A stretch of 64,000 nucleotides of DNA from Gammaproteobacteria bacterium (ex Lamellibrachia satsuma) (GCA_019623805.1 CP053680.1:4224423-4288422); one strand, 5' to 3'. Shown: positions 1-64,000, numbered from the stretch's first letter. A program made the numbers and translations. Notes: generated by a model not told the origin, from the sequence alone.

Positions 1-606
1 GGCAATGACATTGGCAATATCAGACATGCTTACGCCATATTGACGCAGTGCAGAAGCAGGAACCTCGATACGCAGTTGGTGATCTGAAAAACCATTGATA
101 TCGACTTGCGAAACTTCGGGAAGCACCTGAAATCGATCCTTTACCTGTTCAGCATAGGCTTTCAGATGACTCACCGACATAGGACCGGTAACCGCAATGG
201 AGACAACTCTGTCGGTACGACCCAGTTCCCGGATAACCGGTGGTTCCACCTGTTCAGGAAAGTTGTCGATGGCATCGATCTCAGTCTTGATGTCATCCTT
301 GAAACGCAGCAGATCTCCCCCCTCTTCCATCTCCACCACAGCAACGCTGAAACCCTCTTTAGCATCACAACGCATCTCAGCTACGTCACTGATACCGTCG
401 ACTGCATCCTCGATTCGCTGACATAGCGCCTCTTCCACGTCCTCAGCACTGGCGCCGGGGTAGACGACCCGTATCTCAATCTCATCACTGGCAAAGTCAG
501 GAAAAGTCTCCCGCTGCAAACCCGGCAGCGCAGTTAATCCCAGGATGGCCAGAAACAGCATCAGCAGATTTCCGGCGGTGGGGTGTCGGGCAAAGAACTC
601 GATCAT
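1..606 (-). CDS. RND efflux permease (AcrB/AcrD/AcrF family), 5' part only; runs off the window start
   Basis: Not in the ORF track. Hand translation from ATG at 606 gives MIEFFARHPTAGNLLMLFLAILGLTALPGLQRETFPDFASDEIEIRVVYPGASAEDVEEA, a typical AcrB N-terminus. Overlaps the stop of the adaptor gene. Confidence 0.9.
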   Translation of the reverse strand, partial: MIEFFARHPTAGNLLMLFLAILGLTALPGLQRETFPDFASDEIEIRVVYPGASAEDVEEALCQRIEDAVDGISDVAEMRCDAKEGFSVAVVEMEEGGDLLRFKDDIKTEIDAIDNFPEQVEPPVIRELGRTDRVVSIAVTGPMSVSHLKAYAEQVKDRFQVLPEVSQVDINGFSDHQLRIEVPASALRQYGVSMSDIANVIA

Positions 607-1961
607 GGTCGGACGCCCTCTACAGCAGCCTGTTGGCCCAGTATGGTTTGAGCTGCCTCATCTGCCTGCGGCGACAGCAACATGCCTTCAATGGCGGGGA
701 CCAGGTCTGAGATGACTAGCCGCTCATCAGACCCCACTCCACTGCCAATCACTGCATATTCCGGCTGCAGCAGTTCAATCTCCACTCTGCGGATCTCCAA
801 ACGGTCTTGCGCGTTAACCAGATAGACCGCACCGTCATGTATGGCCAGACGAGGTATCACAAGACTGTTGGTGCGTACGCCTCCCATCAGCGTGACCTCA
901 ACGAAAAGCCCCTTAAGCAGAGGTGGACGCACACCAGGCCGCACGTTGGCATAAGGTTCGTCCACTTCCACTATCACACCAACCGTTCTTGTCTTGGGAT
1001 CCAGGGTGTCACTCATGCGGGCAACCCGCCCCTGCCAAACAGCCTTTAGCGGCCCCTGATTCAATTTCACCTCGGCTGCAATGCCGAACGAATGATGAGA
1101 ATCGGATTGCACTGCATTCAAAATATTCACGTTTTTTTCAGAACGCATTAGTGGTGCTATCTGCTCAATCGGGATCTGCACCTCTATTTCGGCACGCTGC
1201 AGATCGTCTGCCTCGACCAGAATCTCACCCACCCTGACATATTGCTCCTTTTCAAAATTGACTTCGGCAATGCGCCCTGTAAATGGCATTTGCACTTTAG
1301 TGTGCTGAAGATCCCGCTCAGCGGTAGCCAGCTTCGCCTGATGGCGTGCCAACTGAGCCTCCACCAGTGCTTTTTGACTGGGGAGCAGATTGAGTGTGTT
1401 CTCCTGCGACTGCAGTTTCTGTTTCTGCGCCAACAGGGCTTGTTCCTGACTCTCCAGATCTGAGCGGCTGACGCCCCCCTTTCCAATCAGTTTTTTCTTA
1501 CGCTGCAGTTCTGATTCATTCAGACGCAGGGCTCGCTCTTCAATGGCCAGGGCAGCACGAGTATTGGTTGCTTTGGCATCGAGTTCCTGAAGTTGTGCCT
1601 GACTGGCCTGAATATCGGCTTTGATCTGAGTGATTGCCAACTCGAAATCCGTGGGATCGATTCGAAGCAACGGTTGTCCAGCCGGGATGATGGCCCCTTT
1701 TTTCAGCTTCGGATGTTTCTCAAGGATCTTGCCGCTAACCTGTGCCACAGCGTCCCAGGTAAAAACCGGACGCACTGTCCCGTGACCGACGGCCTTGGGG
1801 ACTACATTGAGACTGGGAATCGAGATACTCCTGACGAGCTTGGGAATCTCTGCGGGTTCCTGTTGCACTGGCGGTACCTTGCCCTGCTTCAGGAATATGA
1901 ATATCGCGACACCCAAAAGGATCGGCAACAGGATCACCCATTTTCTCGATATGGTCGACAT
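603..1961 (-). CDS. RND efflux periplasmic adaptor (membrane fusion protein)
   Basis: N-terminal TM anchor, AQVSGKI lipoyl half, coiled coil, PFTGRI, LDPKTRT motif; directly upstream of the RND permease. Confidence 0.9.
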   Translation of the reverse strand: MSTISRKWVILLPILLGVAIFIFLKQGKVPPVQQEPAEIPKLVRSISIPSLNVVPKAVGHGTVRPVFTWDAVAQVSGKILEKHPKLKKGAIIPAGQPLLRIDPTDFELAITQIKADIQASQAQLQELDAKATNTRAALAIEERALRLNESELQRKKKLIGKGGVSRSDLESQEQALLAQKQKLQSQENTLNLLPSQKALVEAQLARHQAKLATAERDLQHTKVQMPFTGRIAEVNFEKEQYVRVGEILVEADDLQRAEIEVQIPIEQIAPLMRSEKNVNILNAVQSDSHHSFGIAAEVKLNQGPLKAVWQGRVARMSDTLDPKTRTVGVIVEVDEPYANVRPGVRPPLLKGLFVEVTLMGGVRTNSLVIPRLAIHDGAVYLVNAQDRLEIRRVEIELLQPEYAVIGSGVGSDERLVISDLVPAIEGMLLSPQADEAAQTILGQQAAVEGVRP

Positions 1962-2050
1962 TCATTTACTCCTGAAAAAACTTGGGGGATTAAGGCTGAG
2001 CAGAACTGGCGTAGTGTAGACAGGAAATAGAGCGATGGGTTTCACCAAGA

Positions 2051-2662
2051 TCAAAGAGATAACCATCGGGCACGCAGGGTTTCACGCTCTTTTTCCAACC
2101 ACTGTACGGCAATAATGATGCTGGTGGAATTGGCGCGGCCATCATAGAGCTCTGAAATGATTTGCTCCGCATCCATGACAACCACCCGGATATCCTCTCC
2201 CTCATGATCCAGGCCAAAGACGCCACCTGCCTGCGAGGCATCCACCCGGCCACAAAAGAGAAAAATCTGATCCACGGAGTGGCCAGGACTCACCATCACG
2301 GTACATATCGATTCCAACTCGGTGATTTTGCAGTTGGCCTCCTCCTCCGCCTCCCTGCGTGCCACGGCCTCCGGGGATTCATTTTCACCAATGTAACCGC
2401 CCACCGTCTCCAGTACCCAGGGAGGATTCTGATGTTCCAATGCACCGATACGAAACTGTTCCACCAGAACGACCTGATCCAGATTTGGGTCATAGAGTAA
2501 AACCGAAGCGGCCTGCAACCCTTCCAGCCGCTCGCGGATCAGTTCCCGGCTGCTGCCACCCTCGTAGAGATCATGCTTGAGCCGGTAGCGGTTCAATTTC
2601 AGAAAGCCATCGTAAACCCTTTCTGAATCGATTATTTCATAACGAAATTTCATATCGAACAC
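2051..2662 (-). CDS. nudF: ADP-ribose pyrophosphatase (Nudix)
   Basis: Nudix box GGYIGENESPEAVARREAEEEA; EQFRIGA, SPG and HEGEDI motifs. Confidence 0.85.
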   Translation of the reverse strand: MFDMKFRYEIIDSERVYDGFLKLNRYRLKHDLYEGGSSRELIRERLEGLQAASVLLYDPNLDQVVLVEQFRIGALEHQNPPWVLETVGGYIGENESPEAVARREAEEEANCKITELESICTVMVSPGHSVDQIFLFCGRVDASQAGGVFGLDHEGEDIRVVVMDAEQIISELYDGRANSTSIIIAVQWLEKERETLRARWLSL

Positions 2663-3936
2663 TACTTAGCCGCCGCCAGCGCCTGATCGATATCGGTGAG
2701 AATATCGTCGATATGCTCCAGACCAACAGAGAGGCGTACCAGATCCTCTGAAACACCCGCTCTTTCCATCTCCTCCTGATTAAGCTGCCGATGGGTGGTT
2801 GTGGCTGGGTGACAGGCAAGCGTCTTGGCATCACCGATATTCACCAGACGCACTGCCAGTTGCAAGGCATCGATGAATTTTGTACCGGCTTCAATTCCCC
2901 CCTTGATGCCGAAACTGAGTATGCTGGAGGCATGTCCATTCATATATTTATCCACCAACGCCTTGTCCGGACTCTCATCCAACCCCGCATATCTGACCCA
3001 TTGGATCTGTTCATGCGACTGTAGGTGTTTTGCCACCGCCAACGCATTCTCACAGTGCCTGTCCATTCTCACCGGCAGGGTTTCGATCCCCTGGAGGATC
3101 TGGAAACTGTTGAAAGGAGAGATGGCTGCGCCCATGTTGCGCAATGGGACGACCCGGGCCCGACCGATATAGGCCGCCTCTCCCAACGCTTCGGTATAGA
3201 CCACGCCATGGTAGGAGATATCAGGTTCGTTGAGGCGATTGAAGCGCGTCTTGTGTTCTGCCCAGGGAAACTTGCCGGAATCGACCAGTGCACCACCAAT
3301 CGTGGTACCGTGACCACCCATGTATTTCGTCAAGGCATGGACGACAATGTCGCAACCGTGTTCAAAGGGGCGACAAAGATAGGGTGTTGGAACTGTATTA
3401 TCGACAATAACCGGCACACCGTGTGCGTGCGCCATATCCGCTATTGCCGCCAGATCCGCCACGTTACCGGCGGGGTTGCCGATCGACTCACAGAAGACGG
3501 CTTTAGTACGGTCGTCGATCAATGCCGCCATTCCATCGATTTCGTTCGGTGCGGCAAAACGGACCTCTATACCCAACTGCGGCAGTGTATGAGCAAACAG
3601 GTTGAAGGTTCCGCCATACAGAGTGGATGTCGTGACGATATTGTCACCTGATTCAGCAATCGTGAAGATCGCATAGGTAATCGCTGACATGCCTGAGGCC
3701 AACGCCAGGGAGCCAACACCCCCTTCCAGTGCAGCCACCCGCTTTTCCAGCACATCCGAGGTTGGGTTCATGATGCGGGTGTAGATGTTGCCCTGCACCT
3801 TGAGGTCAAACAGATCAGCGCCATGCTGCGTACTGTCGAACGCGTAGGATGTGGTCTGATAGATGGGAACGGCGACGGCCTTGGTCGTGGGGTCAGGCTC
3901 GTAGCCGGCATGAATTGCCAGTGTCTCCAGTTTCAT
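2662..3936 (-). CDS. metY: O-acetylhomoserine/O-acetylserine sulfhydrylase (PLP)
   Basis: MKLETLAIHAG, PIYQTTSY, YTRIMNPT, HALTKYMGGHG PLP-Lys motif, VRLSVGLEH. Start set at ATG 3936 after a GGAGGAGAGG RBS. Confidence 0.9.
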   Translation of the reverse strand: MKLETLAIHAGYEPDPTTKAVAVPIYQTTSYAFDSTQHGADLFDLKVQGNIYTRIMNPTSDVLEKRVAALEGGVGSLALASGMSAITYAIFTIAESGDNIVTTSTLYGGTFNLFAHTLPQLGIEVRFAAPNEIDGMAALIDDRTKAVFCESIGNPAGNVADLAAIADMAHAHGVPVIVDNTVPTPYLCRPFEHGCDIVVHALTKYMGGHGTTIGGALVDSGKFPWAEHKTRFNRLNEPDISYHGVVYTEALGEAAYIGRARVVPLRNMGAAISPFNSFQILQGIETLPVRMDRHCENALAVAKHLQSHEQIQWVRYAGLDESPDKALVDKYMNGHASSILSFGIKGGIEAGTKFIDALQLAVRLVNIGDAKTLACHPATTTHRQLNQEEMERAGVSEDLVRLSVGLEHIDDILTDIDQALAAAK

Positions 3937-4126
3937 TCTCCTCTCCTCCAAACAATTATTCTCTTTATCAATGACTCCACGGGATGAACCGGAGGAGCCA
4001 ACCCGGTTTAGTAATAATGGGACGAATTCAGTGAATTTACTTCGTAATTATCTTTCCCGGATCCTCAGTACGTCATATCTCATTGATCTATCGACATAAA
4101 CTTTGACTTCCTTCGCAGAAAAAGAG

Positions 4127-4155
4127 TTGACTTCCCATAAAGCAACGACTATATT
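4127..4155 (+). promoter_or_regulatory. Near-consensus sigma70 promoter
   Basis: TTGACT (4127-4132), 17 bp spacer, TATATT (4150-4155), in an AT-rich intergenic region. Confidence 0.6.
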
Positions 4156-4188
4156 AGTATTTAATTATTTAACGTTGTGGTGACTACC

Positions 4189-4308
4189 ATGAAAGACACA
4201 CTTATAGTCAGTTGTGCAGAATTACGTGAACTCGCAGAGACTAATCCGGATGAGATTGAAGTCATCGTCGAGATGATGATTGAGGCGGATGTTGACATCT
4301 GCAGATAG
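4189..4308 (+). CDS. Putative 39-aa acidic small protein
   Basis: MKDTLIVSCAELRELAETNPDEIEVIVEMMIEADVDICR*, just downstream of the strong promoter. RBS is weak. Confidence 0.4.
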   Translation: MKDTLIVSCAELRELAETNPDEIEVIVEMMIEADVDICR

Positions 4309-4357
4309 CTCGCCGAGTCTCCAATGCATAGACAATTGTTTTAATGAAGGATGAACC

Positions 4358-4840
4358 TCATAGGTTCACCCTTCCGCTTTGCTTTGAACGGCCAGCAAGC
4401 ATTCTCTCCCTGAGAAGTCGCTTGCGCAAGGTACGCGCAGTCCTTTTGTCCAAACTCCCTCTCGTCAAAATAACGGAATGCTGTGGTTGAAATCTCCCAA
4501 TGGAAAAATTGAGGATGATCAGCCAGGGCCTGCAAAAACTTGACGGCTTGAGTTGTGCGTATAGCTGCCGTCCATCTGAAAATGTCAGTTTCCAGCTACC
4601 TTCCGGTTCCCACACCAAGCGACTGATCGATGCGCTTTTAATACTTCCCCTTATCAGGGCAATCGTCCAGATGAAATGTGCGAACACGCACAAAGTCAAC
4701 ACGGCTTTGGATCCGGAAGACAACTCAGCTGATAAGAGCGCCAACAAACCTGCACCATAAATAGCGGACAATACCACCTGCTGCACTGGGGATCTGCCGG
4801 GCTGAAGAATTATCGGTTCAGCATTCCGCCTCATGATCAC
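4358..4840 (-). CDS. YgfX/CptA-like inner membrane protein
   Basis: Two TM helices, then W-x-L and 'LIILNF...LRKRL'; overlaps sdhE as in the ygfYX operon. Confidence 0.7.
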   Translation of the reverse strand: MIMRRNAEPIILQPGRSPVQQVVLSAIYGAGLLALLSAELSSGSKAVLTLCVFAHFIWTIALIRGSIKSASISRLVWEPEGSWKLTFSDGRQLYAQLKPSSFCRPWLIILNFSIGRFQPQHSVILTRGSLDKRTARTLRKRLLRERMLAGRSKQSGRVNL

Positions 4841-5090
4841 GGCCTCCCTGCCGGATAATCTTCACAATCTTGACCATTTGCTTATCAGAAATCTTGCTGC
4901 CTGAGATAAGCCAGGACTGTAGAGTTTGGTCCTGATATTCCAGTAAAGTTGCAAAATCCTTTCGCGCCTCCCTGTCGAGAGAGGGATACTCATTTTCAAG
5001 AAAGGCAAACAACAGCAAATCGAGTTCCAGCATACCCCGGCGGCACTGCCAGCGTAAGCGGTTGATTTCCGCAGTTCCACTCATAGGCAT
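4818..5090 (-). CDS. sdhE: Succinate dehydrogenase flavinylation factor (YgfY)
   Basis: RLRWQCRRGMLELDLLL signature. Confidence 0.92.
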   Translation of the reverse strand: MPMSGTAEINRLRWQCRRGMLELDLLLFAFLENEYPSLDREARKDFATLLEYQDQTLQSWLISGSKISDKQMVKIVKIIRQGGRDHEAEC

Positions 5091-5155
5091 TCACTGAACC
5101 TCAACGGGTATGACTCAGTATGTCTCAACACTGCCATGTGGTGCAATGCGGTCAG

Positions 5156-5569
5156 TTATTGAGTCCTATCCTGCAGCTGGTGTGGATACATGGCCCGATA
5201 GCCCGTAATTCCGATTACGATCCAAACCACAGACCGCAAAGTCATGGCGGCAACAGTGCGCAGTTCATACTCACCACCAAAAACGATATGAATCCCAAAG
5301 GCGACGAAGACCGATAATGTCAATGTTGCGATGGTAATCGCAGCTGCTGGAGCCCAGGCTTTTTCCAACCAGATACCAATTCCGGTTGCGATATAGACAA
5401 ACCCCGCAGAAAAGTTGAACCAAAGTACAAAATCCACAGTGTTTCCAGCAGCACGCCTGGCTTCACCATCTATGAAAAGTACGCTGCCACCTGATTTAAT
5501 GGTCAATATGCCAAAGACCACTGCGACGATGGCAGCAATCCAGACCCATGCGGGCCGTTTAGTCATCAT
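5156..5569 (-). CDS. Hypothetical 4-TM membrane protein
   Basis: 137 aa with four hydrophobic segments; co-oriented with the cytochrome c gene. Confidence 0.7.
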   Translation of the reverse strand: MMTKRPAWVWIAAIVAVVFGILTIKSGGSVLFIDGEARRAAGNTVDFVLWFNFSAGFVYIATGIGIWLEKAWAPAAAITIATLTLSVFVAFGIHIVFGGEYELRTVAAMTLRSVVWIVIGITGYRAMYPHQLQDRTQ

Positions 5570-5585
5570 TAGGATATTCCTTATA

Positions 5586-6050
5586 TCAAAGGGAAAAACC
5601 AGTGTTTATGTAGAGGGCAATCTGCCATATCTCCTTATCAGTGAGCTGATTGCCAAATGCAGGCATAGCTGTTCCAAACGGCTCACCACCTTCCGATAAG
5701 GTCCAGAAAATAAAGGCATCTGTAGCGACTGGTAATCTACGGGTAATCGCAAGGTTGGCCGGACTGGGAACCAACAGCTTTCCTGCCGGGCCATCCCCTT
5801 CACCAGAAACACCATGGCACACCGGGCATTGTGCTTGATAGAGTTTTTTTCCATCAGAGATATTTTCTGAAGAAACGGGCAAAGGATTGCTTAAATCAGC
5901 ATACTGATTTGGTATCTCCCCCAGCACATATTGGGTATAGCGGCCAACAAAGAAGGAATTTGACTCATTTACACCAAGACTCTGGCAACCAGTAGTGGCC
6001 ACGGCCACTACTGGAAGTAACAGCATATATGGTGCGCGTAGCGACCGCAT
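5586..6050 (-). CDS. Monoheme c-type cytochrome, probable lipoprotein
   Basis: Signal with TTGC lipobox-like motif, CPVCH heme motif, GDGP, TAMPAF axial Met. Confidence 0.85.
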   Translation of the reverse strand: MRSLRAPYMLLLPVVAVATTGCQSLGVNESNSFFVGRYTQYVLGEIPNQYADLSNPLPVSSENISDGKKLYQAQCPVCHGVSGEGDGPAGKLLVPSPANLAITRRLPVATDAFIFWTLSEGGEPFGTAMPAFGNQLTDKEIWQIALYINTGFSL

Positions 6051-6460
6051 TAATGACCACGTCCCCTGCCGCCACCGGAGCCACCACCGCTGCGTGAGCC
6101 ATAACCACTCCCATACGCCTGGCTGGAACCTTGGCTGGAGCCTTGACCATAGCGATATTTATTACCGGAACCGTTGCCGCCACCCTGACCATAGCGATTC
6201 ATCTTTCCACTACCCTCTCCCTGTTCGCCCGTTTCATTCATCTGACGAAACAGAGAGCGCTCTTCACTGTCCATTGACTGCATTCTGTTCTGCATCTCTG
6301 TACGATAACCTTCACGATCTTCATAGGACTGTTCCCGAACCTGTGATCGCATCTGTACCAATTCTTCATTGCTCATGTCTGCATAATCTGCCGCTTCGGC
6401 ACTGATGGATCCTATCGTCAAAGCCACAATCCCTGCCACGGTATTCAAACTTTTTTTCAT
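6050..6460 (-). CDS. Secreted protein with helical core and Gly/Tyr/Ser-rich tail
   Basis: Sec signal (AEA), repeated RYGQG/YGSG units; TAATG coupling to the cytochrome gene. Confidence 0.7.
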   Translation of the reverse strand: MKKSLNTVAGIVALTIGSISAEAADYADMSNEELVQMRSQVREQSYEDREGYRTEMQNRMQSMDSEERSLFRQMNETGEQGEGSGKMNRYGQGGGNGSGNKYRYGQGSSQGSSQAYGSGYGSRSGGGSGGGRGRGH

Positions 6461-6721
6461 CTAAATTCTCCTCATATGGGTTCGCATGATGGCTTGATAC
6501 TGTGTATAGACGCAATTCGCTACACACTCAATCCACGCTGTGCAGTATGAGAGCTAGCTGTTTCGCAATTATTTCGACGCACAGGAAAACTGTTTCAGAT
6601 TGTTACAGTCATAAAATACAGGCGCCAAATGAGGGCAGGTCAGAACAACTCAGCATCGCGGGTCCTGCTCGTTGAAAACGATCCGGGGTTGCATCGAAAA
6701 ATATAGAATGGCTAATAGTGC

Positions 6722-7438
6722 CTAAATCGATTTTTTCAACATCAGGTCACGAATATGCCCAATGGCGCGGGTGGGATTCAATCCCTTGGGACAGACATCG
6801 ACACAATTCATAACGGTATGACAGCGAAACAGCCGGTATGGGCCATCCAGTGCATCGAGTCGATCACTCTCTGCCTGATCTCTGGAGTCAGCCAGGAAAC
6901 GCCAAGCCTGCAATAAGGCAGCCGGGCCAAGAAATTTATCGGGATTCCACCAGAAGGAGGGACAGGATGTTGTGCAGCAACCACACAAAATACACTCATA
7001 TAGCCCGTCAAGCCTGTCCCGCTCTTCCGGCATTTGCAGATTTTCAACCTCTGGCTCTGGATCTTGGCGGATCAGATAGGGTTTTACGGAACGATACTGT
7101 TTATAAAACCCCTGCATGTCCACTATAAGATCCCGAATAACCGGTACCCCTGGGAATGGCCTGACTTCAATCGGTTCTTTCAACTCAGCCAGTGGTGTAA
7201 TGCAGGCAAGTCCATTTCGGCCGTTGATATTCATCCCATCCGAACCACAAACCCCTTCTCCGCAGGAGTGTCGGAAACTGAGCGTTTCATCCTGTGCTTT
7301 TAGCGCTAGCAGGGCATCACGCAACATCATGCCCGAAGGGACCTCAGCAAGTTCGAAATCCTGCATGTAGGGTTCCCTGTCTTGATCCGGATTGTAGCGG
7401 TAGATGCGGAAACGCATACGCTTACCCGAACGCTGCAA
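6722..7438 (-). CDS. sdhB: Succinate dehydrogenase Fe-S subunit
   Basis: SCGEGVCGSD, CILCGCCTTSCP, CHTVMNCVDVCPKGL. Confidence 0.97.
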   Translation of the reverse strand: MQRSGKRMRFRIYRYNPDQDREPYMQDFELAEVPSGMMLRDALLALKAQDETLSFRHSCGEGVCGSDGMNINGRNGLACITPLAELKEPIEVRPFPGVPVIRDLIVDMQGFYKQYRSVKPYLIRQDPEPEVENLQMPEERDRLDGLYECILCGCCTTSCPSFWWNPDKFLGPAALLQAWRFLADSRDQAESDRLDALDGPYRLFRCHTVMNCVDVCPKGLNPTRAIGHIRDLMLKKSI

Positions 7439-7447
7439 ACAAAATGA

Positions 7448-9211
7448 TCAATAGACGCGCTCCTTTGGCGGAAAACTATCAACTGATAACGGGCGGGTCC
7501 GGACGGGTTTGAAATCCAGGCGGTCCTCTTCAAGATAGTAGAGACTGTGCTTCATCCAATTGATGTCATCGCGATCAGGGTAGTCAACACGTGAATGTGC
7601 TCCACGACTCTCTTTTCGAGCTGCTGCAGACATCATGGTGGCCATTGCGATGTCCATCAGATTTTCCAGTTCCAGCGCTTCGATCCTGGCGGTATTGAAT
7701 ATCCTGCTGGTATCACGCAGCCGCACATCGGGAAGACGTTCGCGCAGACGCTTTAATTCAGTAACCCCTTGTTGCATCACATCCTCATTTCTGAAGACAC
7801 CGCAGTGTTCCTCCATCACCCGCTTCAGGTCCTTACGCAGATTGTCGACAGTTTCACCTTCGCCGCGCAAATTCCAGCGCTGCAGTCGTGCCATCGCTTT
7901 CTCCACGCCTGCATCGTTCATCAGGCGATGATAGCGGTTCTCCTGCAAATACTCGATAATGCGGTTACCGGCAGAGCGTCCAAAGACCAGAATATCCAAA
8001 AGTGAGTTGCCACCTAGCCGGTTAGCCCCATGGATGGAAACGCAGGCACATTCACCGGCAGCATAAAGTCCGGGAATAACCTCCTCTGGTCCATTTCGCA
8101 CCGGTACCACCACCTGTCCATATCGGTCGGAGGGAATCCCTCCCATGACGTAGTGCGCAGTAGGAAAGACCGGAATCGGTGCCTTGGCCGGGTCGATATG
8201 GAGAAATGTCCGGCTCAGATCCCGAATACCCGGTAGCCGCTTGTGAACAACCTCCTTTCCCAAGTGATCCACCTTGAGCAGCACATGATCCTTGTCAGGC
8301 CCACATCCCAGCCCTTCTCGTATCTCGGTGGAGATGGCACGGCTGACCACATCACGGCTGGCAAGATCCTTGGCATTAGGTGCATAGCGTTCCATAAACC
8401 GCTCACCCTCGCCATTGATCAGATAGCCTCCCTCGCCCCGCGCAGCCTCTGTGATCAACATTCCCTTACCGGCAATGCCTGTTGGATGAAACTGAAAAAA
8501 CTCCATATCCTGCAATGGGATACCGGCACGCAGTGCCATCGCCATGCCGTCGCCGGTATTGATATGTGCATTGGTGTTGGTGCGAAACAATTGCCCACAG
8601 CCACCCGTGGCAATCAGTGTGGTCTTGGCCTCGATGAGCAGCGGCTCTCCAGTTGCGATCTCCAGCACCAGGGCACCAAGAATGACCCCTTCATCATCCT
8701 TTATCAGGTCAATCGCGAAGAACTCGTCAAAGAAATGGGTCTTGGCCCGAATGTTCTGTTGATAGAGTGAGTGAAGTATGGCGTGTCCCGTCCGGTCAGC
8801 CGCCGCACAGGTTCTGGAAGCCTGTCCCTCACCGAAATTCTGACTCTGTCCGCCGAAGGCCCGCTGATAGATACGGCCATTTTCAAGACGGGAGAATGGG
8901 ACACCGAAGTGTTCCAGCTCATAAACAACCCTGGAGGCAGATCGGCACATATACTCGATAGCATCCTGATCACCCAGGTAATCACTGCCTTTGACCGTGT
9001 CATACATATGCCAATGCCAGTTGTCTGGAGAGACATTGGCCAAGGCGGCATTGACACCCCCCTGCGCAGCGACGGTGTGGGAGCGCGTGGGAAAAACCTT
9101 CGTCACGACGGCAACTCTCGCCTCAGCCTCCGCGAGTTGAAGTGAAGCCCGCAGACCAGCGCCCCCGGCACCCAGAATCAAGGTATCGAATCTTCTGCGG
9201 GGGAGTTTCAT
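7448..9211 (-). CDS. sdhA: Succinate dehydrogenase flavoprotein
   Basis: [19 protein letters not shown]-His motif, [25 protein letters not shown]. Confidence 0.97.
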
Positions 9212-9552
9212 ACCACACCTATTACGTTAAACAGGATACGTGCAGCCCAGGCTCCGCAGGCAACCAATCCCAGCCCAACCAGAACCAGCAGCCCTATCCG
9301 GGCAGGGAACGGTTGAACGTAGTCAATCACCACGTCCCTGATACCGATCCACCCATGCAGCAGGATTGCGAAAACGAACAGTAAGAGAGAAGTATTTACC
9401 CAGGGAGAACTAAGCAGCTCAACCCACTGCTGATAGTTCGTTACTGGGGAAAAGAACAAATACCCCAATGCAATCGGCACAAAGACCGCCAGATAGATAG
9501 CAGTAATGCGTTGGAATATCCAGGCTCGAAGCCCCGAGATACTTCGGCTCAC
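9208..9552 (-). CDS. sdhD: Succinate dehydrogenase hydrophobic anchor
   Basis: [22 protein letters not shown]; operon position. Confidence 0.92.
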
Positions 9553-9926
9553 AAAAGCACTCCCAAGAGGGAGGCCGAAGCAAAACCACTAAAAATCACC
9601 AGCCAGGCACTCCTACGGGCGACAACTCTATCCACACCAAGGTCCATATCAATCATGAGATAACGAATGCCTGCCAGCAGATGATGCAGCAAAATCCAAA
9701 GCATCAGAAACAGCAGTAGTTGAAAAGGCAAACTGTCGATCATGGCCAAAACCTGATGAAAACCCGCTTCATCGGATACGGACATCTCAAGCAGATAGAT
9801 GCAAAAAGGAATCAACAGAAACATCACAATGCCAGTAGCCCGATGGGCAACGGACAAGAGAGCTGCAGCAGGCAGTTTGATCTGAAGCAGATTGAGAAAT
9901 ACGGGACGTTTAGTTTGCCGTGCCAT
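9549..9926 (-). CDS. sdhC: Succinate dehydrogenase cytochrome b556 subunit
   Basis: RPVFLNL, SVAHRATG, HHLLAGIRYL. Confidence 0.92.
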   Translation of the reverse strand: MARQTKRPVFLNLLQIKLPAAALLSVAHRATGIVMFLLIPFCIYLLEMSVSDEAGFHQVLAMIDSLPFQLLLFLMLWILLHHLLAGIRYLMIDMDLGVDRVVARRSAWLVIFSGFASASLLGVLL

Positions 9927-10031
9927 TGCCTACTTCCGTGAGGAAACATATAAGAGCGTTTCCCGCAGTATAGACAAGTGTGGGCAGGTTGGAATGAGGA
10001 ATTGATACTACCCAAATAGCGGGTAGAGGAA

Positions 10032-10118
10032 TGGTGCCCGGAGCCGGAATCGAACCGGCACGACCCAAAGGTCGAGAGATTTTAAGTCTCTTGCGTCTAC
10101 CAATTTCGCCATCCGGGC
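10032..10118 (-). tRNA. tRNA-Leu(TAA)
   Basis: Reverse complement GCCCGGATGGCGAAATTGGTAGACGCAAGAGACTTAAAATCTCT...GGTTCGATTCC...CACCA; 87 nt with long variable arm and encoded CCA. Confidence 0.97.
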
Positions 10119-10150
10119 GGATGAGTGAGGCAGCAAATTACAAAAGACAA

Positions 10151-10199
10151 TGGAGGCTTAGGTCGAAATCTGACCAAGATCCATGGCTTTGTAGGCTGC
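10151..10199 (-). repeat. Degenerate copy of the tRNA-Cys 3' half (outer att site of element B)
   Basis: 38/49 matches to the tRNA-Cys gene from 49707 on by manual alignment; lies 32 bp from tRNA-Leu. Confidence 0.8.
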
Positions 10200-10555
10200 C
10201 TTATTTTTGTATATTTCAATAGGTTAAGTCGATTACCGCCCGCCTTGCCACTCCGCATAGTGATTTGGCGTTTGGAAACTGGCGACAAAGTACCATCGAA
10301 AACCCAAAAACGCCACAGCAACTGACACTGGCATGTAGTGAATGCCTATCAATCATTTGTTGCTTTCGGATCGTGAACCCTTACCAGGCCTTGTTCTAAG
10401 AAACCACATTGCATCGTCAACTGCTAGACACTGGCATGCAACTCCTTGATCTTATGCTCATCCTCCACCAGTTTCGACGTATGAGAGCTGCGCAAAGCAC
10501 TTTAAGGCCAAGTGTCCTCATGCTATGAAATGCCTGGTAAAAGACCAAAGAGTCA

Positions 10556-10823
10556 ATGGCGACCACAAGATCATTATATTTTCCGAATGGGCGCGCATGC
10601 TGCAGCTGGTCCGAGAGCAGGCTGGGAGATGGGGCTGGGACACGCCTGGCATACCAAAACACCATGAAGAGATCCGACGTTTCAAGGACGATCCCGATTG
10701 CCGGCTATTCCTCACCACCGACTCAGGCTCCGTAGGACTCAATCTTCAGGTGGCCGATGTAGTGATCAACCTGGATATGCCCTGGAATCCGGCAAAACTG
10801 GAACAACGCATCGCCCGTGCCTG
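10556..10823 (+). pseudogene. Internal fragment of SNF2 helicase (HELICc region)
   Basis: Near-identical to ~43685-43970 of the intact SNF2 (GDHKIIIFSEW...GSVGLNLQVADVVINLDMPWNPAKLEQRIARA); truncated at both ends. Confidence 0.9.
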
Positions 10824-11200
10824 ACGTGCCGGTGGCCAAGCCAGCCGGGATGGTCCTCTTGAAAATCATTGCATGGACGGACCGTACCAGAGATATGCGC
10901 AGAAAGGACGCGATAGATATCGCCTGTCTTCTTTCGACCTACGAACTGATCCCAGAGGTCAGTAACGCGCTGTATGATAGCAAGAATACGGAAATCATGG
11001 AGACCCACGGTTGGGACATCACCCAAGCCTGCGCTTTCCTTTTGAGTCAACACACAGCAGGAGATCACCAGGCTGACCAATGGGGAATTGAGTCCGTTGA
11101 ATCTTGATCGCCTTACTGAAGAGATGTGCGAACATATCAACATTCAGTATGAAAGGAACTGACTACTACTGGCGGCCTTCATGACCGCCTTCAAAAATTG
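10824..11200 (+). pseudogene. C-terminal remnant of a nucleotidyltransferase (AbiEii-like)
   Basis: VPVAKPAGMVLLKIIAWTDR...RRKDAIDIACLLSTY pattern; frameshifts and an internal stop towards 11200; fused to the SNF2 fragment. Confidence 0.55.
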
Positions 11201-11216
11201 AATAACAGGTCACCGC

Positions 11217-12287
11217 TCAAGATTCGTCATCATCACTTAATTTACTGGAGATCTGTCCAAGCTCATCGAAAACACCGGACGCCATGATAATTTTTTTCTT
11301 TTTCCTTAACTTTATTACCTTGGGATCAAAGTTCTCCATGATGTCCGCGTGCGCTTCATCCAGAAACGCAATAGTCAGGCCAGCTTCACGTTTAAGTAGA
11401 GTATCGGTTTCGGCAAGTGGCGTCAGGAGTGAGGCACAATCAGATAGATAATGTCTCCAACGGACACGCTGGAGGGACTCGGCGTTAGTAAAAATATAGG
11501 ATCGGCTGGGGTCATCGTCCCAATTCTCTTCCTTCATATAGACGGCCGGCTCCCAAGAAGCAAGCTCCTCTCCCAAAATATCGCGCCGCTCATCCTGGTA
11601 AGCCCACCAGCGGCGCTTCAGTTCATCAAGTTGGCCTTCGAGACCATTGGCATCGGTGCGCATGTCCCACAAAAAACCACCACCTTGCCGTTTGCCGTTG
11701 CTCTCCCCTTCGATCAATTCACTGGGGATCAGGTTATCGATATGGCCATTAGCGGCTTCTTCGATCTCTCCCATCAGGTGCGTCGTCAGCGAGGTTACCG
11801 TAGCGTAATATAACTGACCGTCGATCAGAAGGCGGATCCACCAGCCATGAGATATACCGTAGTAGCGCGAGCCTGCGTACTCTGAAAAGTCCCGAAATCT
11901 GGCGTGCTCCTGGAACAGATAGTCAGCATAGTCATATTCATAGAGCGTGGAGACATCCAGGATGCTGGTGCCGTCTTCCATGGATTCGTTCAGGTAGATG
12001 TGGTCTTCCCCTATACCACTAGTGAGTAGCATGGCCCAGTTGAGCGAATAAAGGTCAGAGATGGAAACAGCCTCCCAGGCATCGTTGGCCTCCTGTTCCG
12101 AATGGCACTCGATCCCGCGCAAGCTGGCCAGAAGTAAGTGCCGAATGCGATATATCACATCATCGCCCATCGTGGCTCGAAATATCTCCTGTTGCTCATG
12201 AGACCAGGAATAAAAGGTGGGATCTGCAGCGATTAAGGCTCTACGAGCTGCGGCTACTATATCGGATTTGCGGTAAGGGTGTGACAT
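11217..12287 (-). CDS. Hypothetical protein (356 aa, acidic, Trp/Tyr-rich)
   Basis: Long ORF with protein-like composition; no motif recognised. Confidence 0.7.
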   Translation of the reverse strand: MSHPYRKSDIVAAARRALIAADPTFYSWSHEQQEIFRATMGDDVIYRIRHLLLASLRGIECHSEQEANDAWEAVSISDLYSLNWAMLLTSGIGEDHIYLNESMEDGTSILDVSTLYEYDYADYLFQEHARFRDFSEYAGSRYYGISHGWWIRLLIDGQLYYATVTSLTTHLMGEIEEAANGHIDNLIPSELIEGESNGKRQGGGFLWDMRTDANGLEGQLDELKRRWWAYQDERRDILGEELASWEPAVYMKEENWDDDPSRSYIFTNAESLQRVRWRHYLSDCASLLTPLAETDTLLKREAGLTIAFLDEAHADIMENFDPKVIKLRKKKKIIMASGVFDELGQISSKLSDDDES

Positions 12288-13179
12288 AAGGTGAACTCAA
12301 CAACAATCCACCAAATATAGGAGAGAGCAACTTTGGCCGCATCGAGCACTGGTGCACATCTTAGACTTACCCTGGTAACTTACAATTGCAACATCGTCTG
12401 AAGATGCCAGCCCAAATTACTACAAATTAGACGACATATTACTGAAAAGGTCTACACCTATGGTTATCATGTGACGACTTCGGCCAATCTTTAAGATAGT
12501 TTGATCGAAAGCGCCAAGGCGTAACGACGGCGGAGCACTGTTATTCTTCAACATTAGTGCCAAACAACTGTTGGCCCCCTCGATACCAGCTACCGTGTAG
12601 CCACAACGACCAAGCAAAGAAGAAAGCCCACTCCAATCCTTGGAGCGGGCCTTCGAGAGGTCGGCACCTTCCCTGGTGCCTGGCCAGCCGTCATCCATGA
12701 GCCTGACCTTAATACAAGGGGGTGCATCCTTGCGCCCATCCGATCTTTATCGGCTGTCCTTGCTGGGAATTAATATACTATCCCGCATCGAGAAAACGCA
12801 TCAGCAATATCCTTCCTATCTGTAGGAATTGTCTGAAAAGCCGTGTTTTAGGCAATGTGGCCACACCGCCCTGCCTATCTACATTATGTTGATAAGGGGC
12901 GCTCTACTTCAGCCCACAAACAGGTAATGGCCCTGCTGTATCAAATATTGGCGCTGAAAGTCTGGCGTGAAGCCCTGCCCCCGGTACCACTTCGCCACAT
13001 CATTTCAAGCTTGATGCTGGCGATAAAGCTTCGTCCATCGCCACTCTAACCATGCGCCTAACAGAGACTGCGCACCTTTGCTTCACTCTCCATTGCACGC
13101 AGCCAAGCATAAAATTCCTACTCTCTACTTATCCAACTCCCTTTCGACTGTTGCCGCGTGAATAGTAATTCGCCAGGAA

Positions 13180-13219
13180 CAAGTTATACGGAGAATACTG
13201 ATTCATTCCGTATAACTTG
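13180..13219. repeat. Perfect 13-bp inverted repeat with 14-bp spacer
   Basis: CAAGTTATACGGA (13180-13192) ... TCCGTATAACTTG (13207-13219). Confidence 0.8.
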
Positions 13220-13455
13220 CAATCTGAATCAGTGAGTTATGATTGAGCAGAGCGAAGCGAATTATACCGCCCATTCTGGATTGCACTGTCCCATGTCATC
13301 TTCTTGAGCTCATTATTTGCGCTTTAACTTTTTTCTGTCTGATCGGTTGCAAGGTTGGCTGCTTGGGTGAATGCCTGCATAGTCCGTTGGCGAAGATTGA
13401 GCTTACCTCCGGTATTTTCCCAGACGAAATTGGCAGCAAACTTTGACACTACGGT

Positions 13456-14454
13456 ATGGGATACAAAAAGCACGGCAAACATCTGACCTTGATCCCATTC
13501 ACTCTTCGAAAGACCGATGAACAGCTGGTTGACGTCTCCAAAGTTCAAAAAGGGAAAGAATGCGGCTGTGTGTGCCCATCGTGCCATGCACCATTGATCG
13601 CACGGAAGGGGGAGATCAATCAATGGCACTTTGCCCATGCATTACGGGGATTTGAAGGGAATAAGGTTGAGCAATGCGAGTACTCTTTCTACCTCTCGGT
13701 TGCACTAATGGCCAAACAGCTGTTCCAAAAATGTGATTCCATCAGGTTACCAGATTACATCCATGCCCATTCCGTGTACAGCCGTTACTCCCATCAAGTG
13801 TACAAACGCTCCATAAAACTTACCAAAGGGCGCAGAATTTCGCCAGAGTACTGGCTGGCAGATCATAGACTCAATGGGATAACAGTGGACGCAGTGTGCC
13901 AAATTGCAGGGGTAAAACTCGGAATCATTCTGAAACGTCCAGATAAAAAGGTCCTGATCAATGCAGCAAATTTTGAGGGTAAACGGGTCGGGGTTGTCCA
14001 GGTTGATCTGTTGGAGACACTGCGTATTTTCCGAAACATAACGCTAAGTCGGAAAGTGGGTGGTTTTCAACAGGCGCTCAGACATTTTCTATTTGACCGA
14101 ATAGACAATAAGCAGTGGATTTACTACCCACGCCAGGAGATCCGCATTGTAGTGATGCAACAGGAACTATCGGCACAGATTGATAAAGATGAGGCCAAAA
14201 TCAAAGCAAATAAAGCAAAGACACAGATAAAGATGCATACGGAATCTGTATTTGATGGCGGCACATTGACTGAAGCACACCCATCCGATTCAATATAAAT
14301 ACCAAGGAAGCCACCCAAGCCGGAAGTTAACCTCGGGGAACCTGTCCGGTATGAATGCGTGCTCTGTGAAGAGACCTGGACTGGCACAGAAAGAGGGGTC
14401 AATCCCTGTCCGAAATGTCACAGTCACCTGTACAGGAGGTCATTGAGAGATTGA
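13456..14454 (+). pseudogene. CoiA-like Zn-finger/putative nuclease protein with an in-frame TAA at 14296-14298
   Basis: N-terminal C-x-C-P-x-C...HFAH (CoiA-type). The same frame continues past the stop for 51 codons with CVLC...CPKC to TGA at 14454. Confidence 0.6.
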
Positions 14455-14519
14455 CCGGTAGAGCATCAGATAGCGCGCCATGCCGCTAGCGCTGTTTCCT
14501 CGATGTGCGCTTGAATGGC

Positions 14520-15473
14520 CCAAGCACGAGCTGTTTTCAGTGTGCTGTCGCGCAATACCTTGAACCGACCCTTCTTGTTTGCGCGTAATGTTCTCAGGGT
14601 TGTAGAGCCAGTCATACTTGCTTCCTTTGAGGTCTTGATAGCCTTCTGCGATCAATGCCTTGTGTTCTTCGCGGCGAACTTTGTCTACGGCTTCACCGAG
14701 ATATTTGGCAACATGGAATTTATCAAAGGCGATTTTCTCCTCAGCTTCAGGTAGGCTTTCCAGTGTGGCATTGATAAAGGCTGGCCACATATCCATGGAA
14801 ACACTCTCTATCGCCTCTCGCAGTTCTTCTGTCAGACTGTCATACCACGCCTTGAGTGTCGCCTTCTTGCGGTCACTACCAACGTGTAGCAATGTTCCTA
14901 CCTCTTGGTCTGATACAACTGTCACGTAATCATGGCGCTTCTTGAAAGCCGTTTCATCAACGCCAATATGCGTCGGGTAGATCTCTTCTCTGCGAGCCAG
15001 TCCTCGCTCAACCGATCGCTGCATGATCCCATCTATGGCATTCCAGCTCAGCCCCATCAATCGGGAAACCGCAGAGATGGATGCCTCTTTCAACCAATCA
15101 ATCACCAGCGCCTCAAACATTGCCGTAAAGCCAGAGCCAGGTTCGGCCCAGGGAACTGACATTGTGACCACACCATGCTCTTCGCACTTCACTCTGGGAA
15201 CATCCGCCACCAGAATGATCTTGTACTGACAGCTATCCAAGTGTCTCCAGCGGCGTTTGCATGAATCATAGCCTGGTGAGATCTGTCAGCAGGTTGGGCA
15301 ACACAGCTTGGCTCCTTCCTCCTGCTCTACGTGGACCGTTACCTCACCTTCTGACACAGCCAGCTCTACTCTGCTAACCTGCAGGGACTCTTGATACCCA
15401 AAATCTGGGCGTATAGATCTTTCTCTCTCATAGTGGATTACGCTAACCTGCCCACCTGATCAGGGGAAGAGCC
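14520..15473 (-). mobile_element. Truncated ISL3-family element; transposase pseudogene
   Basis: Left end GGCTCTTCCCC at 15473; ATG 15431 MREKDLYAQILG...; WRHLD, VPWAEPGSGFT, IGVDE, FDKFHV; frameshift and stop near the 5' end; breaks off after TARAWAI; no right IR. Confidence 0.85.
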
Positions 15474-15558
15474 GAAAAGTATAGCAGTAAATATCAATCA
15501 CACAGAGGCATGGAAAGGTAGAAATCAGAGTAATATCGAAAAGAACATCAGGTACCGT

Positions 15559-16599
15559 TCATACATCAGGAACCTGCCTGACAACCTGCCACTCCCCTCC
15601 CGCCATTCGGCACATTCCATAACGAAACGGCGGCGGTATCAGCGGCAGCATATAACGGGAATCGGCAAACCAGGCACAAAACCGCTCTTCTTCCTGACTG
15701 ACACCGTAGAGGAGAGGGATCTGTGCAAACCGGCGATAGCGGGAAAATTCTTCCTGCGCCCATGCCTGACGTACCAGTGCTTGTATATTGGGCTCATCCC
15801 CATAACGGGTCTCCTGTTGCCACACTAACTGCGTTAAAGGACGGTAGGCTGCAACGAGTCTGGACAGTACCCCTGCACGTTCATTTACATCCACCATGAG
15901 ATCGAAAGAGAAAAGATCTGCATATGCGATGTGGTACCTATCGCTTTCATTCACAATAAGTTTCCAGTGGGCAGGTGAGAACGGCTGCGGAAGAACCGTT
16001 ATTTTGGCCTCTCTGAAACCCTCCTGTGTGCTGTATGTTTTGGCAATCTGGTATGCCTGATGCTGCAGCAGGCCCTGCAGCCCAAGATAAAGGATCATGA
16101 CGGCTACTCCTAATCGTGCAAACCTTTCCGATCTACAGTAGACCTTAGATGCCAGCCCCATAACCACAATACCGGTAAACAGGGGATCAATCACAAACGT
16201 CGTCGCGAGCACTGCCCGGTAATCGGACAGGGGCCAAAAAATCTGTGTCCCCCAGGGAGTGATAATGTCAGTAAGGATATGAGAAGTCAGAGCAATAGCG
16301 GCGATCGCAGTGTAGAGCCCCCGATGCTGTAATTGGCCGCCAAAAGCAGCAAACAACCAGCCCAACAGGAGCGCCCACACTGGCAGCATTAAAAATGAGT
16401 GGGTTGGCCCCCGGTGCCAATCTGTTATAAACGAAAGTGGATCGAACAATATTCCAACGTAATCAATGTCTGGAAAGGCTGCTGCCAGACAGGTAACTGT
16501 CAAGAGACGCGCCCGGCTGGGCAGGGATAGCGCCAGCGGCTTAAGTAGCCCCGTTTGGATTGCGAGTACACCGACAAGGGTGTGGGTGATGGTGTCCAT
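15559..16599 (-). CDS. Membrane-bound metal-dependent hydrolase (YdjM/LexA-binding type)
   Basis: MDTITH, PDID, HRGPTHS, SHILTDIITPWG motifs. Confidence 0.85.
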   Translation of the reverse strand: MDTITHTLVGVLAIQTGLLKPLALSLPSRARLLTVTCLAAAFPDIDYVGILFDPLSFITDWHRGPTHSFLMLPVWALLLGWLFAAFGGQLQHRGLYTAIAAIALTSHILTDIITPWGTQIFWPLSDYRAVLATTFVIDPLFTGIVVMGLASKVYCRSERFARLGVAVMILYLGLQGLLQHQAYQIAKTYSTQEGFREAKITVLPQPFSPAHWKLIVNESDRYHIAYADLFSFDLMVDVNERAGVLSRLVAAYRPLTQLVWQQETRYGDEPNIQALVRQAWAQEEFSRYRRFAQIPLLYGVSQEEERFCAWFADSRYMLPLIPPPFRYGMCRMAGGEWQVVRQVPDV

Positions 16600-16636
16600 C
16601 TATCAGTTGAAAGTATACTGGCAGCCACACCACCTT

Positions 16637-17302
16637 CTAGCCCACACTCTTGGAGAGTTCGGGAGTCGGCGGATGCTCTTTGGGAGTGAACCATTTGAGT
16701 CTGTTGATCAGGCTTTCTGCACGAAGCAGCTGTCGTTCAAGAAAGACTTGGGTTCTTTTCGACTCAAAAGAATCATCACCTAACCAGTAGATGAAAGTAG
16801 CAACATAAAGAGAGGTTAATCCTACCTCCTCAGAGATCCTGCAGAAGTGGGTTGTGTTACTCATGATAGCCTCACGCATCCATTGAACCGTTCGGCTGAT
16901 TCGCAACAAGCCCAAAACCTGCAAATGGATATGTGCAGGCTCCAATTTATAGAGCAGCATGTCGCCGGTTACTTTTCTATACGGCGCCAAGCTGCTCAAC
17001 CAAGCCATGTAGACCTGCTTTATACGTTCACGGATCGGGTATTGTTGCAATTGCCCGCTGGATGCGAAAAGAAGCATGGCTTGATCAGCTCGATCAAACC
17101 AGGCATCCACCAGATCATCTTTCTGTGGGTAGTATTGCCGAATATCGTCTAGAGAGATCTCCAGTGCTTCGGCAATCTCATACAGCCGTAGCGTCTCCCA
17201 CGACTTGTAGCCTGCAAGCTCCAGGGCTTTATCAAGAATTAACTGGGAAATGTCTGCATGGTTATTCATGCATCGGGTTACCTGAGTCGGAAAAACAACC
17301 AC
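16637..17302 (-). CDS. TetR/AcrR-family regulator (COQ9-like C-terminus)
   Basis: ILDKALELA...LYEIAEALEISLDDIRQYYPQKDDL HTH. Confidence 0.75.
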   Translation of the reverse strand: MVVFPTQVTRCMNNHADISQLILDKALELAGYKSWETLRLYEIAEALEISLDDIRQYYPQKDDLVDAWFDRADQAMLLFASSGQLQQYPIRERIKQVYMAWLSSLAPYRKVTGDMLLYKLEPAHIHLQVLGLLRISRTVQWMREAIMSNTTHFCRISEEVGLTSLYVATFIYWLGDDSFESKRTQVFLERQLLRAESLINRLKWFTPKEHPPTPELSKSVG

Positions 17303-17512
17303 TAAATCTCTTTTAAGCTCATAATATCAAACACTTCATCTCCTCCCATCGTCTATGCGGATGAAATGTATCTATTGATAACGAAAGTATAGTTCAAGAA
17401 AAAAACCTCCAAGGTCCCTAAAACCCTATGTTGAACAGCTAATTACCTACAAATGACGGGGTATCTGCCATGTCCATGGCGGATTAAACAAAGATTCTCT
17501 AAGCTAACCATT

Positions 17513-18394
17513 ATGTTAACGATACTTTTTATCGGTTCATTAAGTATCCAGTCACTGGTTACTCTGAAGGCGCTACTCAACTCCGGCCACAGTGTAGGAG
17601 TAATCGCCATAGCAGATTCCGCTGTGGGATTGAAAAAAGCATCTCTATCTACCCGGCCCTATATTCCGGTTTTATTGAAACATGCGAATGACTCCATCCT
17701 GAGTGTGGCCACAATACACGGCATCCCTGTGATACTCCTGGATCGCCAAGATACCGGAGAACGTTTACAACCCTATGCTTTGGATGTAGGAATCGTCTCC
17801 TGCTTTCCACACCAGTTGCAAAACAGCCTACTACAAATTCCAAGATTGGGTTGCTATAACCTGCACCCTTCCCTGCTGCCGCAATACCGTGGCCCATCAC
17901 CCCTTTTCTGGCAATTCAGAAATGGCGAATCGAAAATAGGGATAACTTTGCACAGAATGGTTCAGCTAATTGATGCCGGCCCTATTGTTGCCTGGGAGCA
18001 GGTGCCGGTGATTGACGGCATCTCCGAAACAGATCTGAAACGATTGTGCGCAACCGTTGGCAACGCATTGATTCAAACGCTGTTACAACAGTTGGAGTCG
18101 GGGAGCTTATGCCTGACCACCCAGGATGAGCAACAGGCAAGCTGTCACAGCTGGCCTGGGGAAGAGGATTTCCATATCACAACGGAGTGGTCGGCAAGGC
18201 GGGTCCACAATTTCATCTGTGGTACCCGGCATTGGGGGAATCCATATATCCTGCAACTCGGCAGACATCGTTTCTCAATTGTCTCAACGGAAGGGTTCTC
18301 CCGGCACACCCTGCCGGATAAAGACTACAAAGTGGACGGCATTTGGCTAAAGTTCAACTGCTATGATGGTTGTGTAACGGCACGAATTTGCTGA
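17513..18394 (+). CDS. 10-formyl-THF-dependent formyltransferase (Fmt-like)
   Basis: NLHPSLLPQYRGPSP, GITLHRM, DAGPI. Start set at ATG 17513. Confidence 0.85.
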   Translation: MLTILFIGSLSIQSLVTLKALLNSGHSVGVIAIADSAVGLKKASLSTRPYIPVLLKHANDSILSVATIHGIPVILLDRQDTGERLQPYALDVGIVSCFPHQLQNSLLQIPRLGCYNLHPSLLPQYRGPSPLFWQFRNGESKIGITLHRMVQLIDAGPIVAWEQVPVIDGISETDLKRLCATVGNALIQTLLQQLESGSLCLTTQDEQQASCHSWPGEEDFHITTEWSARRVHNFICGTRHWGNPYILQLGRHRFSIVSTEGFSRHTLPDKDYKVDGIWLKFNCYDGCVTARIC

Positions 18395-18451
18395 TTGATC
18401 AACTCAGAAATCCAATGATTCACCACCATCAGCAGTAATGGACAGTGAATA

Positions 18452-19507
18452 ATGCACAGCAATGCACCTGAACTCTACCGACTGATAGAGACAGTTCTAC
18501 AGGAGAGACTGGACAATGGCACAACCCGCTGCCACCTCTGCCCCTGGCGTTGCAAGATCAGCCATGGCCAGCGCGGCTTTTGTCAAGCCCATGTCAATCG
18601 AAACGGCACCCTCTACAATCTCTCCTACGGCATCCTCTCCGCCATCCATGTCAATCCGATAGAAGAGAAACCGGTACGACATTACCGGCCGGGCACCCAG
18701 GTCCTGTCAGTCGGCAGCTACGGCTGCAGTTTTCGTTGTGGCGGCTGCCATAACCTGGATATCTCCTGGGGCGTGACCGCGCTGGAAGACCTGGCCCGGG
18801 GCGAATCAACAGCCGCCTATGTTCGGCCCGAAGAGCTGGTCGGTATCGCCCTTCGACAGGGGGTTCAGGGCATCGCCTTCACCTATTCCGAACCGGCAGT
18901 CTGGCTGGAATATGTAATCGACGTATGTGAGCAAGCCCATCAGGCTGGTCTCTACACCGTCTACGTCTCGAACAGTTTCGTCACAGAAGAGGCGCTGGAG
19001 CTGGTTGCACCCCATCTCGACGTGCTCTGTTCCGACGTCAAGAGCCTGCACGATGACTTTTACCATGCCATCTGCCCTACCGCCAAGGTCAGCGAGATCC
19101 TCGCCACGATCGAGAGGGCGCAGGAACTGGGTATCCACGTCGAGACCCGCTCCAACCTGATCCCTGGCAGAAACGATGACCCTGATGAGTTGTATCGAAT
19201 CGCCTGCTGGGTGCGGGAACACCTGGGCGAGACCAGCCCCTGGCATATCACCAAATTCTTTCCTGCCTACAAGCTCAGCCATCTGCCGGAAACCCCGAAT
19301 AAAACCCTGTGGTCAGCCTATGAACAGGCCCAGCGTGCCGGGCTGAAAAATGTCTATGTCTACCCTGACAAGGGCTGCGACTGCGCAACAGAGAATCGTC
19401 CTCTAGACGACTATCTGGAGGGAGATGTGGGCGATCTCCAGACTGTGAAAAAATGCAGCGCAAACTGCTGCGGTAGTGAAGGTGTATTGTTGAGAAAATA
19501 TGAGTGA
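18452..19507 (+). CDS. Radical SAM enzyme, AmmeMemoRadiSam (AmrS)-like, with Cys-rich tail
   Basis: CHLCPWRC...C N-terminal cluster, PIEEKP, CSFRCGGC (CxxxCxxC), TYSEP, FFPAYKL; tail GCDC...CSANCCG. Confidence 0.85.
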   Translation: MHSNAPELYRLIETVLQERLDNGTTRCHLCPWRCKISHGQRGFCQAHVNRNGTLYNLSYGILSAIHVNPIEEKPVRHYRPGTQVLSVGSYGCSFRCGGCHNLDISWGVTALEDLARGESTAAYVRPEELVGIALRQGVQGIAFTYSEPAVWLEYVIDVCEQAHQAGLYTVYVSNSFVTEEALELVAPHLDVLCSDVKSLHDDFYHAICPTAKVSEILATIERAQELGIHVETRSNLIPGRNDDPDELYRIACWVREHLGETSPWHITKFFPAYKLSHLPETPNKTLWSAYEQAQRAGLKNVYVYPDKGCDCATENRPLDDYLEGDVGDLQTVKKCSANCCGSEGVLLRKYE

Positions 19508-19602
19508 AGCCACACACAATTCATAATTGAGAGAGCATTTTGAAACTGTCACTGTTATTTAATTTTTCAAGGATTCAGAATTTCTTTACGAGAACTGACA
19601 AT

Positions 19603-19890
19603 ATGCCAAAAATGGTCGACTGTGTTGTCCTGAAGCGACCTTCAGAGAGCCTCGACAAGCCACCGCACCCGGGAGAACTGGGGCAGCGTGTTTATCAGCA
19701 CGTCTCCAAAGAAGGTTGGAAGAAATGGCTGGAGCGTCTCACCACGATCATTAATGAAAACGGCTTGAGCACTGCCGATCCAAAGGATATACGCTTGATC
19801 GAAAGGCACATGGTGGGTTTTCTGTTTGGAGAAGGTGATATGGGTCAACTGCCCGCGGGATTTCGGGCCGGTGGTGGTGGTAAAAAATAG
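19603..19890 (+). CDS. yggX: Fe(II)-trafficking/oxidative-damage protection protein (YggX family)
   Basis: MVDCVVL...PGELGQRVYQHVSKEGW...IINENGL...FLF. Confidence 0.8.
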   Translation: MPKMVDCVVLKRPSESLDKPPHPGELGQRVYQHVSKEGWKKWLERLTTIINENGLSTADPKDIRLIERHMVGFLFGEGDMGQLPAGFRAGGGGKK

Positions 19891-19904
19891 TAAACAGTGG
19901 AACC

Positions 19905-21188
19905 TCAGCTGATACGCCAAACAGGATCGATCTTGAAACTGAGTATCTCATGTGCCTGAAGCAGTGCAGCTTCAGCCTGTTCAGGTGTATCGGCCTTGGA
20001 AAAGATAAATCCCAGATAGCTGGAACCTTCAGGCAGCGCCACCAGCTCATGCCCGACTGGAGCGATAATTCTGACCTCCTCCACATATCGAACCGCCTGA
20101 GCCACATCCACCCCGTTAAACTCTCTTAACATACCGGACCCTGGAATTGGGATCATCAATACGCCCGCCGCCCCTTTAATATGGACATCAGGCAATGGAA
20201 GACCCACTGCATTGGCAATCACCAAGCTCTCCAGAGCCTGGCCGGAAGCTATAGTGAAGAGATGCCCACATTCGCCACCAATCGTGCGGACCGCCACTTC
20301 CAGAATCCAAGCCTCATCTTCGCTGACTCGCAGCTCTGCATGTACAGGCCCCTCAACCAGTTCATAGGCTTCACAAGCTGAGGTAACACGTTCAAGAATA
20401 CGATGCTGCACATCAGAGCTAAGGCGTGAGGGGGTGGTGTAATAGGTCTCTTCAAAAAATGGTCCCACCATAGGATCAGGTTTATCGAACAGCGCCAGCA
20501 CACTGAGTTTGCCCTGGCAAAGAAAGCCCTCCAGAGCCACTTCGAAGCCGTCGATGTAGGCCTCGACCAGCAGATGGGAACGTTCGAAAAGATCTGCTTG
20601 GTTTGCGATGAGCGGGCGGATGCGTTCACAGGCGGTAAGAAACTCCGGCAGGTTGTTCGCGCGAATAACACCCCGACTGGCTGATAGATTGAGGGGTTTG
20701 ATCACACAGGGGAAGGGGAAACCTTCGATCTGGGTTACCAGATCATCAGCCAAAGAGATCAGTTGGTGCTGGGGAACCGGAATACCCGCTTGCCTCAGAC
20801 AATTCCTGGCCAGGTCTTTGCGTCGTGCAAGCCGGGATGAGTGGACAGAATTAAAGCTTAAACCCAATTTGCTTGCAGTCAGCGCTGCCAACTCCACGGC
20901 TGCGTCATCGGTCGCAATAACTCCATTATAAGAGACAGACCTTGCTGCACTGCAGATTACATCAAGTGCCTCTCCAGGATCATTCAAGTCGATATGTAAC
21001 CCTTCTGCCAACTCACGTACCAAGGAATGTTTACCAGGTGAGGCTATATCAATAGCCACTCCCATTTCCCTGGCAGCGTTAAGGTAGGCACTAATACGAT
21101 AACTCTGAGAAGGTGCAATCAGCAAAATCCGCGGTCGCGGGGCACGACTAATAACAATCAGGCACAACCTCCTCCAGCAGCACCGCAA
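19905..21188 (-). CDS. ATP-grasp ligase
   Basis: FPCVIKPLNLSASRGVIRA, LVEAYIDGFEVALEG, FEETYY, GPVHAELR, ILEVAVR. The true start is probably ~21167. Confidence 0.85.
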   Translation of the reverse strand: MRCCWRRLCLIVISRAPRPRILLIAPSQSYRISAYLNAAREMGVAIDIASPGKHSLVRELAEGLHIDLNDPGEALDVICSAARSVSYNGVIATDDAAVELAALTASKLGLSFNSVHSSRLARRKDLARNCLRQAGIPVPQHQLISLADDLVTQIEGFPFPCVIKPLNLSASRGVIRANNLPEFLTACERIRPLIANQADLFERSHLLVEAYIDGFEVALEGFLCQGKLSVLALFDKPDPMVGPFFEETYYTTPSRLSSDVQHRILERVTSACEAYELVEGPVHAELRVSEDEAWILEVAVRTIGGECGHLFTIASGQALESLVIANAVGLPLPDVHIKGAAGVLMIPIPGSGMLREFNGVDVAQAVRYVEEVRIIAPVGHELVALPEGSSYLGFIFSKADTPEQAEAALLQAHEILSFKIDPVWRIS

Positions 21189-21535
21189 GCGCCGCAGACA
21201 CCGGAACCACCTGTCTGCGAAAAGACATTGTTAAATACAAAACTCTTATTTAAACCCTCATGTTTGTAGTCAATTTCCACACCTTCCAGATAATTAAGTG
21301 CAACCGCATCCACATAAACATTCATTCCATTGCATTCCAAAACACAATCAAACTCTGTTGGCGTTTCAACAAACGTCATGCCATAAGTCATACCATCACA
21401 ATCTCCACCTGCGACAAAGATACGGATGCCACTGATATCCGATTCAGCATTTATCAGTTGAAGCAGCTTCATCTCTGCAATCTGTGAAATTCTTACCGCG
21501 TCAGTTATTGTGTGATTAAACTGTTCGTTCTGCAT
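21158..21535 (-). CDS. HesB/IscA-like Fe-S carrier with atypical Cys tail
   Basis: IRIFVAGGDCDGMTYGM, VYVDAVALNYLEGVEIDY, FVFNN; C-terminus VCGACGAAGGGCA. Confidence 0.8.
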   Translation of the reverse strand: MQNEQFNHTITDAVRISQIAEMKLLQLINAESDISGIRIFVAGGDCDGMTYGMTFVETPTEFDCVLECNGMNVYVDAVALNYLEGVEIDYKHEGLNKSFVFNNVFSQTGGSGVCGACGAAGGGCA

Positions 21536-21652
21536 TGCATGTTCCCAGCATTTTACATATTCCTGTGGAAACTGTGAGGTTAAAGTCGCCAAACTCACTC
21601 ATATGTTGTTAGTAATAAAGCAATTTTCGAAAAGGTGTGGCTGAAATCACAA

Positions 21653-21877
21653 TTATGCCGCTTGGCGCCCACTCTGACTATCAATAGGGCGACGGCGATC
21701 CCTACCCGTCCTGCGGTTAGTTCCCGGTGACCTTACAACTGCTGGGGATTGTGTTACGGAAAAGGCATGCCAATAGTGATATAGCATCAAGCTGAGCATG
21801 ACGAGACCGCCGACAATCAGGAAAAGCACAAATAACGCAGGGAATAGCATCAGGATGCCTGCAAATATCTGTTCCAT
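21653..21877 (-). CDS. Small single-pass membrane protein
   Basis: AGGAGG RBS, long hydrophobic N-terminus, basic tail. Confidence 0.55.
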   Translation of the reverse strand: MEQIFAGILMLFPALFVLFLIVGGLVMLSLMLYHYWHAFSVTQSPAVVRSPGTNRRTGRDRRRPIDSQSGRQAA

Positions 21878-22040
21878 AATTCATCCCTCCTGACCCTTCG
21901 TTAGTAAAAGCAATTCTTGCCTCTCTCTGGAATTTTGACACTAACTGCCTTTGTTAGTGCCCAGCGCACCGAACATTAGGCATAATGCGGATGTCCAAAC
22001 ATTGATAAGGCGCATGCATCACTCGATGAGGAGATTAGCA

Positions 22041-22928
22041 ATGGCCATGCAGGCAAAACGCCGTGCATCAAATGTAGTCGGTGACTTCTATGTAGACACC
22101 AGCTGTATCGACTGCGGCACATGCCGCTGGGTAGCTCCCGAAAGCTTTGATGTCAGCGGCAGTAAATCCCGTGTCTATTACCAGCCGGAAAATGATGCAC
22201 AGAATCACCGAGCCTGCATGGCACTTCTGGCTTGCCCTGTCGGTGCCATTGGCAGTCATAAAACACACAATTTTAAAGCGGCGCAAACAGCATTCCCCGA
22301 TCTAATCGAGGCCAACGTGTTTCATTGCGGCTACCATTCAAGAAAGAGCTATGGTGCTACCAGTTACTTGATTCAGCGTAAGGAGGGAAATCTACTGGTT
22401 GATTCACCACGCTTTATCCCTTCACTCATATCGCAACTCGAAGCATTAGGTGGTATCCGCTATTTTTTTCTCAGCCATATTGATGACGTGGCCGATCATT
22501 CGATGTTTGCCCGGCATTTCGGCTGTGATCGCATTCTTCACCAGGACGATGTCAATATCGAAACAGATGAAGTTGAGATCCAACCTCAGGGAGAGACACC
22601 GTTAGCCCTCGATAATGACCTGCTGCTGATTCCCACTCCCGGCCACACCAAGGGGTCGTGCTGCCTGCTATACCAAGAGAGATATCTTTTCACCGGCGAT
22701 CACTTGTGGTGGAATCCTGGTAGCCACTGCCTGAGCGCTTCACCGTATTATTGCTGGTACAGCTGGGAACACCAGATCGCATCCATGGAGTTACTGGCAA
22801 AATACCGATTTTCCTGGGTGTTGCCAGGCCACGGACAACGCATTCAGTTATCGGAGAAGAAGATGAAGGATGCACTACAGCAATGTATTGACTGGATGAA
22901 GAGAAGAAAAATGCAGCGTGTTGTATAA
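22041..22928 (+). CDS. Ferredoxin-MBL-fold metallo-hydrolase fusion
   Basis: CIDCGTC...CP ferredoxin-like N-domain; SHIDDVADH, GHTKGS, TGDH, PGHG. Start set at ATG 22041 after GAGGAG. Confidence 0.85.
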   Translation: MAMQAKRRASNVVGDFYVDTSCIDCGTCRWVAPESFDVSGSKSRVYYQPENDAQNHRACMALLACPVGAIGSHKTHNFKAAQTAFPDLIEANVFHCGYHSRKSYGATSYLIQRKEGNLLVDSPRFIPSLISQLEALGGIRYFFLSHIDDVADHSMFARHFGCDRILHQDDVNIETDEVEIQPQGETPLALDNDLLLIPTPGHTKGSCCLLYQERYLFTGDHLWWNPGSHCLSASPYYCWYSWEHQIASMELLAKYRFSWVLPGHGQRIQLSEKKMKDALQQCIDWMKRRKMQRVV

Positions 22929-22937
22929 CCTGATGTC

Positions 22938-25640
22938 TCAGCTCGAGAACAGTCCGCGCAATACGTAAGGGAGAATGCCGCCGTTGCAATAGTAGTCGAC
23001 CTCGATTGGCGTATCGATCCGCATCAACAAGCTACATTGGCTGGTGTGACCGTCGGCGTGCCGGATGTGGAGTGTGACGTTCTTTCCTGGTGCAATGCCA
23101 TCTTCGGTGCCGACAACGTCGAATATTTCGTCGCCACGCAGTCCGAGTGAAGCGGCACTATCCTGACCCTTGAACTGCAGTGGCAGTACACCCATACCGA
23201 CCAGATTGGATCGGTGAATGCGTTCGAAACCTTTCGCCACCACGGCCTTAACCCCGAGCAAACGTGTCCCCTTGGCCGCCCAGTCTCGACTCGACCCGGT
23301 ACCGTATTCCTCTCCCGAAAAGATCAGGGTCGGCGTACCGGCAAGCTGATAATCCATCGCCGCATCGTAGATGAAGCGCTCTACACCATCGGGCTGAGTC
23401 AAGGTGAGTCCACCTTCAACCGGCCGTCCATCCATCCCCGGCGGCAGCATTAAGTTGCGGATTCGTACATTGGCAAAGGTGCCGCGCATCATCACTTCGT
23501 GGTTGCCCCGGCGCGAACCGTAGCTGTTAAAGTCATCGGGCGTCACACCCAACCCGCGCAGGTAGATGCCCGCCGGCGAATCACCCTTAATCGAACCTGC
23601 CGGACTGATATGATCGGTTGTCACAGAATCTCCAAAGATGGCTAACGCGCGCGCGCCACGAATGCTCACAAGGGGGGGTGGTTCCAGCGCGAAATCGTCG
23701 AAGAATGGAGGGCGTGCAATGTAGGTGGAAGGGTCCCAAACGTAAATCTCACCGGTCACTGCAGCGATATCCTCCCAAAGCGGATTGTCCCGCGCGAAGT
23801 CCTTGTACAGACGGCGATAGGTTTCTGGATCGGTCGCCTGTCTCAGCGCAATCCCGACTTCCTCCTGGCTGGGCCAGATCTCATGCAGATAGACGGGTAC
23901 CCCATTGTTGTCGAAGGCGAGAGGATCATTGGAGAGATCTATACCTATTCTGCCTGCCAGCGCAAACGCTACGACCAGCGGCGGGCTCATCAGGAAGTTC
24001 GCCTTGATGCCGGCGTGAATGCGAGCCTCGAAGTTGCGGTTACCGGACAATACCGAGGCGCAGATCAGATCCTGCTCCGATACCAAACGCTCGATCTCCG
24101 GATCAAGCGGGCCTGCGTTTCCAATGCAGGTGGTACAACCGTAGGCCACTACGCGGAAACCCAGTTGTTCTAGTGGTGCAAGCAACCCGGCTTGGCCGAG
24201 GTACTCGCTCACCACGCGCGATCCAGGTGCGAGCGAAGTCTTTACTTGCGACGGCACACGCAAGCCACGAGCCACTGCCTTCTGCGCGAGCAGGCCAGCC
24301 GCCAGCATTACACCAGGATTTGAGGTGTTGGTGCAGGATGTGATCGCTGCAATCAGAATGTCTCCATGGCCAACGTCGCCGCCGCTGGATAGCGCATAAC
24401 GTGCCGCGTGGGATTGATTCGCCTTTCCGTATCCTCCGTCGGCCGTCGGTTTGCTTAGTAATTCCGCAAAGTGTCGCTTCAGTTCCGGCATGACGATCCG
24501 GTCCTGCGGCCGCTTCGGACCGGCCACGCAGGGTACTACGCTGGCGAGATCCAACTCCAGCACGTTACTGTAGTTGATCTCGCCCGCACGGGGCATGCCA
24601 AAGAGCTGCTGCGCCTGAAAGTAGCTGCAAAAGGCATCCACCTCCTCATCGCTACGACCGGTAGCTGAGAGATAGTTAACAGTCTCTTCATCGGGTGGAA
24701 AAAAACCGATTGTTGCACCGTACTCAGGCGTCATGTTGGCGATCGTCGCCCGGTCTGGCAGCGTGAGCGAGGCCGCACCCTCGCCGAAGAATTCAACGAA
24801 TTTACCCACCACCTTAGCCTTGCGCAGTGCCTCGGTAACGACCAGCACCAGGTCGGTTGCTGTCACGCCCTCGCCCAAACGGCCCGAGAGGTGAACACCA
24901 ACCACATCGGGCGTGAGGATGTAAACTGGCTGGCCTAGCATGCCGGCCTCGGCCTCGATTCCGCCCACGCCCCAACCCACGACGCCCAGCGCGTTGATCA
25001 TTGTGGTGTGCGAATCGGTGCCGACGAGCATGTCTGGAAAATACACACCGTCGCGATGATTGACACCCTTTGTGAGATATTCCAGATTGACCTGGTGCAC
25101 AATACCGACACCGGGAGGTACGACGCGAAAAGTGTCGAATGCCTGCATGCCCCACTTGATAAAACGGTAGCGTTCGGCATTGCGGCGAAACTCTAACCGC
25201 ATGTTCAGGTCCAGTGCATTGGACTCGCGAAAGTGGTCGACCTGCACTGAGTGATCCACCACCAGATCTACCGGCACCAGCGGTTCGATAATGCGCGGGT
25301 TCTTGCCGAAGCGCACCGCCACGTCGCGCATCGCGGCAAGATCGCAGAGCAGAGGCACGCCGGTGAAGTCTTGTAACACGATGCGCGCCACTACAAAGGG
25401 AATCTCCTCCGTACGTGCCGCTTGCGGCTGCCAATTAGCCAGCTGATGCACATGATCCTCGGTGATCCGCTTCCCATCGAAATTACGCAGCAATGATTCG
25501 AGCACGATACGTAATGATACTGGCAGGCGCGACACCTTACCGACGCCGGTAGCCTCCAGAGCGGGCAACGAGTAAAAATGGCCGCTCCGCCCGGAGGCGA
25601 AGCCAAACTCACGAAGCGTCTCTTGTTGACCGAGTGGCAT
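22938..25640 (-). CDS. acnA: Aconitate hydratase A
   Basis: [54 protein letters not shown]. Start set at ATG 25640. Confidence 0.95.
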
Positions 25641-25781
25641 AACTGCCCCTTCTGTGCTGACGACGAGAGTGTTCAGTCGCTTTGTTCGATTGCGTTCGAA
25701 TCCGCATCGCCGAAGAAAGACTACACTGAAACTAGACCTCGGGACGGCGCCGAAGTTCAGCCACACGGCGAGAGAGTTGCC

Positions 25782-27167
25782 ATGACTGCTGCCATCAGGA
25801 TAGAACACGATTCGTTCGGCGATGTTGAAGTATCGGCCGAAGCGCTTTGGGGGGCGCAGACCCAGCGCTCACTCGTTCAATTCCGCATCTCGACCGAACG
25901 CATGCCGGTAGCACTGCTAATGGCGCTGGCGCGGATCAAGCGCATCTGCTCATTGGTCAATGGCGAGCTTGGCCAACTTGACGAGAAGGTGGCTGCTGCA
26001 ATTGCGCAGGCAGCCGATGAGGTGTTGGTCGGCGCCCATTCAGATGCGTTTCCGCTCGTAGTATGGCAGACCGGCTCCGGGACCCAGACCAACATGAACA
26101 TGAACGAGGTGCTGGCTAACCGGGCTTCTGAACTCCTGGGTAGCGGACGTGGTGTTGCACGCTGCGTGCATCCGAACGACCACGTCAATCTCGGCCAGTC
26201 CTCCAATGACATCTTCCCGACTGCCATGCATGTTGCAGCCGTGTACAGCCTTACCCAGAACCTACGACCCGCGCTGCGCACACTACAGACAACACTCGCC
26301 GGGAAATCTACCGCATTCGCCGACATCGTCAAGATTGGCCGTACCCATCTGCAGGATGCCACGCCGTTGACGTTGGGGCAGGAAATATCGGGCTGGGTGG
26401 CACAGCTTGAACATGCCGATCAGGCGATCGTTGCAAGCCTCAGCGCATTATATGAACTGGCTGTTGGCGGTACTGCGGTAGGCACCGGCCTCAATACGCA
26501 TCCGCAGTTCGGCGAGCGTGTCGCCGACAGGCTTGGACAGGAAACAGGGTTCCCCTTCCGCTGCGCTGCTAACCGCTTTGCCGCACAGGCGGCGCATGAT
26601 CCGCTGGTGAATGCACACGGGACACTCAAGACGCTTGCGGTGGCGTTGATGAAGATCGCTAACGACATCCGCTGGCTCGCCTCCGGACCACGCTGCGGAT
26701 TCGGCGAGCTACGCCTGCCGGAAAATGAGCCGGGCAGTTCAATCATGCCGGGCAAGGTAAACCCGACGCAATGCGAGGCGCTCACCATGGTGTGCTGCCA
26801 GGTGCTGGGTAACGATGTCGCGCTATCAGTAGGCGGCGCATCGGGGAATTTCGAGCTCAACGTTTTCAAGCCGCTGATCGCCTACAATTTCTTGCAGAGT
26901 GTGCGCCTGCTGGCGGACGCAATGACAAGTTTCGAAACGTACTGCGGGCGAGGCATCGAGCCCAATCACACGCGTATTGCCCAGCTGCTTGCACACTCAT
27001 TAATGCTGGTGACAGCACTGAGCCCGCATATCGGTTACGAACATGCAGCGGCAATTGCCAATCACGCCTATGCGAACGATATCTCTTTGCGCGAGGCGGC
27101 GCTGGCGCTCGGTTACGTTACCGAAGCGCAGTTCGACGAATGGGTACAGCCTGAAAGAATGGTTTAG
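25782..27167 (+). CDS. fumC: Class II fumarate hydratase
   Basis: [40 protein letters not shown]. Start set at ATG 25782. Confidence 0.95.
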
Positions 27168-27923
27168 TGCCTGTGCTGTTTTTATACGGAGACTTGTTTG
27201 CACACATCTGCGTATGGCGTTGCTTGGGCGGCCTGGCTGGTTAACGTAAAAAATTGCACTCTTCAATGATTGCAAGAACGAGTCGCAGAGCAAGCTGTCC
27301 AAAAGCTTGAATACCTAACTTATCTGGACTCTGTAGATGGGATGGTGTCAATGGAGAGTGTCTTTCGTAAACGAGGCTTTCTCCCCGTATCTGATCCCTT
27401 GACAGCCTTTCCACCAGGCAGTCAATGGGCGATGCTGGATGAGCTCGGCAAGAACCTTCCCAGCCTGTTGCAGAGCCCTGATTTCCGTGACTCCGCACGT
27501 CGCTTCAATATCCCCTTTTGGGATGAGCAAAAGACGAGTGTCCTGGACCAGCCGGCACTGCGACTCTATTATCTCCGGCTGGGTTTCCTCGCCTCCGCCT
27601 ATATCAATCAGATCGGTCAGCCCCCTGCAACCATACTGGCTGGTAATATAGCCCGGCCCCTCTGTCATGCCTGTGCATTACTGGGGCGTCCCCCAATTCT
27701 CAGCTACGACGGATATGCCCTCTATAACTGGAAAAGGTTGGATATACAGGCGCCAATCGAACTGGGCAATATCGACACTATTCAAAACTTCGTCCCTCTT
27801 TATGACGAACACTGGTTCATTGCATATTCTGGCGAACGTGAACGCTGATTCTGGTGATCGTGAACACCCAACCTAACCACACATAGGGCTCGGTGTATTT
27901 TTACTTCAAGTGTTCACGATCAG

Positions 27924-28658
27924 TCAAGTTATGGCTTGCCGCTTCCGTAAAGATTCGCCTTTCAGCGTGATCCGGTGGGCGTTATGCATGAGCCGATCCA
28001 GAATGGCATCAGCCAACGTATTATCACCGATGGACTGATACCATTGATTCGTTGGCAACTGGCTGAGGATGGCCGTTGATGTGCTGCCATTTCGGTCATC
28101 CATTATTTCCATGAGATCATTTCGCTGTGCAGCGTTGAGCGGCTCCAGTCCCCAGTCATCAAGGATGAGCAAGTCGAGCCTGGCCAGTGTTTGCAGTGCT
28201 TTGCTGTAACTGCCATCGGCTTTTGTTTGTGCGAGTTCCAGCAGCAACCGGGATAGTCGATAGTATTTGACCCGGTAACCTTTCATGCAGGCAGCATAAG
28301 CCAGCGCACAGGCAATGTAAGTCTTTCCGCTGCCACAAGGACCGGTCAGCAGCAGATTTTGGTTTTTATTGATCCAGTCACATTGCAGTAGACTGGCCAC
28401 CAGGGATTTCTTCAGCCCTCTGGGATGCTGGTAATCAACGTCTTGAGGGTTGGCTGCTATTTTGAGCTTGGCCGCTTTTAATAAACGCTGTTGCTTGCGA
28501 TGCTCCCGGTCATTGAGTTCATTATCTGCCAGTATTTGCAGGCGCTCCTCGAAGGACAGGCCCTCGTAAGTGCCAGGCTGCTCCTGCTGAGTTACCAGTG
28601 CGTTGGCCATGCCACTGAGCTTGAGTTGTCGTAACTGTGTAATGGTTTGATCTAACAT
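27924..28658 (-). CDS. istB: IS21 helper ATPase
   Basis: GPCGSGKT Walker A, LILDDWG, ADAILDRL. Confidence 0.96.
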   Translation of the reverse strand: MLDQTITQLRQLKLSGMANALVTQQEQPGTYEGLSFEERLQILADNELNDREHRKQQRLLKAAKLKIAANPQDVDYQHPRGLKKSLVASLLQCDWINKNQNLLLTGPCGSGKTYIACALAYAACMKGYRVKYYRLSRLLLELAQTKADGSYSKALQTLARLDLLILDDWGLEPLNAAQRNDLMEIMDDRNGSTSTAILSQLPTNQWYQSIGDNTLADAILDRLMHNAHRITLKGESLRKRQAIT

Positions 28659-28675
28659 TATGGTTTCCTTTGGGT

Positions 28676-30220
28676 TTAGTGGAAGCTCTTCGGGCCACGG
28701 ATGTTTTCATGTGACTGGGGTAATAAAGAGAGCTGCTCTTTTGATGCCGGCAGCAGTTGATCCTGATTGCTTTGCAGGATGGATTTGATCTGCTTTAAGC
28801 GATAAAGCTGGTGATGATTGGCAATCGCACATGCTTTATTCAGCCGGTCAGGTTCGTATTTTCTGGATAGATTCAGCAGACCCAGGCAGACACGGTATGC
28901 CTGCTGCTCATGTTGCTTTTGAGCCAGTATGCTTTTTACCCAGATGAGAACCTCATCACCCAGATCCTTGGCCCAGTTCATCAACCGTCCAGCAGACCAT
29001 TGATGATGTTTCTCATGTTTTTTGGGCATGTGGTCAGGAACGGTGGTCATGCCATGGCAGTATTTTCGTACATGGCTGGTCACCCGCTTGTTGTGGAAGA
29101 AGATCTCTACCAGTTTGTCTTTGGTATGGATTTCCAACTGCTCACCAACCAGCTGATGGGGCACAGAGTACAGATGCTTTTCATACTGCACATGGTAATC
29201 CACGTTGACCTTCACCTTTTTAATATAGGTATATTCATAGGTGTGCTTCGGCAATGGAGACAGAGCAGTCTTGTCGATTGACTGGAACCATTCCTGACGT
29301 GAACCTTCCAGTTGTTTAAAAGGTTTTTTGTTAACGTCAGCCAACAAGGCAACGATACATTGGTTCAACTCGGCCAGGGAGAAGAAGGTATGGTGGCGTA
29401 AGCGAGCCAGTATCCAGCGTTCGATGATTTGCACACCCACTTCTGCCTTGGCTTTATCCTGTGGCTTTCTGGGGCGAGCCGGCATAATGGCGGTACCGTA
29501 ATGTGCACCCAGTTGTTCGTAACTGGGGTTGAGGTCCGGATCGTGACGGCAGGCTTTGGTAACGCCGCTTTTTAAGTTATCCGGAACCACTAATTTTGGA
29601 ACACCACCGATAAAAGCGAATGCTCTTGCATGACTGGCCAGCCAGTCTGGCAAGCCCTGTGTCCAGGTAGCTTCTGCAAAGGTGTAATTGGAGGCGCCTA
29701 GTACCGCGACAAAGATCTGGGCAAAGCGCACTTCACCGGTATCACCTTGAACAATTGGTACGGTCTGGCCTGCATAATCCACGAACAGTTTGTCACCGGC
29801 CTTATGGGTCTGGCGCATGGAGCGTTTTTGTTTTTTTAGCCACTCACTGTATAAGTGGCAATACTGCGGATAGCTGTAACTGCGGTTGGGGTATTGCTGG
29901 GCATATTCTTCCCAGAGCAGGTGCTTGGTGACATGTTTAAAATGCAGTTCCTTATAAACATCTTTCCAGTCTGGCAACTGTAACGATCCAGAGGTTCGTG
30001 TGTCTGATTCAGGATAAATGGCATTGGCTAACTGGCGATCATCCAGTTTTTCGATAGCCTCCCAGTCCAATCCCAGTTCATGAGCTTTGCAGGTGATTTT
30101 TTGCACTGCACCCAGGCTGAGGCGCAGACTGTCCCGGATTTGCCGCATGCTGAGCTGGGCAGACAACCGGAGTCTTAATATCTCTCTTAATTTACGCATT
30201 GATAGTCTCTTTGTTGGCAT
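28676..30220 (-). CDS. istA: IS21 transposase
   Basis: FVDYAG, VPDNLKS, KAKAEVGV DDE motifs. Confidence 0.96.
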   Translation of the reverse strand: MPTKRLSMRKLREILRLRLSAQLSMRQIRDSLRLSLGAVQKITCKAHELGLDWEAIEKLDDRQLANAIYPESDTRTSGSLQLPDWKDVYKELHFKHVTKHLLWEEYAQQYPNRSYSYPQYCHLYSEWLKKQKRSMRQTHKAGDKLFVDYAGQTVPIVQGDTGEVRFAQIFVAVLGASNYTFAEATWTQGLPDWLASHARAFAFIGGVPKLVVPDNLKSGVTKACRHDPDLNPSYEQLGAHYGTAIMPARPRKPQDKAKAEVGVQIIERWILARLRHHTFFSLAELNQCIVALLADVNKKPFKQLEGSRQEWFQSIDKTALSPLPKHTYEYTYIKKVKVNVDYHVQYEKHLYSVPHQLVGEQLEIHTKDKLVEIFFHNKRVTSHVRKYCHGMTTVPDHMPKKHEKHHQWSAGRLMNWAKDLGDEVLIWVKSILAQKQHEQQAYRVCLGLLNLSRKYEPDRLNKACAIANHHQLYRLKQIKSILQSNQDQLLPASKEQLSLLPQSHENIRGPKSFH

Positions 30221-31177
30221 CGCCTTCCCCGGTCAAAACGGGCAAGGTTAGCAAGGCTTTATCAATGTGTGGAAAGGGTTTCTGGCATCGTGAACGGTGA
30301 TTCTGGTGAAATGCCAAAAGCGTTCACGATCAATCAGAATGAGTGTTCACGTTCGTCCAGAATAGGTGTTCACGATGGATCAGAATCAGTGTTCATGATG
30401 GGCCAGAATATGCAGGTTCATCCTGGCACATGTGGAGATAGAGGCCATCGCGGCAAGAATTCTCGATGCCATTGCGGAGATTCAGCAGGCATTGCCTACA
30501 TCTGAATTCTCATTGATTGACGAATCACTGGAAAAGATAGCCGCTGCCATCGATGAGCAGATAACAGTGCTGCGCCGAATCCCGGAAAAGATGGACCCGG
30601 GGCTCTATTTCAAAGCCTTCCGGCCCTATATCCGTTATTTCGAAAATGTACTGTACGAGGGCGTGGATCGGCAACCCATGCAGTATCGCGGCGAAACCGG
30701 GGCTCAGAGCAGTATCATGCCGGTACTGGTGGGTCTGATGAAAATCCCCCATCGCAGTTCACTGTTGACGGAACACCTGGTCGCCATACGCCAATACATG
30801 CCAGCCTCTCATCAAGCTTTGATTCGATCTGTGGAGGCCATGCCATCGCTGAAACAAGTCGCTGATAAATCGGCCTTTAATCAGGTATTAGAGGCGATGG
30901 CCAACTTCCGGGATGTCCATTACGGCTGGGCACAGGAATATATCGCGCGCCGAACTCCTGACCCCATAGGTACGGGAGGCACCCCCTATATGATCTGGCT
31001 GAAACAGTTGATCGATGAAACGCGTCAATGGCAGCGATGAGGCGGACTGTGCTCCCTCCTGGCTGCAACTGTCCGTTGATCTCAATCAGCCTCAGATAAC
31101 GCGAATCAGTTGCAGCAACTAATTCCGAGATAGGAACTATACTTTTCAGTACCATAAGAACAGTAGGTCAAAGCGTC

Positions 31178-32377
31178 ATGTCGGGACGTCAGACTGTCTT
31201 GATCATCGTAATAGCCCTCGTCGTGATAACGACTGACCTCCTTAGAACGCACTCTACTCAGGCAGATGATAGTGCTAACCCACTCCTCAAACCAGAAGTC
31301 ACCAACTCGCTGAAAAGCAGATTGCCTCAACAACAAGAAACAGTAAAACAGAGCGAAATGAATCGCATCAGCCGCGCGGAGGTAGAACACGAGTACGGTA
31401 CAGACCCTAACCGGATCTGGTATCCGGAAAGCGCCATCAATACCTACGATGTCCCTAACATTGTCATCAAAGAGTCGGATGAGCCTGATGCACCGTTACA
31501 TACCTATCAATTGAATGATCGTACATGGTTTCTGTTCGGAAACATTGCCGAGACGGATGAATACAACCGTGGCTGGAACGGTAATGCCGGTTTTGTAGTT
31601 ACCAATGACGCGGTCGTTGTCATCGATTCCCTCGGCACCCCAAAACTAGGTAAGCGCTTAATCGCCACCATACAATCGATCACCGACAAACCAATTCGAT
31701 ATCTAATCGTAACCCACAACCACCCCGATCATGCCTATGGAGCGGTGGCCTTTAAACAACTGGGTGGCGTGACAATCCTGGCCCATGAAGGCGCAGAACA
31801 GTATCTCAACTCTGGTTGTTGGGAATCCTCTGTGGAATTTCGTCGAGCTTTCATTGCACCGGACATGGAAGGATTCGAGATCATATTGCCGGACATTGCG
31901 ATTGCTGGAGAGATATTCTCCAGACGGTCGATATACAACGGTGGAGTAACGTTTAACATCTACAACGTCGGAACCCACCACTCGTTTGGTGATTTGGTGA
32001 TACATCAGGTCGAAGATAATATCGTCTGGGTGTCAGACCTGGCGTTCAACGGGCGCACAACCTTCATCGGCGACGGCAACAGCGTACAGGCCCTGGAATC
32101 AATCGACTGGTTGAGCAAAACATTCCAGGATGCATGGCTCATGGTACCGGGTCATGGCAGCGCGCAAACCACCCCTTTTCCAATGATCGAGAAGACACGT
32201 TCCTATATAGAAGGGTTGCGCAACATCATGGCACAAGCCGTAGAGGACGGAATGGACTTACAGGACGCCGTTGAGCAAGCTGAATCTGAAGAGTGGAAAA
32301 AGACACGATTGTACGAACTTAATCATCGGTCTAATGCCAACTTCATTTATCGAGAGATGGAACAGGAAATGTTCTGA
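31178..32377 (+). CDS. Exported MBL-fold metallo-hydrolase (SoxH-like)
   Basis: N-terminal hydrophobic segment; NAGFVV, VIDSLG, THNHPDH, HHS, SDL, VPGHG. Confidence 0.8.
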   Translation: MSGRQTVLIIVIALVVITTDLLRTHSTQADDSANPLLKPEVTNSLKSRLPQQQETVKQSEMNRISRAEVEHEYGTDPNRIWYPESAINTYDVPNIVIKESDEPDAPLHTYQLNDRTWFLFGNIAETDEYNRGWNGNAGFVVTNDAVVVIDSLGTPKLGKRLIATIQSITDKPIRYLIVTHNHPDHAYGAVAFKQLGGVTILAHEGAEQYLNSGCWESSVEFRRAFIAPDMEGFEIILPDIAIAGEIFSRRSIYNGGVTFNIYNVGTHHSFGDLVIHQVEDNIVWVSDLAFNGRTTFIGDGNSVQALESIDWLSKTFQDAWLMVPGHGSAQTTPFPMIEKTRSYIEGLRNIMAQAVEDGMDLQDAVEQAESEEWKKTRLYELNHRSNANFIYREMEQEMF

Positions 32378-32568
32378 CTATAAAGGTAACCATGGATAGT
32401 ATGCGTAATAAGGAGTATACCAGCGTTTTTCACTTTTTCGTTACGTGAAATGCAAACAACTTGATCCATTGGAGGAACAATCATGAGCAAAACAGTAGAT
32501 GAAGTCTTGTCTACAAACGAAGCTTATGCAGCCGATTTTGGTGATAAAGGTAATCTGCCTATGCCACC

Positions 32569-33715
32569 TAGTGGGCCATGCGGTTAATTAGGTAAGGATT
32601 TCTTTGCCCTATTTACTGAGGCAATAATCTTCTCAGCAGTCTTTGTCCATCGGAATGGTTTGGCACTGTACTTGTTGTGAACCTTTACGTAGCGCTTTAT
32701 CTCATCCTCAAGGTCTTTCACGCTGGTAAACACACCACGATAGAGTGCCCGTCGTTCAAGTTGTGAAAACCAGCCTTCCACTGCGTTAAGCCAGGAAGCA
32801 CTTGTCGGTGTGAAATGGAAATGCACCCTTGGGTGCTTCTCCAGCCAGAGTTTAACTTCTGTGGTCTTATGAGCGCTGAGATTATCTAAGATGATATGCA
32901 AGTCCAAGTCCTCCGGTGTGCTCTTGTCTATCTGCTTTAGGAATTCGATAAACTCCTTGGCACGATGCCTATCGGTTACCTTAGCAATCACCTCGCCGCT
33001 AAGTATGTTGAATGCTGCGTATAAACTGGCCGTACCATTTCGTTTATAGTCATGCGTACGGCTGGCTATCCTGTTCTCGCTAAGAGGTAAGCCCGGCTGA
33101 GTTCTGTCTAATGCCTGAATTTGGGTTTTCTCATCGACCAACAGCACCATGGCGTTATTTGGTGGATCCATATACAGGCCAACAACGTCAATAACCTTCT
33201 CCGCAAACTGAGGGTCGCTGCTAATCTTGAAGGTTCTCAGGCGATGTGGCTTAAGGTCTGCTGCATCCCAAATCTGACGAACTTGCCATGTACTGATTTG
33301 AGCATATTCCGCCATCAATGCAATGCTCCAGTGCGTGGCTTCATGCGGGACTTGTTCGCAGGTCATTTTCAGAACTGTTTGTACCGTTTTTTCATCGATT
33401 ACCGTTGGCCGTCCTGAGCGGACTGCATCCTGTAATCCATCTATTCCTTCATCGTTGAACCGGTTACGCCACTTGTAGACTGTTTTCTCCGATACACCCA
33501 AGGATCTAACGATATCAACGGGTCGGTTACCAGCATCTAACTTCAGAACTATTTGTGCTCTCAGTACCAGACCGTGAGTGACACTTGTACTTCTCAACCA
33601 GCTGGATAGCTCTTCTCGATCAGCAGATGAGAGTTGAACATGGGGGGCTTTCTTTGACATGCCCCATTATAACAAGCTCACCAAATACTTACCTTATTTT
33701 CCGCATGATCCACTA
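32569..33715 (-). mobile_element. IS630-family element #1
   Basis: Ends TAGTGGGCCATGCGG / CCGCATGATCCACTA; TA duplication in CTAG. Confidence 0.93.
32584..33660 (-). CDS. IS630 transposase
   Basis: [40 protein letters not shown]. Confidence 0.95.
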
Positions 33716-33921
33716 GGCGGCAATTTCCATCCTCATCTGCATGGATGCCCGTCTCGACCCTGCAAAATATAGCGGTCTCGCAGAAGGGGATGCCCATGTG
33801 ATCCGCAATGCTGGCGGACGTGCAAGTGATGATGCCATCCGCTCCCTGGTAATTTCATACAAATTACTGGGCACAAGAGAATGCTTTGTCATCCACCACA
33901 CCGACCGTGGAATGGAGACAA

Positions 33922-34027
33922 TAAACTACCCCGCAGCAAGCTGACGGGGTATTGAGATGAATTGCCCGAAATCACAGATTTCATCGCAATGCTTTTTAAT
34001 CGCTGCAAGCAGCGGGGAATAAAACCC
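33922..34027. mobile_element. ~105-bp hairpin-ended miniature element (IS200/IS605-derived-like)
   Basis: TAAACTACCCCGCAGCAAGCTGACGGGGTATT at one end and CGCTGCAAGCAGCGGGGAAT at the other; no ORF. Confidence 0.55.
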
Positions 34028-34242
34028 CCAGAGATTGAACCATCTGCCTGGATCTCGCGTGTGAGGACAAACATCATGTTATCGATACGCGCAAACTGGC
34101 TGTCCAGCGTCTGCTCAATGACGCTGTGCTCCAGACCGTCATAAATGCTTACGCGACCATTTGCTTCGGCAAGAAGAGCTGCCTCTCTCGGGTTAAACAG
34201 GACGATCTCATAGTAATCGCTTGGCGCGTCACCTGCGGCCAA
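34028..34242 (-). pseudogene. Fragment of an unknown gene truncated at the miniature element
   Basis: YYEIVLFNPREAALLAEANGRVSIYDGLEH... reads as protein up to the hairpin element. Confidence 0.35.
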
Positions 34243-34439
34243 TGTCTGACTGGAATATCCTCCAAGAACTATAGCGAATGTCTGCTTCCGATCAACCGAG
34301 GCAAACTGGACAAGCCGAGGTGAATGAAGCCCAAGCGGGTAAACTAATCAAACAAAGCGACGACTTTCTTTCCCAGGCTACTTCTCTCCTGGAGCAGACT
34401 AAACGAAACTGACACTCAGTACTTACCGGGGAAACACCC

Positions 34440-34990
34440 GTGGCCAAATCGAAACGACAGGGTTCTAACAAGGATCGGCAGTGGGCCGAGGCTAAACGAA
34501 GCTGCCGCCTCAGCAAGGAGGATATCCGTATGGCCAGGGAACTTGACCTTAACCCCCGCTCCCTGACCACCCCCCCCTTCCCCGACCCAACAGTGGAAGT
34601 TACCGGTTAAACAGTGGATCCACGAACTCTATGAAGAGAAATAGGAAAAATCCCTGTAAAAAACGCCGTGGAACCCAGCGTTTCAAATGCAGCGCACATA
34701 CTGCAACTAGCCCTGCTCCACTGCACGCCATTGCGGACGAGTCTGCGTCGATGAAAAACAGAGACAACTCTCTGCAGGAGACTATGACGGACTGGCAAGA
34801 GTACGTTGATGGGTTGTGGAACGGATAGCCCACCATCAGGTTGGCGTCTTTATCATGGAACCGGGCAGTGATCGCTACTTGGGTCGACTCTGCACTCCCA
34901 AGGGCAAATAGGAGTGCCGTGTGCCCGGCTGTGGTTCTACACCGCTATTTCAGTAGCATGAAGATTTCGAGCTGATCGCCTCTACGCTGG
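34440..34990 (+). pseudogene. Small basic ORF (MAKSKRQ...WIHELYEE) with frameshift in a poly-C tract
   Basis: Homologous to 44914-45246; 2-nt loss at ~34566-34578; downstream Cys-containing segment with stops. Confidence 0.6.
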
Positions 34991-35106
34991 CACCGGAGAG
35001 GAGTATCCACCTCGTATGAATATGCAAAGCAAGGGATGGAGGGAGCATTTGGACTTTAACTCCAAAAAACCACACTGATGACTACACTCGTCTTTCTACC
35101 AGATCG

Positions 35107-35154
35107 TGTTACAATTCCTCGGGCTTTGTATGTTTTTCCCTATGTAATGTAACA
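35107..35154 (+). promoter_or_regulatory. Inverted repeat upstream of abiEi (candidate autoregulatory operator)
   Basis: TGTTACA...TGTAACA just before the start codon; a variant occurs before copy 2. AbiEi proteins are known to bind promoter inverted repeats. Confidence 0.4.
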
Positions 35155-35164
35155 TTCATACCTA

Positions 35165-35773
35165 ATGACTCAAACGACACAGACAGACAAGGTTCTTGAA
35201 CTGGTACAAAAGGAGGGAGTTCTGCGTCCCCGTGACCTCGATCCTTACGGCATCCCACGGATCTATCTCAGTAGACTCCACGCAGCCGGTAAGCTGCAAC
35301 GAATCGGCCGGGGACTCTATGTACTTCCCGGTACCAACGTAAGCGAGCACCGCTCTCTGGCCGAGGCCTGTAAACGCGTACCGAAAGGAGTAATCTGCCT
35401 CCTATCCGCCCTGCGTTTTCACGAACTCACTACACAGTCGCCCTTCGAAGTCTGGCTGGCCATTGCTGAGAAGGCCTGGCGGCCACGTATGGAGTACCCT
35501 CCTCTACTTATTGTCCGCTTCTCTTCGACAGCGCTCTATGCTGGCGTGGAGGAGCACCGGATTGAGGGGGTAATCGTACCCGTCTTCACACCAGCAAAGA
35601 CTGTGGCCGATTGCTTCAAGTATCGAAATAAAATTGGGCTGGATGTTTCCATTGAGGCACTCAGGGAATGCTGGCGGTCGCGGCGCTGCACCATGGATGA
35701 CCTCTGGCAATACGCTAAGGTTTGCCGTGTTCAGAACGTCATGCGACCCTATCTGGAATCGCTTGCGACATGA
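35165..35773 (+). CDS. Type IV TA antitoxin, AbiEi family (copy 1)
   Basis: wHTH (LQRIGRGLY), GVICLLSALRFHELTTQ, TVADCFKYRNKIG. Confidence 0.9.
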   Translation: MTQTTQTDKVLELVQKEGVLRPRDLDPYGIPRIYLSRLHAAGKLQRIGRGLYVLPGTNVSEHRSLAEACKRVPKGVICLLSALRFHELTTQSPFEVWLAIAEKAWRPRMEYPPLLIVRFSSTALYAGVEEHRIEGVIVPVFTPAKTVADCFKYRNKIGLDVSIEALRECWRSRRCTMDDLWQYAKVCRVQNVMRPYLESLAT

Positions 35774-36696
35774 TAGGTAAACGGGGGAGAAACACTGCGG
35801 CCTCGGTGCGGGACCGGTTACTCGAACTGGCAAGGCAGCGAGGTGAGGAGTTCCAGTTGATCCTGACCCGCTATGGACTGGAACGACTTTTGTACCGGCT
35901 GAGCCAATCGGAGTACCGCAATCGCTTCATACTGAAGGGCGCAATGCTTTTCACCCTGTGGGACGACCAGATGCATCGCCCAACCCGCGATGTAGACTTC
36001 CTCGGATTCGGCGACAGCGGAGAAGCGGCACTACGAGAAATCTTTCGCAACTTGTGCAACCTACCTGTTGAGGATGACGGTTTGGTATTCCTTGCTGACA
36101 GCGTTGGAGTTGAATCGATCCTCGATGCGGCTGAATACGGTGGCACACGCGTGGTACTGCTCGGTGAGCTGGCCGGTGCCCGCATCCCAATCCAGGCTGA
36201 TATTGGGTTCGGCGACGCCGTAACGCCTGAACCGGAAGAGGTTGAGTATCCCACACTACTGGGCTATCCGATGCCCCGCTTGTGGGTCTACCCGCGGGAA
36301 ACTGTGGTGGCCGAAAAATACCAAGCTCTGGTCAACCTGGGTATGGCAAACAGCCGGATGAAGGACTTCTATGACCTTTGGATAATGGCTCATCAGTTTG
36401 AGTTCGACGGGCTCATATTATCCGAAGCCATTTGTAACACCTTTGTACGTCGCCAAACGCCCTTACCGAAACAAACACCATCCGGCCTTAATTCAACATT
36501 CTACGATGACAAGCAGAAAAACCTGCAGTGGAATGCATTTCTAAGTAAGGGAATGCTGCTTTCCACCTCCACTCCCCCATCGATTGAGGAGGTTTGCCAT
36601 CTCCTCGAGACATTTCTTATGCAGCCAACACAGGCTCTGAAAGATGACCAAGCATTCACTGGCCAGTGGCCACCCGGTGGCCCGTGGAGAATCTGA
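35770..36696 (+). CDS. Type IV TA toxin, AbiEii nucleotidyltransferase (copy 1)
   Basis: LKGAMLF...RPTRDVDF, AEKYQA, SRMKDFYD; ATGA overlap with abiEi. Confidence 0.9.
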   Translation: MIGKRGRNTAASVRDRLLELARQRGEEFQLILTRYGLERLLYRLSQSEYRNRFILKGAMLFTLWDDQMHRPTRDVDFLGFGDSGEAALREIFRNLCNLPVEDDGLVFLADSVGVESILDAAEYGGTRVVLLGELAGARIPIQADIGFGDAVTPEPEEVEYPTLLGYPMPRLWVYPRETVVAEKYQALVNLGMANSRMKDFYDLWIMAHQFEFDGLILSEAICNTFVRRQTPLPKQTPSGLNSTFYDDKQKNLQWNAFLSKGMLLSTSTPPSIEEVCHLLETFLMQPTQALKDDQAFTGQWPPGGPWRI

Positions 36697-36867
36697 GTGG
36701 TGTTGGAGCAACCGGCTGAATATCTGAATTGGACCAGACTATGGAGATTTCTGCTCGCGAAATCATTCTTCGTAAAATCGCCGAAGTCGAACAGCAAATT
36801 GCCCTTCTCCGAAAGCAGCAAGAAGAATCTGAGACAACACTCACATCACTGAGGGAATGCCTGGCAC

Positions 36868-38011
36868 TAGTGGGACATGCGGTTAATTCTGTAATGATTT
36901 CTTTGCACGCCCAACAGCCGCCAGAATGTGGCTGGCAGGTTTAGTCCATTTAAAGGGTTTTGCGCTCTCCCTGTTATGAACCTTGATGAACCGCTCCAAC
37001 TCAGTCTTTAGTTCTGGAACGCTGGTGAACACCCCTCGGTATAACGCACGTCGCTCAAGTTGCGAGAACCAGCCTTCCACGGCATTGAGCCATGATGAAC
37101 TGGTTGGCGTAAAATGAAGGTGGATGCGCGGTCGGGAGGCCACCCATTCTCGAACAGCCTCTGTCTTGTGAGCACTCAGATTATCCATAATGATGTGCAA
37201 TTCTCGGTCTGCACGCGTGCGTCTATCAAGTAGTTTCAGAAAAGATAGAAATTTTTTGCTGTTCGTTCGATCCGAAACTTTGCCAATCACTTTTCCAGTC
37301 AGTGTGTTAAATGCAGCATAAAGACTGGTGGTGCCGTGTCTTTTGTAATCATGAGTGCGACTGCCGATCCGGCTCGGATTCAATGGTAGTCCAGGTTGGG
37401 TACGATCCAATGCCTGAATCTGCGTCTTCTCATCCACGCTGAGAATAACTGCATTCTCAGGAGGATTCATATACAGACCGACAATATCAATGACTTTATC
37501 AGCGAACTCAGGATCATTACTGATCTTAAACGTTTTCAGCCGGTGTGGACGCAGATCTGCAGCCTTCCAGATCTGACGAACCTGCCAAGGTGTCACTTCT
37601 GCGTATCGAGACATTAACTCGATGCTCCAATGTGTAGATTCCTGTGGAATTCTTTTTGTGGTCAGAAATAGAACTTTGTCGACAGTCGCCTTGTCTATGA
37701 CCGTAGGACGTCCGCAACGGACTCTTTCAAGTAGTCCATCAACGCCTTCGGCCTCAAATCGATTTCGCCAGCGGTGCACTGTCTTCGCTGATGTCCTTTG
37801 GGCAGTTGCAACTTCCATCGGTGTCATCCCTTCACTGAGTTGTAAAATAATCTTGGCTCTCATGATCTGGCCATGAGGAAGGGTTGTTGATCGGCACCAC
37901 TCTTTTAAAATCCCAGCGGCTTTATCAGTAATCTGAAATGTCTTAGGTAAACGCATTCCATATTTTACACCGTTAACGTTTTAGTTACATTATTTTACGC
38001 ATGGCCCACTA
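36868..38011 (-). mobile_element. IS630-family element #2
   Basis: Ends TAGTGGGACATGCGG / CGCATGGCCCACTA. The empty site CTGGCACTAGGTGAC is present in copy 2, which shows the TA duplication. Confidence 0.95.
36883..37956 (-). CDS. IS630 transposase
   Basis: [36 protein letters not shown]. Confidence 0.95.
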   Translation of the reverse strand: MRLPKTFQITDKAAGILKEWCRSTTLPHGQIMRAKIILQLSEGMTPMEVATAQRTSAKTVHRWRNRFEAEGVDGLLERVRCGRPTVIDKATVDKVLFLTTKRIPQESTHWSIELMSRYAEVTPWQVRQIWKAADLRPHRLKTFKISNDPEFADKVIDIVGLYMNPPENAVILSVDEKTQIQALDRTQPGLPLNPSRIGSRTHDYKRHGTTSLYAAFNTLTGKVIGKVSDRTNSKKFLSFLKLLDRRTRADRELHIIMDNLSAHKTEAVREWVASRPRIHLHFTPTSSSWLNAVEGWFSQLERRALYRGVFTSVPELKTELERFIKVHNRESAKPFKWTKPASHILAAVGRAKKSLQN

Positions 38012-40624
38012 GGTGACAACGAAGCAGCGCACAAACCAAAACATCCAGCAGAAGTTCCCGTTTCTACAACGACAAGCCTAGCACCAGACGAGAAGGTCGC
38101 ACTTTTTCTCCGCCTCTTTCAAGGCCGAGAGGATGTGTATCCGAAATTGTGGCAGAACCAAAAAACGGGCAAGAAGGGTTATTCGCCTGCATGTTCGAAT
38201 GAGTGGATTCGCGGAGTATGTGAGAAGCCCCGGGTAAAATGCGGTGAGTGCTCCAATCAGGCCTTCCTGCCAGTAACAACCGAGGTGATTCTGGACCATC
38301 TCCAGGGACGTCACATCATTGGTGTATACCCTATGCTGAAGGACGATACCTGCCGATTTATCGCAGCCGATTTTGACAAAGCAGCTTGGCATGAAGACGT
38401 TATGGCTTTTACGGAAACCTGTCGGCGAGCAGACGTTCCTTATGCCATTGAGCGTTCCCGTTCTGGGAATGGCGCACACGTCTGGTTTTTTTTCAACAAT
38501 TTTGTTTCCGCAGCGACAGCAAGGAAGATGGGCAGTTATTTTATTACGGAAACCATGGCCAGACGACATCAACTCAGCATGGCATCCTATGACCGGCTTT
38601 TCCCAAACCAGGATACCTTACCCAATGGTGGCTTCGGCAATCTCATCGCTCTCCCGCTTCAATATCACCCGCGACAGAAAGACAATACCCTCTTTCTGAA
38701 TGACGAGCTGGAGCCATTTCCAGATCAGTGGGAATTCCTCGCATCGCTGGTTCCGATTCAGGTAGAGAAGGTTGAAAAGATCGCCATGGAAGCCACAACC
38801 TGTGGCCAGGTGACTGGTCTCCAGATTTCCATTACCGAGGAGGATGTTGTTGATGCCAGCCCGTGGTTGAGGCCGCCCTCCCGAAAACCAAAGCACATTC
38901 CGATCACCAACCCCGTTCCACATCAGGTGCGAGGTATTTTATCCCAACGTTTTTACATCGAGAAAGCCGGCCTACCGTCACCCTTGATCAATCAGATCCA
39001 ACGGTTTGCCGCATTCCAGAACCCAGAGTTCTACAAGAAACAAAATCTTCGACTTTTCACGGCACTGACTCCCCGCGTAATCTCCTGCGCAGAAGATCAT
39101 GGAAAGCACATCAGTCTGCCGCGAGGGTGTCTCGACGATGTACAGACATTGCTCCAGGAATACAAAAGCCACCTTGAGGTGGAAGATCTGAGAAGCCTCG
39201 GCGATCCCGTGGATGTTAGCTTCTTCGGTGAATTGACCGATGCCCAGCACCAAGCAGCGAAAGCCATACTCGAGGACGACAACGGCGTGATCGTGGCGCC
39301 ACCTGGTTTCGGGAAAACCGTCCTTGGAACCTACCTGATCGCTGCGCGAATGTGCAGCACCTTGATCCTGGTGCATAGACAGCCGCTGTTGGAACAATGG
39401 AGATCGCAGATCGGCATCTTTCTTGACCGAGATGCGAAATCAATCGGCCAGATTGGTGGTGGGAAACGCAAGCTGACAGGGCAAATCGACGTGGCCATGA
39501 TCCAGAGCCTGTCCCGAAAAGAGACCATGGACGACATCGTGGCCAAGTATGGGCAGGTTATCATCGATGAATGCCACCATCTCCCAGCTGTTTCATTCGA
39601 GCGCGTCCTTTCTGAGATAAAGGCAAAGTATGTTGTCGGATTGACCGCCACACCGCAGCGCCGCGACGGCCACCAGCCCATCATCCATATGCAGATCGGA
39701 CCGATTCGATTCAGGGTCGATCCACGTAGTCAGTTAGCACAATGCCCCTTCGAACATCGACTTGTAGTTAAGGAAACCGGCTTTGAGCCTCCCATGCAGG
39801 CATCCGATATAACCATTCAAGTTCTATACAGTCTGTTGATAGCCGATGAAAAGCGCAATGAGCAAATCATCAATGATGTACTTCTGGCTATGTAAGAAAG
39901 TCGATCACCGATCGTGCTGACGGAACGAAAAAACCACCTTGAGGATCTCCATCAACGGTTAAAAGGCTTTGTCCGGCATATCGTCGCTCTGCAGGGAGGA
40001 CAATCGGCAAAAGAACGGCGCAAAGTCCAGGAACAACTCGCCTCTATTCCAATGGAAGAAGAGCGCCTCTTGCTGGCAACCGGAAGATACATCGGGGAAG
40101 GATTTGATGATGCACGCCTGGATACCCTGTTTCTTTCGCTACCGGTTTCGTGGAAAGGTACCCTCGTACAATATGCTGGACGACTGCACCGGCTACATCC
40201 TGGCAAACGCGAAGTGCGTATTGTCGACTACGTTGATGGCAAGGTGCCCATGCTCGCGAGAATGTATGAAAAACGACGTGTCGGTTATCGCTCTATGGGA
40301 TACCGAGAAGAGGGTAGCGGGACTTTCCTCGATTAGCCGTATAGGCCAACAGCGCTGGCCGCCCTACCCGACAAGGGCTCTTGTATCGATAGTAGTATGG
40401 ATTGACGAGTTTCAGTAGCAGAACTTGACGAAAAATTTCTAACAGAAAAATACAAGATAACGGAGTAGAAAGCTGACATCCACGGCTTTTCTAGCCGTTA
40501 CATCAGCATCTTTTTCCAGGTTTTTCGAGTGCCAGGAGTGGTTTTCTGGGCAAAAAACGCCGATTTTCTCTTAAAGTAATATGGAGATAATGACTGTATT
40601 CTATTGATTAATAGAACAATAAAA

Positions 40625-40672
40625 TGGAGGCTGAGCCCGGAATCGAACCGAGGTCCACGGCTTTGCAGGCCG
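40625..40672 (-). repeat. Exact 48-bp copy of the tRNA-Cys 3' end (att junction between elements A and B)
   Basis: TGGAGGCTGAGCCCGGAATCGAACCGAGGTCCACGGCTTTGCAGGCCG identical to 49707-49754. Confidence 0.95.
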
Positions 40673-41354
40673 TATCACTTTCTTATAATTCAATAGGTTA
40701 CGAAGTTTACCACCCGCATTACCACTCCGCTTAGTGATTTGGCGTTTGGAAACTGGCCACAAAATACCATCGAAAATCCAATAACGCCATTCTTCACCAT
40801 CAATAAATACTAATGTGATTCTTCAGGATCAGTCTTAATACCCTATTCACCGGGTAATACTCAAGCTGTCGGTGATACGCCGACTGGAATACACAAGAGC
40901 ACTCCCAAACTGCAAACCAAAGTGGAAAGCTGCCGTTAGCAGGTTTACAGCCGAGAGCACTACCATCTTCCCGTACCGGCTTAACTATCAATTCTCCATA
41001 CACAAGCGATCACTGCATTACCCTGATACCGATCACTAATTATGAATGCGGCAGTATTTTGGACATTTTGACCCAAAAAGAGGCGCTGACCGGGAAATTC
41101 TCGAGCATGCAATCCAAGCAGTAGCACAGAAGACAGGCCTGCACCTCCATGTCGAAAGATGGGCGGGCTGCGCCTCTCGCTACACCACTCTATTTACTAT
41201 TTTAACCCCGATTTTTCCATGACTTTTGAGTGAACGCAGTCTCAAGCGCAATTCGCCCTATATGAATTCGCCGCGCAGCACATAATACAAACATTGACAA
41301 TCATTGTAGCTTCCACCATATTCAGCCTTAGGCTCATTAACTCTGGAGAAAGCC

Positions 41355-41612
41355 ATGCACGTCTCCCTTACCCCAGAACTGGAAACCCGCATTAAAGCCA
41401 AAGTTGAAAGCGGTCTATACAACAATGCCAGCGAAGTCGTCCGCGAAGCATTGCGCTTTATGGATACTCACGAGGACTGGATTCACGAAGTCAAAGTCGC
41501 ACGCCTTCGCGAGCAACTGAAAGTGGGTATCGAGCAACTGGATCGTAACGAAGGTATCACCATTGAATCTAAAGAAGCTCTGGATAGCTTGTTTAAAAAT
41601 ATCAAGGGATAA
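41355..41612 (+). CDS. parD: ParD-like RHH antitoxin
   Basis: MHVSLTPELE...VESGLYNNASEVVREALR; TTGACA-17-CATATT upstream at 41294-41322. Confidence 0.85.
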   Translation: MHVSLTPELETRIKAKVESGLYNNASEVVREALRFMDTHEDWIHEVKVARLREQLKVGIEQLDRNEGITIESKEALDSLFKNIKG

Positions 41613-41621
41613 GCACCGCGA

Positions 41622-41954
41622 ATGGAACCACATACTTTGCTCATCGCGCCTATTGCTCGGGACGACCTAAAATGTATTTATGATTACGGTGTTAGCAACT
41701 GGGGCGCCACACAGGCATCAAGCTACCTGGAAAAACTCAAAGAGCATTTCTGGGGACTGACTAAACAGCCAAAAATAGGTATTGAGCGCGGAAAGTTAAT
41801 GCCCGGCATGCGTAGTTTTCCTGTTGGCAGTCACATCGTGTTCTACCGACTTCAACAGTCTCAAGTAGAGGTTGTTCGCGTTCTTCACTGTCGCCAGGAC
41901 CCCCAACGCCACATTAAATATGTGATTCCTGGATCTGTTTTGACACCACCGTAA
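41622..41954 (+). CDS. parE: ParE/RelE-family toxin
   Basis: ARDDL..IYDYG..NWG..QA..Y, HIVFYR, VVRVLH. Confidence 0.85.
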   Translation: MEPHTLLIAPIARDDLKCIYDYGVSNWGATQASSYLEKLKEHFWGLTKQPKIGIERGKLMPGMRSFPVGSHIVFYRLQQSQVEVVRVLHCRQDPQRHIKYVIPGSVLTPP

Positions 41955-42086
41955 ATGCAGGCAGATTCGGTGGTCGGCACTCAGCCACCAACATCGAGTA
42001 TCAGCACCGAAAATACCATGAGTGGAAACTTGATGAATATAGTTGCTATATAAACTCGTAAACAACCCATACGATACCTTTCCATC

Positions 42087-44870
42087 ATGTCGAAAACAAA
42101 GAAACGTAATAAAGACTCCCAAAGACCGGCCCGGCCATCAGGCTGGTCAACCAGTGACGCCGATGAGATCGAACGCCGTCGTTTGCGCGGTCTGAATGAA
42201 CCATCACGGATTGAATCCCAAGCACCGGACGATAATTTTTTCGGTATCTATCAGGTCGACTCCAACAACGAGCAAACTTACCGTGTAGAGATTCGCTCTC
42301 TTGCAAAACCGATCAACAGCTGCGACTGCCCCGACCACCGCATCAACGGCCTGGGCACCTGCAAGCATATCGAGGCAACACTGTACCGGCTCCAGTACAG
42401 GCGCAAGCGCGCTTTCCAGAATGCTGCTGCCAAAGGCAGTCCATACATCGAAATCTTTCTGGACCGGCGGGACCACCAAGTCAGGGTACGCTGGCCAGAA
42501 GTCGGACATCGCCGTTCCAAGGCTCGGGGCCTCATCACCCCCTTCTTTTCCAACGACAACATTCTGGCGGGTAATCCCCTCGACACACTGCCTGCCATGC
42601 AACGGGCAATTAACGCCTCTCATCCAGCTGTCAGGCGCAGCATCCGGTGGTCACATGAGTTGAATACCTGGCTCGAAACACTGGATCAGCACGCGCAACA
42701 GATCCGCAGCCGCCAACACTTCGAGACCGAGTTAGCAGCAGGAAATGCGAGCCTCGAACTTGTCAAGCACCCTCTCTATCCTTACCAGCAGGAGGGCATG
42801 CTGCACCTGGCATTCACCGGCCGAGCCCTGCTGGCGGATGAGATGGGGCTGGGCAAAACAGTGCAGGCAATCGCCGCCTGTGAGCTGCTGCGCCGTACCT
42901 CGGGCATCCGGCGAATATTGGTGATCTCCCCCGCTTCGCTCAAGGGCGAATGGGAGGAGCAGATCGACAAATTCACCAGCCTGCATTCAAGTATTATCCA
43001 GGGGACGCGCGCCAAGCGTCTGCGCCAATACGAAGACCCTGCATTCTTCTCACTTGCCAGCTATGAGCAGATGCGATCGGACGTAGAGGAAATAAACACC
43101 ACCCTGGCCCCGGATGTCATCATTCTGGATGAAGCCCAGCGCATCAAGAACTGGCAGACCAAGACGGCTATCTCAATCAAGCGCCTGAAAAGCCCCTACG
43201 CTTTTGTACTTACCGGCACACCGATAGAGAACCGCATTGACGAAATCTATTCGATCATTCAGTTCCTCGACCCACATATCTTCGGCCCCCTATTCCGATT
43301 CAACCGCGACTTCTACAAACTGGATGAGAAAGGGCGCGCCGTTGGCTACAGGAACCTCGACCAATTGCATAAGAGACTGCAGCCCATCATGCTGCGCCGA
43401 CGGAAAGAGGAAGTAGAGGGGCAGCTACCGGGTCGCACGATAAACACCTATTTCGTCCCCATGCACAAAGAGCAGGTGCTGCGCTACGGGGAGTACGAGT
43501 CGCGAGTGGCGCGTCTTGCCGCTACGGCCAAAAAGCGGCCACTGAAAAAAGATGAGATGGAACAGCTCCAACTTTATCTGGCCTGTATGCGTATGCTCTG
43601 TGACACACCCTATATTCTGGACCAGGATTGCCGCATTTCACCCAAGCTGAAGGAGCTTGGCAACATCCTCCAGGAAATCATGGCGGATGGCGACCACAAG
43701 ATCATTATCTTTTCCGAGTGGGAGCGTATGTTGCAGCTGGTTCGGGAGCAGGCCGAGGAGATGGGGCTGGGCTACGCCTTACATACCGGCAAGATTCCGC
43801 AGCCAAAACGCCGTGAAGAGATCCGACGTTTCAAGGACGATCCCGAGTGTCGACTATTCCTCTCCACCGACTCAGGCTCCGTAGGACTCAACCTGCAGGT
43901 GGCCGATGTAGTAATCAACCTGGATATGCCCTGGAATCCGGCCAAACTGGAACAGCGCATCGCCCGTGCCTGGCGAAAGCACCAGAAACGCCCGGTGCAG
44001 GTAATCAATCTTGTATCTGAAGGCTCCATCGAACACCGCATGCTCTCTCTGCTAGAGCAGAAACGTTCCCTGGCCGAAGGCGTGGTGGATGGTAAAGGCA
44101 AAAATGAAATGGACCTCCCCTCCGGCCGTGCCGCTTTTTTGGAGCGGATCGATACCCTGATTGCGGGTGAGTCAAAAGAACCACAAACGCCACCCGCCGA
44201 TCCGCTCGATCGTCTGCGGGACGATATTCTTTCGCAGTGGAGCCATCAACTGGAACTGATGGAACTGCATGGTAAAGGAGCACAGCAGACTCTGCTGGTG
44301 GTGGCAGACCGGCTGAATGACGCTCTGCAGAGTGCCCTTACCCGGCAACTGCAAGAACGATTCCCCGAGCAGACGCCGCTATTAAAACTGCTGGACCGAG
44401 ATGCCTTCGCGACCATCCAGCAACTGATCGAAGCCGGCATCTTGAACACCAACCGGGATACTGCCAGAACGGTCTACCGCGCCCCAGCCGCGGATAAACC
44501 AAAAGATGACGAACAATCAAAACGACTGACCGAGGCCCGCAACCGCCTGACCCAGAGTGAACATAAACGGCGAATGGCGAAAGTGCTCACCGAAGGCGGT
44601 TTTTCAACAGAGGCACTCGTCCCGATGCGTGATGCCGTTGAGACGGCCTTGCACGCCCTACTCTTTTGGCGGGGTCACGACACTGAAAAAACGCCAGCCC
44701 AGAAACTGATCGAGTCAACGCTGGTACAGGCGAACCTGCTGCCAGCCGAAACTTTGTCCCTAGTCGCCAATCTGCGGAAGGATCAACCAGAGATGGATGA
44801 AGCTCAAGCGGATAAACTTATCAGACAAAGCGACGAGCTTCTTTCGCAGGCGGCTTCTGCCTTGGCGTAG
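42087..44870 (+). CDS. SWIM Zn-finger-SNF2 helicase with HEPN-like C-terminal domain
   Basis: CDCPD...GTCKHI SWIM; LADEMGLGKT, ILDEAQRIKN, LTGTP, QRIARAWR; tail ...MRDAVETALHALL. Confidence 0.88.
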   Translation: MSKTKKRNKDSQRPARPSGWSTSDADEIERRRLRGLNEPSRIESQAPDDNFFGIYQVDSNNEQTYRVEIRSLAKPINSCDCPDHRINGLGTCKHIEATLYRLQYRRKRAFQNAAAKGSPYIEIFLDRRDHQVRVRWPEVGHRRSKARGLITPFFSNDNILAGNPLDTLPAMQRAINASHPAVRRSIRWSHELNTWLETLDQHAQQIRSRQHFETELAAGNASLELVKHPLYPYQQEGMLHLAFTGRALLADEMGLGKTVQAIAACELLRRTSGIRRILVISPASLKGEWEEQIDKFTSLHSSIIQGTRAKRLRQYEDPAFFSLASYEQMRSDVEEINTTLAPDVIILDEAQRIKNWQTKTAISIKRLKSPYAFVLTGTPIENRIDEIYSIIQFLDPHIFGPLFRFNRDFYKLDEKGRAVGYRNLDQLHKRLQPIMLRRRKEEVEGQLPGRTINTYFVPMHKEQVLRYGEYESRVARLAATAKKRPLKKDEMEQLQLYLACMRMLCDTPYILDQDCRISPKLKELGNILQEIMADGDHKIIIFSEWERMLQLVREQAEEMGLGYALHTGKIPQPKRREEIRRFKDDPECRLFLSTDSGSVGLNLQVADVVINLDMPWNPAKLEQRIARAWRKHQKRPVQVINLVSEGSIEHRMLSLLEQKRSLAEGVVDGKGKNEMDLPSGRAAFLERIDTLIAGESKEPQTPPADPLDRLRDDILSQWSHQLELMELHGKGAQQTLLVVADRLNDALQSALTRQLQERFPEQTPLLKLLDRDAFATIQQLIEAGILNTNRDTARTVYRAPAADKPKDDEQSKRLTEARNRLTQSEHKRRMAKVLTEGGFSTEALVPMRDAVETALHALLFWRGHDTEKTPAQKLIESTLVQANLLPAETLSLVANLRKDQPEMDEAQADKLIRQSDELLSQAASALA

Positions 44871-44913
44871 ACTAAACAAGACTGACACTCAGTATTTTCC
44901 GGAAAAAACACCC

Positions 44914-45246
44914 GTGGCAAAATCGAAACGACAGAGTTCTAACAAGGATCGGCAGTGGGTCTAGGCCAAACGACGCTTCCGCCTCAGCCGGGAGGATATC
45001 CGTATGGCCAGGGAACTGGGCCTCAACCCCCGCTCCCTGATCAAAAACATCCCTTCCCCGACTCAACAGTGGAAGTTACCGGTTAAACAGTGGATCCACG
45101 AACTCTATGAAGAGAAGATCGGAAAAACCCCTGTAATAAAATGCCATGGAACCCAGTCTTTCAAACGCATCAAGCATAATGCAAAAAACCCTGTTCCACT
45201 GAACGCCTCTGCGTTAACACCGGAGAGAAGTATCCCCCTCGTATGA
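44914..45246 (+). pseudogene. Small basic ORF (copy 2) with in-frame TAG at 44962
   Basis: GTG start, W-V-*-AKRR where copy 1 has W-A-E-AKR. Could still yield an 80-aa product from ATG 45004. Confidence 0.6.
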
Positions 45247-45391
45247 TATTCAAAGCAAGGCATGGAAAGAGTAGTTGAACTTTAACTCCTAAAAACTACA
45301 CCGATGACCACATCCGTTCTTTTTACCAGCTTGTATTACAATTCCTCGGGCTTTGTATATTTTTTCCTATGTAATGTAACATTCATACTTA

Positions 45392-46000
45392 ATGACTCAA
45401 ACGACACAGACAGACAAGGTGCTGGAACTGGTACAGAAGGAAGGGGTTCTGCGTCCCCGGGACCTCGAACCTTACGGCATCCCACGGATCTATCTCAGTA
45501 GACTCCACGCAGCTGGTAAGCTGCAACGAATCGGTCGGGGGCTCTACGTGCTTCCCGGTACCAACGTGAGCGAACACCGCTCTCTGGCCGAGGCCTGCAA
45601 ACGAGTACCGAAAGGAGTGATCTGCCTCCTGTCCGCTCTGCGTTTTCACGAGCTCACTACACAGTCGCCCTTCGAAGTCTGGCTGGCCATTGGCGAGAAG
45701 GCTTGGCGGCCGCGTGTGGAGTACCCTCCTCTACGTATTGTCCATTTCTCTTCGGCAGCGCTCAATGCTGGCGTGGAGGAGCACCGGATCGAGGGTGTAA
45801 TCGTGCCTGTATTCACACCAGCAAAGACTGTGGCCGATTGCTTCAAGTATCGAAATAAAATTGGGCTGGATGTTTCCATTGAGGCACTCAGGGAATGCTG
45901 GCGATCGCGGCGCTGCACCATGGATGACCTCTGGCAATACGCTAAGGTTTGCCGTGTTCAGAACGTCATGCGGCCCTATCTGGAATCGCTTGCAACATGA
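45392..46000 (+). CDS. Type IV TA antitoxin, AbiEi family (copy 2)
   Basis: Near-identical to 35165-35773. Confidence 0.9.
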   Translation: MTQTTQTDKVLELVQKEGVLRPRDLEPYGIPRIYLSRLHAAGKLQRIGRGLYVLPGTNVSEHRSLAEACKRVPKGVICLLSALRFHELTTQSPFEVWLAIGEKAWRPRVEYPPLRIVHFSSAALNAGVEEHRIEGVIVPVFTPAKTVADCFKYRNKIGLDVSIEALRECWRSRRCTMDDLWQYAKVCRVQNVMRPYLESLAT

Positions 46001-46923
46001 TGGGTAAACGGGGGAGAAACACCGCGGCCTCGGTGCGGGACCGGTTGCTCGAACTGGCAAGGCAGCGAGGTGAGGAGTTCCAGTTGATCCTGACCCGCTA
46101 TGGGCTGGAACGATTTTTGTACCGGCTGAGCCAATCGGAGTACCGCAATCGCTTCATACTGAAGGGCGCAATGCTTTTCACCCTGTGGGACGACCAGATG
46201 CATCGCCCAACCCGCGATGTAGACTTCCTCGGATTCGGCGACAGCGGAGAAGCGGCACTACGAGAAATCTTTCGCAATTTATGCGACATACCTGTTGAGG
46301 ATGACGGTTTGGTATTCCTTGCTGACAGCGTTAGTGTTGAATCGATCCGCGATGCGACTGAATACGGTGGCACACGCGTGGTACTGCTCGGTGAGCTGGC
46401 CGGTGCCCGCATCCCAATCCAGGCTGATATTGGGTTCGGCGACGCCGTAACGCCTGAACCGGAAGAGGTTGAGTATCCCACACTACTGGAATATCCGACG
46501 CCTCGCTTGAGGGTCTACCCGCGGGAAACTGTGGTGGCCGAAAAATACCAAGTTCTGGTCAACCTGGGTATGGCAAACAGCCGGATGAAGGACTTCTATG
46601 ACCTTTGGATAATTGCTCATCAGTTTGAGTTTGACGGGCTCACGTTATCCGAAGCCGTCCGTAACACCTTTGCACGTCGCCAAACGCCCTTACCGAAACA
46701 AACACCATCCGGCCTTAGTTCAACATTCTACGGTGACAAGCAGAAAAACCAGCAGTGGAATGCGTTTCTAAGTAAAGGAATACTGCTTTCCACCTCCACT
46801 CCCCCATCAATTGAGGAGGTCTGCTATCTGCTTGAAAAATTTCTTATGCAGCCAACACAGGCTCTGGAAGATAACCAAACCTTCACCGGGCAGTGGCAGC
46901 CCGGTGGCCCGTGGAAAATCTAA
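45997..46923 (+). CDS. Type IV TA toxin, AbiEii nucleotidyltransferase (copy 2)
   Basis: Near-identical to copy 1; catalytic motifs intact. Confidence 0.9.
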   Translation: MMGKRGRNTAASVRDRLLELARQRGEEFQLILTRYGLERFLYRLSQSEYRNRFILKGAMLFTLWDDQMHRPTRDVDFLGFGDSGEAALREIFRNLCDIPVEDDGLVFLADSVSVESIRDATEYGGTRVVLLGELAGARIPIQADIGFGDAVTPEPEEVEYPTLLEYPTPRLRVYPRETVVAEKYQVLVNLGMANSRMKDFYDLWIIAHQFEFDGLTLSEAVRNTFARRQTPLPKQTPSGLSSTFYGDKQKNQQWNAFLSKGILLSTSTPPSIEEVCYLLEKFLMQPTQALEDNQTFTGQWQPGGPWKI

Positions 46924-46955
46924 GTTGTGTTGGAGCGACCGACTGAACATCTGAA

Positions 46956-49421
46956 TTGGACCTGACTATGGAGATTTCTGATCGCGAAGTCATTCTTCGA
47001 AAAATCGCCGAAGTCGAACAGCAAATTACCCTTCTCCGAAAGCAGCAAGAAGAATCTGAGACAACACTCAAATCACTGAGGGAATGCCTGGCACTAGGTG
47101 ACGACGAAACAACGCACAAACCAAAACATCCAGCAGAAGTTCCCGTTTTTACAACGACAAGCCTAACACCAGACGAGAAGGTCACCCTTTTTCTCCGCCT
47201 CTTTCAAGGCCGAGAGGATGTGTATCCAAAATTGTGGCAGAACCAAAAAACGGGCAAGAAGGGCTATTCGCCTGCCTGTTCGAATGAGTGGATTCGCGGA
47301 GTATGTGAGAAGCCCCGGGTAAAATGCGGTGAGTGCTCCAATCAGGCCTTCCTGCCGGTAACAACCGAGGTGATTCTGGACCATCTCCAGGGACGTCACA
47401 TCATTGGTGTATACCCTATGCTGAAGGACGATACCTGCCGGTTTATCGCAGCCGATTTTGACAAAGCAGCTTGGCGTGAAGACGTTATGGCTTTTACGGA
47501 AACCTGTCGGCGAGCAGACGTTCCTTATGCCATTGAGCGTTCCCGTTCTGGGAATGGTGCACACGTCTGGTTCTTTTTCAGCAATCTGGTTTCCGCAGCG
47601 ACAGCAAGGAAGATGGGCAGCTATTTTATTACGGAAACCATGGCCAGACGACATCAACTCAGCATGGCATCCTATGACCGGCTTTTCCCAAACCAGGATA
47701 CCTTACCCAATGGTGGCTTCGGCAATCTCATCGCTCTCCCGCTTCAATATCACCCGCGACAGAAAGACAATACCCTCTTTCTGAATGACGAGCTGGAGCC
47801 ATTTCCAGATCAGTGGGAATTCCTCGCATCGCTGGTTCCGATTCAGGTAGAGAAGGTTGAAAAGATCGCCATGGAAGCCACAACCTGTGGCCAGGTGACT
47901 GGTCTCCAGATTTCCATTACCGAGGAAGATGATGTTGATGCCAGCCCGTGGTTGAGGCCGCCCTCCCGAAAACCAAAGCACATTCCGATCACCGACCCCG
48001 TTCCACATCAGGTGCGAGGTATTTTATCCCAACGTTTTTACATCGAGAAAGCCGGCCTACCGTCGCCTTTGATCAATCAGATTCAACGGTTTGCCGCATT
48101 CCAGAATCCAGAATTCTACAAGAAACAAAATCTTCGACTTTCCACGGCACTGACTCCCCGCGTAATCTCCTGCGCTGAAGATCATGGAAAGCACATCAGT
48201 CTGCCGCGAGGGTGTCTCGACGACGTACGGGCATTGCTCCAGGAATACAAAAGCCACCTTGAGGTGGAAGATCTGAGAATCCTCGGCGATCCCGTGGATG
48301 TTAGCTTCTTCGGTGAATTGACCGATGCCCAGCACCATGCAGCGAAAGCCATACTCGAGCACGACAACGGCGTGATCGTGGCGCCACCTGGTTTTGGGAA
48401 AACCGTCCTTGGAACCTACCTGATCGCTGCGCGAATGTGCAGCACCTTGATCCTGGTGCATAGACAGCCGCTGTTGGAACAATGGAGATCACAGATCGGC
48501 ATCTTTCTTGACCGTGATGCAAAATCAATCGGTCAGATTGGTGGCGGGAAACGCAAGCTGACAGGGCAAGTCGACGTGGCCATGATTCAGAGCCTGTCCC
48601 GAAAAGACACCATGGACGACATCGTGGCCAAGTATGGGCAGGTTATCATCGATGAATGCCACCATCTGCCAGCTGTTTCGTTCGAACGAGTCCTCTCCGA
48701 GATAAAGGCACAATACGTTGTCGGGCTGACCGCTACACCGCAGCGCCGCGACGGACACCAGCCCATCACCCATATGCAGATCGGACCGATTCGATTCAGG
48801 GTCGATCCACGTAGTCAGTTAGCGCAACGCCCCTTCGAACATCGACTTGTAGTTAGGGAAACCGGCTTTGGGCCACCCATGCAGGCATCCGATATAACCA
48901 TTCAGGAACTCTACAGCCTGTTGATAGCCGATGAAAAGCGCAACGAGCGGATCATTGATGATGTGCTGCTGGCTATGGAAGAAGGTCGATCACCGATTCT
49001 GCTGACGGAACGCAAAAACCACCTTGAGGATCTCCATCAACGGTTAAAGGGCTTTGTCCGGCATATCGTCGTTCTGCAGGGAGGACAATCAGCAAAAGAA
49101 CGGCGCAAAGTCCAGGAACAACTCGCTTCTATTCCAATGGAAGAGGAGCGCCTCCTGCTGGCAACCGGAAGGTACATCGGAGAAGGATTCGACGATGCAC
49201 GCCTGGATACCCTGTTTCTTTCGCTACCGGTTTCGTGGAAAGGCACACTCGTGCAATATGCTGGGCGACTGCACAGGTTGCATCCTGGTAAGCGCGAAGT
49301 GCGTATTGTCGACTACGTTGATGGCAAGGTGCCAATGCTCGCAAGAATGTATGAAAAACGACGTGTCGGCTATCGCTTAATGGGATACCGAGAAGAGGAT
49401 AGCAGGACTTTCCTCGATTAG
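46956..49421 (+). CDS. AEP-primase-like (TOTE-type) domain fused to SF2 DEAD/DEAH (ResIII-like) helicase, intact
   Basis: CSNEW...C...C.EC Zn region; AADFD, ERSRSGNGAHVW, GNLIALP primase-like motifs; APPGFGKT, DECHH, LTATP, QYAGRLHR. Confidence 0.8.
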   Translation: MDLTMEISDREVILRKIAEVEQQITLLRKQQEESETTLKSLRECLALGDDETTHKPKHPAEVPVFTTTSLTPDEKVTLFLRLFQGREDVYPKLWQNQKTGKKGYSPACSNEWIRGVCEKPRVKCGECSNQAFLPVTTEVILDHLQGRHIIGVYPMLKDDTCRFIAADFDKAAWREDVMAFTETCRRADVPYAIERSRSGNGAHVWFFFSNLVSAATARKMGSYFITETMARRHQLSMASYDRLFPNQDTLPNGGFGNLIALPLQYHPRQKDNTLFLNDELEPFPDQWEFLASLVPIQVEKVEKIAMEATTCGQVTGLQISITEEDDVDASPWLRPPSRKPKHIPITDPVPHQVRGILSQRFYIEKAGLPSPLINQIQRFAAFQNPEFYKKQNLRLSTALTPRVISCAEDHGKHISLPRGCLDDVRALLQEYKSHLEVEDLRILGDPVDVSFFGELTDAQHHAAKAILEHDNGVIVAPPGFGKTVLGTYLIAARMCSTLILVHRQPLLEQWRSQIGIFLDRDAKSIGQIGGGKRKLTGQVDVAMIQSLSRKDTMDDIVAKYGQVIIDECHHLPAVSFERVLSEIKAQYVVGLTATPQRRDGHQPITHMQIGPIRFRVDPRSQLAQRPFEHRLVVRETGFGPPMQASDITIQELYSLLIADEKRNERIIDDVLLAMEEGRSPILLTERKNHLEDLHQRLKGFVRHIVVLQGGQSAKERRKVQEQLASIPMEEERLLLATGRYIGEGFDDARLDTLFLSLPVSWKGTLVQYAGRLHRLHPGKREVRIVDYVDGKVPMLARMYEKRRVGYRLMGYREEDSRTFLD

Positions 49422-49706
49422 CCGTATAAGTCAACGACACAGGCCGCCCCCACCCCGCAGAGGCTCTTGTATCAGTAGTATGGATTGACGAGTTTCAGTG
49501 CCAGAACTTGACGTTGAATTTCCAGCAGAGAAATACAAGAAAATGGAGTGAAAAACTGCCGTCCACGGCTTTTCTGTCCGTTACACGAGTGTCTTCTTTT
49601 GGTTTTTCGAGTGGCAGGAGTGGTTTTTGTGACAAAAAATGCCGATTTTCGCTTAAAGTGATATGGAGATAATGACTATATTCTATTGATTAATAGAACA
49701 ATAAAA

Positions 49707-49780
49707 TGGAGGCTGAGCCCGGAATCGAACCGAGGTCCACGGCTTTGCAGGCCGCTGCATAACCACTCTGCCACTCAGCC
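49707..49780 (-). tRNA. tRNA-Cys(GCA)
   Basis: GGCTGAGTGGCAGAGTGGTTATGCAGCGGCCTGCAAAGCCG...GGTTCGATTCC...TCCA, 74 nt. Confidence 0.97.
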
Positions 49781-49827
49781 TATGAGAGGCTCAGATTCTA
49801 CCACCATTGAGGCGTAGATCTTGAAAC

Positions 49828-49853
49828 AAAAAAGCCTCGGTTTAGCCGAGGCT
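49828..49853 (-). terminator. Rho-independent terminator between tRNA-Gly and tRNA-Cys
   Basis: AGCCTCGG-loop-CCGAGGCT stem followed by a T-run on the minus strand. Confidence 0.7.
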
Positions 49854-49862
49854 CTTTAAAAT

Positions 49863-49938
49863 TGGAGCGGGAAACGAGATTCGAACTCGCGACCCCAACC
49901 TTGGCAAGGTTGTGCTCTACCAGCTGAGCTATTCCCGC
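49863..49938 (-). tRNA. tRNA-Gly(GCC)
   Basis: GCGGGAATAGCTCAGCTGGTAGAGCACAACCTTGCCAAGGTTG...TCCA, 76 nt. Confidence 0.98.
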
Positions 49939-50051
49939 GTCACTTAAGAACGAGGCGTATTTTAACGACACAGGTGCTACTGTCAACCCTTTATCCCTCT
50001 ACACAATAGAAAACAAGGATTTAAGGTCCACTCCCTCTCCATATGGCGAAA

Positions 50052-50489
50052 TCAGTAACGAAAACCCTCACGCACCGGCAGGGTAATAGTAACCAGGCTC
50101 TCACTTTCAACCCGTTTCATATTCTCCACATCTGCATCCCTGGGAATCGAAATACGTTGACTGAAACTGCTCGAACTGCGACTGTAACTGTAGCTACCCC
50201 GCTCATTGCTCCGTTCTGCCTCCTGGCTGGTATCATTACTGATCACCAGGAATCTTCCCTTCACATTCACCTGAACCGCTTGGGGATCGATGTTTTCGGT
50301 ATGGATCCTTACCACATACCCCGCTTCACTCCTGCTTTTCTCGACTCTCAACCGTTGAAAATGGCGAAAACTGGACGTTTGGTAAGGTGATCCCATGTAT
50401 CCCGGATATCCATAGAGCGGCTGGGCATTCGCCAGGAAGGCAAGACTCAGCAACACAGCCAAACTCAACATTGTCAGTAACCGTTTCAT
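50052..50489 (-). CDS. Hsp20/alpha-crystallin-domain protein with Sec signal peptide
   Basis: MKRLLTMLSLAVLLSLAFLANA; GYVVRI...VQVNVKGRFLVIS...FSQRISIPRDAD...LVTITLP. Confidence 0.75.
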   Translation of the reverse strand: MKRLLTMLSLAVLLSLAFLANAQPLYGYPGYMGSPYQTSSFRHFQRLRVEKSRSEAGYVVRIHTENIDPQAVQVNVKGRFLVISNDTSQEAERSNERGSYSYSRSSSSFSQRISIPRDADVENMKRVESESLVTITLPVREGFRY

Positions 50490-50492
50490 CTC

Positions 50493-52043
50493 TTACTCCT
50501 TTGCAGCCTCATGGCTAGAGCCAAAAGGTGCTGCATACTTCTCACTGTAGAACACTTCAAACTCTGCCCCATCTTTCCAGGCATCAGCGGACAATCCCGC
50601 CTTTCTCGCCAGATAGGTCAACGTCTGCTCCCGATTCCAGCCCTGCTCCACCGCAACCTCCGGAAGAAAAACTGCACTGCGCCCCTGTTTTTTAAAAATA
50701 ATACCCTGTTGGCCCACTTTGAAAGCTTCGAAGTGGGCAATGGGACGCGGAGGTGTCAATACACTCACCTCGATCTCAAGCCCCTCCAACTCTTCCGGGG
50801 TTACCGGCGGAAAGCGGCGATCCCGTACCGCTGCATTGCCGCCATTATTCAACACTGCCTGGAAGAGTGGGTCGCGTGGTCGAATATAGCCAATACAACC
50901 ACGCAACATACCGTCCTTTTTAAGGGTCACAAACGCCCCTGAAGGTCGCTCAAGCTCCGGTGGCAGATTGCGCAGCAACTGCTCACCTTCATGCTTGTCA
51001 TCCAGTACCGCACGCCTGATTCCGGCCACTGCAATCTGGTGCAATCTCTTGAGCTGCTCACTGCCCAGACGCCTGACTGAACCCTGGCTGCCAGCGATTG
51101 CTGTCGGAACATTCACTGCAATCACCACGTAGCTGACCGAATTTTCATAGTTGCCTGTCAGTTGGCCACTGGTCTTATAGGCCAGTGGCTCCAGTTCCGC
51201 CGAGACTGGCAACATGTGCAACAGCAGTGCAATGGGACGAAACCCACAGATGGTGATTCCGGTGCGCTGTTGATAGTCAAGAAACCCCTTTGCATCCCTC
51301 GCCACTATCCGCTCAATCGCCCCCCCATCAAGTTGCTGGATATTTGCAGGCGTCTCATCATTCAACGGAAACGGCGTATAGCCAAACCGTTTGCCATAGT
51401 GGGCGAAGTCGCTGGAAACCACCACCAGAGTCTGCTCATCCGCCAGTTCACGCAGCAGTTTTGCTGCCTGCGGGTAGGCCTCATCGTCCATCTGCCCCAC
51501 AAGTACCGGCACCAGTTTCCAACCCGGCTCCAGTACACGCTGCAGTAACGGCAGTTCAATTTCGATGCTGTGTTCCCGTTTGTGTGCCTTTGCATCTGCA
51601 CTGACAAGAGGCGATTTGCGCAACTGCTGTACTGCAACATGGTCAAGCGGCACTGAGCCTAGCGGAGTCTGGTAGGCAGCTACATCTGCAATAGAGAGTC
51701 CTTTGAAGGCGCTGTAGTGGCTGGGCGCCAGCAACAGAACCCGTTTGTAATCCATGCCTCGCACCAACTTGAAGGCTTTGGCTGCGGTTGGCCCGCTGTA
51801 CATATAACCGGCATGGGGAACGATCAGCGCCCGGAGAGGATTTTTCGCCTTGGACTGGGCATCGGAAGGATCATCCAGAAAGCCGTCCACAACCTTGGAC
51901 AGCTGTAGCGGATTCACCGGATACCAGGAGCCTGCAAGCACACTCTCCCTGATCTTTTCACCCGCAAGGGACTGGGATATCAGCAACAGCCCCGCCAGCA
52001 AAAGCGCGGAAATTACCCATCGCTGAAATCGACCGAGTCTCAT
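50493..52043 (-). CDS. Memo (AmrB)-AMMECR1 (AmrA) fusion with N-terminal signal peptide
   Basis: AGSWYP, PHAGYMYSG, EHSIEIELP, SSDFAHYG, TICG (Memo); GAFVTL, LRGCIG, DRRFPPV, FLPEVA (AMMECR1). Confidence 0.9.
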   Translation of the reverse strand: MRLGRFQRWVISALLLAGLLLISQSLAGEKIRESVLAGSWYPVNPLQLSKVVDGFLDDPSDAQSKAKNPLRALIVPHAGYMYSGPTAAKAFKLVRGMDYKRVLLLAPSHYSAFKGLSIADVAAYQTPLGSVPLDHVAVQQLRKSPLVSADAKAHKREHSIEIELPLLQRVLEPGWKLVPVLVGQMDDEAYPQAAKLLRELADEQTLVVVSSDFAHYGKRFGYTPFPLNDETPANIQQLDGGAIERIVARDAKGFLDYQQRTGITICGFRPIALLLHMLPVSAELEPLAYKTSGQLTGNYENSVSYVVIAVNVPTAIAGSQGSVRRLGSEQLKRLHQIAVAGIRRAVLDDKHEGEQLLRNLPPELERPSGAFVTLKKDGMLRGCIGYIRPRDPLFQAVLNNGGNAAVRDRRFPPVTPEELEGLEIEVSVLTPPRPIAHFEAFKVGQQGIIFKKQGRSAVFLPEVAVEQGWNREQTLTYLARKAGLSADAWKDGAEFEVFYSEKYAAPFGSSHEAAKE

Positions 52044-52054
52044 TCTTCTCTCCT

Positions 52055-52231
52055 CTATTCGTCCTCTCCCCTGGGCCGATAGTAGTCCGCTTCACGCATG
52101 GCCATTTTCTCCTCCCGCGTGCTTCCTACCGCCCAAGGGAGGGCCATCACTCCTGCAATCATACCGCCCAGTACTCCCAGAAAACGCCTGCGAGAGTGCC
52201 CGTTGCGTCTCCACACCTCCCTCATCCTCAT
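52055..52231 (-). CDS. 58-aa twin-arginine (Tat) signal peptide protein, absent from the ORF track
   Basis: MRMREVWRRNGHSRRRFLGVLGGMIAGVMALPWAVGSTREEKMAMREADYYRPRGEDE*; TAATG overlap with the radical SAM stop; fills the gap to the RBS of the next gene. Confidence 0.75.
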   Translation of the reverse strand: MRMREVWRRNGHSRRRFLGVLGGMIAGVMALPWAVGSTREEKMAMREADYYRPRGEDE

Positions 52232-53208
52232 TACCAGACTCCCGGAACCGGCTCATTGCAGGTCGGACAACGACCGTCGCTGGTCAGTTTGTATTCACTG
52301 ATCATGAAACCCTCTCTCTTGATCAATAGAGTGCCATCGACCGGACAGTAGGTTGAATTACCTTTATGCCCTGAGATATTGCCGATATAAACATATTCCA
52401 ATCCCGCATCCATCGCCTCCTGACGCGCACGATCCAGGGTCTCTCCCGGCGTCGGCGGCAGGTTGCGCATCCGGTACATGGGATGAAAGCGGCTGAAATG
52501 GAGGGGAGTGCCTTCTCCCAGCTCACGCCTGATCCACTTCGCCATGCGCCGGATCATGGAGAGATCATCGTTCAGCGTCGGGATAAGCAGGTTGGTCACC
52601 TCCAGCCAGACCTCCTCCTCCCGAAACGTCACCAGGGCATCCAATACCGGCTGCAGCGTTGCCCCGGTTGTTTTGCGGTAGAAGCCGTCGTCGAAGGCCT
52701 TCAGATCGGTGTTAGTGGCGTCGATCACTTTACAGAGACGGCGTAGAGGCTCAGTGTTGATATAGCCGGCAGTGATGAACACATTCTTCATCCCGGCCTC
52801 ATGAGCCAGGATACTGCTGTCATAGACATATTCGTAGAAGACCACCGGATCGGAGTAAGTATAGGCGATGCTTTCGCAGCCCTGATCTCTGGCCAGGTCG
52901 ATGAGATCCACGGGGTCAGCGTTGAAGATCTCCTCTATCTCCTCCCCACCGCTTTGGGAAAGTTGCCAGTTCTGGCAGTTAAGGCAGTGCAGGTTGCAGC
53001 CTGCCGTCGCAATGGAAAACACGGGTGAACCGGGATGAAAATGGTAGAGCGGTTTCTTCTCCATCGGGTCGATATGCATCGCGGAGGGCCGTCCGTAGGT
53101 GGAAGCCAGCAGTTTGCCACCAACATTGACCCGCACCCGGCAGTCACCAGCCCCTCCTTCGGGGATCACACACTTGCGCGGACAGAGTTCGCAAACCACC
53201 TCTCTCAT
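52231..53208 (-). CDS. amrS: AmmeMemoRadiSam radical SAM enzyme
   Basis: CELCPRKC...C, DPMEKKPLYHFHPG, GCNLHCLNCQN, TYSDP, FSRFHP. ATG 53208 follows a GGAGGA RBS with ATGA overlap. Confidence 0.92.
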   Translation of the reverse strand: MREVVCELCPRKCVIPEGGAGDCRVRVNVGGKLLASTYGRPSAMHIDPMEKKPLYHFHPGSPVFSIATAGCNLHCLNCQNWQLSQSGGEEIEEIFNADPVDLIDLARDQGCESIAYTYSDPVVFYEYVYDSSILAHEAGMKNVFITAGYINTEPLRRLCKVIDATNTDLKAFDDGFYRKTTGATLQPVLDALVTFREEEVWLEVTNLLIPTLNDDLSMIRRMAKWIRRELGEGTPLHFSRFHPMYRMRNLPPTPGETLDRARQEAMDAGLEYVYIGNISGHKGNSTYCPVDGTLLIKREGFMISEYKLTSDGRCPTCNEPVPGVW

Positions 53209-53471
53209 GGCGTTCCTCCGTGCTTGGGTAGCTGCAACTCCGCTGGTTTGGCGACATGGAACCACTCAGCTTCATGAGCACTCAACTTGCCGCTATCCAG
53301 TCTTTCTTGGAAGATTTCCATATCGATACGCCGCCAGCTTGAGCCAGTCATCTCCCCCTCTTGCTGCCCGACCAAAAACAACGCGATCACGACCAACGTC
53401 AGGCTCAACAGCCCGATGAGTCTGTAATCACTGCTATGCCAATGCCGGATCGCTTGTAACATGGAAATCAT
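53205..53471 (-). CDS. Small single-TM protein ending in LSAHEAEWF motif
   Basis: 88 aa, TM segment LIGLLSLTLVVIALFLVG; translationally coupled to amrS. Confidence 0.7.
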   Translation of the reverse strand: MISMLQAIRHWHSSDYRLIGLLSLTLVVIALFLVGQQEGEMTGSSWRRIDMEIFQERLDSGKLSAHEAEWFHVAKPAELQLPKHGGTP

Positions 53472-53541
53472 GGCCTAAATTTCCCGCTTTCTTCTAACAG
53501 TTTAGACAGAAACCAGTGGCCTGTGTTTTACCCGGTTACCG

Positions 53542-56500
53542 CTATCTCTCCTTCCCAAATCCACGGGGCTTGAGATGGGTATCCCTACCGGTAAGACAGC
53601 GGTTACAACGGATACAGTCGATGTCGAAGGTTTCCCGCACCCCGAGGTCACAATGGTTGAAACGGCGCTCCGGCGCCAGTCGCTGCAACAGGGCAAATTT
53701 ATTACCGAAGGCCAAAAACGCCCCCAGCGGGCAGAGATAACGACACCAAAAGCGGTAGTGAAAAAGCGCCCCCAGCATGACCAACAGCAGTATTCCAAGC
53801 ATCCATTCTGGCCAGTGCTCACCGAATACATACTGCATCGGATCGAATAGCGCCCAGGATGAATCACCGCTACCCCATACCACAATCAACAGCAAGCCGA
53901 GCAGCAGGTACTTCAAAAACCGCAGCCGGGAATCCAACGGGCGGCTGGCATAGCTGCGCAAGCCCAGCCGATGCCCGATTCGGGAGACAAACTCCTGCAA
54001 TGCCCCGAACGGACAGAGATAGCCGCACCAAACAGGACCAAACATCACTGTCGTAACAAGCGCAAATCCTATCAACAGCCAGTGTTGCGGATTATCGGCA
54101 ACAGAGGCGAAAAAACCCAGGCCCAAGTTGACCAGATCCACCTCAGTCACCTGACTGTTGAGCCAAAACCCAAGAACCATCAAGGCAGCGAACTGATAGA
54201 TTAATCTGCCGTTTTCACTGCCTGAAAGATAAACGGGAAAAAACAGCAGCAATAGTCCCACAGTCACCATAATCGCAGGAGAGTACCAAGCAGATTGTGC
54301 CTCCTCTTGTGATACGACTTGAGCAAAACTTTTGCCGAACGCGGTTTGCCCTGCCACATGAGCCGCCTGGTTGATCGATGCCAATGCCGCCTCACTGCTG
54401 ACGGTTGCTCCGGTGAGGGCATCAACACGGGAAAGTGATAATGATTCAGCCGAGAGATCTGTCCCTGCAAGACTGGTAAGCCAACCATCGATGCCGGAAA
54501 TATAGGAGGGGGTCTCATTGGAATCGATATAACGCACACCCCGTAATCGCCCCATTGCATCCACGGAGAGCAACAGATTGAGCGGTCCTGCAAATCCCAA
54601 CACATCCGGCGCTGCTGCCATTGAAGCCAGAGAGACAGTATCTGCCTGACCATCTGGAGCCGAGCCAATATAGTGAATGAATGGCATTTCCTTCAGTTCA
54701 AATACACTTGATTCACTGACTGCTGCCAGCAATTGATCGCTGAAGTGGAGTTGAGGCGCAGGTTTTATGACCTGCTGATACTGTGCCCAGGCAAGACTCA
54801 GCAACACGAGAAAAACCAGCCCCCATCCCAGATTGGGCCAGGGAAAGGCGTGTCTGCCCCTGAGGTGTAGTGGCGACATTCCTTGTGGCACTAATGCTGT
54901 AAACAGCAAAGGTAGAAGCATCAATAGGGTGAATATCGCCAGCAGATAGCTGCTCCATTCAATACCAAGCAGTGGCACCATCAAAGCCCCTGTCACCAAT
55001 CCGCCAACAGCACCACCCAGATTATCCGCCGCCTGGTTAATGCCACTACTACGCACCACCACCGCCTGCTCCAACTCGGTGATCTTCACTCCCAGCGGAA
55101 ATCCTGTACCCACCAGCAGGCCCAACAGCAGCGAGATCAGGGGGTAGCCCCACTCCTGCCAGCCAATCGCCAACTGACCAAGCCAATTCAACAGATGAGG
55201 TAGCACAACCAGAACGGCGGTCACCAGTATCAGCACGATCCCCAGGCGGAGGGCAGGACGATCGATACGAGCCAACAGACTGCCCGCCCCTGCCCCTAAC
55301 GCAAGACCTGTCATAAAAAGCCCATTGAGCAGGGCCACCCGCTCAAACATAAAGCCGACATGGGACTGGTAACTGAACAGCACGGCAAGCTGGGCGGCCA
55401 TCGCGACCAGTCCGAGTACGAAAAGGATTTGCATGGATACCTTGCGCAGACGACTGCTGCGTTGACCAGCCTCAAGTGAGGCGCGGAGCAGCCATAGCAG
55501 AAGAAACAGCAACATCGGCAGCAGATAAGCCCAGATTCCCACGCCGCGCAGTTGCTCCATCCAGTCGGCAAAGCCAGAGGCACTGAACTGGCCCCATAAC
55601 AGCATGTTCAGGTAGTAGGTAACAGGCTGTGCATCGCTGTTGCGCTCGCTACCGGGCTGCTCCAGCTGATCCCGCACAAAACGCACCTCATCATCCGGCA
55701 GGATCGTGTAGAAGACTTTCGCCGGAAACCGATGATCTTCGAGCGGAATATCAAGGTAACGCGATTCCAGCTCCGATGCCGATTCGGTCACCCGTCCGGC
55801 AGTGGTGGAAGCACAGAAGAGATAGTTGTCACCGGGTGCGACCGCGATATTTGGCAGCACCTCCCGCAGCGTGCGAAAGACCGATCCACTGAAACTGCGA
55901 ACTGTGCGCCCGAGATAGTTGGATGCACCGCTCACGCGGGTGCAAAACACCCCGTCCGGCCCGAGTTGATGCCGCACACCCTGATAGAACTCCGAGGTGA
56001 AATAGCGGTTGCTGTAGGCGCTGGAAGGCGTCGCATTAAGCACCAGCACCAGATTGTAGTTTTCGGCCGCCGACAGGCTGTTGATATAGCGTCGACCATC
56101 CATGAAGTGAAGTTGGACACGGGGATCGGCCAGTGCCTTGCGGCTCTGCTCCGGCAGAAAGGGCATGACTTTCCGGAAGGCCTGCTCATCCTCCTCCACC
56201 ACGTCGATTCGGGTGACCGGATAGTGCAACAGCTCCACCGCTAGGCCACTGGCAAATCCGCCGAGCAGTAGTATCCGTTTTGCACCTGCCGCCTGGGACA
56301 TAAGATAGGCAGCCTGCTGACGAATCTCTAGCGGCAAGGGAAAACTCTCTGTTACTTGGCCGTTATTCACCAGCGTCGTCTGTTCGCCAAAGCCCGCTAT
56401 AGCCAAATGCCCATAGCGAGTCTCCGTCGTATCGAACAACTCCAGGCCCGGCTGCAAGGTGGAAAAACGCAGGGTCTCCATATGCCGGTCGAGCCAGGGA

Positions 56501-57180
56501 CTGACGACAGGTAAAGCAATGATTACACCAAGAACTGCCAGCAGGATAGCTGGCCGACGTGATCCGGCGTTGCAGCGTTTTAATTTTAACGCTGTAACCG
56601 CCAGCAACAGGGTAGTCACCCCGAGCGTACCGGTGATTCCCAACCACTGTATAAAGACAAAGGTGAAGAGCACCCCACCCAGCAGAGCCCCCAGTGCATC
56701 TGCAATGTAGAGCCGGGATATATCCCTGACGTTTTCCTGATTCTCCCCACCACCGGCAAAATCCCGCAAGGCCTTGCAGGCCAGCGGAAAGGCGAAACCC
56801 AACAGCAGGCCGCCGGGGGCAACGATCAGAAAGAGGGAGAGAAAGAGCTCCCCCAGTGGTACGAATTCGCTGGCGGAGACATCCAACAGCAGACGCACAG
56901 TACGCAGCATCAACACCTGCAGGATCAGTACCAAAGGTAGCAGTAGCAACAGACGGCTGATCCAGGGTAGAGGATCCTGCACCATAGGCCGTTCCCGCCA
57001 ACGCACCACCAGCAGGGAACCCAGCGCCAACCAGAAGAGCCAGCTGCCAAAGAAGGCGCCCAGACTGACTTCGTTGCCGTAGAAGACCACCAGCCCCTCC
57101 CTGATCAGAAGAGCCTGCACGATCTGGGAATAGGCGCCCAGAATCAGGATGGCGAAAAAGACCCTGCGGCTGGTTGGCAT
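53542..57180 (-). CDS. Polytopic membrane fusion: spermidine-synthase-like SAM-fold, FMN-binding domain and NosR/NapH-like 4Fe-4S module
   Basis: Q-ALLIRE...FYGNE TM block; ILLLGG...IDVVEED...DGRRYI; second TM block; GFAGPL...ETPSY...DALTGATVSS; CGYLCPFG, CRYLCPLG, CIRCNRC. Confidence 0.85.
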   Translation of the reverse strand: MPTSRRVFFAILILGAYSQIVQALLIREGLVVFYGNEVSLGAFFGSWLFWLALGSLLVVRWRERPMVQDPLPWISRLLLLLPLVLILQVLMLRTVRLLLDVSASEFVPLGELFLSLFLIVAPGGLLLGFAFPLACKALRDFAGGGENQENVRDISRLYIADALGALLGGVLFTFVFIQWLGITGTLGVTTLLLAVTALKLKRCNAGSRRPAILLAVLGVIIALPVVSPWLDRHMETLRFSTLQPGLELFDTTETRYGHLAIAGFGEQTTLVNNGQVTESFPLPLEIRQQAAYLMSQAAGAKRILLLGGFASGLAVELLHYPVTRIDVVEEDEQAFRKVMPFLPEQSRKALADPRVQLHFMDGRRYINSLSAAENYNLVLVLNATPSSAYSNRYFTSEFYQGVRHQLGPDGVFCTRVSGASNYLGRTVRSFSGSVFRTLREVLPNIAVAPGDNYLFCASTTAGRVTESASELESRYLDIPLEDHRFPAKVFYTILPDDEVRFVRDQLEQPGSERNSDAQPVTYYLNMLLWGQFSASGFADWMEQLRGVGIWAYLLPMLLFLLLWLLRASLEAGQRSSRLRKVSMQILFVLGLVAMAAQLAVLFSYQSHVGFMFERVALLNGLFMTGLALGAGAGSLLARIDRPALRLGIVLILVTAVLVVLPHLLNWLGQLAIGWQEWGYPLISLLLGLLVGTGFPLGVKITELEQAVVVRSSGINQAADNLGGAVGGLVTGALMVPLLGIEWSSYLLAIFTLLMLLPLLFTALVPQGMSPLHLRGRHAFPWPNLGWGLVFLVLLSLAWAQYQQVIKPAPQLHFSDQLLAAVSESSVFELKEMPFIHYIGSAPDGQADTVSLASMAAAPDVLGFAGPLNLLLSVDAMGRLRGVRYIDSNETPSYISGIDGWLTSLAGTDLSAESLSLSRVDALTGATVSSEAALASINQAAHVAGQTAFGKSFAQVVSQEEAQSAWYSPAIMVTVGLLLLFFPVYLSGSENGRLIYQFAALMVLGFWLNSQVTEVDLVNLGLGFFASVADNPQHWLLIGFALVTTVMFGPVWCGYLCPFGALQEFVSRIGHRLGLRSYASRPLDSRLRFLKYLLLGLLLIVVWGSGDSSWALFDPMQYVFGEHWPEWMLGILLLVMLGALFHYRFWCRYLCPLGAFLAFGNKFALLQRLAPERRFNHCDLGVRETFDIDCIRCNRCLTGRDTHLKPRGFGKER

Positions 57181-57390
57181 ACCCTTAGTTTAGGAGACTG
57201 TCGGGTTTAACACTGTTTGGCTGCAAATCCCTGGATGACGATCAACTCAGCTTATCGAACTCGTTAAATAGGTCCACTATTCGCCTCGTTCGATAAACTG
57301 ATTTGATTCGCCCCCAGAGATTTTCGCATCAAACGGAAAAACCCGACAGCCTCCCAGGTGAAATTATCCACCAGGAAATACCAACTACGC

Positions 57391-57477
57391 GTAAGCCTGA
57401 TCAAGCACAGCGGATCAGGCAAAACACGCTACGAACAAACAGCGTATGCCGGAACCATTACGCTTGATCCAGCCTAC
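57391..57477. repeat. Inverted pair of REP-like palindromes
   Basis: GTAAGCCTGATCAAGCACAGCGGATCAGGCA (+) and GTAGGCTGGATCAAGCGTAATGGTTCCGGCA (-). Confidence 0.55.
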
Positions 57478-57508
57478 ATTTCAGGATGGGGTGGAATAAG
57501 CTGGTTGC

Positions 57509-58093
57509 TCACTCTTTTTCCAATTCACCCTCAACCACAATCTTGCCCATCAGACTTGGCCAGGCTGCACGCAGGTAGATGACCATCGACCAGAGCGTCA
57601 GAATCGCCGAGATATAGAGCAGAACAAAACCGACTGTATGGATCGGCAATCCCCATAAGTCTTGCTGAATAATCAGCAGCAGAATAGCCAGCATCTGAGC
57701 CGCAGTTTTGAATTTTCCGATGGCTGACACCGCCACCTGAGCTCGAGCCCCCAGTGCGGCCATCCACTCCCGCAGGGCCGATATGGTGATCTCTCGTCCG
57801 ATAATGATGGCGGCGGGAAGCGCCAGCCATGGGGTTGGTTCCGACTGCACCAGCAATAACAGGGCAACGGCTACCATCAGCTTGTCGGCGACCGGATCAA
57901 GAAATGCTCCAAAGGGTGACACCTGTCCCCAGCGACGGGCCAGAAATCCATCCAGCCAGTCTGTAACTGCTGCCAGAGCAAAAACAGCAGCGCAGCCTAT
58001 CCGCGCCCACTCAACCGGCAGATAGAAAATCAGCACAAAGACCGGTATCAGTACGATCCGCAGCAAAGTGAGAAGATTGGGGATGTTCCACAT
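57509..58093 (-). CDS. pgsA: CDP-diacylglycerol--glycerol-3-phosphate 3-phosphatidyltransferase
   Basis: NIPNLLTLLRI, TDWLDGFLARR, GAFLDPVADK. Start set at ATG 58093. Confidence 0.95.
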   Translation of the reverse strand: MWNIPNLLTLLRIVLIPVFVLIFYLPVEWARIGCAAVFALAAVTDWLDGFLARRWGQVSPFGAFLDPVADKLMVAVALLLLVQSEPTPWLALPAAIIIGREITISALREWMAALGARAQVAVSAIGKFKTAAQMLAILLLIIQQDLWGLPIHTVGFVLLYISAILTLWSMVIYLRAAWPSLMGKIVVEGELEKE

Positions 58094-58094
58094 A

Positions 58095-59927
58095 TTAATC
58101 TTCTCCATGAAAGGTCTGGTAAATCTGTTCTGCAAGCTTCTGGCTGACGCCTTCCACCCGCGATATATCCTCAATGCCGGCCCGGGCAAGCTCCTGCAGA
58201 CCACCGAACTGTCTCAGTAGCCTTTGGCGCCGCTTGGGGCCGATGCCGGGGATCTCCTCCAACACCGAGGTTCTGCGTTTACGCTCTCGACGCTGTCGAT
58301 GAGCGGTGATGGCGAAGCGGTGGGCCTCGTCCCGAATCTGCTGAACCAGATGCAGCGCGGGGGAGTCCGCAGGCAGTATAATCGGCGTACTGCTGCCTAA
58401 CAAGAAGAGCTGCTCCATTCCTGCTTTTCGATCCGGTCCCTTGGCCACGCCCACCAGAGTCAATCCGGAAACCCCCAACTCCCGCAGACTCTCCTCCACT
58501 ACGCTGATCTGCCCCCTGCCGCCGTCAATGAAGAGGATATCCGGTAGCGGCACCTCACCTTTTTTGATACGGGTGTAACGGCGTTCCAGCGCCTGCTGCA
58601 TGGCAGCATAGTCGTCTCCCGGTGTGACCCCCTCAATATTGAAACGACGATAGTCGGACTTCAGCGGCCCCTGCTCGTTGAACACCACGCAGGAGGCCAC
58701 AGTCAGTTCACCTCGGGTATGGCTGATGTCGAAACACTCCATGCGAGCAGGCACTTCCGGCAGATCCAGTGCCTGTTGCAGTGCTTCCAGCCGTCCCTCC
58801 ATATCGATACGGCTGGCTAACCGGGCCTTGAGCGCCAGCGCCGCATTGCCTTCGGCCATCCTGAGCCAGCGAACCCGCTCTCCTCTGACCCGGCTACTGA
58901 TACGCACTTTGTGTCCCGACTGATTACTTAACACCTCTTGCAGCAGGATCCTGTCCGTTGGTTCTTTATTGAGGATAATCTCGGAAGGCACCGGCTTGTC
59001 GAGATAGTATTGAGAAACAAACGCCGACAGCACACTGGCCTCATTGGCCCCGGATGGTATCCCGGGATAGAAACTCTTATTGCCCAGATTGCGTCCCGAG
59101 CGGATAAAAAAGACCTGCACACAGGCACTGCTTCCTGCCAGGGAGACCGCCACGATATCTAGATCACCGCCCTCCCCGCTGACATACTGGCGCTCCTGAA
59201 TACGCCGCAGCCGTTTGATCTGATCCCGGTAGATCGCCGCTTTTTCAAACGCCTGTGACTGTGAAGCTGACTCCATGCGCTCCACCAATTCGTCGATCAC
59301 ACGGTTGGCCTTGCCTTCCAGAAAAAGCACCGCATGTCGCACATCTCTGGCGTAGGTCTCTTCATCGACCAGATCGACGCAGGGGGCATCACACCGTTTG
59401 ATCTGATACTGCAGGCAGGGCCGGGAGCGATTGCGGAAGAAACTCTCTTCGCACTGACGCACGGAGAAGAGTTTTTGCAGAATCTGCAGTGTTTCGCGGG
59501 TCGAACCGGCGCTGGGATAGGGACCAAAATAGCGCCCCTTACCCACGCGGGCACCACGCCGAAAGCTCAGACGGGGAAACTTCTGATCAGTGGAGAGATG
59601 GATGTAGGGATAGCTCTTGTCGTCCCGCAGCAGAATGTTGTATTTGGGCTTCAGCGACTTGATCAGGTTGTTTTCCAGGATCAACGCTTCCGCTTCAGTA
59701 TGGGTCACCACCACCTCGATGCCCTCGATCTGGGAGACCATCAGCTGGATACGCCGGTTCAGAGAGCGGCTGAAGTAGCTGCTGACCCGCTTTTTCAGGT
59801 TCTTCGCTTTGCCGACATAAAGGAGCTTGTCATCCTGGCCCAACATCCGGTAGACACCGGGACGGGTGGTCAGTGTCGAGAGAAAAGTCTTGGCATCAAA
59901 GCCGGGGTTAGACGGTGTCTCACTCAT
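58095..59927 (-). CDS. uvrC: Excinuclease ABC subunit C
   Basis: PGVYRM, YVGKAKNL GIY-YIG; ECFDISH; RDEAHRFA; HhH GIGPKR. Confidence 0.97.
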   Translation of the reverse strand: MSETPSNPGFDAKTFLSTLTTRPGVYRMLGQDDKLLYVGKAKNLKKRVSSYFSRSLNRRIQLMVSQIEGIEVVVTHTEAEALILENNLIKSLKPKYNILLRDDKSYPYIHLSTDQKFPRLSFRRGARVGKGRYFGPYPSAGSTRETLQILQKLFSVRQCEESFFRNRSRPCLQYQIKRCDAPCVDLVDEETYARDVRHAVLFLEGKANRVIDELVERMESASQSQAFEKAAIYRDQIKRLRRIQERQYVSGEGGDLDIVAVSLAGSSACVQVFFIRSGRNLGNKSFYPGIPSGANEASVLSAFVSQYYLDKPVPSEIILNKEPTDRILLQEVLSNQSGHKVRISSRVRGERVRWLRMAEGNAALALKARLASRIDMEGRLEALQQALDLPEVPARMECFDISHTRGELTVASCVVFNEQGPLKSDYRRFNIEGVTPGDDYAAMQQALERRYTRIKKGEVPLPDILFIDGGRGQISVVEESLRELGVSGLTLVGVAKGPDRKAGMEQLFLLGSSTPIILPADSPALHLVQQIRDEAHRFAITAHRQRRERKRRTSVLEEIPGIGPKRRQRLLRQFGGLQELARAGIEDISRVEGVSQKLAEQIYQTFHGED

Positions 59928-59945
59928 GCGGCGTAGTATACCGGG

Positions 59946-60569
59946 TTAGAGCAGGCCTCTTGCGCGGGCGAAGACGTCTTGAAACATCTTGGTGGTAAGG
60001 CGTTTGGTCTGGGTGTTGTAACGGCTGCAGTGGTAGGAATCGAGCAGCCGCAACCCGTTGGGTAGTTGATGCTCGGCGGCATGCCCAAAAAGATAGTCCT
60101 TCTGCCTGCCATCGCAGGCCTTCACTACCGCCTTATGGGCAATGGAACCGAGCGCAAGGATCACACTGTTCCCGACAAGCATCTGCAACTCCTCCCGAAG
60201 AAAGTCGTTGCAGGCGTTGATCTCCGCACCCACGGGTTTGTTCTGCGGCGGCAGGCACTTCACCGCGTTGGTGATGCGGCAGTTGTGCAGCGTCAGTCCA
60301 TCATCCGCAGCGCGGGATTCCGGGGCGCTGGCGAAACCGAACCTGTGCAGCGTTTCATAGAGCAGGATGCCGGCATGGTCACCGGTAAATGGACGGCCGG
60401 TTGCATTCGCCCCGTGCATACCTGGCGCAAGTCCAACGATGAGCAGCTGGGCGTCAGAGGCGCCAAACGGGGCTACCGGACGTGCATGATAGGCTGGGTA
60501 GTCGGCTTTGACTTGATCGAGAAAGGTCGCCAGCCTCGGGCAGAGGCGGCACTCCAGATTGAACGGCAT
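59946..60569 (-). CDS. Uracil-DNA glycosylase, family 5 (UdgB-like, Fe-S)
   Basis: CRLCPRL, GLAPGMHGANATGRPFTGD, NAVKCLPP, YHCSRYNT. Confidence 0.88.
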   Translation of the reverse strand: MPFNLECRLCPRLATFLDQVKADYPAYHARPVAPFGASDAQLLIVGLAPGMHGANATGRPFTGDHAGILLYETLHRFGFASAPESRAADDGLTLHNCRITNAVKCLPPQNKPVGAEINACNDFLREELQMLVGNSVILALGSIAHKAVVKACDGRQKDYLFGHAAEHQLPNGLRLLDSYHCSRYNTQTKRLTTKMFQDVFARARGLL

Positions 60570-61216
60570 CAGCTCTGACCGTTGTCGTTGAGGATACCGT
60601 AACGATAGGCGAGACGGGTCAGTTCCACATCGTTACGCACACCGAGTTTCTCGTAGATGCGCTGACGGTAGGTACTGACGGTTTTCGGACTCAGGCAAAG
60701 CCCGTCTGAGATCTCCTGATTGCGTTGACCCTCCAGGATCAGCAGCATGACCTGCATCTCCCGTGACGAGAGTTCCTGGAAAGGCGTTGCGGACTGACGC
60801 TTCCAATCGGTGAGAATATGTTTTCTCGCCATCTCCGACGATACATAGGGTTCGCCCCGGTGGACGGTGCGGATTGCTTTGATCATCTCGTCCGCCGGAC
60901 AACCTTTTGTAAGGTATCCTGCGGCCCCAACCTCGTTTAGCCGGGCAGGAAATGGATCGTCATCGAGTACGGTCAATGCTATGACTTTCAGGGCAGGATT
61001 GATACGCAGGATACGCCGGGTCGCCTCGATTCCACCGATGCCCGGCATGTTCACATCCATCAAAACGACATTGGGAGAGGCCTGTTGGACCATCTGCAAC
61101 GCATCTTCACCGTTGGCTGCCTCTGCCACGACTTCAATATCAGAGGCACGTTCGAGAATACCCTTGACACCGGTTCGCACCAACTCATGATCGTCAACCA
61201 GCAATACCCGAATCAT
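60569..61216 (-). CDS. uvrY: UvrY/GacA response regulator
   Basis: LVDDHELVR, LMDVNMPGIGG, GYLTKG, LSPKTVSTYR; upstream of uvrC. Confidence 0.9.
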   Translation of the reverse strand: MIRVLLVDDHELVRTGVKGILERASDIEVVAEAANGEDALQMVQQASPNVVLMDVNMPGIGGIEATRRILRINPALKVIALTVLDDDPFPARLNEVGAAGYLTKGCPADEMIKAIRTVHRGEPYVSSEMARKHILTDWKRQSATPFQELSSREMQVMLLILEGQRNQEISDGLCLSPKTVSTYRQRIYEKLGVRNDVELTRLAYRYGILNDNGQS

Positions 61217-61324
61217 AGATTCCCCATAAACACTGAAAAGCTGCGTCCCGCATTTGCATTCACCCTTGCCGAAGCACCCGGGAATTCTACAGTGTTGTTA
61301 ACCGTTGAGAAACAATGTTATTGC

Positions 61325-61813
61325 CTACAGTGCTTCGAAGGCATGGATACCGGAAAACTCGGCCCCTCCCGGGTTGAAACTGTGTCCCTGCAGCACACAA
61401 TAAGCCAGCCATTTAGAGAGAAAGAGATTGATTTTCCAACGCTGTTCGAGCGTTGGGTTGTCACCCCAGCGTTTGAGAGGCAGTGCTGACTGGCGAATAT
61501 CGATCACATCCACCTGTCTTGAATCGTGATAGACACGCAACATTGCGTCAGGGTCGGGATAGTGCCCGGTGGCATGAGGAAAATAGTAGGTCAAATGGAG
61601 AAGTGTTGTGTATGGCGTCTGCTCCTTGATCTCCAGATGCAGATCCATGCCGTGGTCAAGGCATGAGAGCAGCTCGCCTTTGATCAGGTGCAGTTCCGGG
61701 GCCATACGCATCAGCAGACGATAGTTCTCCTCGCTGAGGTCGATCACCACACCCACCGTTGGCCGCCCACTCAGCAGACTTCTTATACTCCAGGGGTAGT
61801 AAGGTGCTCTCAT
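61325..61813 (-). CDS. DUF1249/YqiB-like protein
   Basis: EENYRLL, YTTLL, RVYHD, KWKIN-like 'RWKINLFLSKWL'. Confidence 0.75.
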   Translation of the reverse strand: MRAPYYPWSIRSLLSGRPTVGVVIDLSEENYRLLMRMAPELHLIKGELLSCLDHGMDLHLEIKEQTPYTTLLHLTYYFPHATGHYPDPDAMLRVYHDSRQVDVIDIRQSALPLKRWGDNPTLEQRWKINLFLSKWLAYCVLQGHSFNPGGAEFSGIHAFEAL

Positions 61814-61863
61814 GATCCTGAAACTGGTGATCAATGCATATGAATTTTAGCTGCATGCCCCAT

Positions 61864-61899
61864 AAAAAAAAACCCGGCAGTCGGGACTACCGGGGTTTT
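61864..61899 (-). terminator. Rho-independent terminator after thioredoxin
   Basis: GC stem followed by a T9 run on the minus strand. Confidence 0.7.
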
Positions 61900-61919
61900 C
61901 TCTTTATTAAGTGGATTGA

Positions 61920-62297
61920 TCAGGCGTTCTGCCCGCCCTTCTGTTCCGCCTCGATCTGGGCACGGACCTCGTCCATGTCCAGTCCACCGGCTTGGCCAAT
62001 CAGCTCCTTGAAAGCTGACTCAGGCAGCGCACCGGGCTGGGAAAAGATGATGATCTGATCGCGAAAAATCATCAGGGTCGGTATGGAACGAACCTGGAAC
62101 TGCATCGCCAGCTCCTGCTCATCCTCTGTATTGACCTTGGCAAAAACGATCTCGGAATGATCCTCTGATACCGCCTCATAGGTCGGTGCGAAGGAACGGC
62201 AGGGACCACACCAAGGTGCCCAGAAATCGATAATCACGAAATCGTTATTGGAAATAGTCTCTTCAAAATTTTCTTTGGTCAGCTCTACGACAGCCAC
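61920..62297 (-). CDS. trxA: Thioredoxin
   Basis: IDFWAPWCGPC, VRSIPTL. Confidence 0.9.
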   Translation of the reverse strand: MAVVELTKENFEETISNNDFVIIDFWAPWCGPCRSFAPTYEAVSEDHSEIVFAKVNTEDEQELAMQFQVRSIPTLMIFRDQIIIFSQPGALPESAFKELIGQAGGLDMDEVRAQIEAEQKGGQNA

Positions 62298-62410
62298 GTT
62301 GCAGCCTCTTAAATCCAGTGAAATCCGCCAGAATAATATCAGGATGTTCTAATAAAGTCATCCGTCTGTCAGACTGGTATCACTTTAGTTCTTCGATTGG
62401 GTTTTTCCAC

Positions 62411-62433
62411 AAAAAAGCCGGGGAGATCCCGGC
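62411..62433 (-). terminator. Rho-independent terminator after adk
   Basis: AGCCGGGA/TCCCGGCT stem plus T-run on the minus strand. Confidence 0.75.
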
Positions 62434-62456
62434 TCTCTATTTCCCGGCCTGTCTCT

Positions 62457-63113
<657 letters not shown>

Positions 63114-63217
63114 TTATGGTGGACGGAGTCTGACACAGCACCACCCAGCCGACTATTCGAGGCTATCAATGGGTGGATATACGGGTCTTATGGTGATTGA
63201 TGAAAAATATCGGAACA

Positions 63218-63292
63218 TAGGTCGGGTTACGATGCGCGCCAAGCCAAGTGGTAAATCCCAGCTTGAATCGCGGCGCATCTAACCCGACCTAC
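63218..63292. repeat. Long inverted repeat, GTAG-type REP-like
   Basis: TAGGTCGGGTTACGATGCGC ... GCGCATCTAACCCGACCTAC between htpG and adk. Confidence 0.6.
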
Positions 63293-63319
63293 AGAACTAC
63301 CACTGTGTGTTAACGAACG

Positions 63320-64000
63320 CTATTTACCCGACAGGTTGAGCATCAGGCCATTCAGACGCCGTACGAAAGCGGCCGGGTCGTCCAGCTGCCCCCCCTCTGC
63401 CAGTTGCGCCTGATCGAACAGAACCTGGGTCAGATCCCCGAAACGGGCCTCATTATCTTCATTTTCCAGACGTTCCACCAGCGGATGCTCCAGGTTAATC
63501 TCTATGATTGGAGCGGTGGCGGGCGCATCCTGACCCACGGACTTGAGTACCCGGGCAAGGTTGGCGCTCATGTCGTGGTCTTCCACTACCAAACAGGCAG
63601 GGGAGTCGGTAAGCCGGTGGCTGATGCGCACCTCTTTGACACCATCGCCGAGCACATCCTTCATTTTTTCCAGCAGGCCTTTGTGCTCCTCCGCCTGCTT
63701 CTCCTGAGAAGCCTTCTCTTCCTCGTCATCCATGTCACCCAAGTCGAGTTCGCCCTTTGCCACAGACTGTAACGACTTACCTTCATACTCGGTAAGGCCG
63801 GACACCAACCACTCATCCACCCGGTCAGAGAGCAGCAGGACTTCAATGCCCTTCTTCTTGAAGACCTCCAGATGAGGACTGAAACGTGCGGCAGCAGCGC
63901 TTTCAGCGGTAATATAGTAGATCTTCTCCTGTTCCTCAGACATGCGAGAGATGTAATCATCCAGCGAGACATTCTGCTCGTCGCCTTCATTATGAGTGGA
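63320..64000 (-). CDS. htpG: Hsp90 chaperone, 3' part (starts beyond the window)
   Basis: YYITAES, SPHLEVF, LSDRVDEW, RLTDSPACLV, EINLEHP, LAEGG. Confidence 0.95.
   Translation of the reverse strand, partial: STHNEGDEQNVSLDDYISRMSEEQEKIYYITAESAAAARFSPHLEVFKKKGIEVLLLSDRVDEWLVSGLTEYEGKSLQSVAKGELDLGDMDDEEEKASQEKQAEEHKGLLEKMKDVLGDGVKEVRISHRLTDSPACLVVEDHDMSANLARVLKSVGQDAPATAPIIEINLEHPLVERLENEDNEARFGDLTQVLFDQAQLAEGGQLDDPAAFVRRLNGLMLNLSGK

Follow-up and report, generated by a model that had tools for sequence, protein, structure and literature searches.

The window analysed here, a stretch of 64,000 nucleotides from the Gammaproteobacteria bacterium (ex Lamellibrachia satsuma) (GCA_019623805.1 CP053680.1:4224423-4288422), carries at positions 53542-57180 of the minus strand, on which all features described below are located, an intact open reading frame running from ATG to stop and encoding a protein of 1212 residues (P0001). 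It is the first gene of an operon, followed in order by genes for an 88-residue membrane anchor, a leaderless radical SAM enzyme (AmrS of the AmmeMemoRadiSam system), a 58-residue mini-protein with a Tat signal, and a Memo-AMMECR1 protein with a signal peptide. In a sequence-only reading, the gene had been described as a fusion of a non-canonical spermidine synthase (SpeE) fold with a flavinylation site and a NosR/NapH-like ferredoxin module, and a motif scan of the translation located every motif quoted there: ILLLGG (residues 303-308), VEED (328-331), and NATPSS (382-387) in the SpeE-like part, and DALTGATVSS (920-929), CGYLCP (1052-1057), CRYLCP (1146-1151), and CIRCNRC (1189-1195) in the redox part. 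Three Pfam domains were identified, namely Spermine_synth (PF01564; residues 297-415; 61.6 bits, cut-off 22.9), FMN_bind (PF04205; residues 862-940; 38.5 bits, cut-off 22), and Fer4_5 (PF12801; found twice; 50.3 bits, cut-off 22), and the AlphaFold2 model of the whole chain is confident (pLDDT, 86; pTM, 0.83). The reading had also named an assembly artefact as an alternative. This is dismissed, because the source genome consists of one 4.32 Mb contig and the full-length architecture, found in more than 290 homologues, has counterparts in 44 of 301 genomes of its order (48-94% identity) and also in further phyla (24-37% identity); the fusion protein is confirmed as real. A literature search found no paper describing it. 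Residues 1-806 and 807-1212 are hereafter called Part A and Part B, and residue conservation is given for an alignment of 59 relatives of the fused family and for 94 relatives of the stand-alone Part A family.

Part A consists of two MFS-like helical bundles flanking the SpeE-like domain. Residues 1-234 (56479-57180) comprise, as judged from hydropathy and the K/R-rich loops, a first six-helix half with a cytoplasmic N-terminus and an extra helix, TM7; residues 541-806 (54763-55560) comprise an extra helix, TM8, a second six-helix half, and TM15 leading outward, in agreement with the positive-inside pattern. At E<=0.01, Pfam MFS_1 (PF07690) matches neither P0001 itself nor any of 20 close family members, and the assignment to the MFS is suggested by relatives, since the second bundle of the full-length homologue P0199 matches MFS_1 (profile positions 2-181; 47.4 bits, cut-off 33.4), and by a weak internal repeat between the two bundles of P0001 (hhalign E=1.3e-4; probability, 53%; 68 columns). 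Several relatives carry a precomputed PF07690 annotation. The model NF037959, 'fused MFS/spermidine synthase', reaches 39.4 bits on P0001 (cut-off 40) over residues 71-223 only, and residues 8-760 are homologous end to end to proteins of ~770 residues annotated under that name (E of ~1e-80 to 1e-105), for which family a literature search likewise found no paper. P0001 shares with the NF037959 proteins and with the membrane-anchored SpeE (PRK03612) a polytopic N-terminal domain ahead of a SpeE fold, but differs from both in its missing catalytic residues, the second MFS half behind the SpeE-like domain, and the fused FMN_bind-NapH module. MFS transporters of the 14-helix DHA2 type have two extra helices between their six-helix halves; Part A would resemble them in its predicted two six-helix halves with cytoplasmic ends and the extra central TM7 and TM8, but carries a folded domain of ~300 residues between these extra helices, by prediction on the outer face.

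The membrane side of the SpeE-like domain was assessed from both charge distribution and structure prediction. In the first bundle, K/R-rich loops alternate across the fused family, and the overall charge pattern is compatible with a 6+1/1+6 arrangement of helices. In both families, the charge bias is satisfied by the model with the SpeE-like domain outside (K/R loop sums per protein, 22.3 versus 4.8 in the fused and ~20.6 versus 1.0 in the stand-alone family), and by no other model tried. Structure prediction had been proposed earlier for assigning the membrane sides of the domains, and on this point the AlphaFold2 model gives ambiguous helix counts: the helices at residues 148-200 and 708-753 are drawn as continuous by DSSP, merging helices 5 and 6 of each half, and the domain would be cytoplasmic if each long helix crossed the membrane once, whereas in the model of a stand-alone Part A the first long helix is broken at residues 168-169 and only the second (706-757) is continuous. 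From the charge bias and the MFS homology, we strongly infer that the SpeE-like domain is periplasmic, lying between TM7 and TM8 of a 14-helix MFS-type protein.

The SpeE-like domain itself (residues 235-540; 55561-56478) has retained a class I SAM-binding fold but lost the catalytic residues. In agreement with the non-canonical SpeE fold noticed earlier, the P0001 model contains the N-terminal β-hairpin domain and the Rossmann-type domain that define this fold, and Foldseek aligned it with solved SpeE structures (1UIR, 3ANX, 3O4F, and 1JQ3) over ~270-290 columns with a target-normalised TM-score of about 0.7. Among the 59 relatives, Gly307, Gly308, Gly312, Asp331, and Asp361-Gly-Arg363 (59/59) are kept, the adenine-binding Asp and the Gly loop being near-invariant in both fused and stand-alone families; the ribose-binding Glu329 is not universal (47/59 fused and 60/94 stand-alone relatives). 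The GGGDG loop reads GGFASG, with Ala310 at the position of the Asp, which is Ala in 53 of the 59 fused relatives and, in the 94 stand-alone ones, rarely if ever Asp. Alignment to two solved SpeE structures places the aspartates of the DxxDP motif at Leu381 or Asn382 and at Thr384 or Pro385, so the replacement of this motif, already suspected, is borne out; neither position is conserved as Asp (16/59 for position 382 and 21/59 for position 384). The stand-alone family has kept the second, amine-binding acidic residue (Asp376 in 64/94, Glu in 18/94). Exactly two Cys residues (Cys413 and Cys456), both invariant, occur in the domain of 58 relatives, and four in the remaining one. The invariant family-specific motifs TRYGH and SNRYFT lie along the part of the fold that in SpeE makes up the substrate pocket and gate. 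Scores with SpeE equivalog models are far below their cut-offs (PRK03612, 104.8 versus 472; PRK00811, 70.5 versus 260; TIGR00417, 51.6 versus 249.55). In spermidine synthase, the Asp of GGGDG holds the amine of dcSAM and is thought to repel the carboxylate of SAM, and the D103I substitution abolishes the activity (PMC3725402). A comparable non-acidic replacement switches the cofactor from dcSAM to SAM in putrescine N-methyltransferase, which evolved from spermidine synthase (Junker et al. 2013, PMC3725402); that enzyme, however, is soluble and cytoplasmic and keeps the catalytic and amine-binding aspartates, which are lost or variable in the membrane-embedded domain of P0001. Judged from these residues, P0001 is not a spermidine synthase, as the fold is kept and the aminopropyl-holding and catalytic aspartates are replaced, and because the adenine- and ribose-binding residues persist, it is predicted to bind a ligand and not to make a polyamine.

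Part B begins with a periplasmic FMN_bind domain (residues 807-955; 54316-54762) giving RnfG/NqrC-type matches and free of Cys in 55 of 59 relatives. It contains the ApbE-type flavinylation motif DALTGATVSS (54394-54423), of the class described for flavinylated systems (PMC8238504), in which Asp920 and Ala925 are invariant (59/59) and Thr926, the predicted attachment site, is found in 58 relatives and replaced by Ser in the remaining one. With two ApbE genes in the source genome, FMN is predicted to be attached covalently to Thr926 by ApbE, as the reading of this motif had implied. The following residues 956-1212 (53545-54315) form a five-helix Fe-S module resembling NapH/NosR, whose C-terminus is cytoplasmic. 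This module is covered by the two Fer4_5 matches and has eight Cys residues invariant in the 59 relatives: those of the first CX3CP motif, located where a transmembrane helix ends on the cytoplasmic side (CGYLCP; 54010-54027), of the second (CRYLCP; 53728-53745), and of a C-terminal cytoplasmic set (Cys1177, Cys1189, Cys1192, and Cys1195; 53596-53652).

These four C-terminal Cys residues are enough for one [4Fe-4S] cluster, in place of the two C-terminal ferredoxin-type [4Fe-4S] motifs that characterise NosR and NapH, and the NCBIfam scores are far below the cut-offs (NosR, 58.3 versus 1000; NapH, 55.5 versus 213). The combination of PF12801 and PF04205 in one chain with ApbE in the genome nevertheless corresponds to the operational definition of a flavinylated NapH-like system. 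Such transmembrane electron-transfer systems, including NosR of N2O reductase and PceC/RdhC of organohalide respiration (Meheust et al. 2021, eLife, PMC8238504), likewise place an extracytosolic FMN_bind domain with a D-x-x-(S/T)-G-A-T motif before a polytopic module that has two CX3CP motifs and, on the cytoplasmic side, an Fe-S site, and act, with ApbE in the genome, as modular wires to a periplasmic redox partner. P0001 departs from them in its single Cys4 cluster, in the fusion of Part B behind a 15-helix transporter/SpeE-like module, and in its partner: instead of NosZ, a dehalogenase, NirS, or ExaA, it has an exported AmmeMemoRadiSam set, and neither nosZ nor napAB is found among its neighbours, which are AmrS and Memo-AMMECR1. 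Spermidine synthase, Memo, AMMECR1, and radical SAM are not mentioned in the main text of PMC8238504. An outward electron conduit through Part B is strongly indicated by this layout. Of the quinol-to-periplasm conduit postulated earlier, the transmembrane path fits this layout, but its entry point would be the cytoplasmic Cys4 cluster and not a quinol, which would be far too oxidising as a source for a radical SAM cluster, should this be the acceptor. The broader notion of a unit binding an adenosyl ligand (SAM, MTA, or 5'-deoxyadenosine) coupled to such a conduit would fit the present findings.

Directly downstream in the operon lie all three families that define AmmeMemoRadiSam (TIGR04335, AmrA/AMMECR1; TIGR04336, AmrB/Memo; TIGR04337, AmrS). 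In its canonical form, the system is cytoplasmic, without any membrane component, whereas here a 1212-residue hub is added, Memo-AMMECR1 comes with a signal peptide, the first ~16 residues of AmrS are missing, and two micro-proteins are present. The 88-residue protein (53205-53471), having an orthologue in 17 related loci and no match in a Pfam search, is a putative N-in membrane anchor with an outward tail ending in HEAEWFH. AmrS (52231-53208; TIGR04337, 398 bits, cut-off 220) starts with MREVVCELCP, and its match begins at profile position 10. The 58-residue mini-protein (52055-52231), with counterparts at loci L051, L056, and L127, has a twin-arginine signal (SRRRFLG) and, behind it, the sequence READYY. 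In each micro-protein, the Tat signal or membrane anchor precedes a look-alike of the strand that AmrS is missing. A second, canonical copy of the system in the same genome, with the AmrS paralogue at locus L070, has a 360-residue AmrS with its own N-terminal strand, adjoining a signal-less Memo of 271 residues. The Memo-AMMECR1 fusion (50493-52043; TIGR04336 and TIGR04335) bears a Sec-type signal peptide. Among the orthologues listed, signal-like N-termini are readable in about half, the others being long high-GC read-throughs, and a signal peptide is present wherever the true start can be read.

The association of the fusion gene with this set is conserved. The operon (fusion, ORF of ~84-88 residues, AmrS, ORF of ~58-63 residues, and Memo-AMMECR1) is kept in three distant homologues with unrelated flanks; AmrS is a direct neighbour of the fusion at 18 of 22 distinct loci, and at three loci the fused gene has no partner within 7 kb. 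A Memo-AMMECR1 orthologue (E<1e-90) occurs in 41 of the 43 other fusion-bearing genomes of the order as compared with about 1 of 257 fusion-free ones. By its adjacency to, and co-occurrence with, TIGR04337, TIGR04336, and TIGR04335 genes, the fusion qualifies as an AmmeMemoRadiSam accessory, being the membrane partner dedicated to an exported variant of this system. The operon context had no place in the sequence-only reading, and it is this context that gives the fusion its meaning.

Part A also exists as a large stand-alone family, 94 of the 150 top 50%-identity clusters being 720-860 residues long. At 61 stand-alone metagenome loci flanked by 5 kb or more of sequence, which are phylogenetically non-independent, AmrS was found at 39, Memo-AMMECR1 at 25, DUF362 at 26, and a NapH-like gene at 8; AmrS was not seen in the available flank at the other 22. 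The AmrS proteins encoded there carry a twin-arginine leader in 28 of 35 examined (e.g., SRRGFLK in L076 and SSRREFI in L075) and an N-terminal extension of at least 35 residues in 33 of 35. Locus L127 represents an unfused copy of the operon, with a 449-residue FMN_bind-NapH protein, the anchor, a leaderless AmrS, and the Tat mini-protein, convergent with a gene for a 758-residue Part A. The earlier statement that the two halves normally occur separately is correct insofar as they are separate genes in L127, L121, and other lineages, but there they belong to one gene cluster; the fusion therefore joins two partners and not two unrelated functions.

On this basis, we propose that AmrS, apparently exported by the detached Tat-signal mini-protein and held by the 88-residue anchor, works in the periplasm next to the fusion protein. 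Electrons would pass from the cytoplasmic Cys4 [4Fe-4S] site through the two CX3CP motifs to the periplasmic FMN that ApbE would have attached, and on to the exported AmrS and/or the signal-peptide Memo-AMMECR1, so that the FMN would take the role that flavodoxin has for cytoplasmic radical SAM enzymes. Part A would serve as a 14-helix MFS-type transporter, with the SpeE-like domain inserted on the periplasmic side between the extra central helices and holding a ligand.

A different use of Part A, with Part B still supplying or removing electrons, would be to export or present a substrate, or to import a product (e.g., an amine or polyamine-like metabolite, or an envelope precursor), that is itself bound by the SpeE-like domain. 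Small metabolites are the usual MFS cargo, SpeE folds bind an amine substrate besides the nucleoside, and both the acidic amine-site residue of the stand-alone family and the invariant TRYGH and SNRYFT at the pocket and gate region speak for this. We nonetheless regard it as rather unlikely, since that acidic residue is not conserved in the subfamily of P0001 (Asp in 21/59; Thr in P0001), the nucleoside-binding residues are better conserved than the amine site, and no candidate substrate gene recurs in the operon among the three distant homologues and the 61 stand-alone loci. The ligand site could instead face the cytoplasm, where SAM is available, if the long helices crossed the membrane once each and the resulting even count returned the domain to the N-terminal side; it would then sense or load SAM, or dock AmrS before export, leaving only the FMN domain in the periplasm. 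Such a topology appears improbable: it moves the K/R-rich loops of the entire second bundle outside (K/R sums of 13.8 inside and 12.1 outside for the fused family, and of 8.9 and 12.7 for the stand-alone one), is at odds with the homology to six-helix MFS halves, and leaves charged or polar residues (Gln/Glu178, Arg184, Glu/Asp/Arg741, and Arg/Tyr745) midway along what would be single helices, the first of which is broken in the stand-alone model.

Memo, which adopts a dioxygenase-type fold, has been reported to act as a metal redox protein, and it is conceivable that electrons flow in reverse, with Memo-AMMECR1 oxidising a periplasmic substrate and the FMN/NapH module draining electrons to the quinone pool or to an acceptor in the cytoplasm. 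In that case, the hub would serve as an entry point into respiration, compatible with other roles of Part A, and NapH-like flavinylated modules have indeed been proposed to be bidirectional, working towards reductases or from oxidases (PMC8238504). However, the radical SAM enzyme of the operon needs a low-potential reductant, one Cys4 cluster, without an obvious quinone site, is all that lies on the cytoplasmic side, and neither a cytochrome nor a quinone-reactive partner is a recurrent member of the operon, so that reverse flow seems to us as improbable as the cytoplasmic placement. Finally, a working membrane-bound spermidine or polyamine synthase, to which the redox module was fused by chance, is suggested by the Spermine_synth match, the SpeE fold, and the name 'spermidine synthase' given to homologues in databases. 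It is scarcely credible given Ala in place of the GGGDG Asp, Leu or Asn in place of the catalytic Asp, the low equivalog scores, a likely periplasmic location without dcSAM, and the fact that a D103I-type change alone abolishes spermidine synthase activity (PMC3725402).

The interpretation reached from sequence at the outset is thus partly supported, and the account that we favour, with moderate confidence, is that of a membrane service hub for an exported, periplasm-facing AmmeMemoRadiSam variant, in which two partners that are separate elsewhere have been fused. Part A might bring SAM to the exported radical SAM enzyme, or remove 5'-deoxyadenosine or methionine from it, although we know of no MFS transporter of SAM. 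Outside the cytoplasm, the hub would probably supply the exported radical-SAM system with electrons and possibly also with SAM.

The fusion protein (hub) is encoded by an intact ORF of 1212 residues on the minus strand (53542–57180), in which all the motifs quoted in the sequence-only reading were found: ILLLGG (residues 303–308), VEED (328–331), and NATPSS (382–387) in the SpeE-like domain (residues 235–540), and DALTGATVSS (920–929), CGYLCP (1052–1057), CRYLCP (1146–1151), and CIRCNRC (1189–1195) in the C-terminal part (Part B, residues 807–1212). The Pfam models Spermine_synth (residues 297–415), FMN_bind (862–940), and Fer4_5 (two stretches) matched above their curated cut-offs; the NCBIfam models for SpeE, NapH, NosR, and RnfG all matched as well, each far under its cut-off. 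A confident AlphaFold2 model (pLDDT, 86; pTM, 0.83) was obtained from 59 relatives, and about 280 of its columns were aligned to solved SpeE structures by Foldseek; the top 50 matches in the PDB were all SpeE, and the membrane part had no match in that search. A promoter and terminator scan gave no signal above chance. An assembly artefact, which the sequence-only reading had named as one outcome that would refute it, was rejected, since the genome is a single 4.32 Mb contig and the same architecture recurs in more than 40 genomes (44 of the 301 sampled within the order, in 22 of 73 genera). More than 290 full-length homologues were found. The gene is present in all seven other sampled genomes of the same genus, and identity to Escarpia and Lamellibrachia symbionts is 91–94%; the organism belongs to, or is a relative of, the chemosynthetic symbiont lineage of siboglinid tubeworms. 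At 24–37% identity, the three-domain architecture extends to proteins named from Thermodesulfobacteriota, Planctomycetota, Hydrogenedentes, and Chromatiales. A class-wide search of 400 Gammaproteobacteria genomes gave only one other full-length match, and the gene is thus patchy outside its order. The hub gene is broken in two genomes, at residues 815/816, just before FMN_bind (G518:C7:80290-83914), and inside the FMN_bind region, at query residues 868–877 (G600:C3:263038-266642). As the two pieces lie in different reading frames and either meet or overlap, natural domain splits were rejected; frameshifts or assembly errors are the probable cause.

Downstream of the hub gene, all on the minus strand, lie the genes for an 88-aa membrane-anchor micro-protein (53205–53471), the AmmeMemoRadiSam radical SAM enzyme AmrS (TIGR04337, 398 bits), a 58-aa Tat-signal micro-protein with a twin-arginine motif (SRRRFLG), and a Memo–AMMECR1 fusion with a signal peptide (TIGR04336 and TIGR04335), in that order. 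The five-gene order is common to three homologues of 55–60% identity with unrelated flanks. Among 22 distinct hub loci searched by tblastn, AmrS adjoins the hub in 18 and Memo–AMMECR1 alone in one; neither is found within 7 kb in the other three (L064, L068, and L069), whose genomes keep a Memo–AMMECR1 orthologue elsewhere. Within the order, 41 of the 43 other hub genomes contain a fused Memo–AMMECR1 orthologue (E<1e-90), the remaining two being fragmented or partial assemblies, versus about one of 257 hub-less genomes, and a separate Memo paralogue of ~270 aa occurs in nearly every genome. The genome under study also contains a canonical, cytoplasmic copy, consisting of an AmrS starting MKTVVPTKYWHALEDGRVQCDLCP and an adjoining signal-less Memo. 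This pair (360 and 271 aa, respectively; G000:C1:3999380-4003426, outside the window) directly follows a long ORF that by eye resembles a HypF-type hydrogenase maturation carbamoyltransferase.

Several further features were observed in the window and at related loci. Another AmrS-like gene, the third one and more divergent, is located at ~18503–19360 on the plus strand (G000:C1:4242925-4243782); it scores 229 bits with TIGR04337, slightly above the cut-off, and has neither Memo nor AMMECR1 as a neighbour. Directly downstream of Memo–AMMECR1 on the same strand is a 145-aa Hsp20/alpha-crystallin gene (50052–50489, minus; Pfam, 33.3 bits), which is not at that position in three distant operons. 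Just beyond the operon, on the plus strand (42087–49421), the translations read as a run of conflict-type genes: one for a SNF2-family helicase of 927 aa whose N-terminus bears a SWIM-like zinc motif, two forming an AbiEi/AbiEii-like pair, and one for a primase-like/SF2 helicase protein of 821 aa. At a locus of a 7.7 Mb genome (L065, G463:C1, 10636–13994), an insert of ~3.3 kb, which contains a transposase-like ORF of 558 aa, separates the hub from the 88-aa ORF, the remaining operon being intact.

Signal peptides were found in the Memo–AMMECR1 orthologues wherever the true start is readable, and AmrS is either fused to a Tat signal or, as in the window, encoded beside the Tat-signal and membrane-anchored micro-proteins. 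Both micro-proteins end in EA-[DE]-[WY]-[YF], a look-alike of the first strand that is missing from the window's AmrS. In the 88-aa anchor and its orthologues (L050–L067), the tail that points outward keeps the pattern GWRxIDxxALxRRIxSGELxxREAxWYH, which by eye resembles the strand-helix-strand with which a rhodanese-like domain begins; a Pfam search with the anchor gave no match.

The N-terminal part of the hub (MFS-like and SpeE-like; Part A, residues 1–806) also exists as a protein of its own. A search with residues 1–830 against 1.84 billion representatives yielded 2475 clusters at E<1e-30, of which the best 150 included 39 fused (at least 1150 aa) and 94 stand-alone (720–860 aa) proteins, the latter homologous over residues ~8–760 (helix bundle, SpeE-like domain, and helix bundle). 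In six genomic contexts, stand-alone members of the family had genes for Tat-leader AmrS, signal-peptide Memo–AMMECR1, DUF362, and NapH-like proteins nearby. Among 80 metagenome loci, 61 had a flank of at least 5 kb and were counted: AmrS was found in 39 (mostly directly adjacent, >300 bits), DUF362 in 26, Memo–AMMECR1 in 25, and a NapH-like gene in eight. Of the AmrS proteins beside Part A (n=35), 28 carry a twin-arginine leader and 33 are extended at the N-terminus by 35 residues or more, the two leaderless exceptions being at a locus with a fused 1189-aa hub (L102) and at an unfused one (L127). The latter contains, in order, genes for a 449-aa FMN_bind/Fer4_5 protein, a 65-aa anchor ending WQEAKYWKKL, a leaderless AmrS, and a 57-aa Tat mini-protein (NRRDFLK...KEAKYF), with a convergent gene for a 758-aa stand-alone Part A, and is a true unfused copy of the window's operon. 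The earlier statement that the two halves normally occur separately therefore holds in so far as stand-alone Part A and L127 exist, but the separate halves are partners in the same clusters, and the fusion brings together components of a single system. From these loci and the two exceptions, two sub-architectures emerge. Type I combines stand-alone Part A with DUF362 and a Tat-fused AmrS, in some cases together with a NapH/NapG-like polyferredoxin; Type II has a leaderless AmrS, the two micro-proteins, and an FMN_bind–NapH protein, which is encoded apart from Part A in L127 and joined to it in the window. At least one DUF362 protein has a twin-arginine leader (FTRRHFIK, in L074, 3086–5606; DUF362 is also found at L075, 10363–11148). 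DUF362 recurs in Type I clusters and is missing where FMN_bind is present, as if the two were alternative periplasmic electron carriers.

The residues of the SpeE-like domain were assigned by alignment to solved SpeE structures and tabulated over the 59 relatives. The Gly loop for nucleoside binding (G307-G308-x-x-x-G312), the acidic residue after strand β2 (E329 in 47 of 59, followed by the invariant D331), and the adenine-binding D361-G-R363 (59, 56, and 58 of 59, respectively) are retained. The position of the GGGDG Asp is occupied by A310 (Ala in 53 of 59), and the DxxDP aspartates align to L381/N382 and T384/P385, both variable among the relatives, in agreement with the earlier observation that this catalytic motif is replaced by NATPSS. 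According to Junker et al. (PMC3725402), the amine of dcSAM, the SpeE cofactor, is bound through a salt bridge by the GGGDG Asp, which is also thought to repel the carboxylate of SAM; when this Asp is replaced (D103I), spermidine synthase activity is lost and SAM can serve instead. An active spermidine synthase was rejected for the hub, as the catalytic residues are replaced and the SpeE model scores far under the cut-offs; the defining catalytic features of aminopropyltransferases are absent from this half. The domain has invariant motifs of its own (T254-R-Y-G-H258 and S390-N-R-Y-F-T395) and exactly two Cys in 58 of 59 relatives (four in the other), with C413 and C456 invariant; these motifs and Cys mark the domain as conserved, with a ligand-binding or other function, and not as decayed. 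Some cytoplasmic eukaryotic SpeE proteins also have Cys near both positions, and C413/C456 were set aside as proof of a periplasmic disulfide, being suggestive only.

In Part B, eight Cys, enough for two clusters, are invariant, as are D920 and A925 of the flavinylation motif DALTGAT, with T926 in 58 of 59 relatives; the genome contains two ApbE genes. By its operational definition, Part B is a member of the flavinylated NapH-like transmembrane electron-transfer modules of Meheust et al. The NosR/NapH-like redox half proposed in the sequence-only reading is accordingly upheld as to the flavinylation motif, both CX3CP motifs, and the flavinylated NapH-like class, but it differs from NosR and NapH themselves in cluster number, score, and neighbours.

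Membrane topology was assessed by counting Lys and Arg per loop in the 59 fused relatives, with hydrophobic stretches of 38–40 residues read as helical hairpins. Loops rich in Lys/Arg (2.1–4.3 each) alternate strictly with poor ones (0–1.1, one at 2.0), giving sums of 22.3 inside versus 4.8 outside, with the SpeE-like domain falling outside. The same pattern (about 20.6 versus 1.0) was obtained for the 94 stand-alone representatives, which are only ~30% identical. The SpeE-like domain may instead lie in the cytoplasm, with one crossing per long helix; the helices 148–200 and 708–753 are continuous in the AlphaFold model by DSSP, and the helix counts are ambiguous as to the side of the domain, but under this alternative the charge bias is absent or inverted, and in the confident model of stand-alone Part A the first long helix is broken and the second is not. 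In a full-length homologue (P0199), Pfam MFS_1 positions 2–181 match the second bundle, corresponding to one six-helix half with both ends cytoplasmic, and bundles 1 and 2 of the hub are weakly similar (hhalign, E=1.3e-4). Altogether, the SpeE-like domain is probably periplasmic. Flavinylation requires a periplasmic FMN_bind domain, as in NosR, RnfG, and NqrC (PMC8238504), and that of the hub is placed in the periplasm for this reason. Most simply, the hub can be pictured as a 14-helix MFS protein, in which the extra, central TM7 and TM8 hold the ~300-residue domain on the outer face, followed by TM15, the periplasmic FMN domain, and five NapH-type helices, with the CX3CP motifs and the C-terminal Cys4 in the cytoplasm.

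An exported radical SAM enzyme must be provided with SAM and with a low-potential electron, for which flavodoxin is the donor in the cytoplasm. If AmrS is exported by the Tat system, its radical SAM chemistry would proceed outside the cytoplasm; the NapH/FMN half could deliver low-potential electrons outward, with the FMN domain in a flavodoxin-like role, and the MFS/SpeE-like half could export SAM and hand it over via the outward-facing SAM-binding fold. Alternatively, the latter half could capture and re-import 5'-deoxyadenosine and methionine; 5'-deoxyadenosine closely resembles MTA, the product of SpeE itself. Part A is a candidate for supplying SAM or clearing 5'-deoxyadenosine because it combines a transporter with an outward SAM-binding fold devoid of the dcSAM-specific residues, and we give this role at best an even chance; Part A may instead deal with the substrate and not with the cofactor. 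Electrons may also run inward from a Memo-catalysed oxidation, through the same conduit. The full scheme, in which exported AmrS receives both electrons and SAM (or has 5'-deoxyadenosine and methionine recaptured) by way of the hub, is offered as tentative and is rather unlikely to hold in every part. At one locus (L076, 11030–11863), a gene of the purine-nucleoside phosphorylase family (PRK08202, 314 bits), a relative of MTA phosphorylases, lies beside Tat-leader AmrS and stand-alone Part A; this single case could bear on 5'-deoxyadenosine salvage. Overall, the sequence-only observation was confirmed and its interpretation partly supported, and the hub is best filed as the dedicated, flavinylated NapH-like conduit of an exported AmmeMemoRadiSam system, with an MFS/SpeE-like partner fused to it.

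MEMO1 and AMMECR1, which are linked to human disease and whose conservation spans archaea and humans alike, have to our knowledge no agreed biochemistry. The literature search found no AmmeMemoRadiSam system with an assigned function, no description of the fused MFS/SpeE family or of its link to AmmeMemoRadiSam, and no periplasmic or Tat-dependent radical SAM enzyme. The linkage of AMMECR1 with radical SAM and dioxygenase-like proteins was noted by Balaji and Aravind, who proposed RNA base modification, and the partnership of Memo/AMMECR1 with the radical SAM enzyme in prokaryotes has been known for nearly twenty years without a function (PMC2034487). That proposal is hard to reconcile with a periplasmic branch, at least for that branch. 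The hub points to a whole branch of AmmeMemoRadiSam working at the outer face of the membrane, indicates which services the system depends on, namely electrons and an adenosyl-binding fold, and opens a way to experiments through its flavinylation site, its transporter, and a soluble domain that can be screened for ligands. Should AmrS really act in the periplasm, the usual assumption that radical SAM enzymes stay in the cytoplasm, with its SAM and reductant, would no longer hold; if the full scheme is true, the hub would be without precedent both as a supplier of cofactors to a radical SAM enzyme outside the cytoplasm and as an MFS protein that handles SAM.
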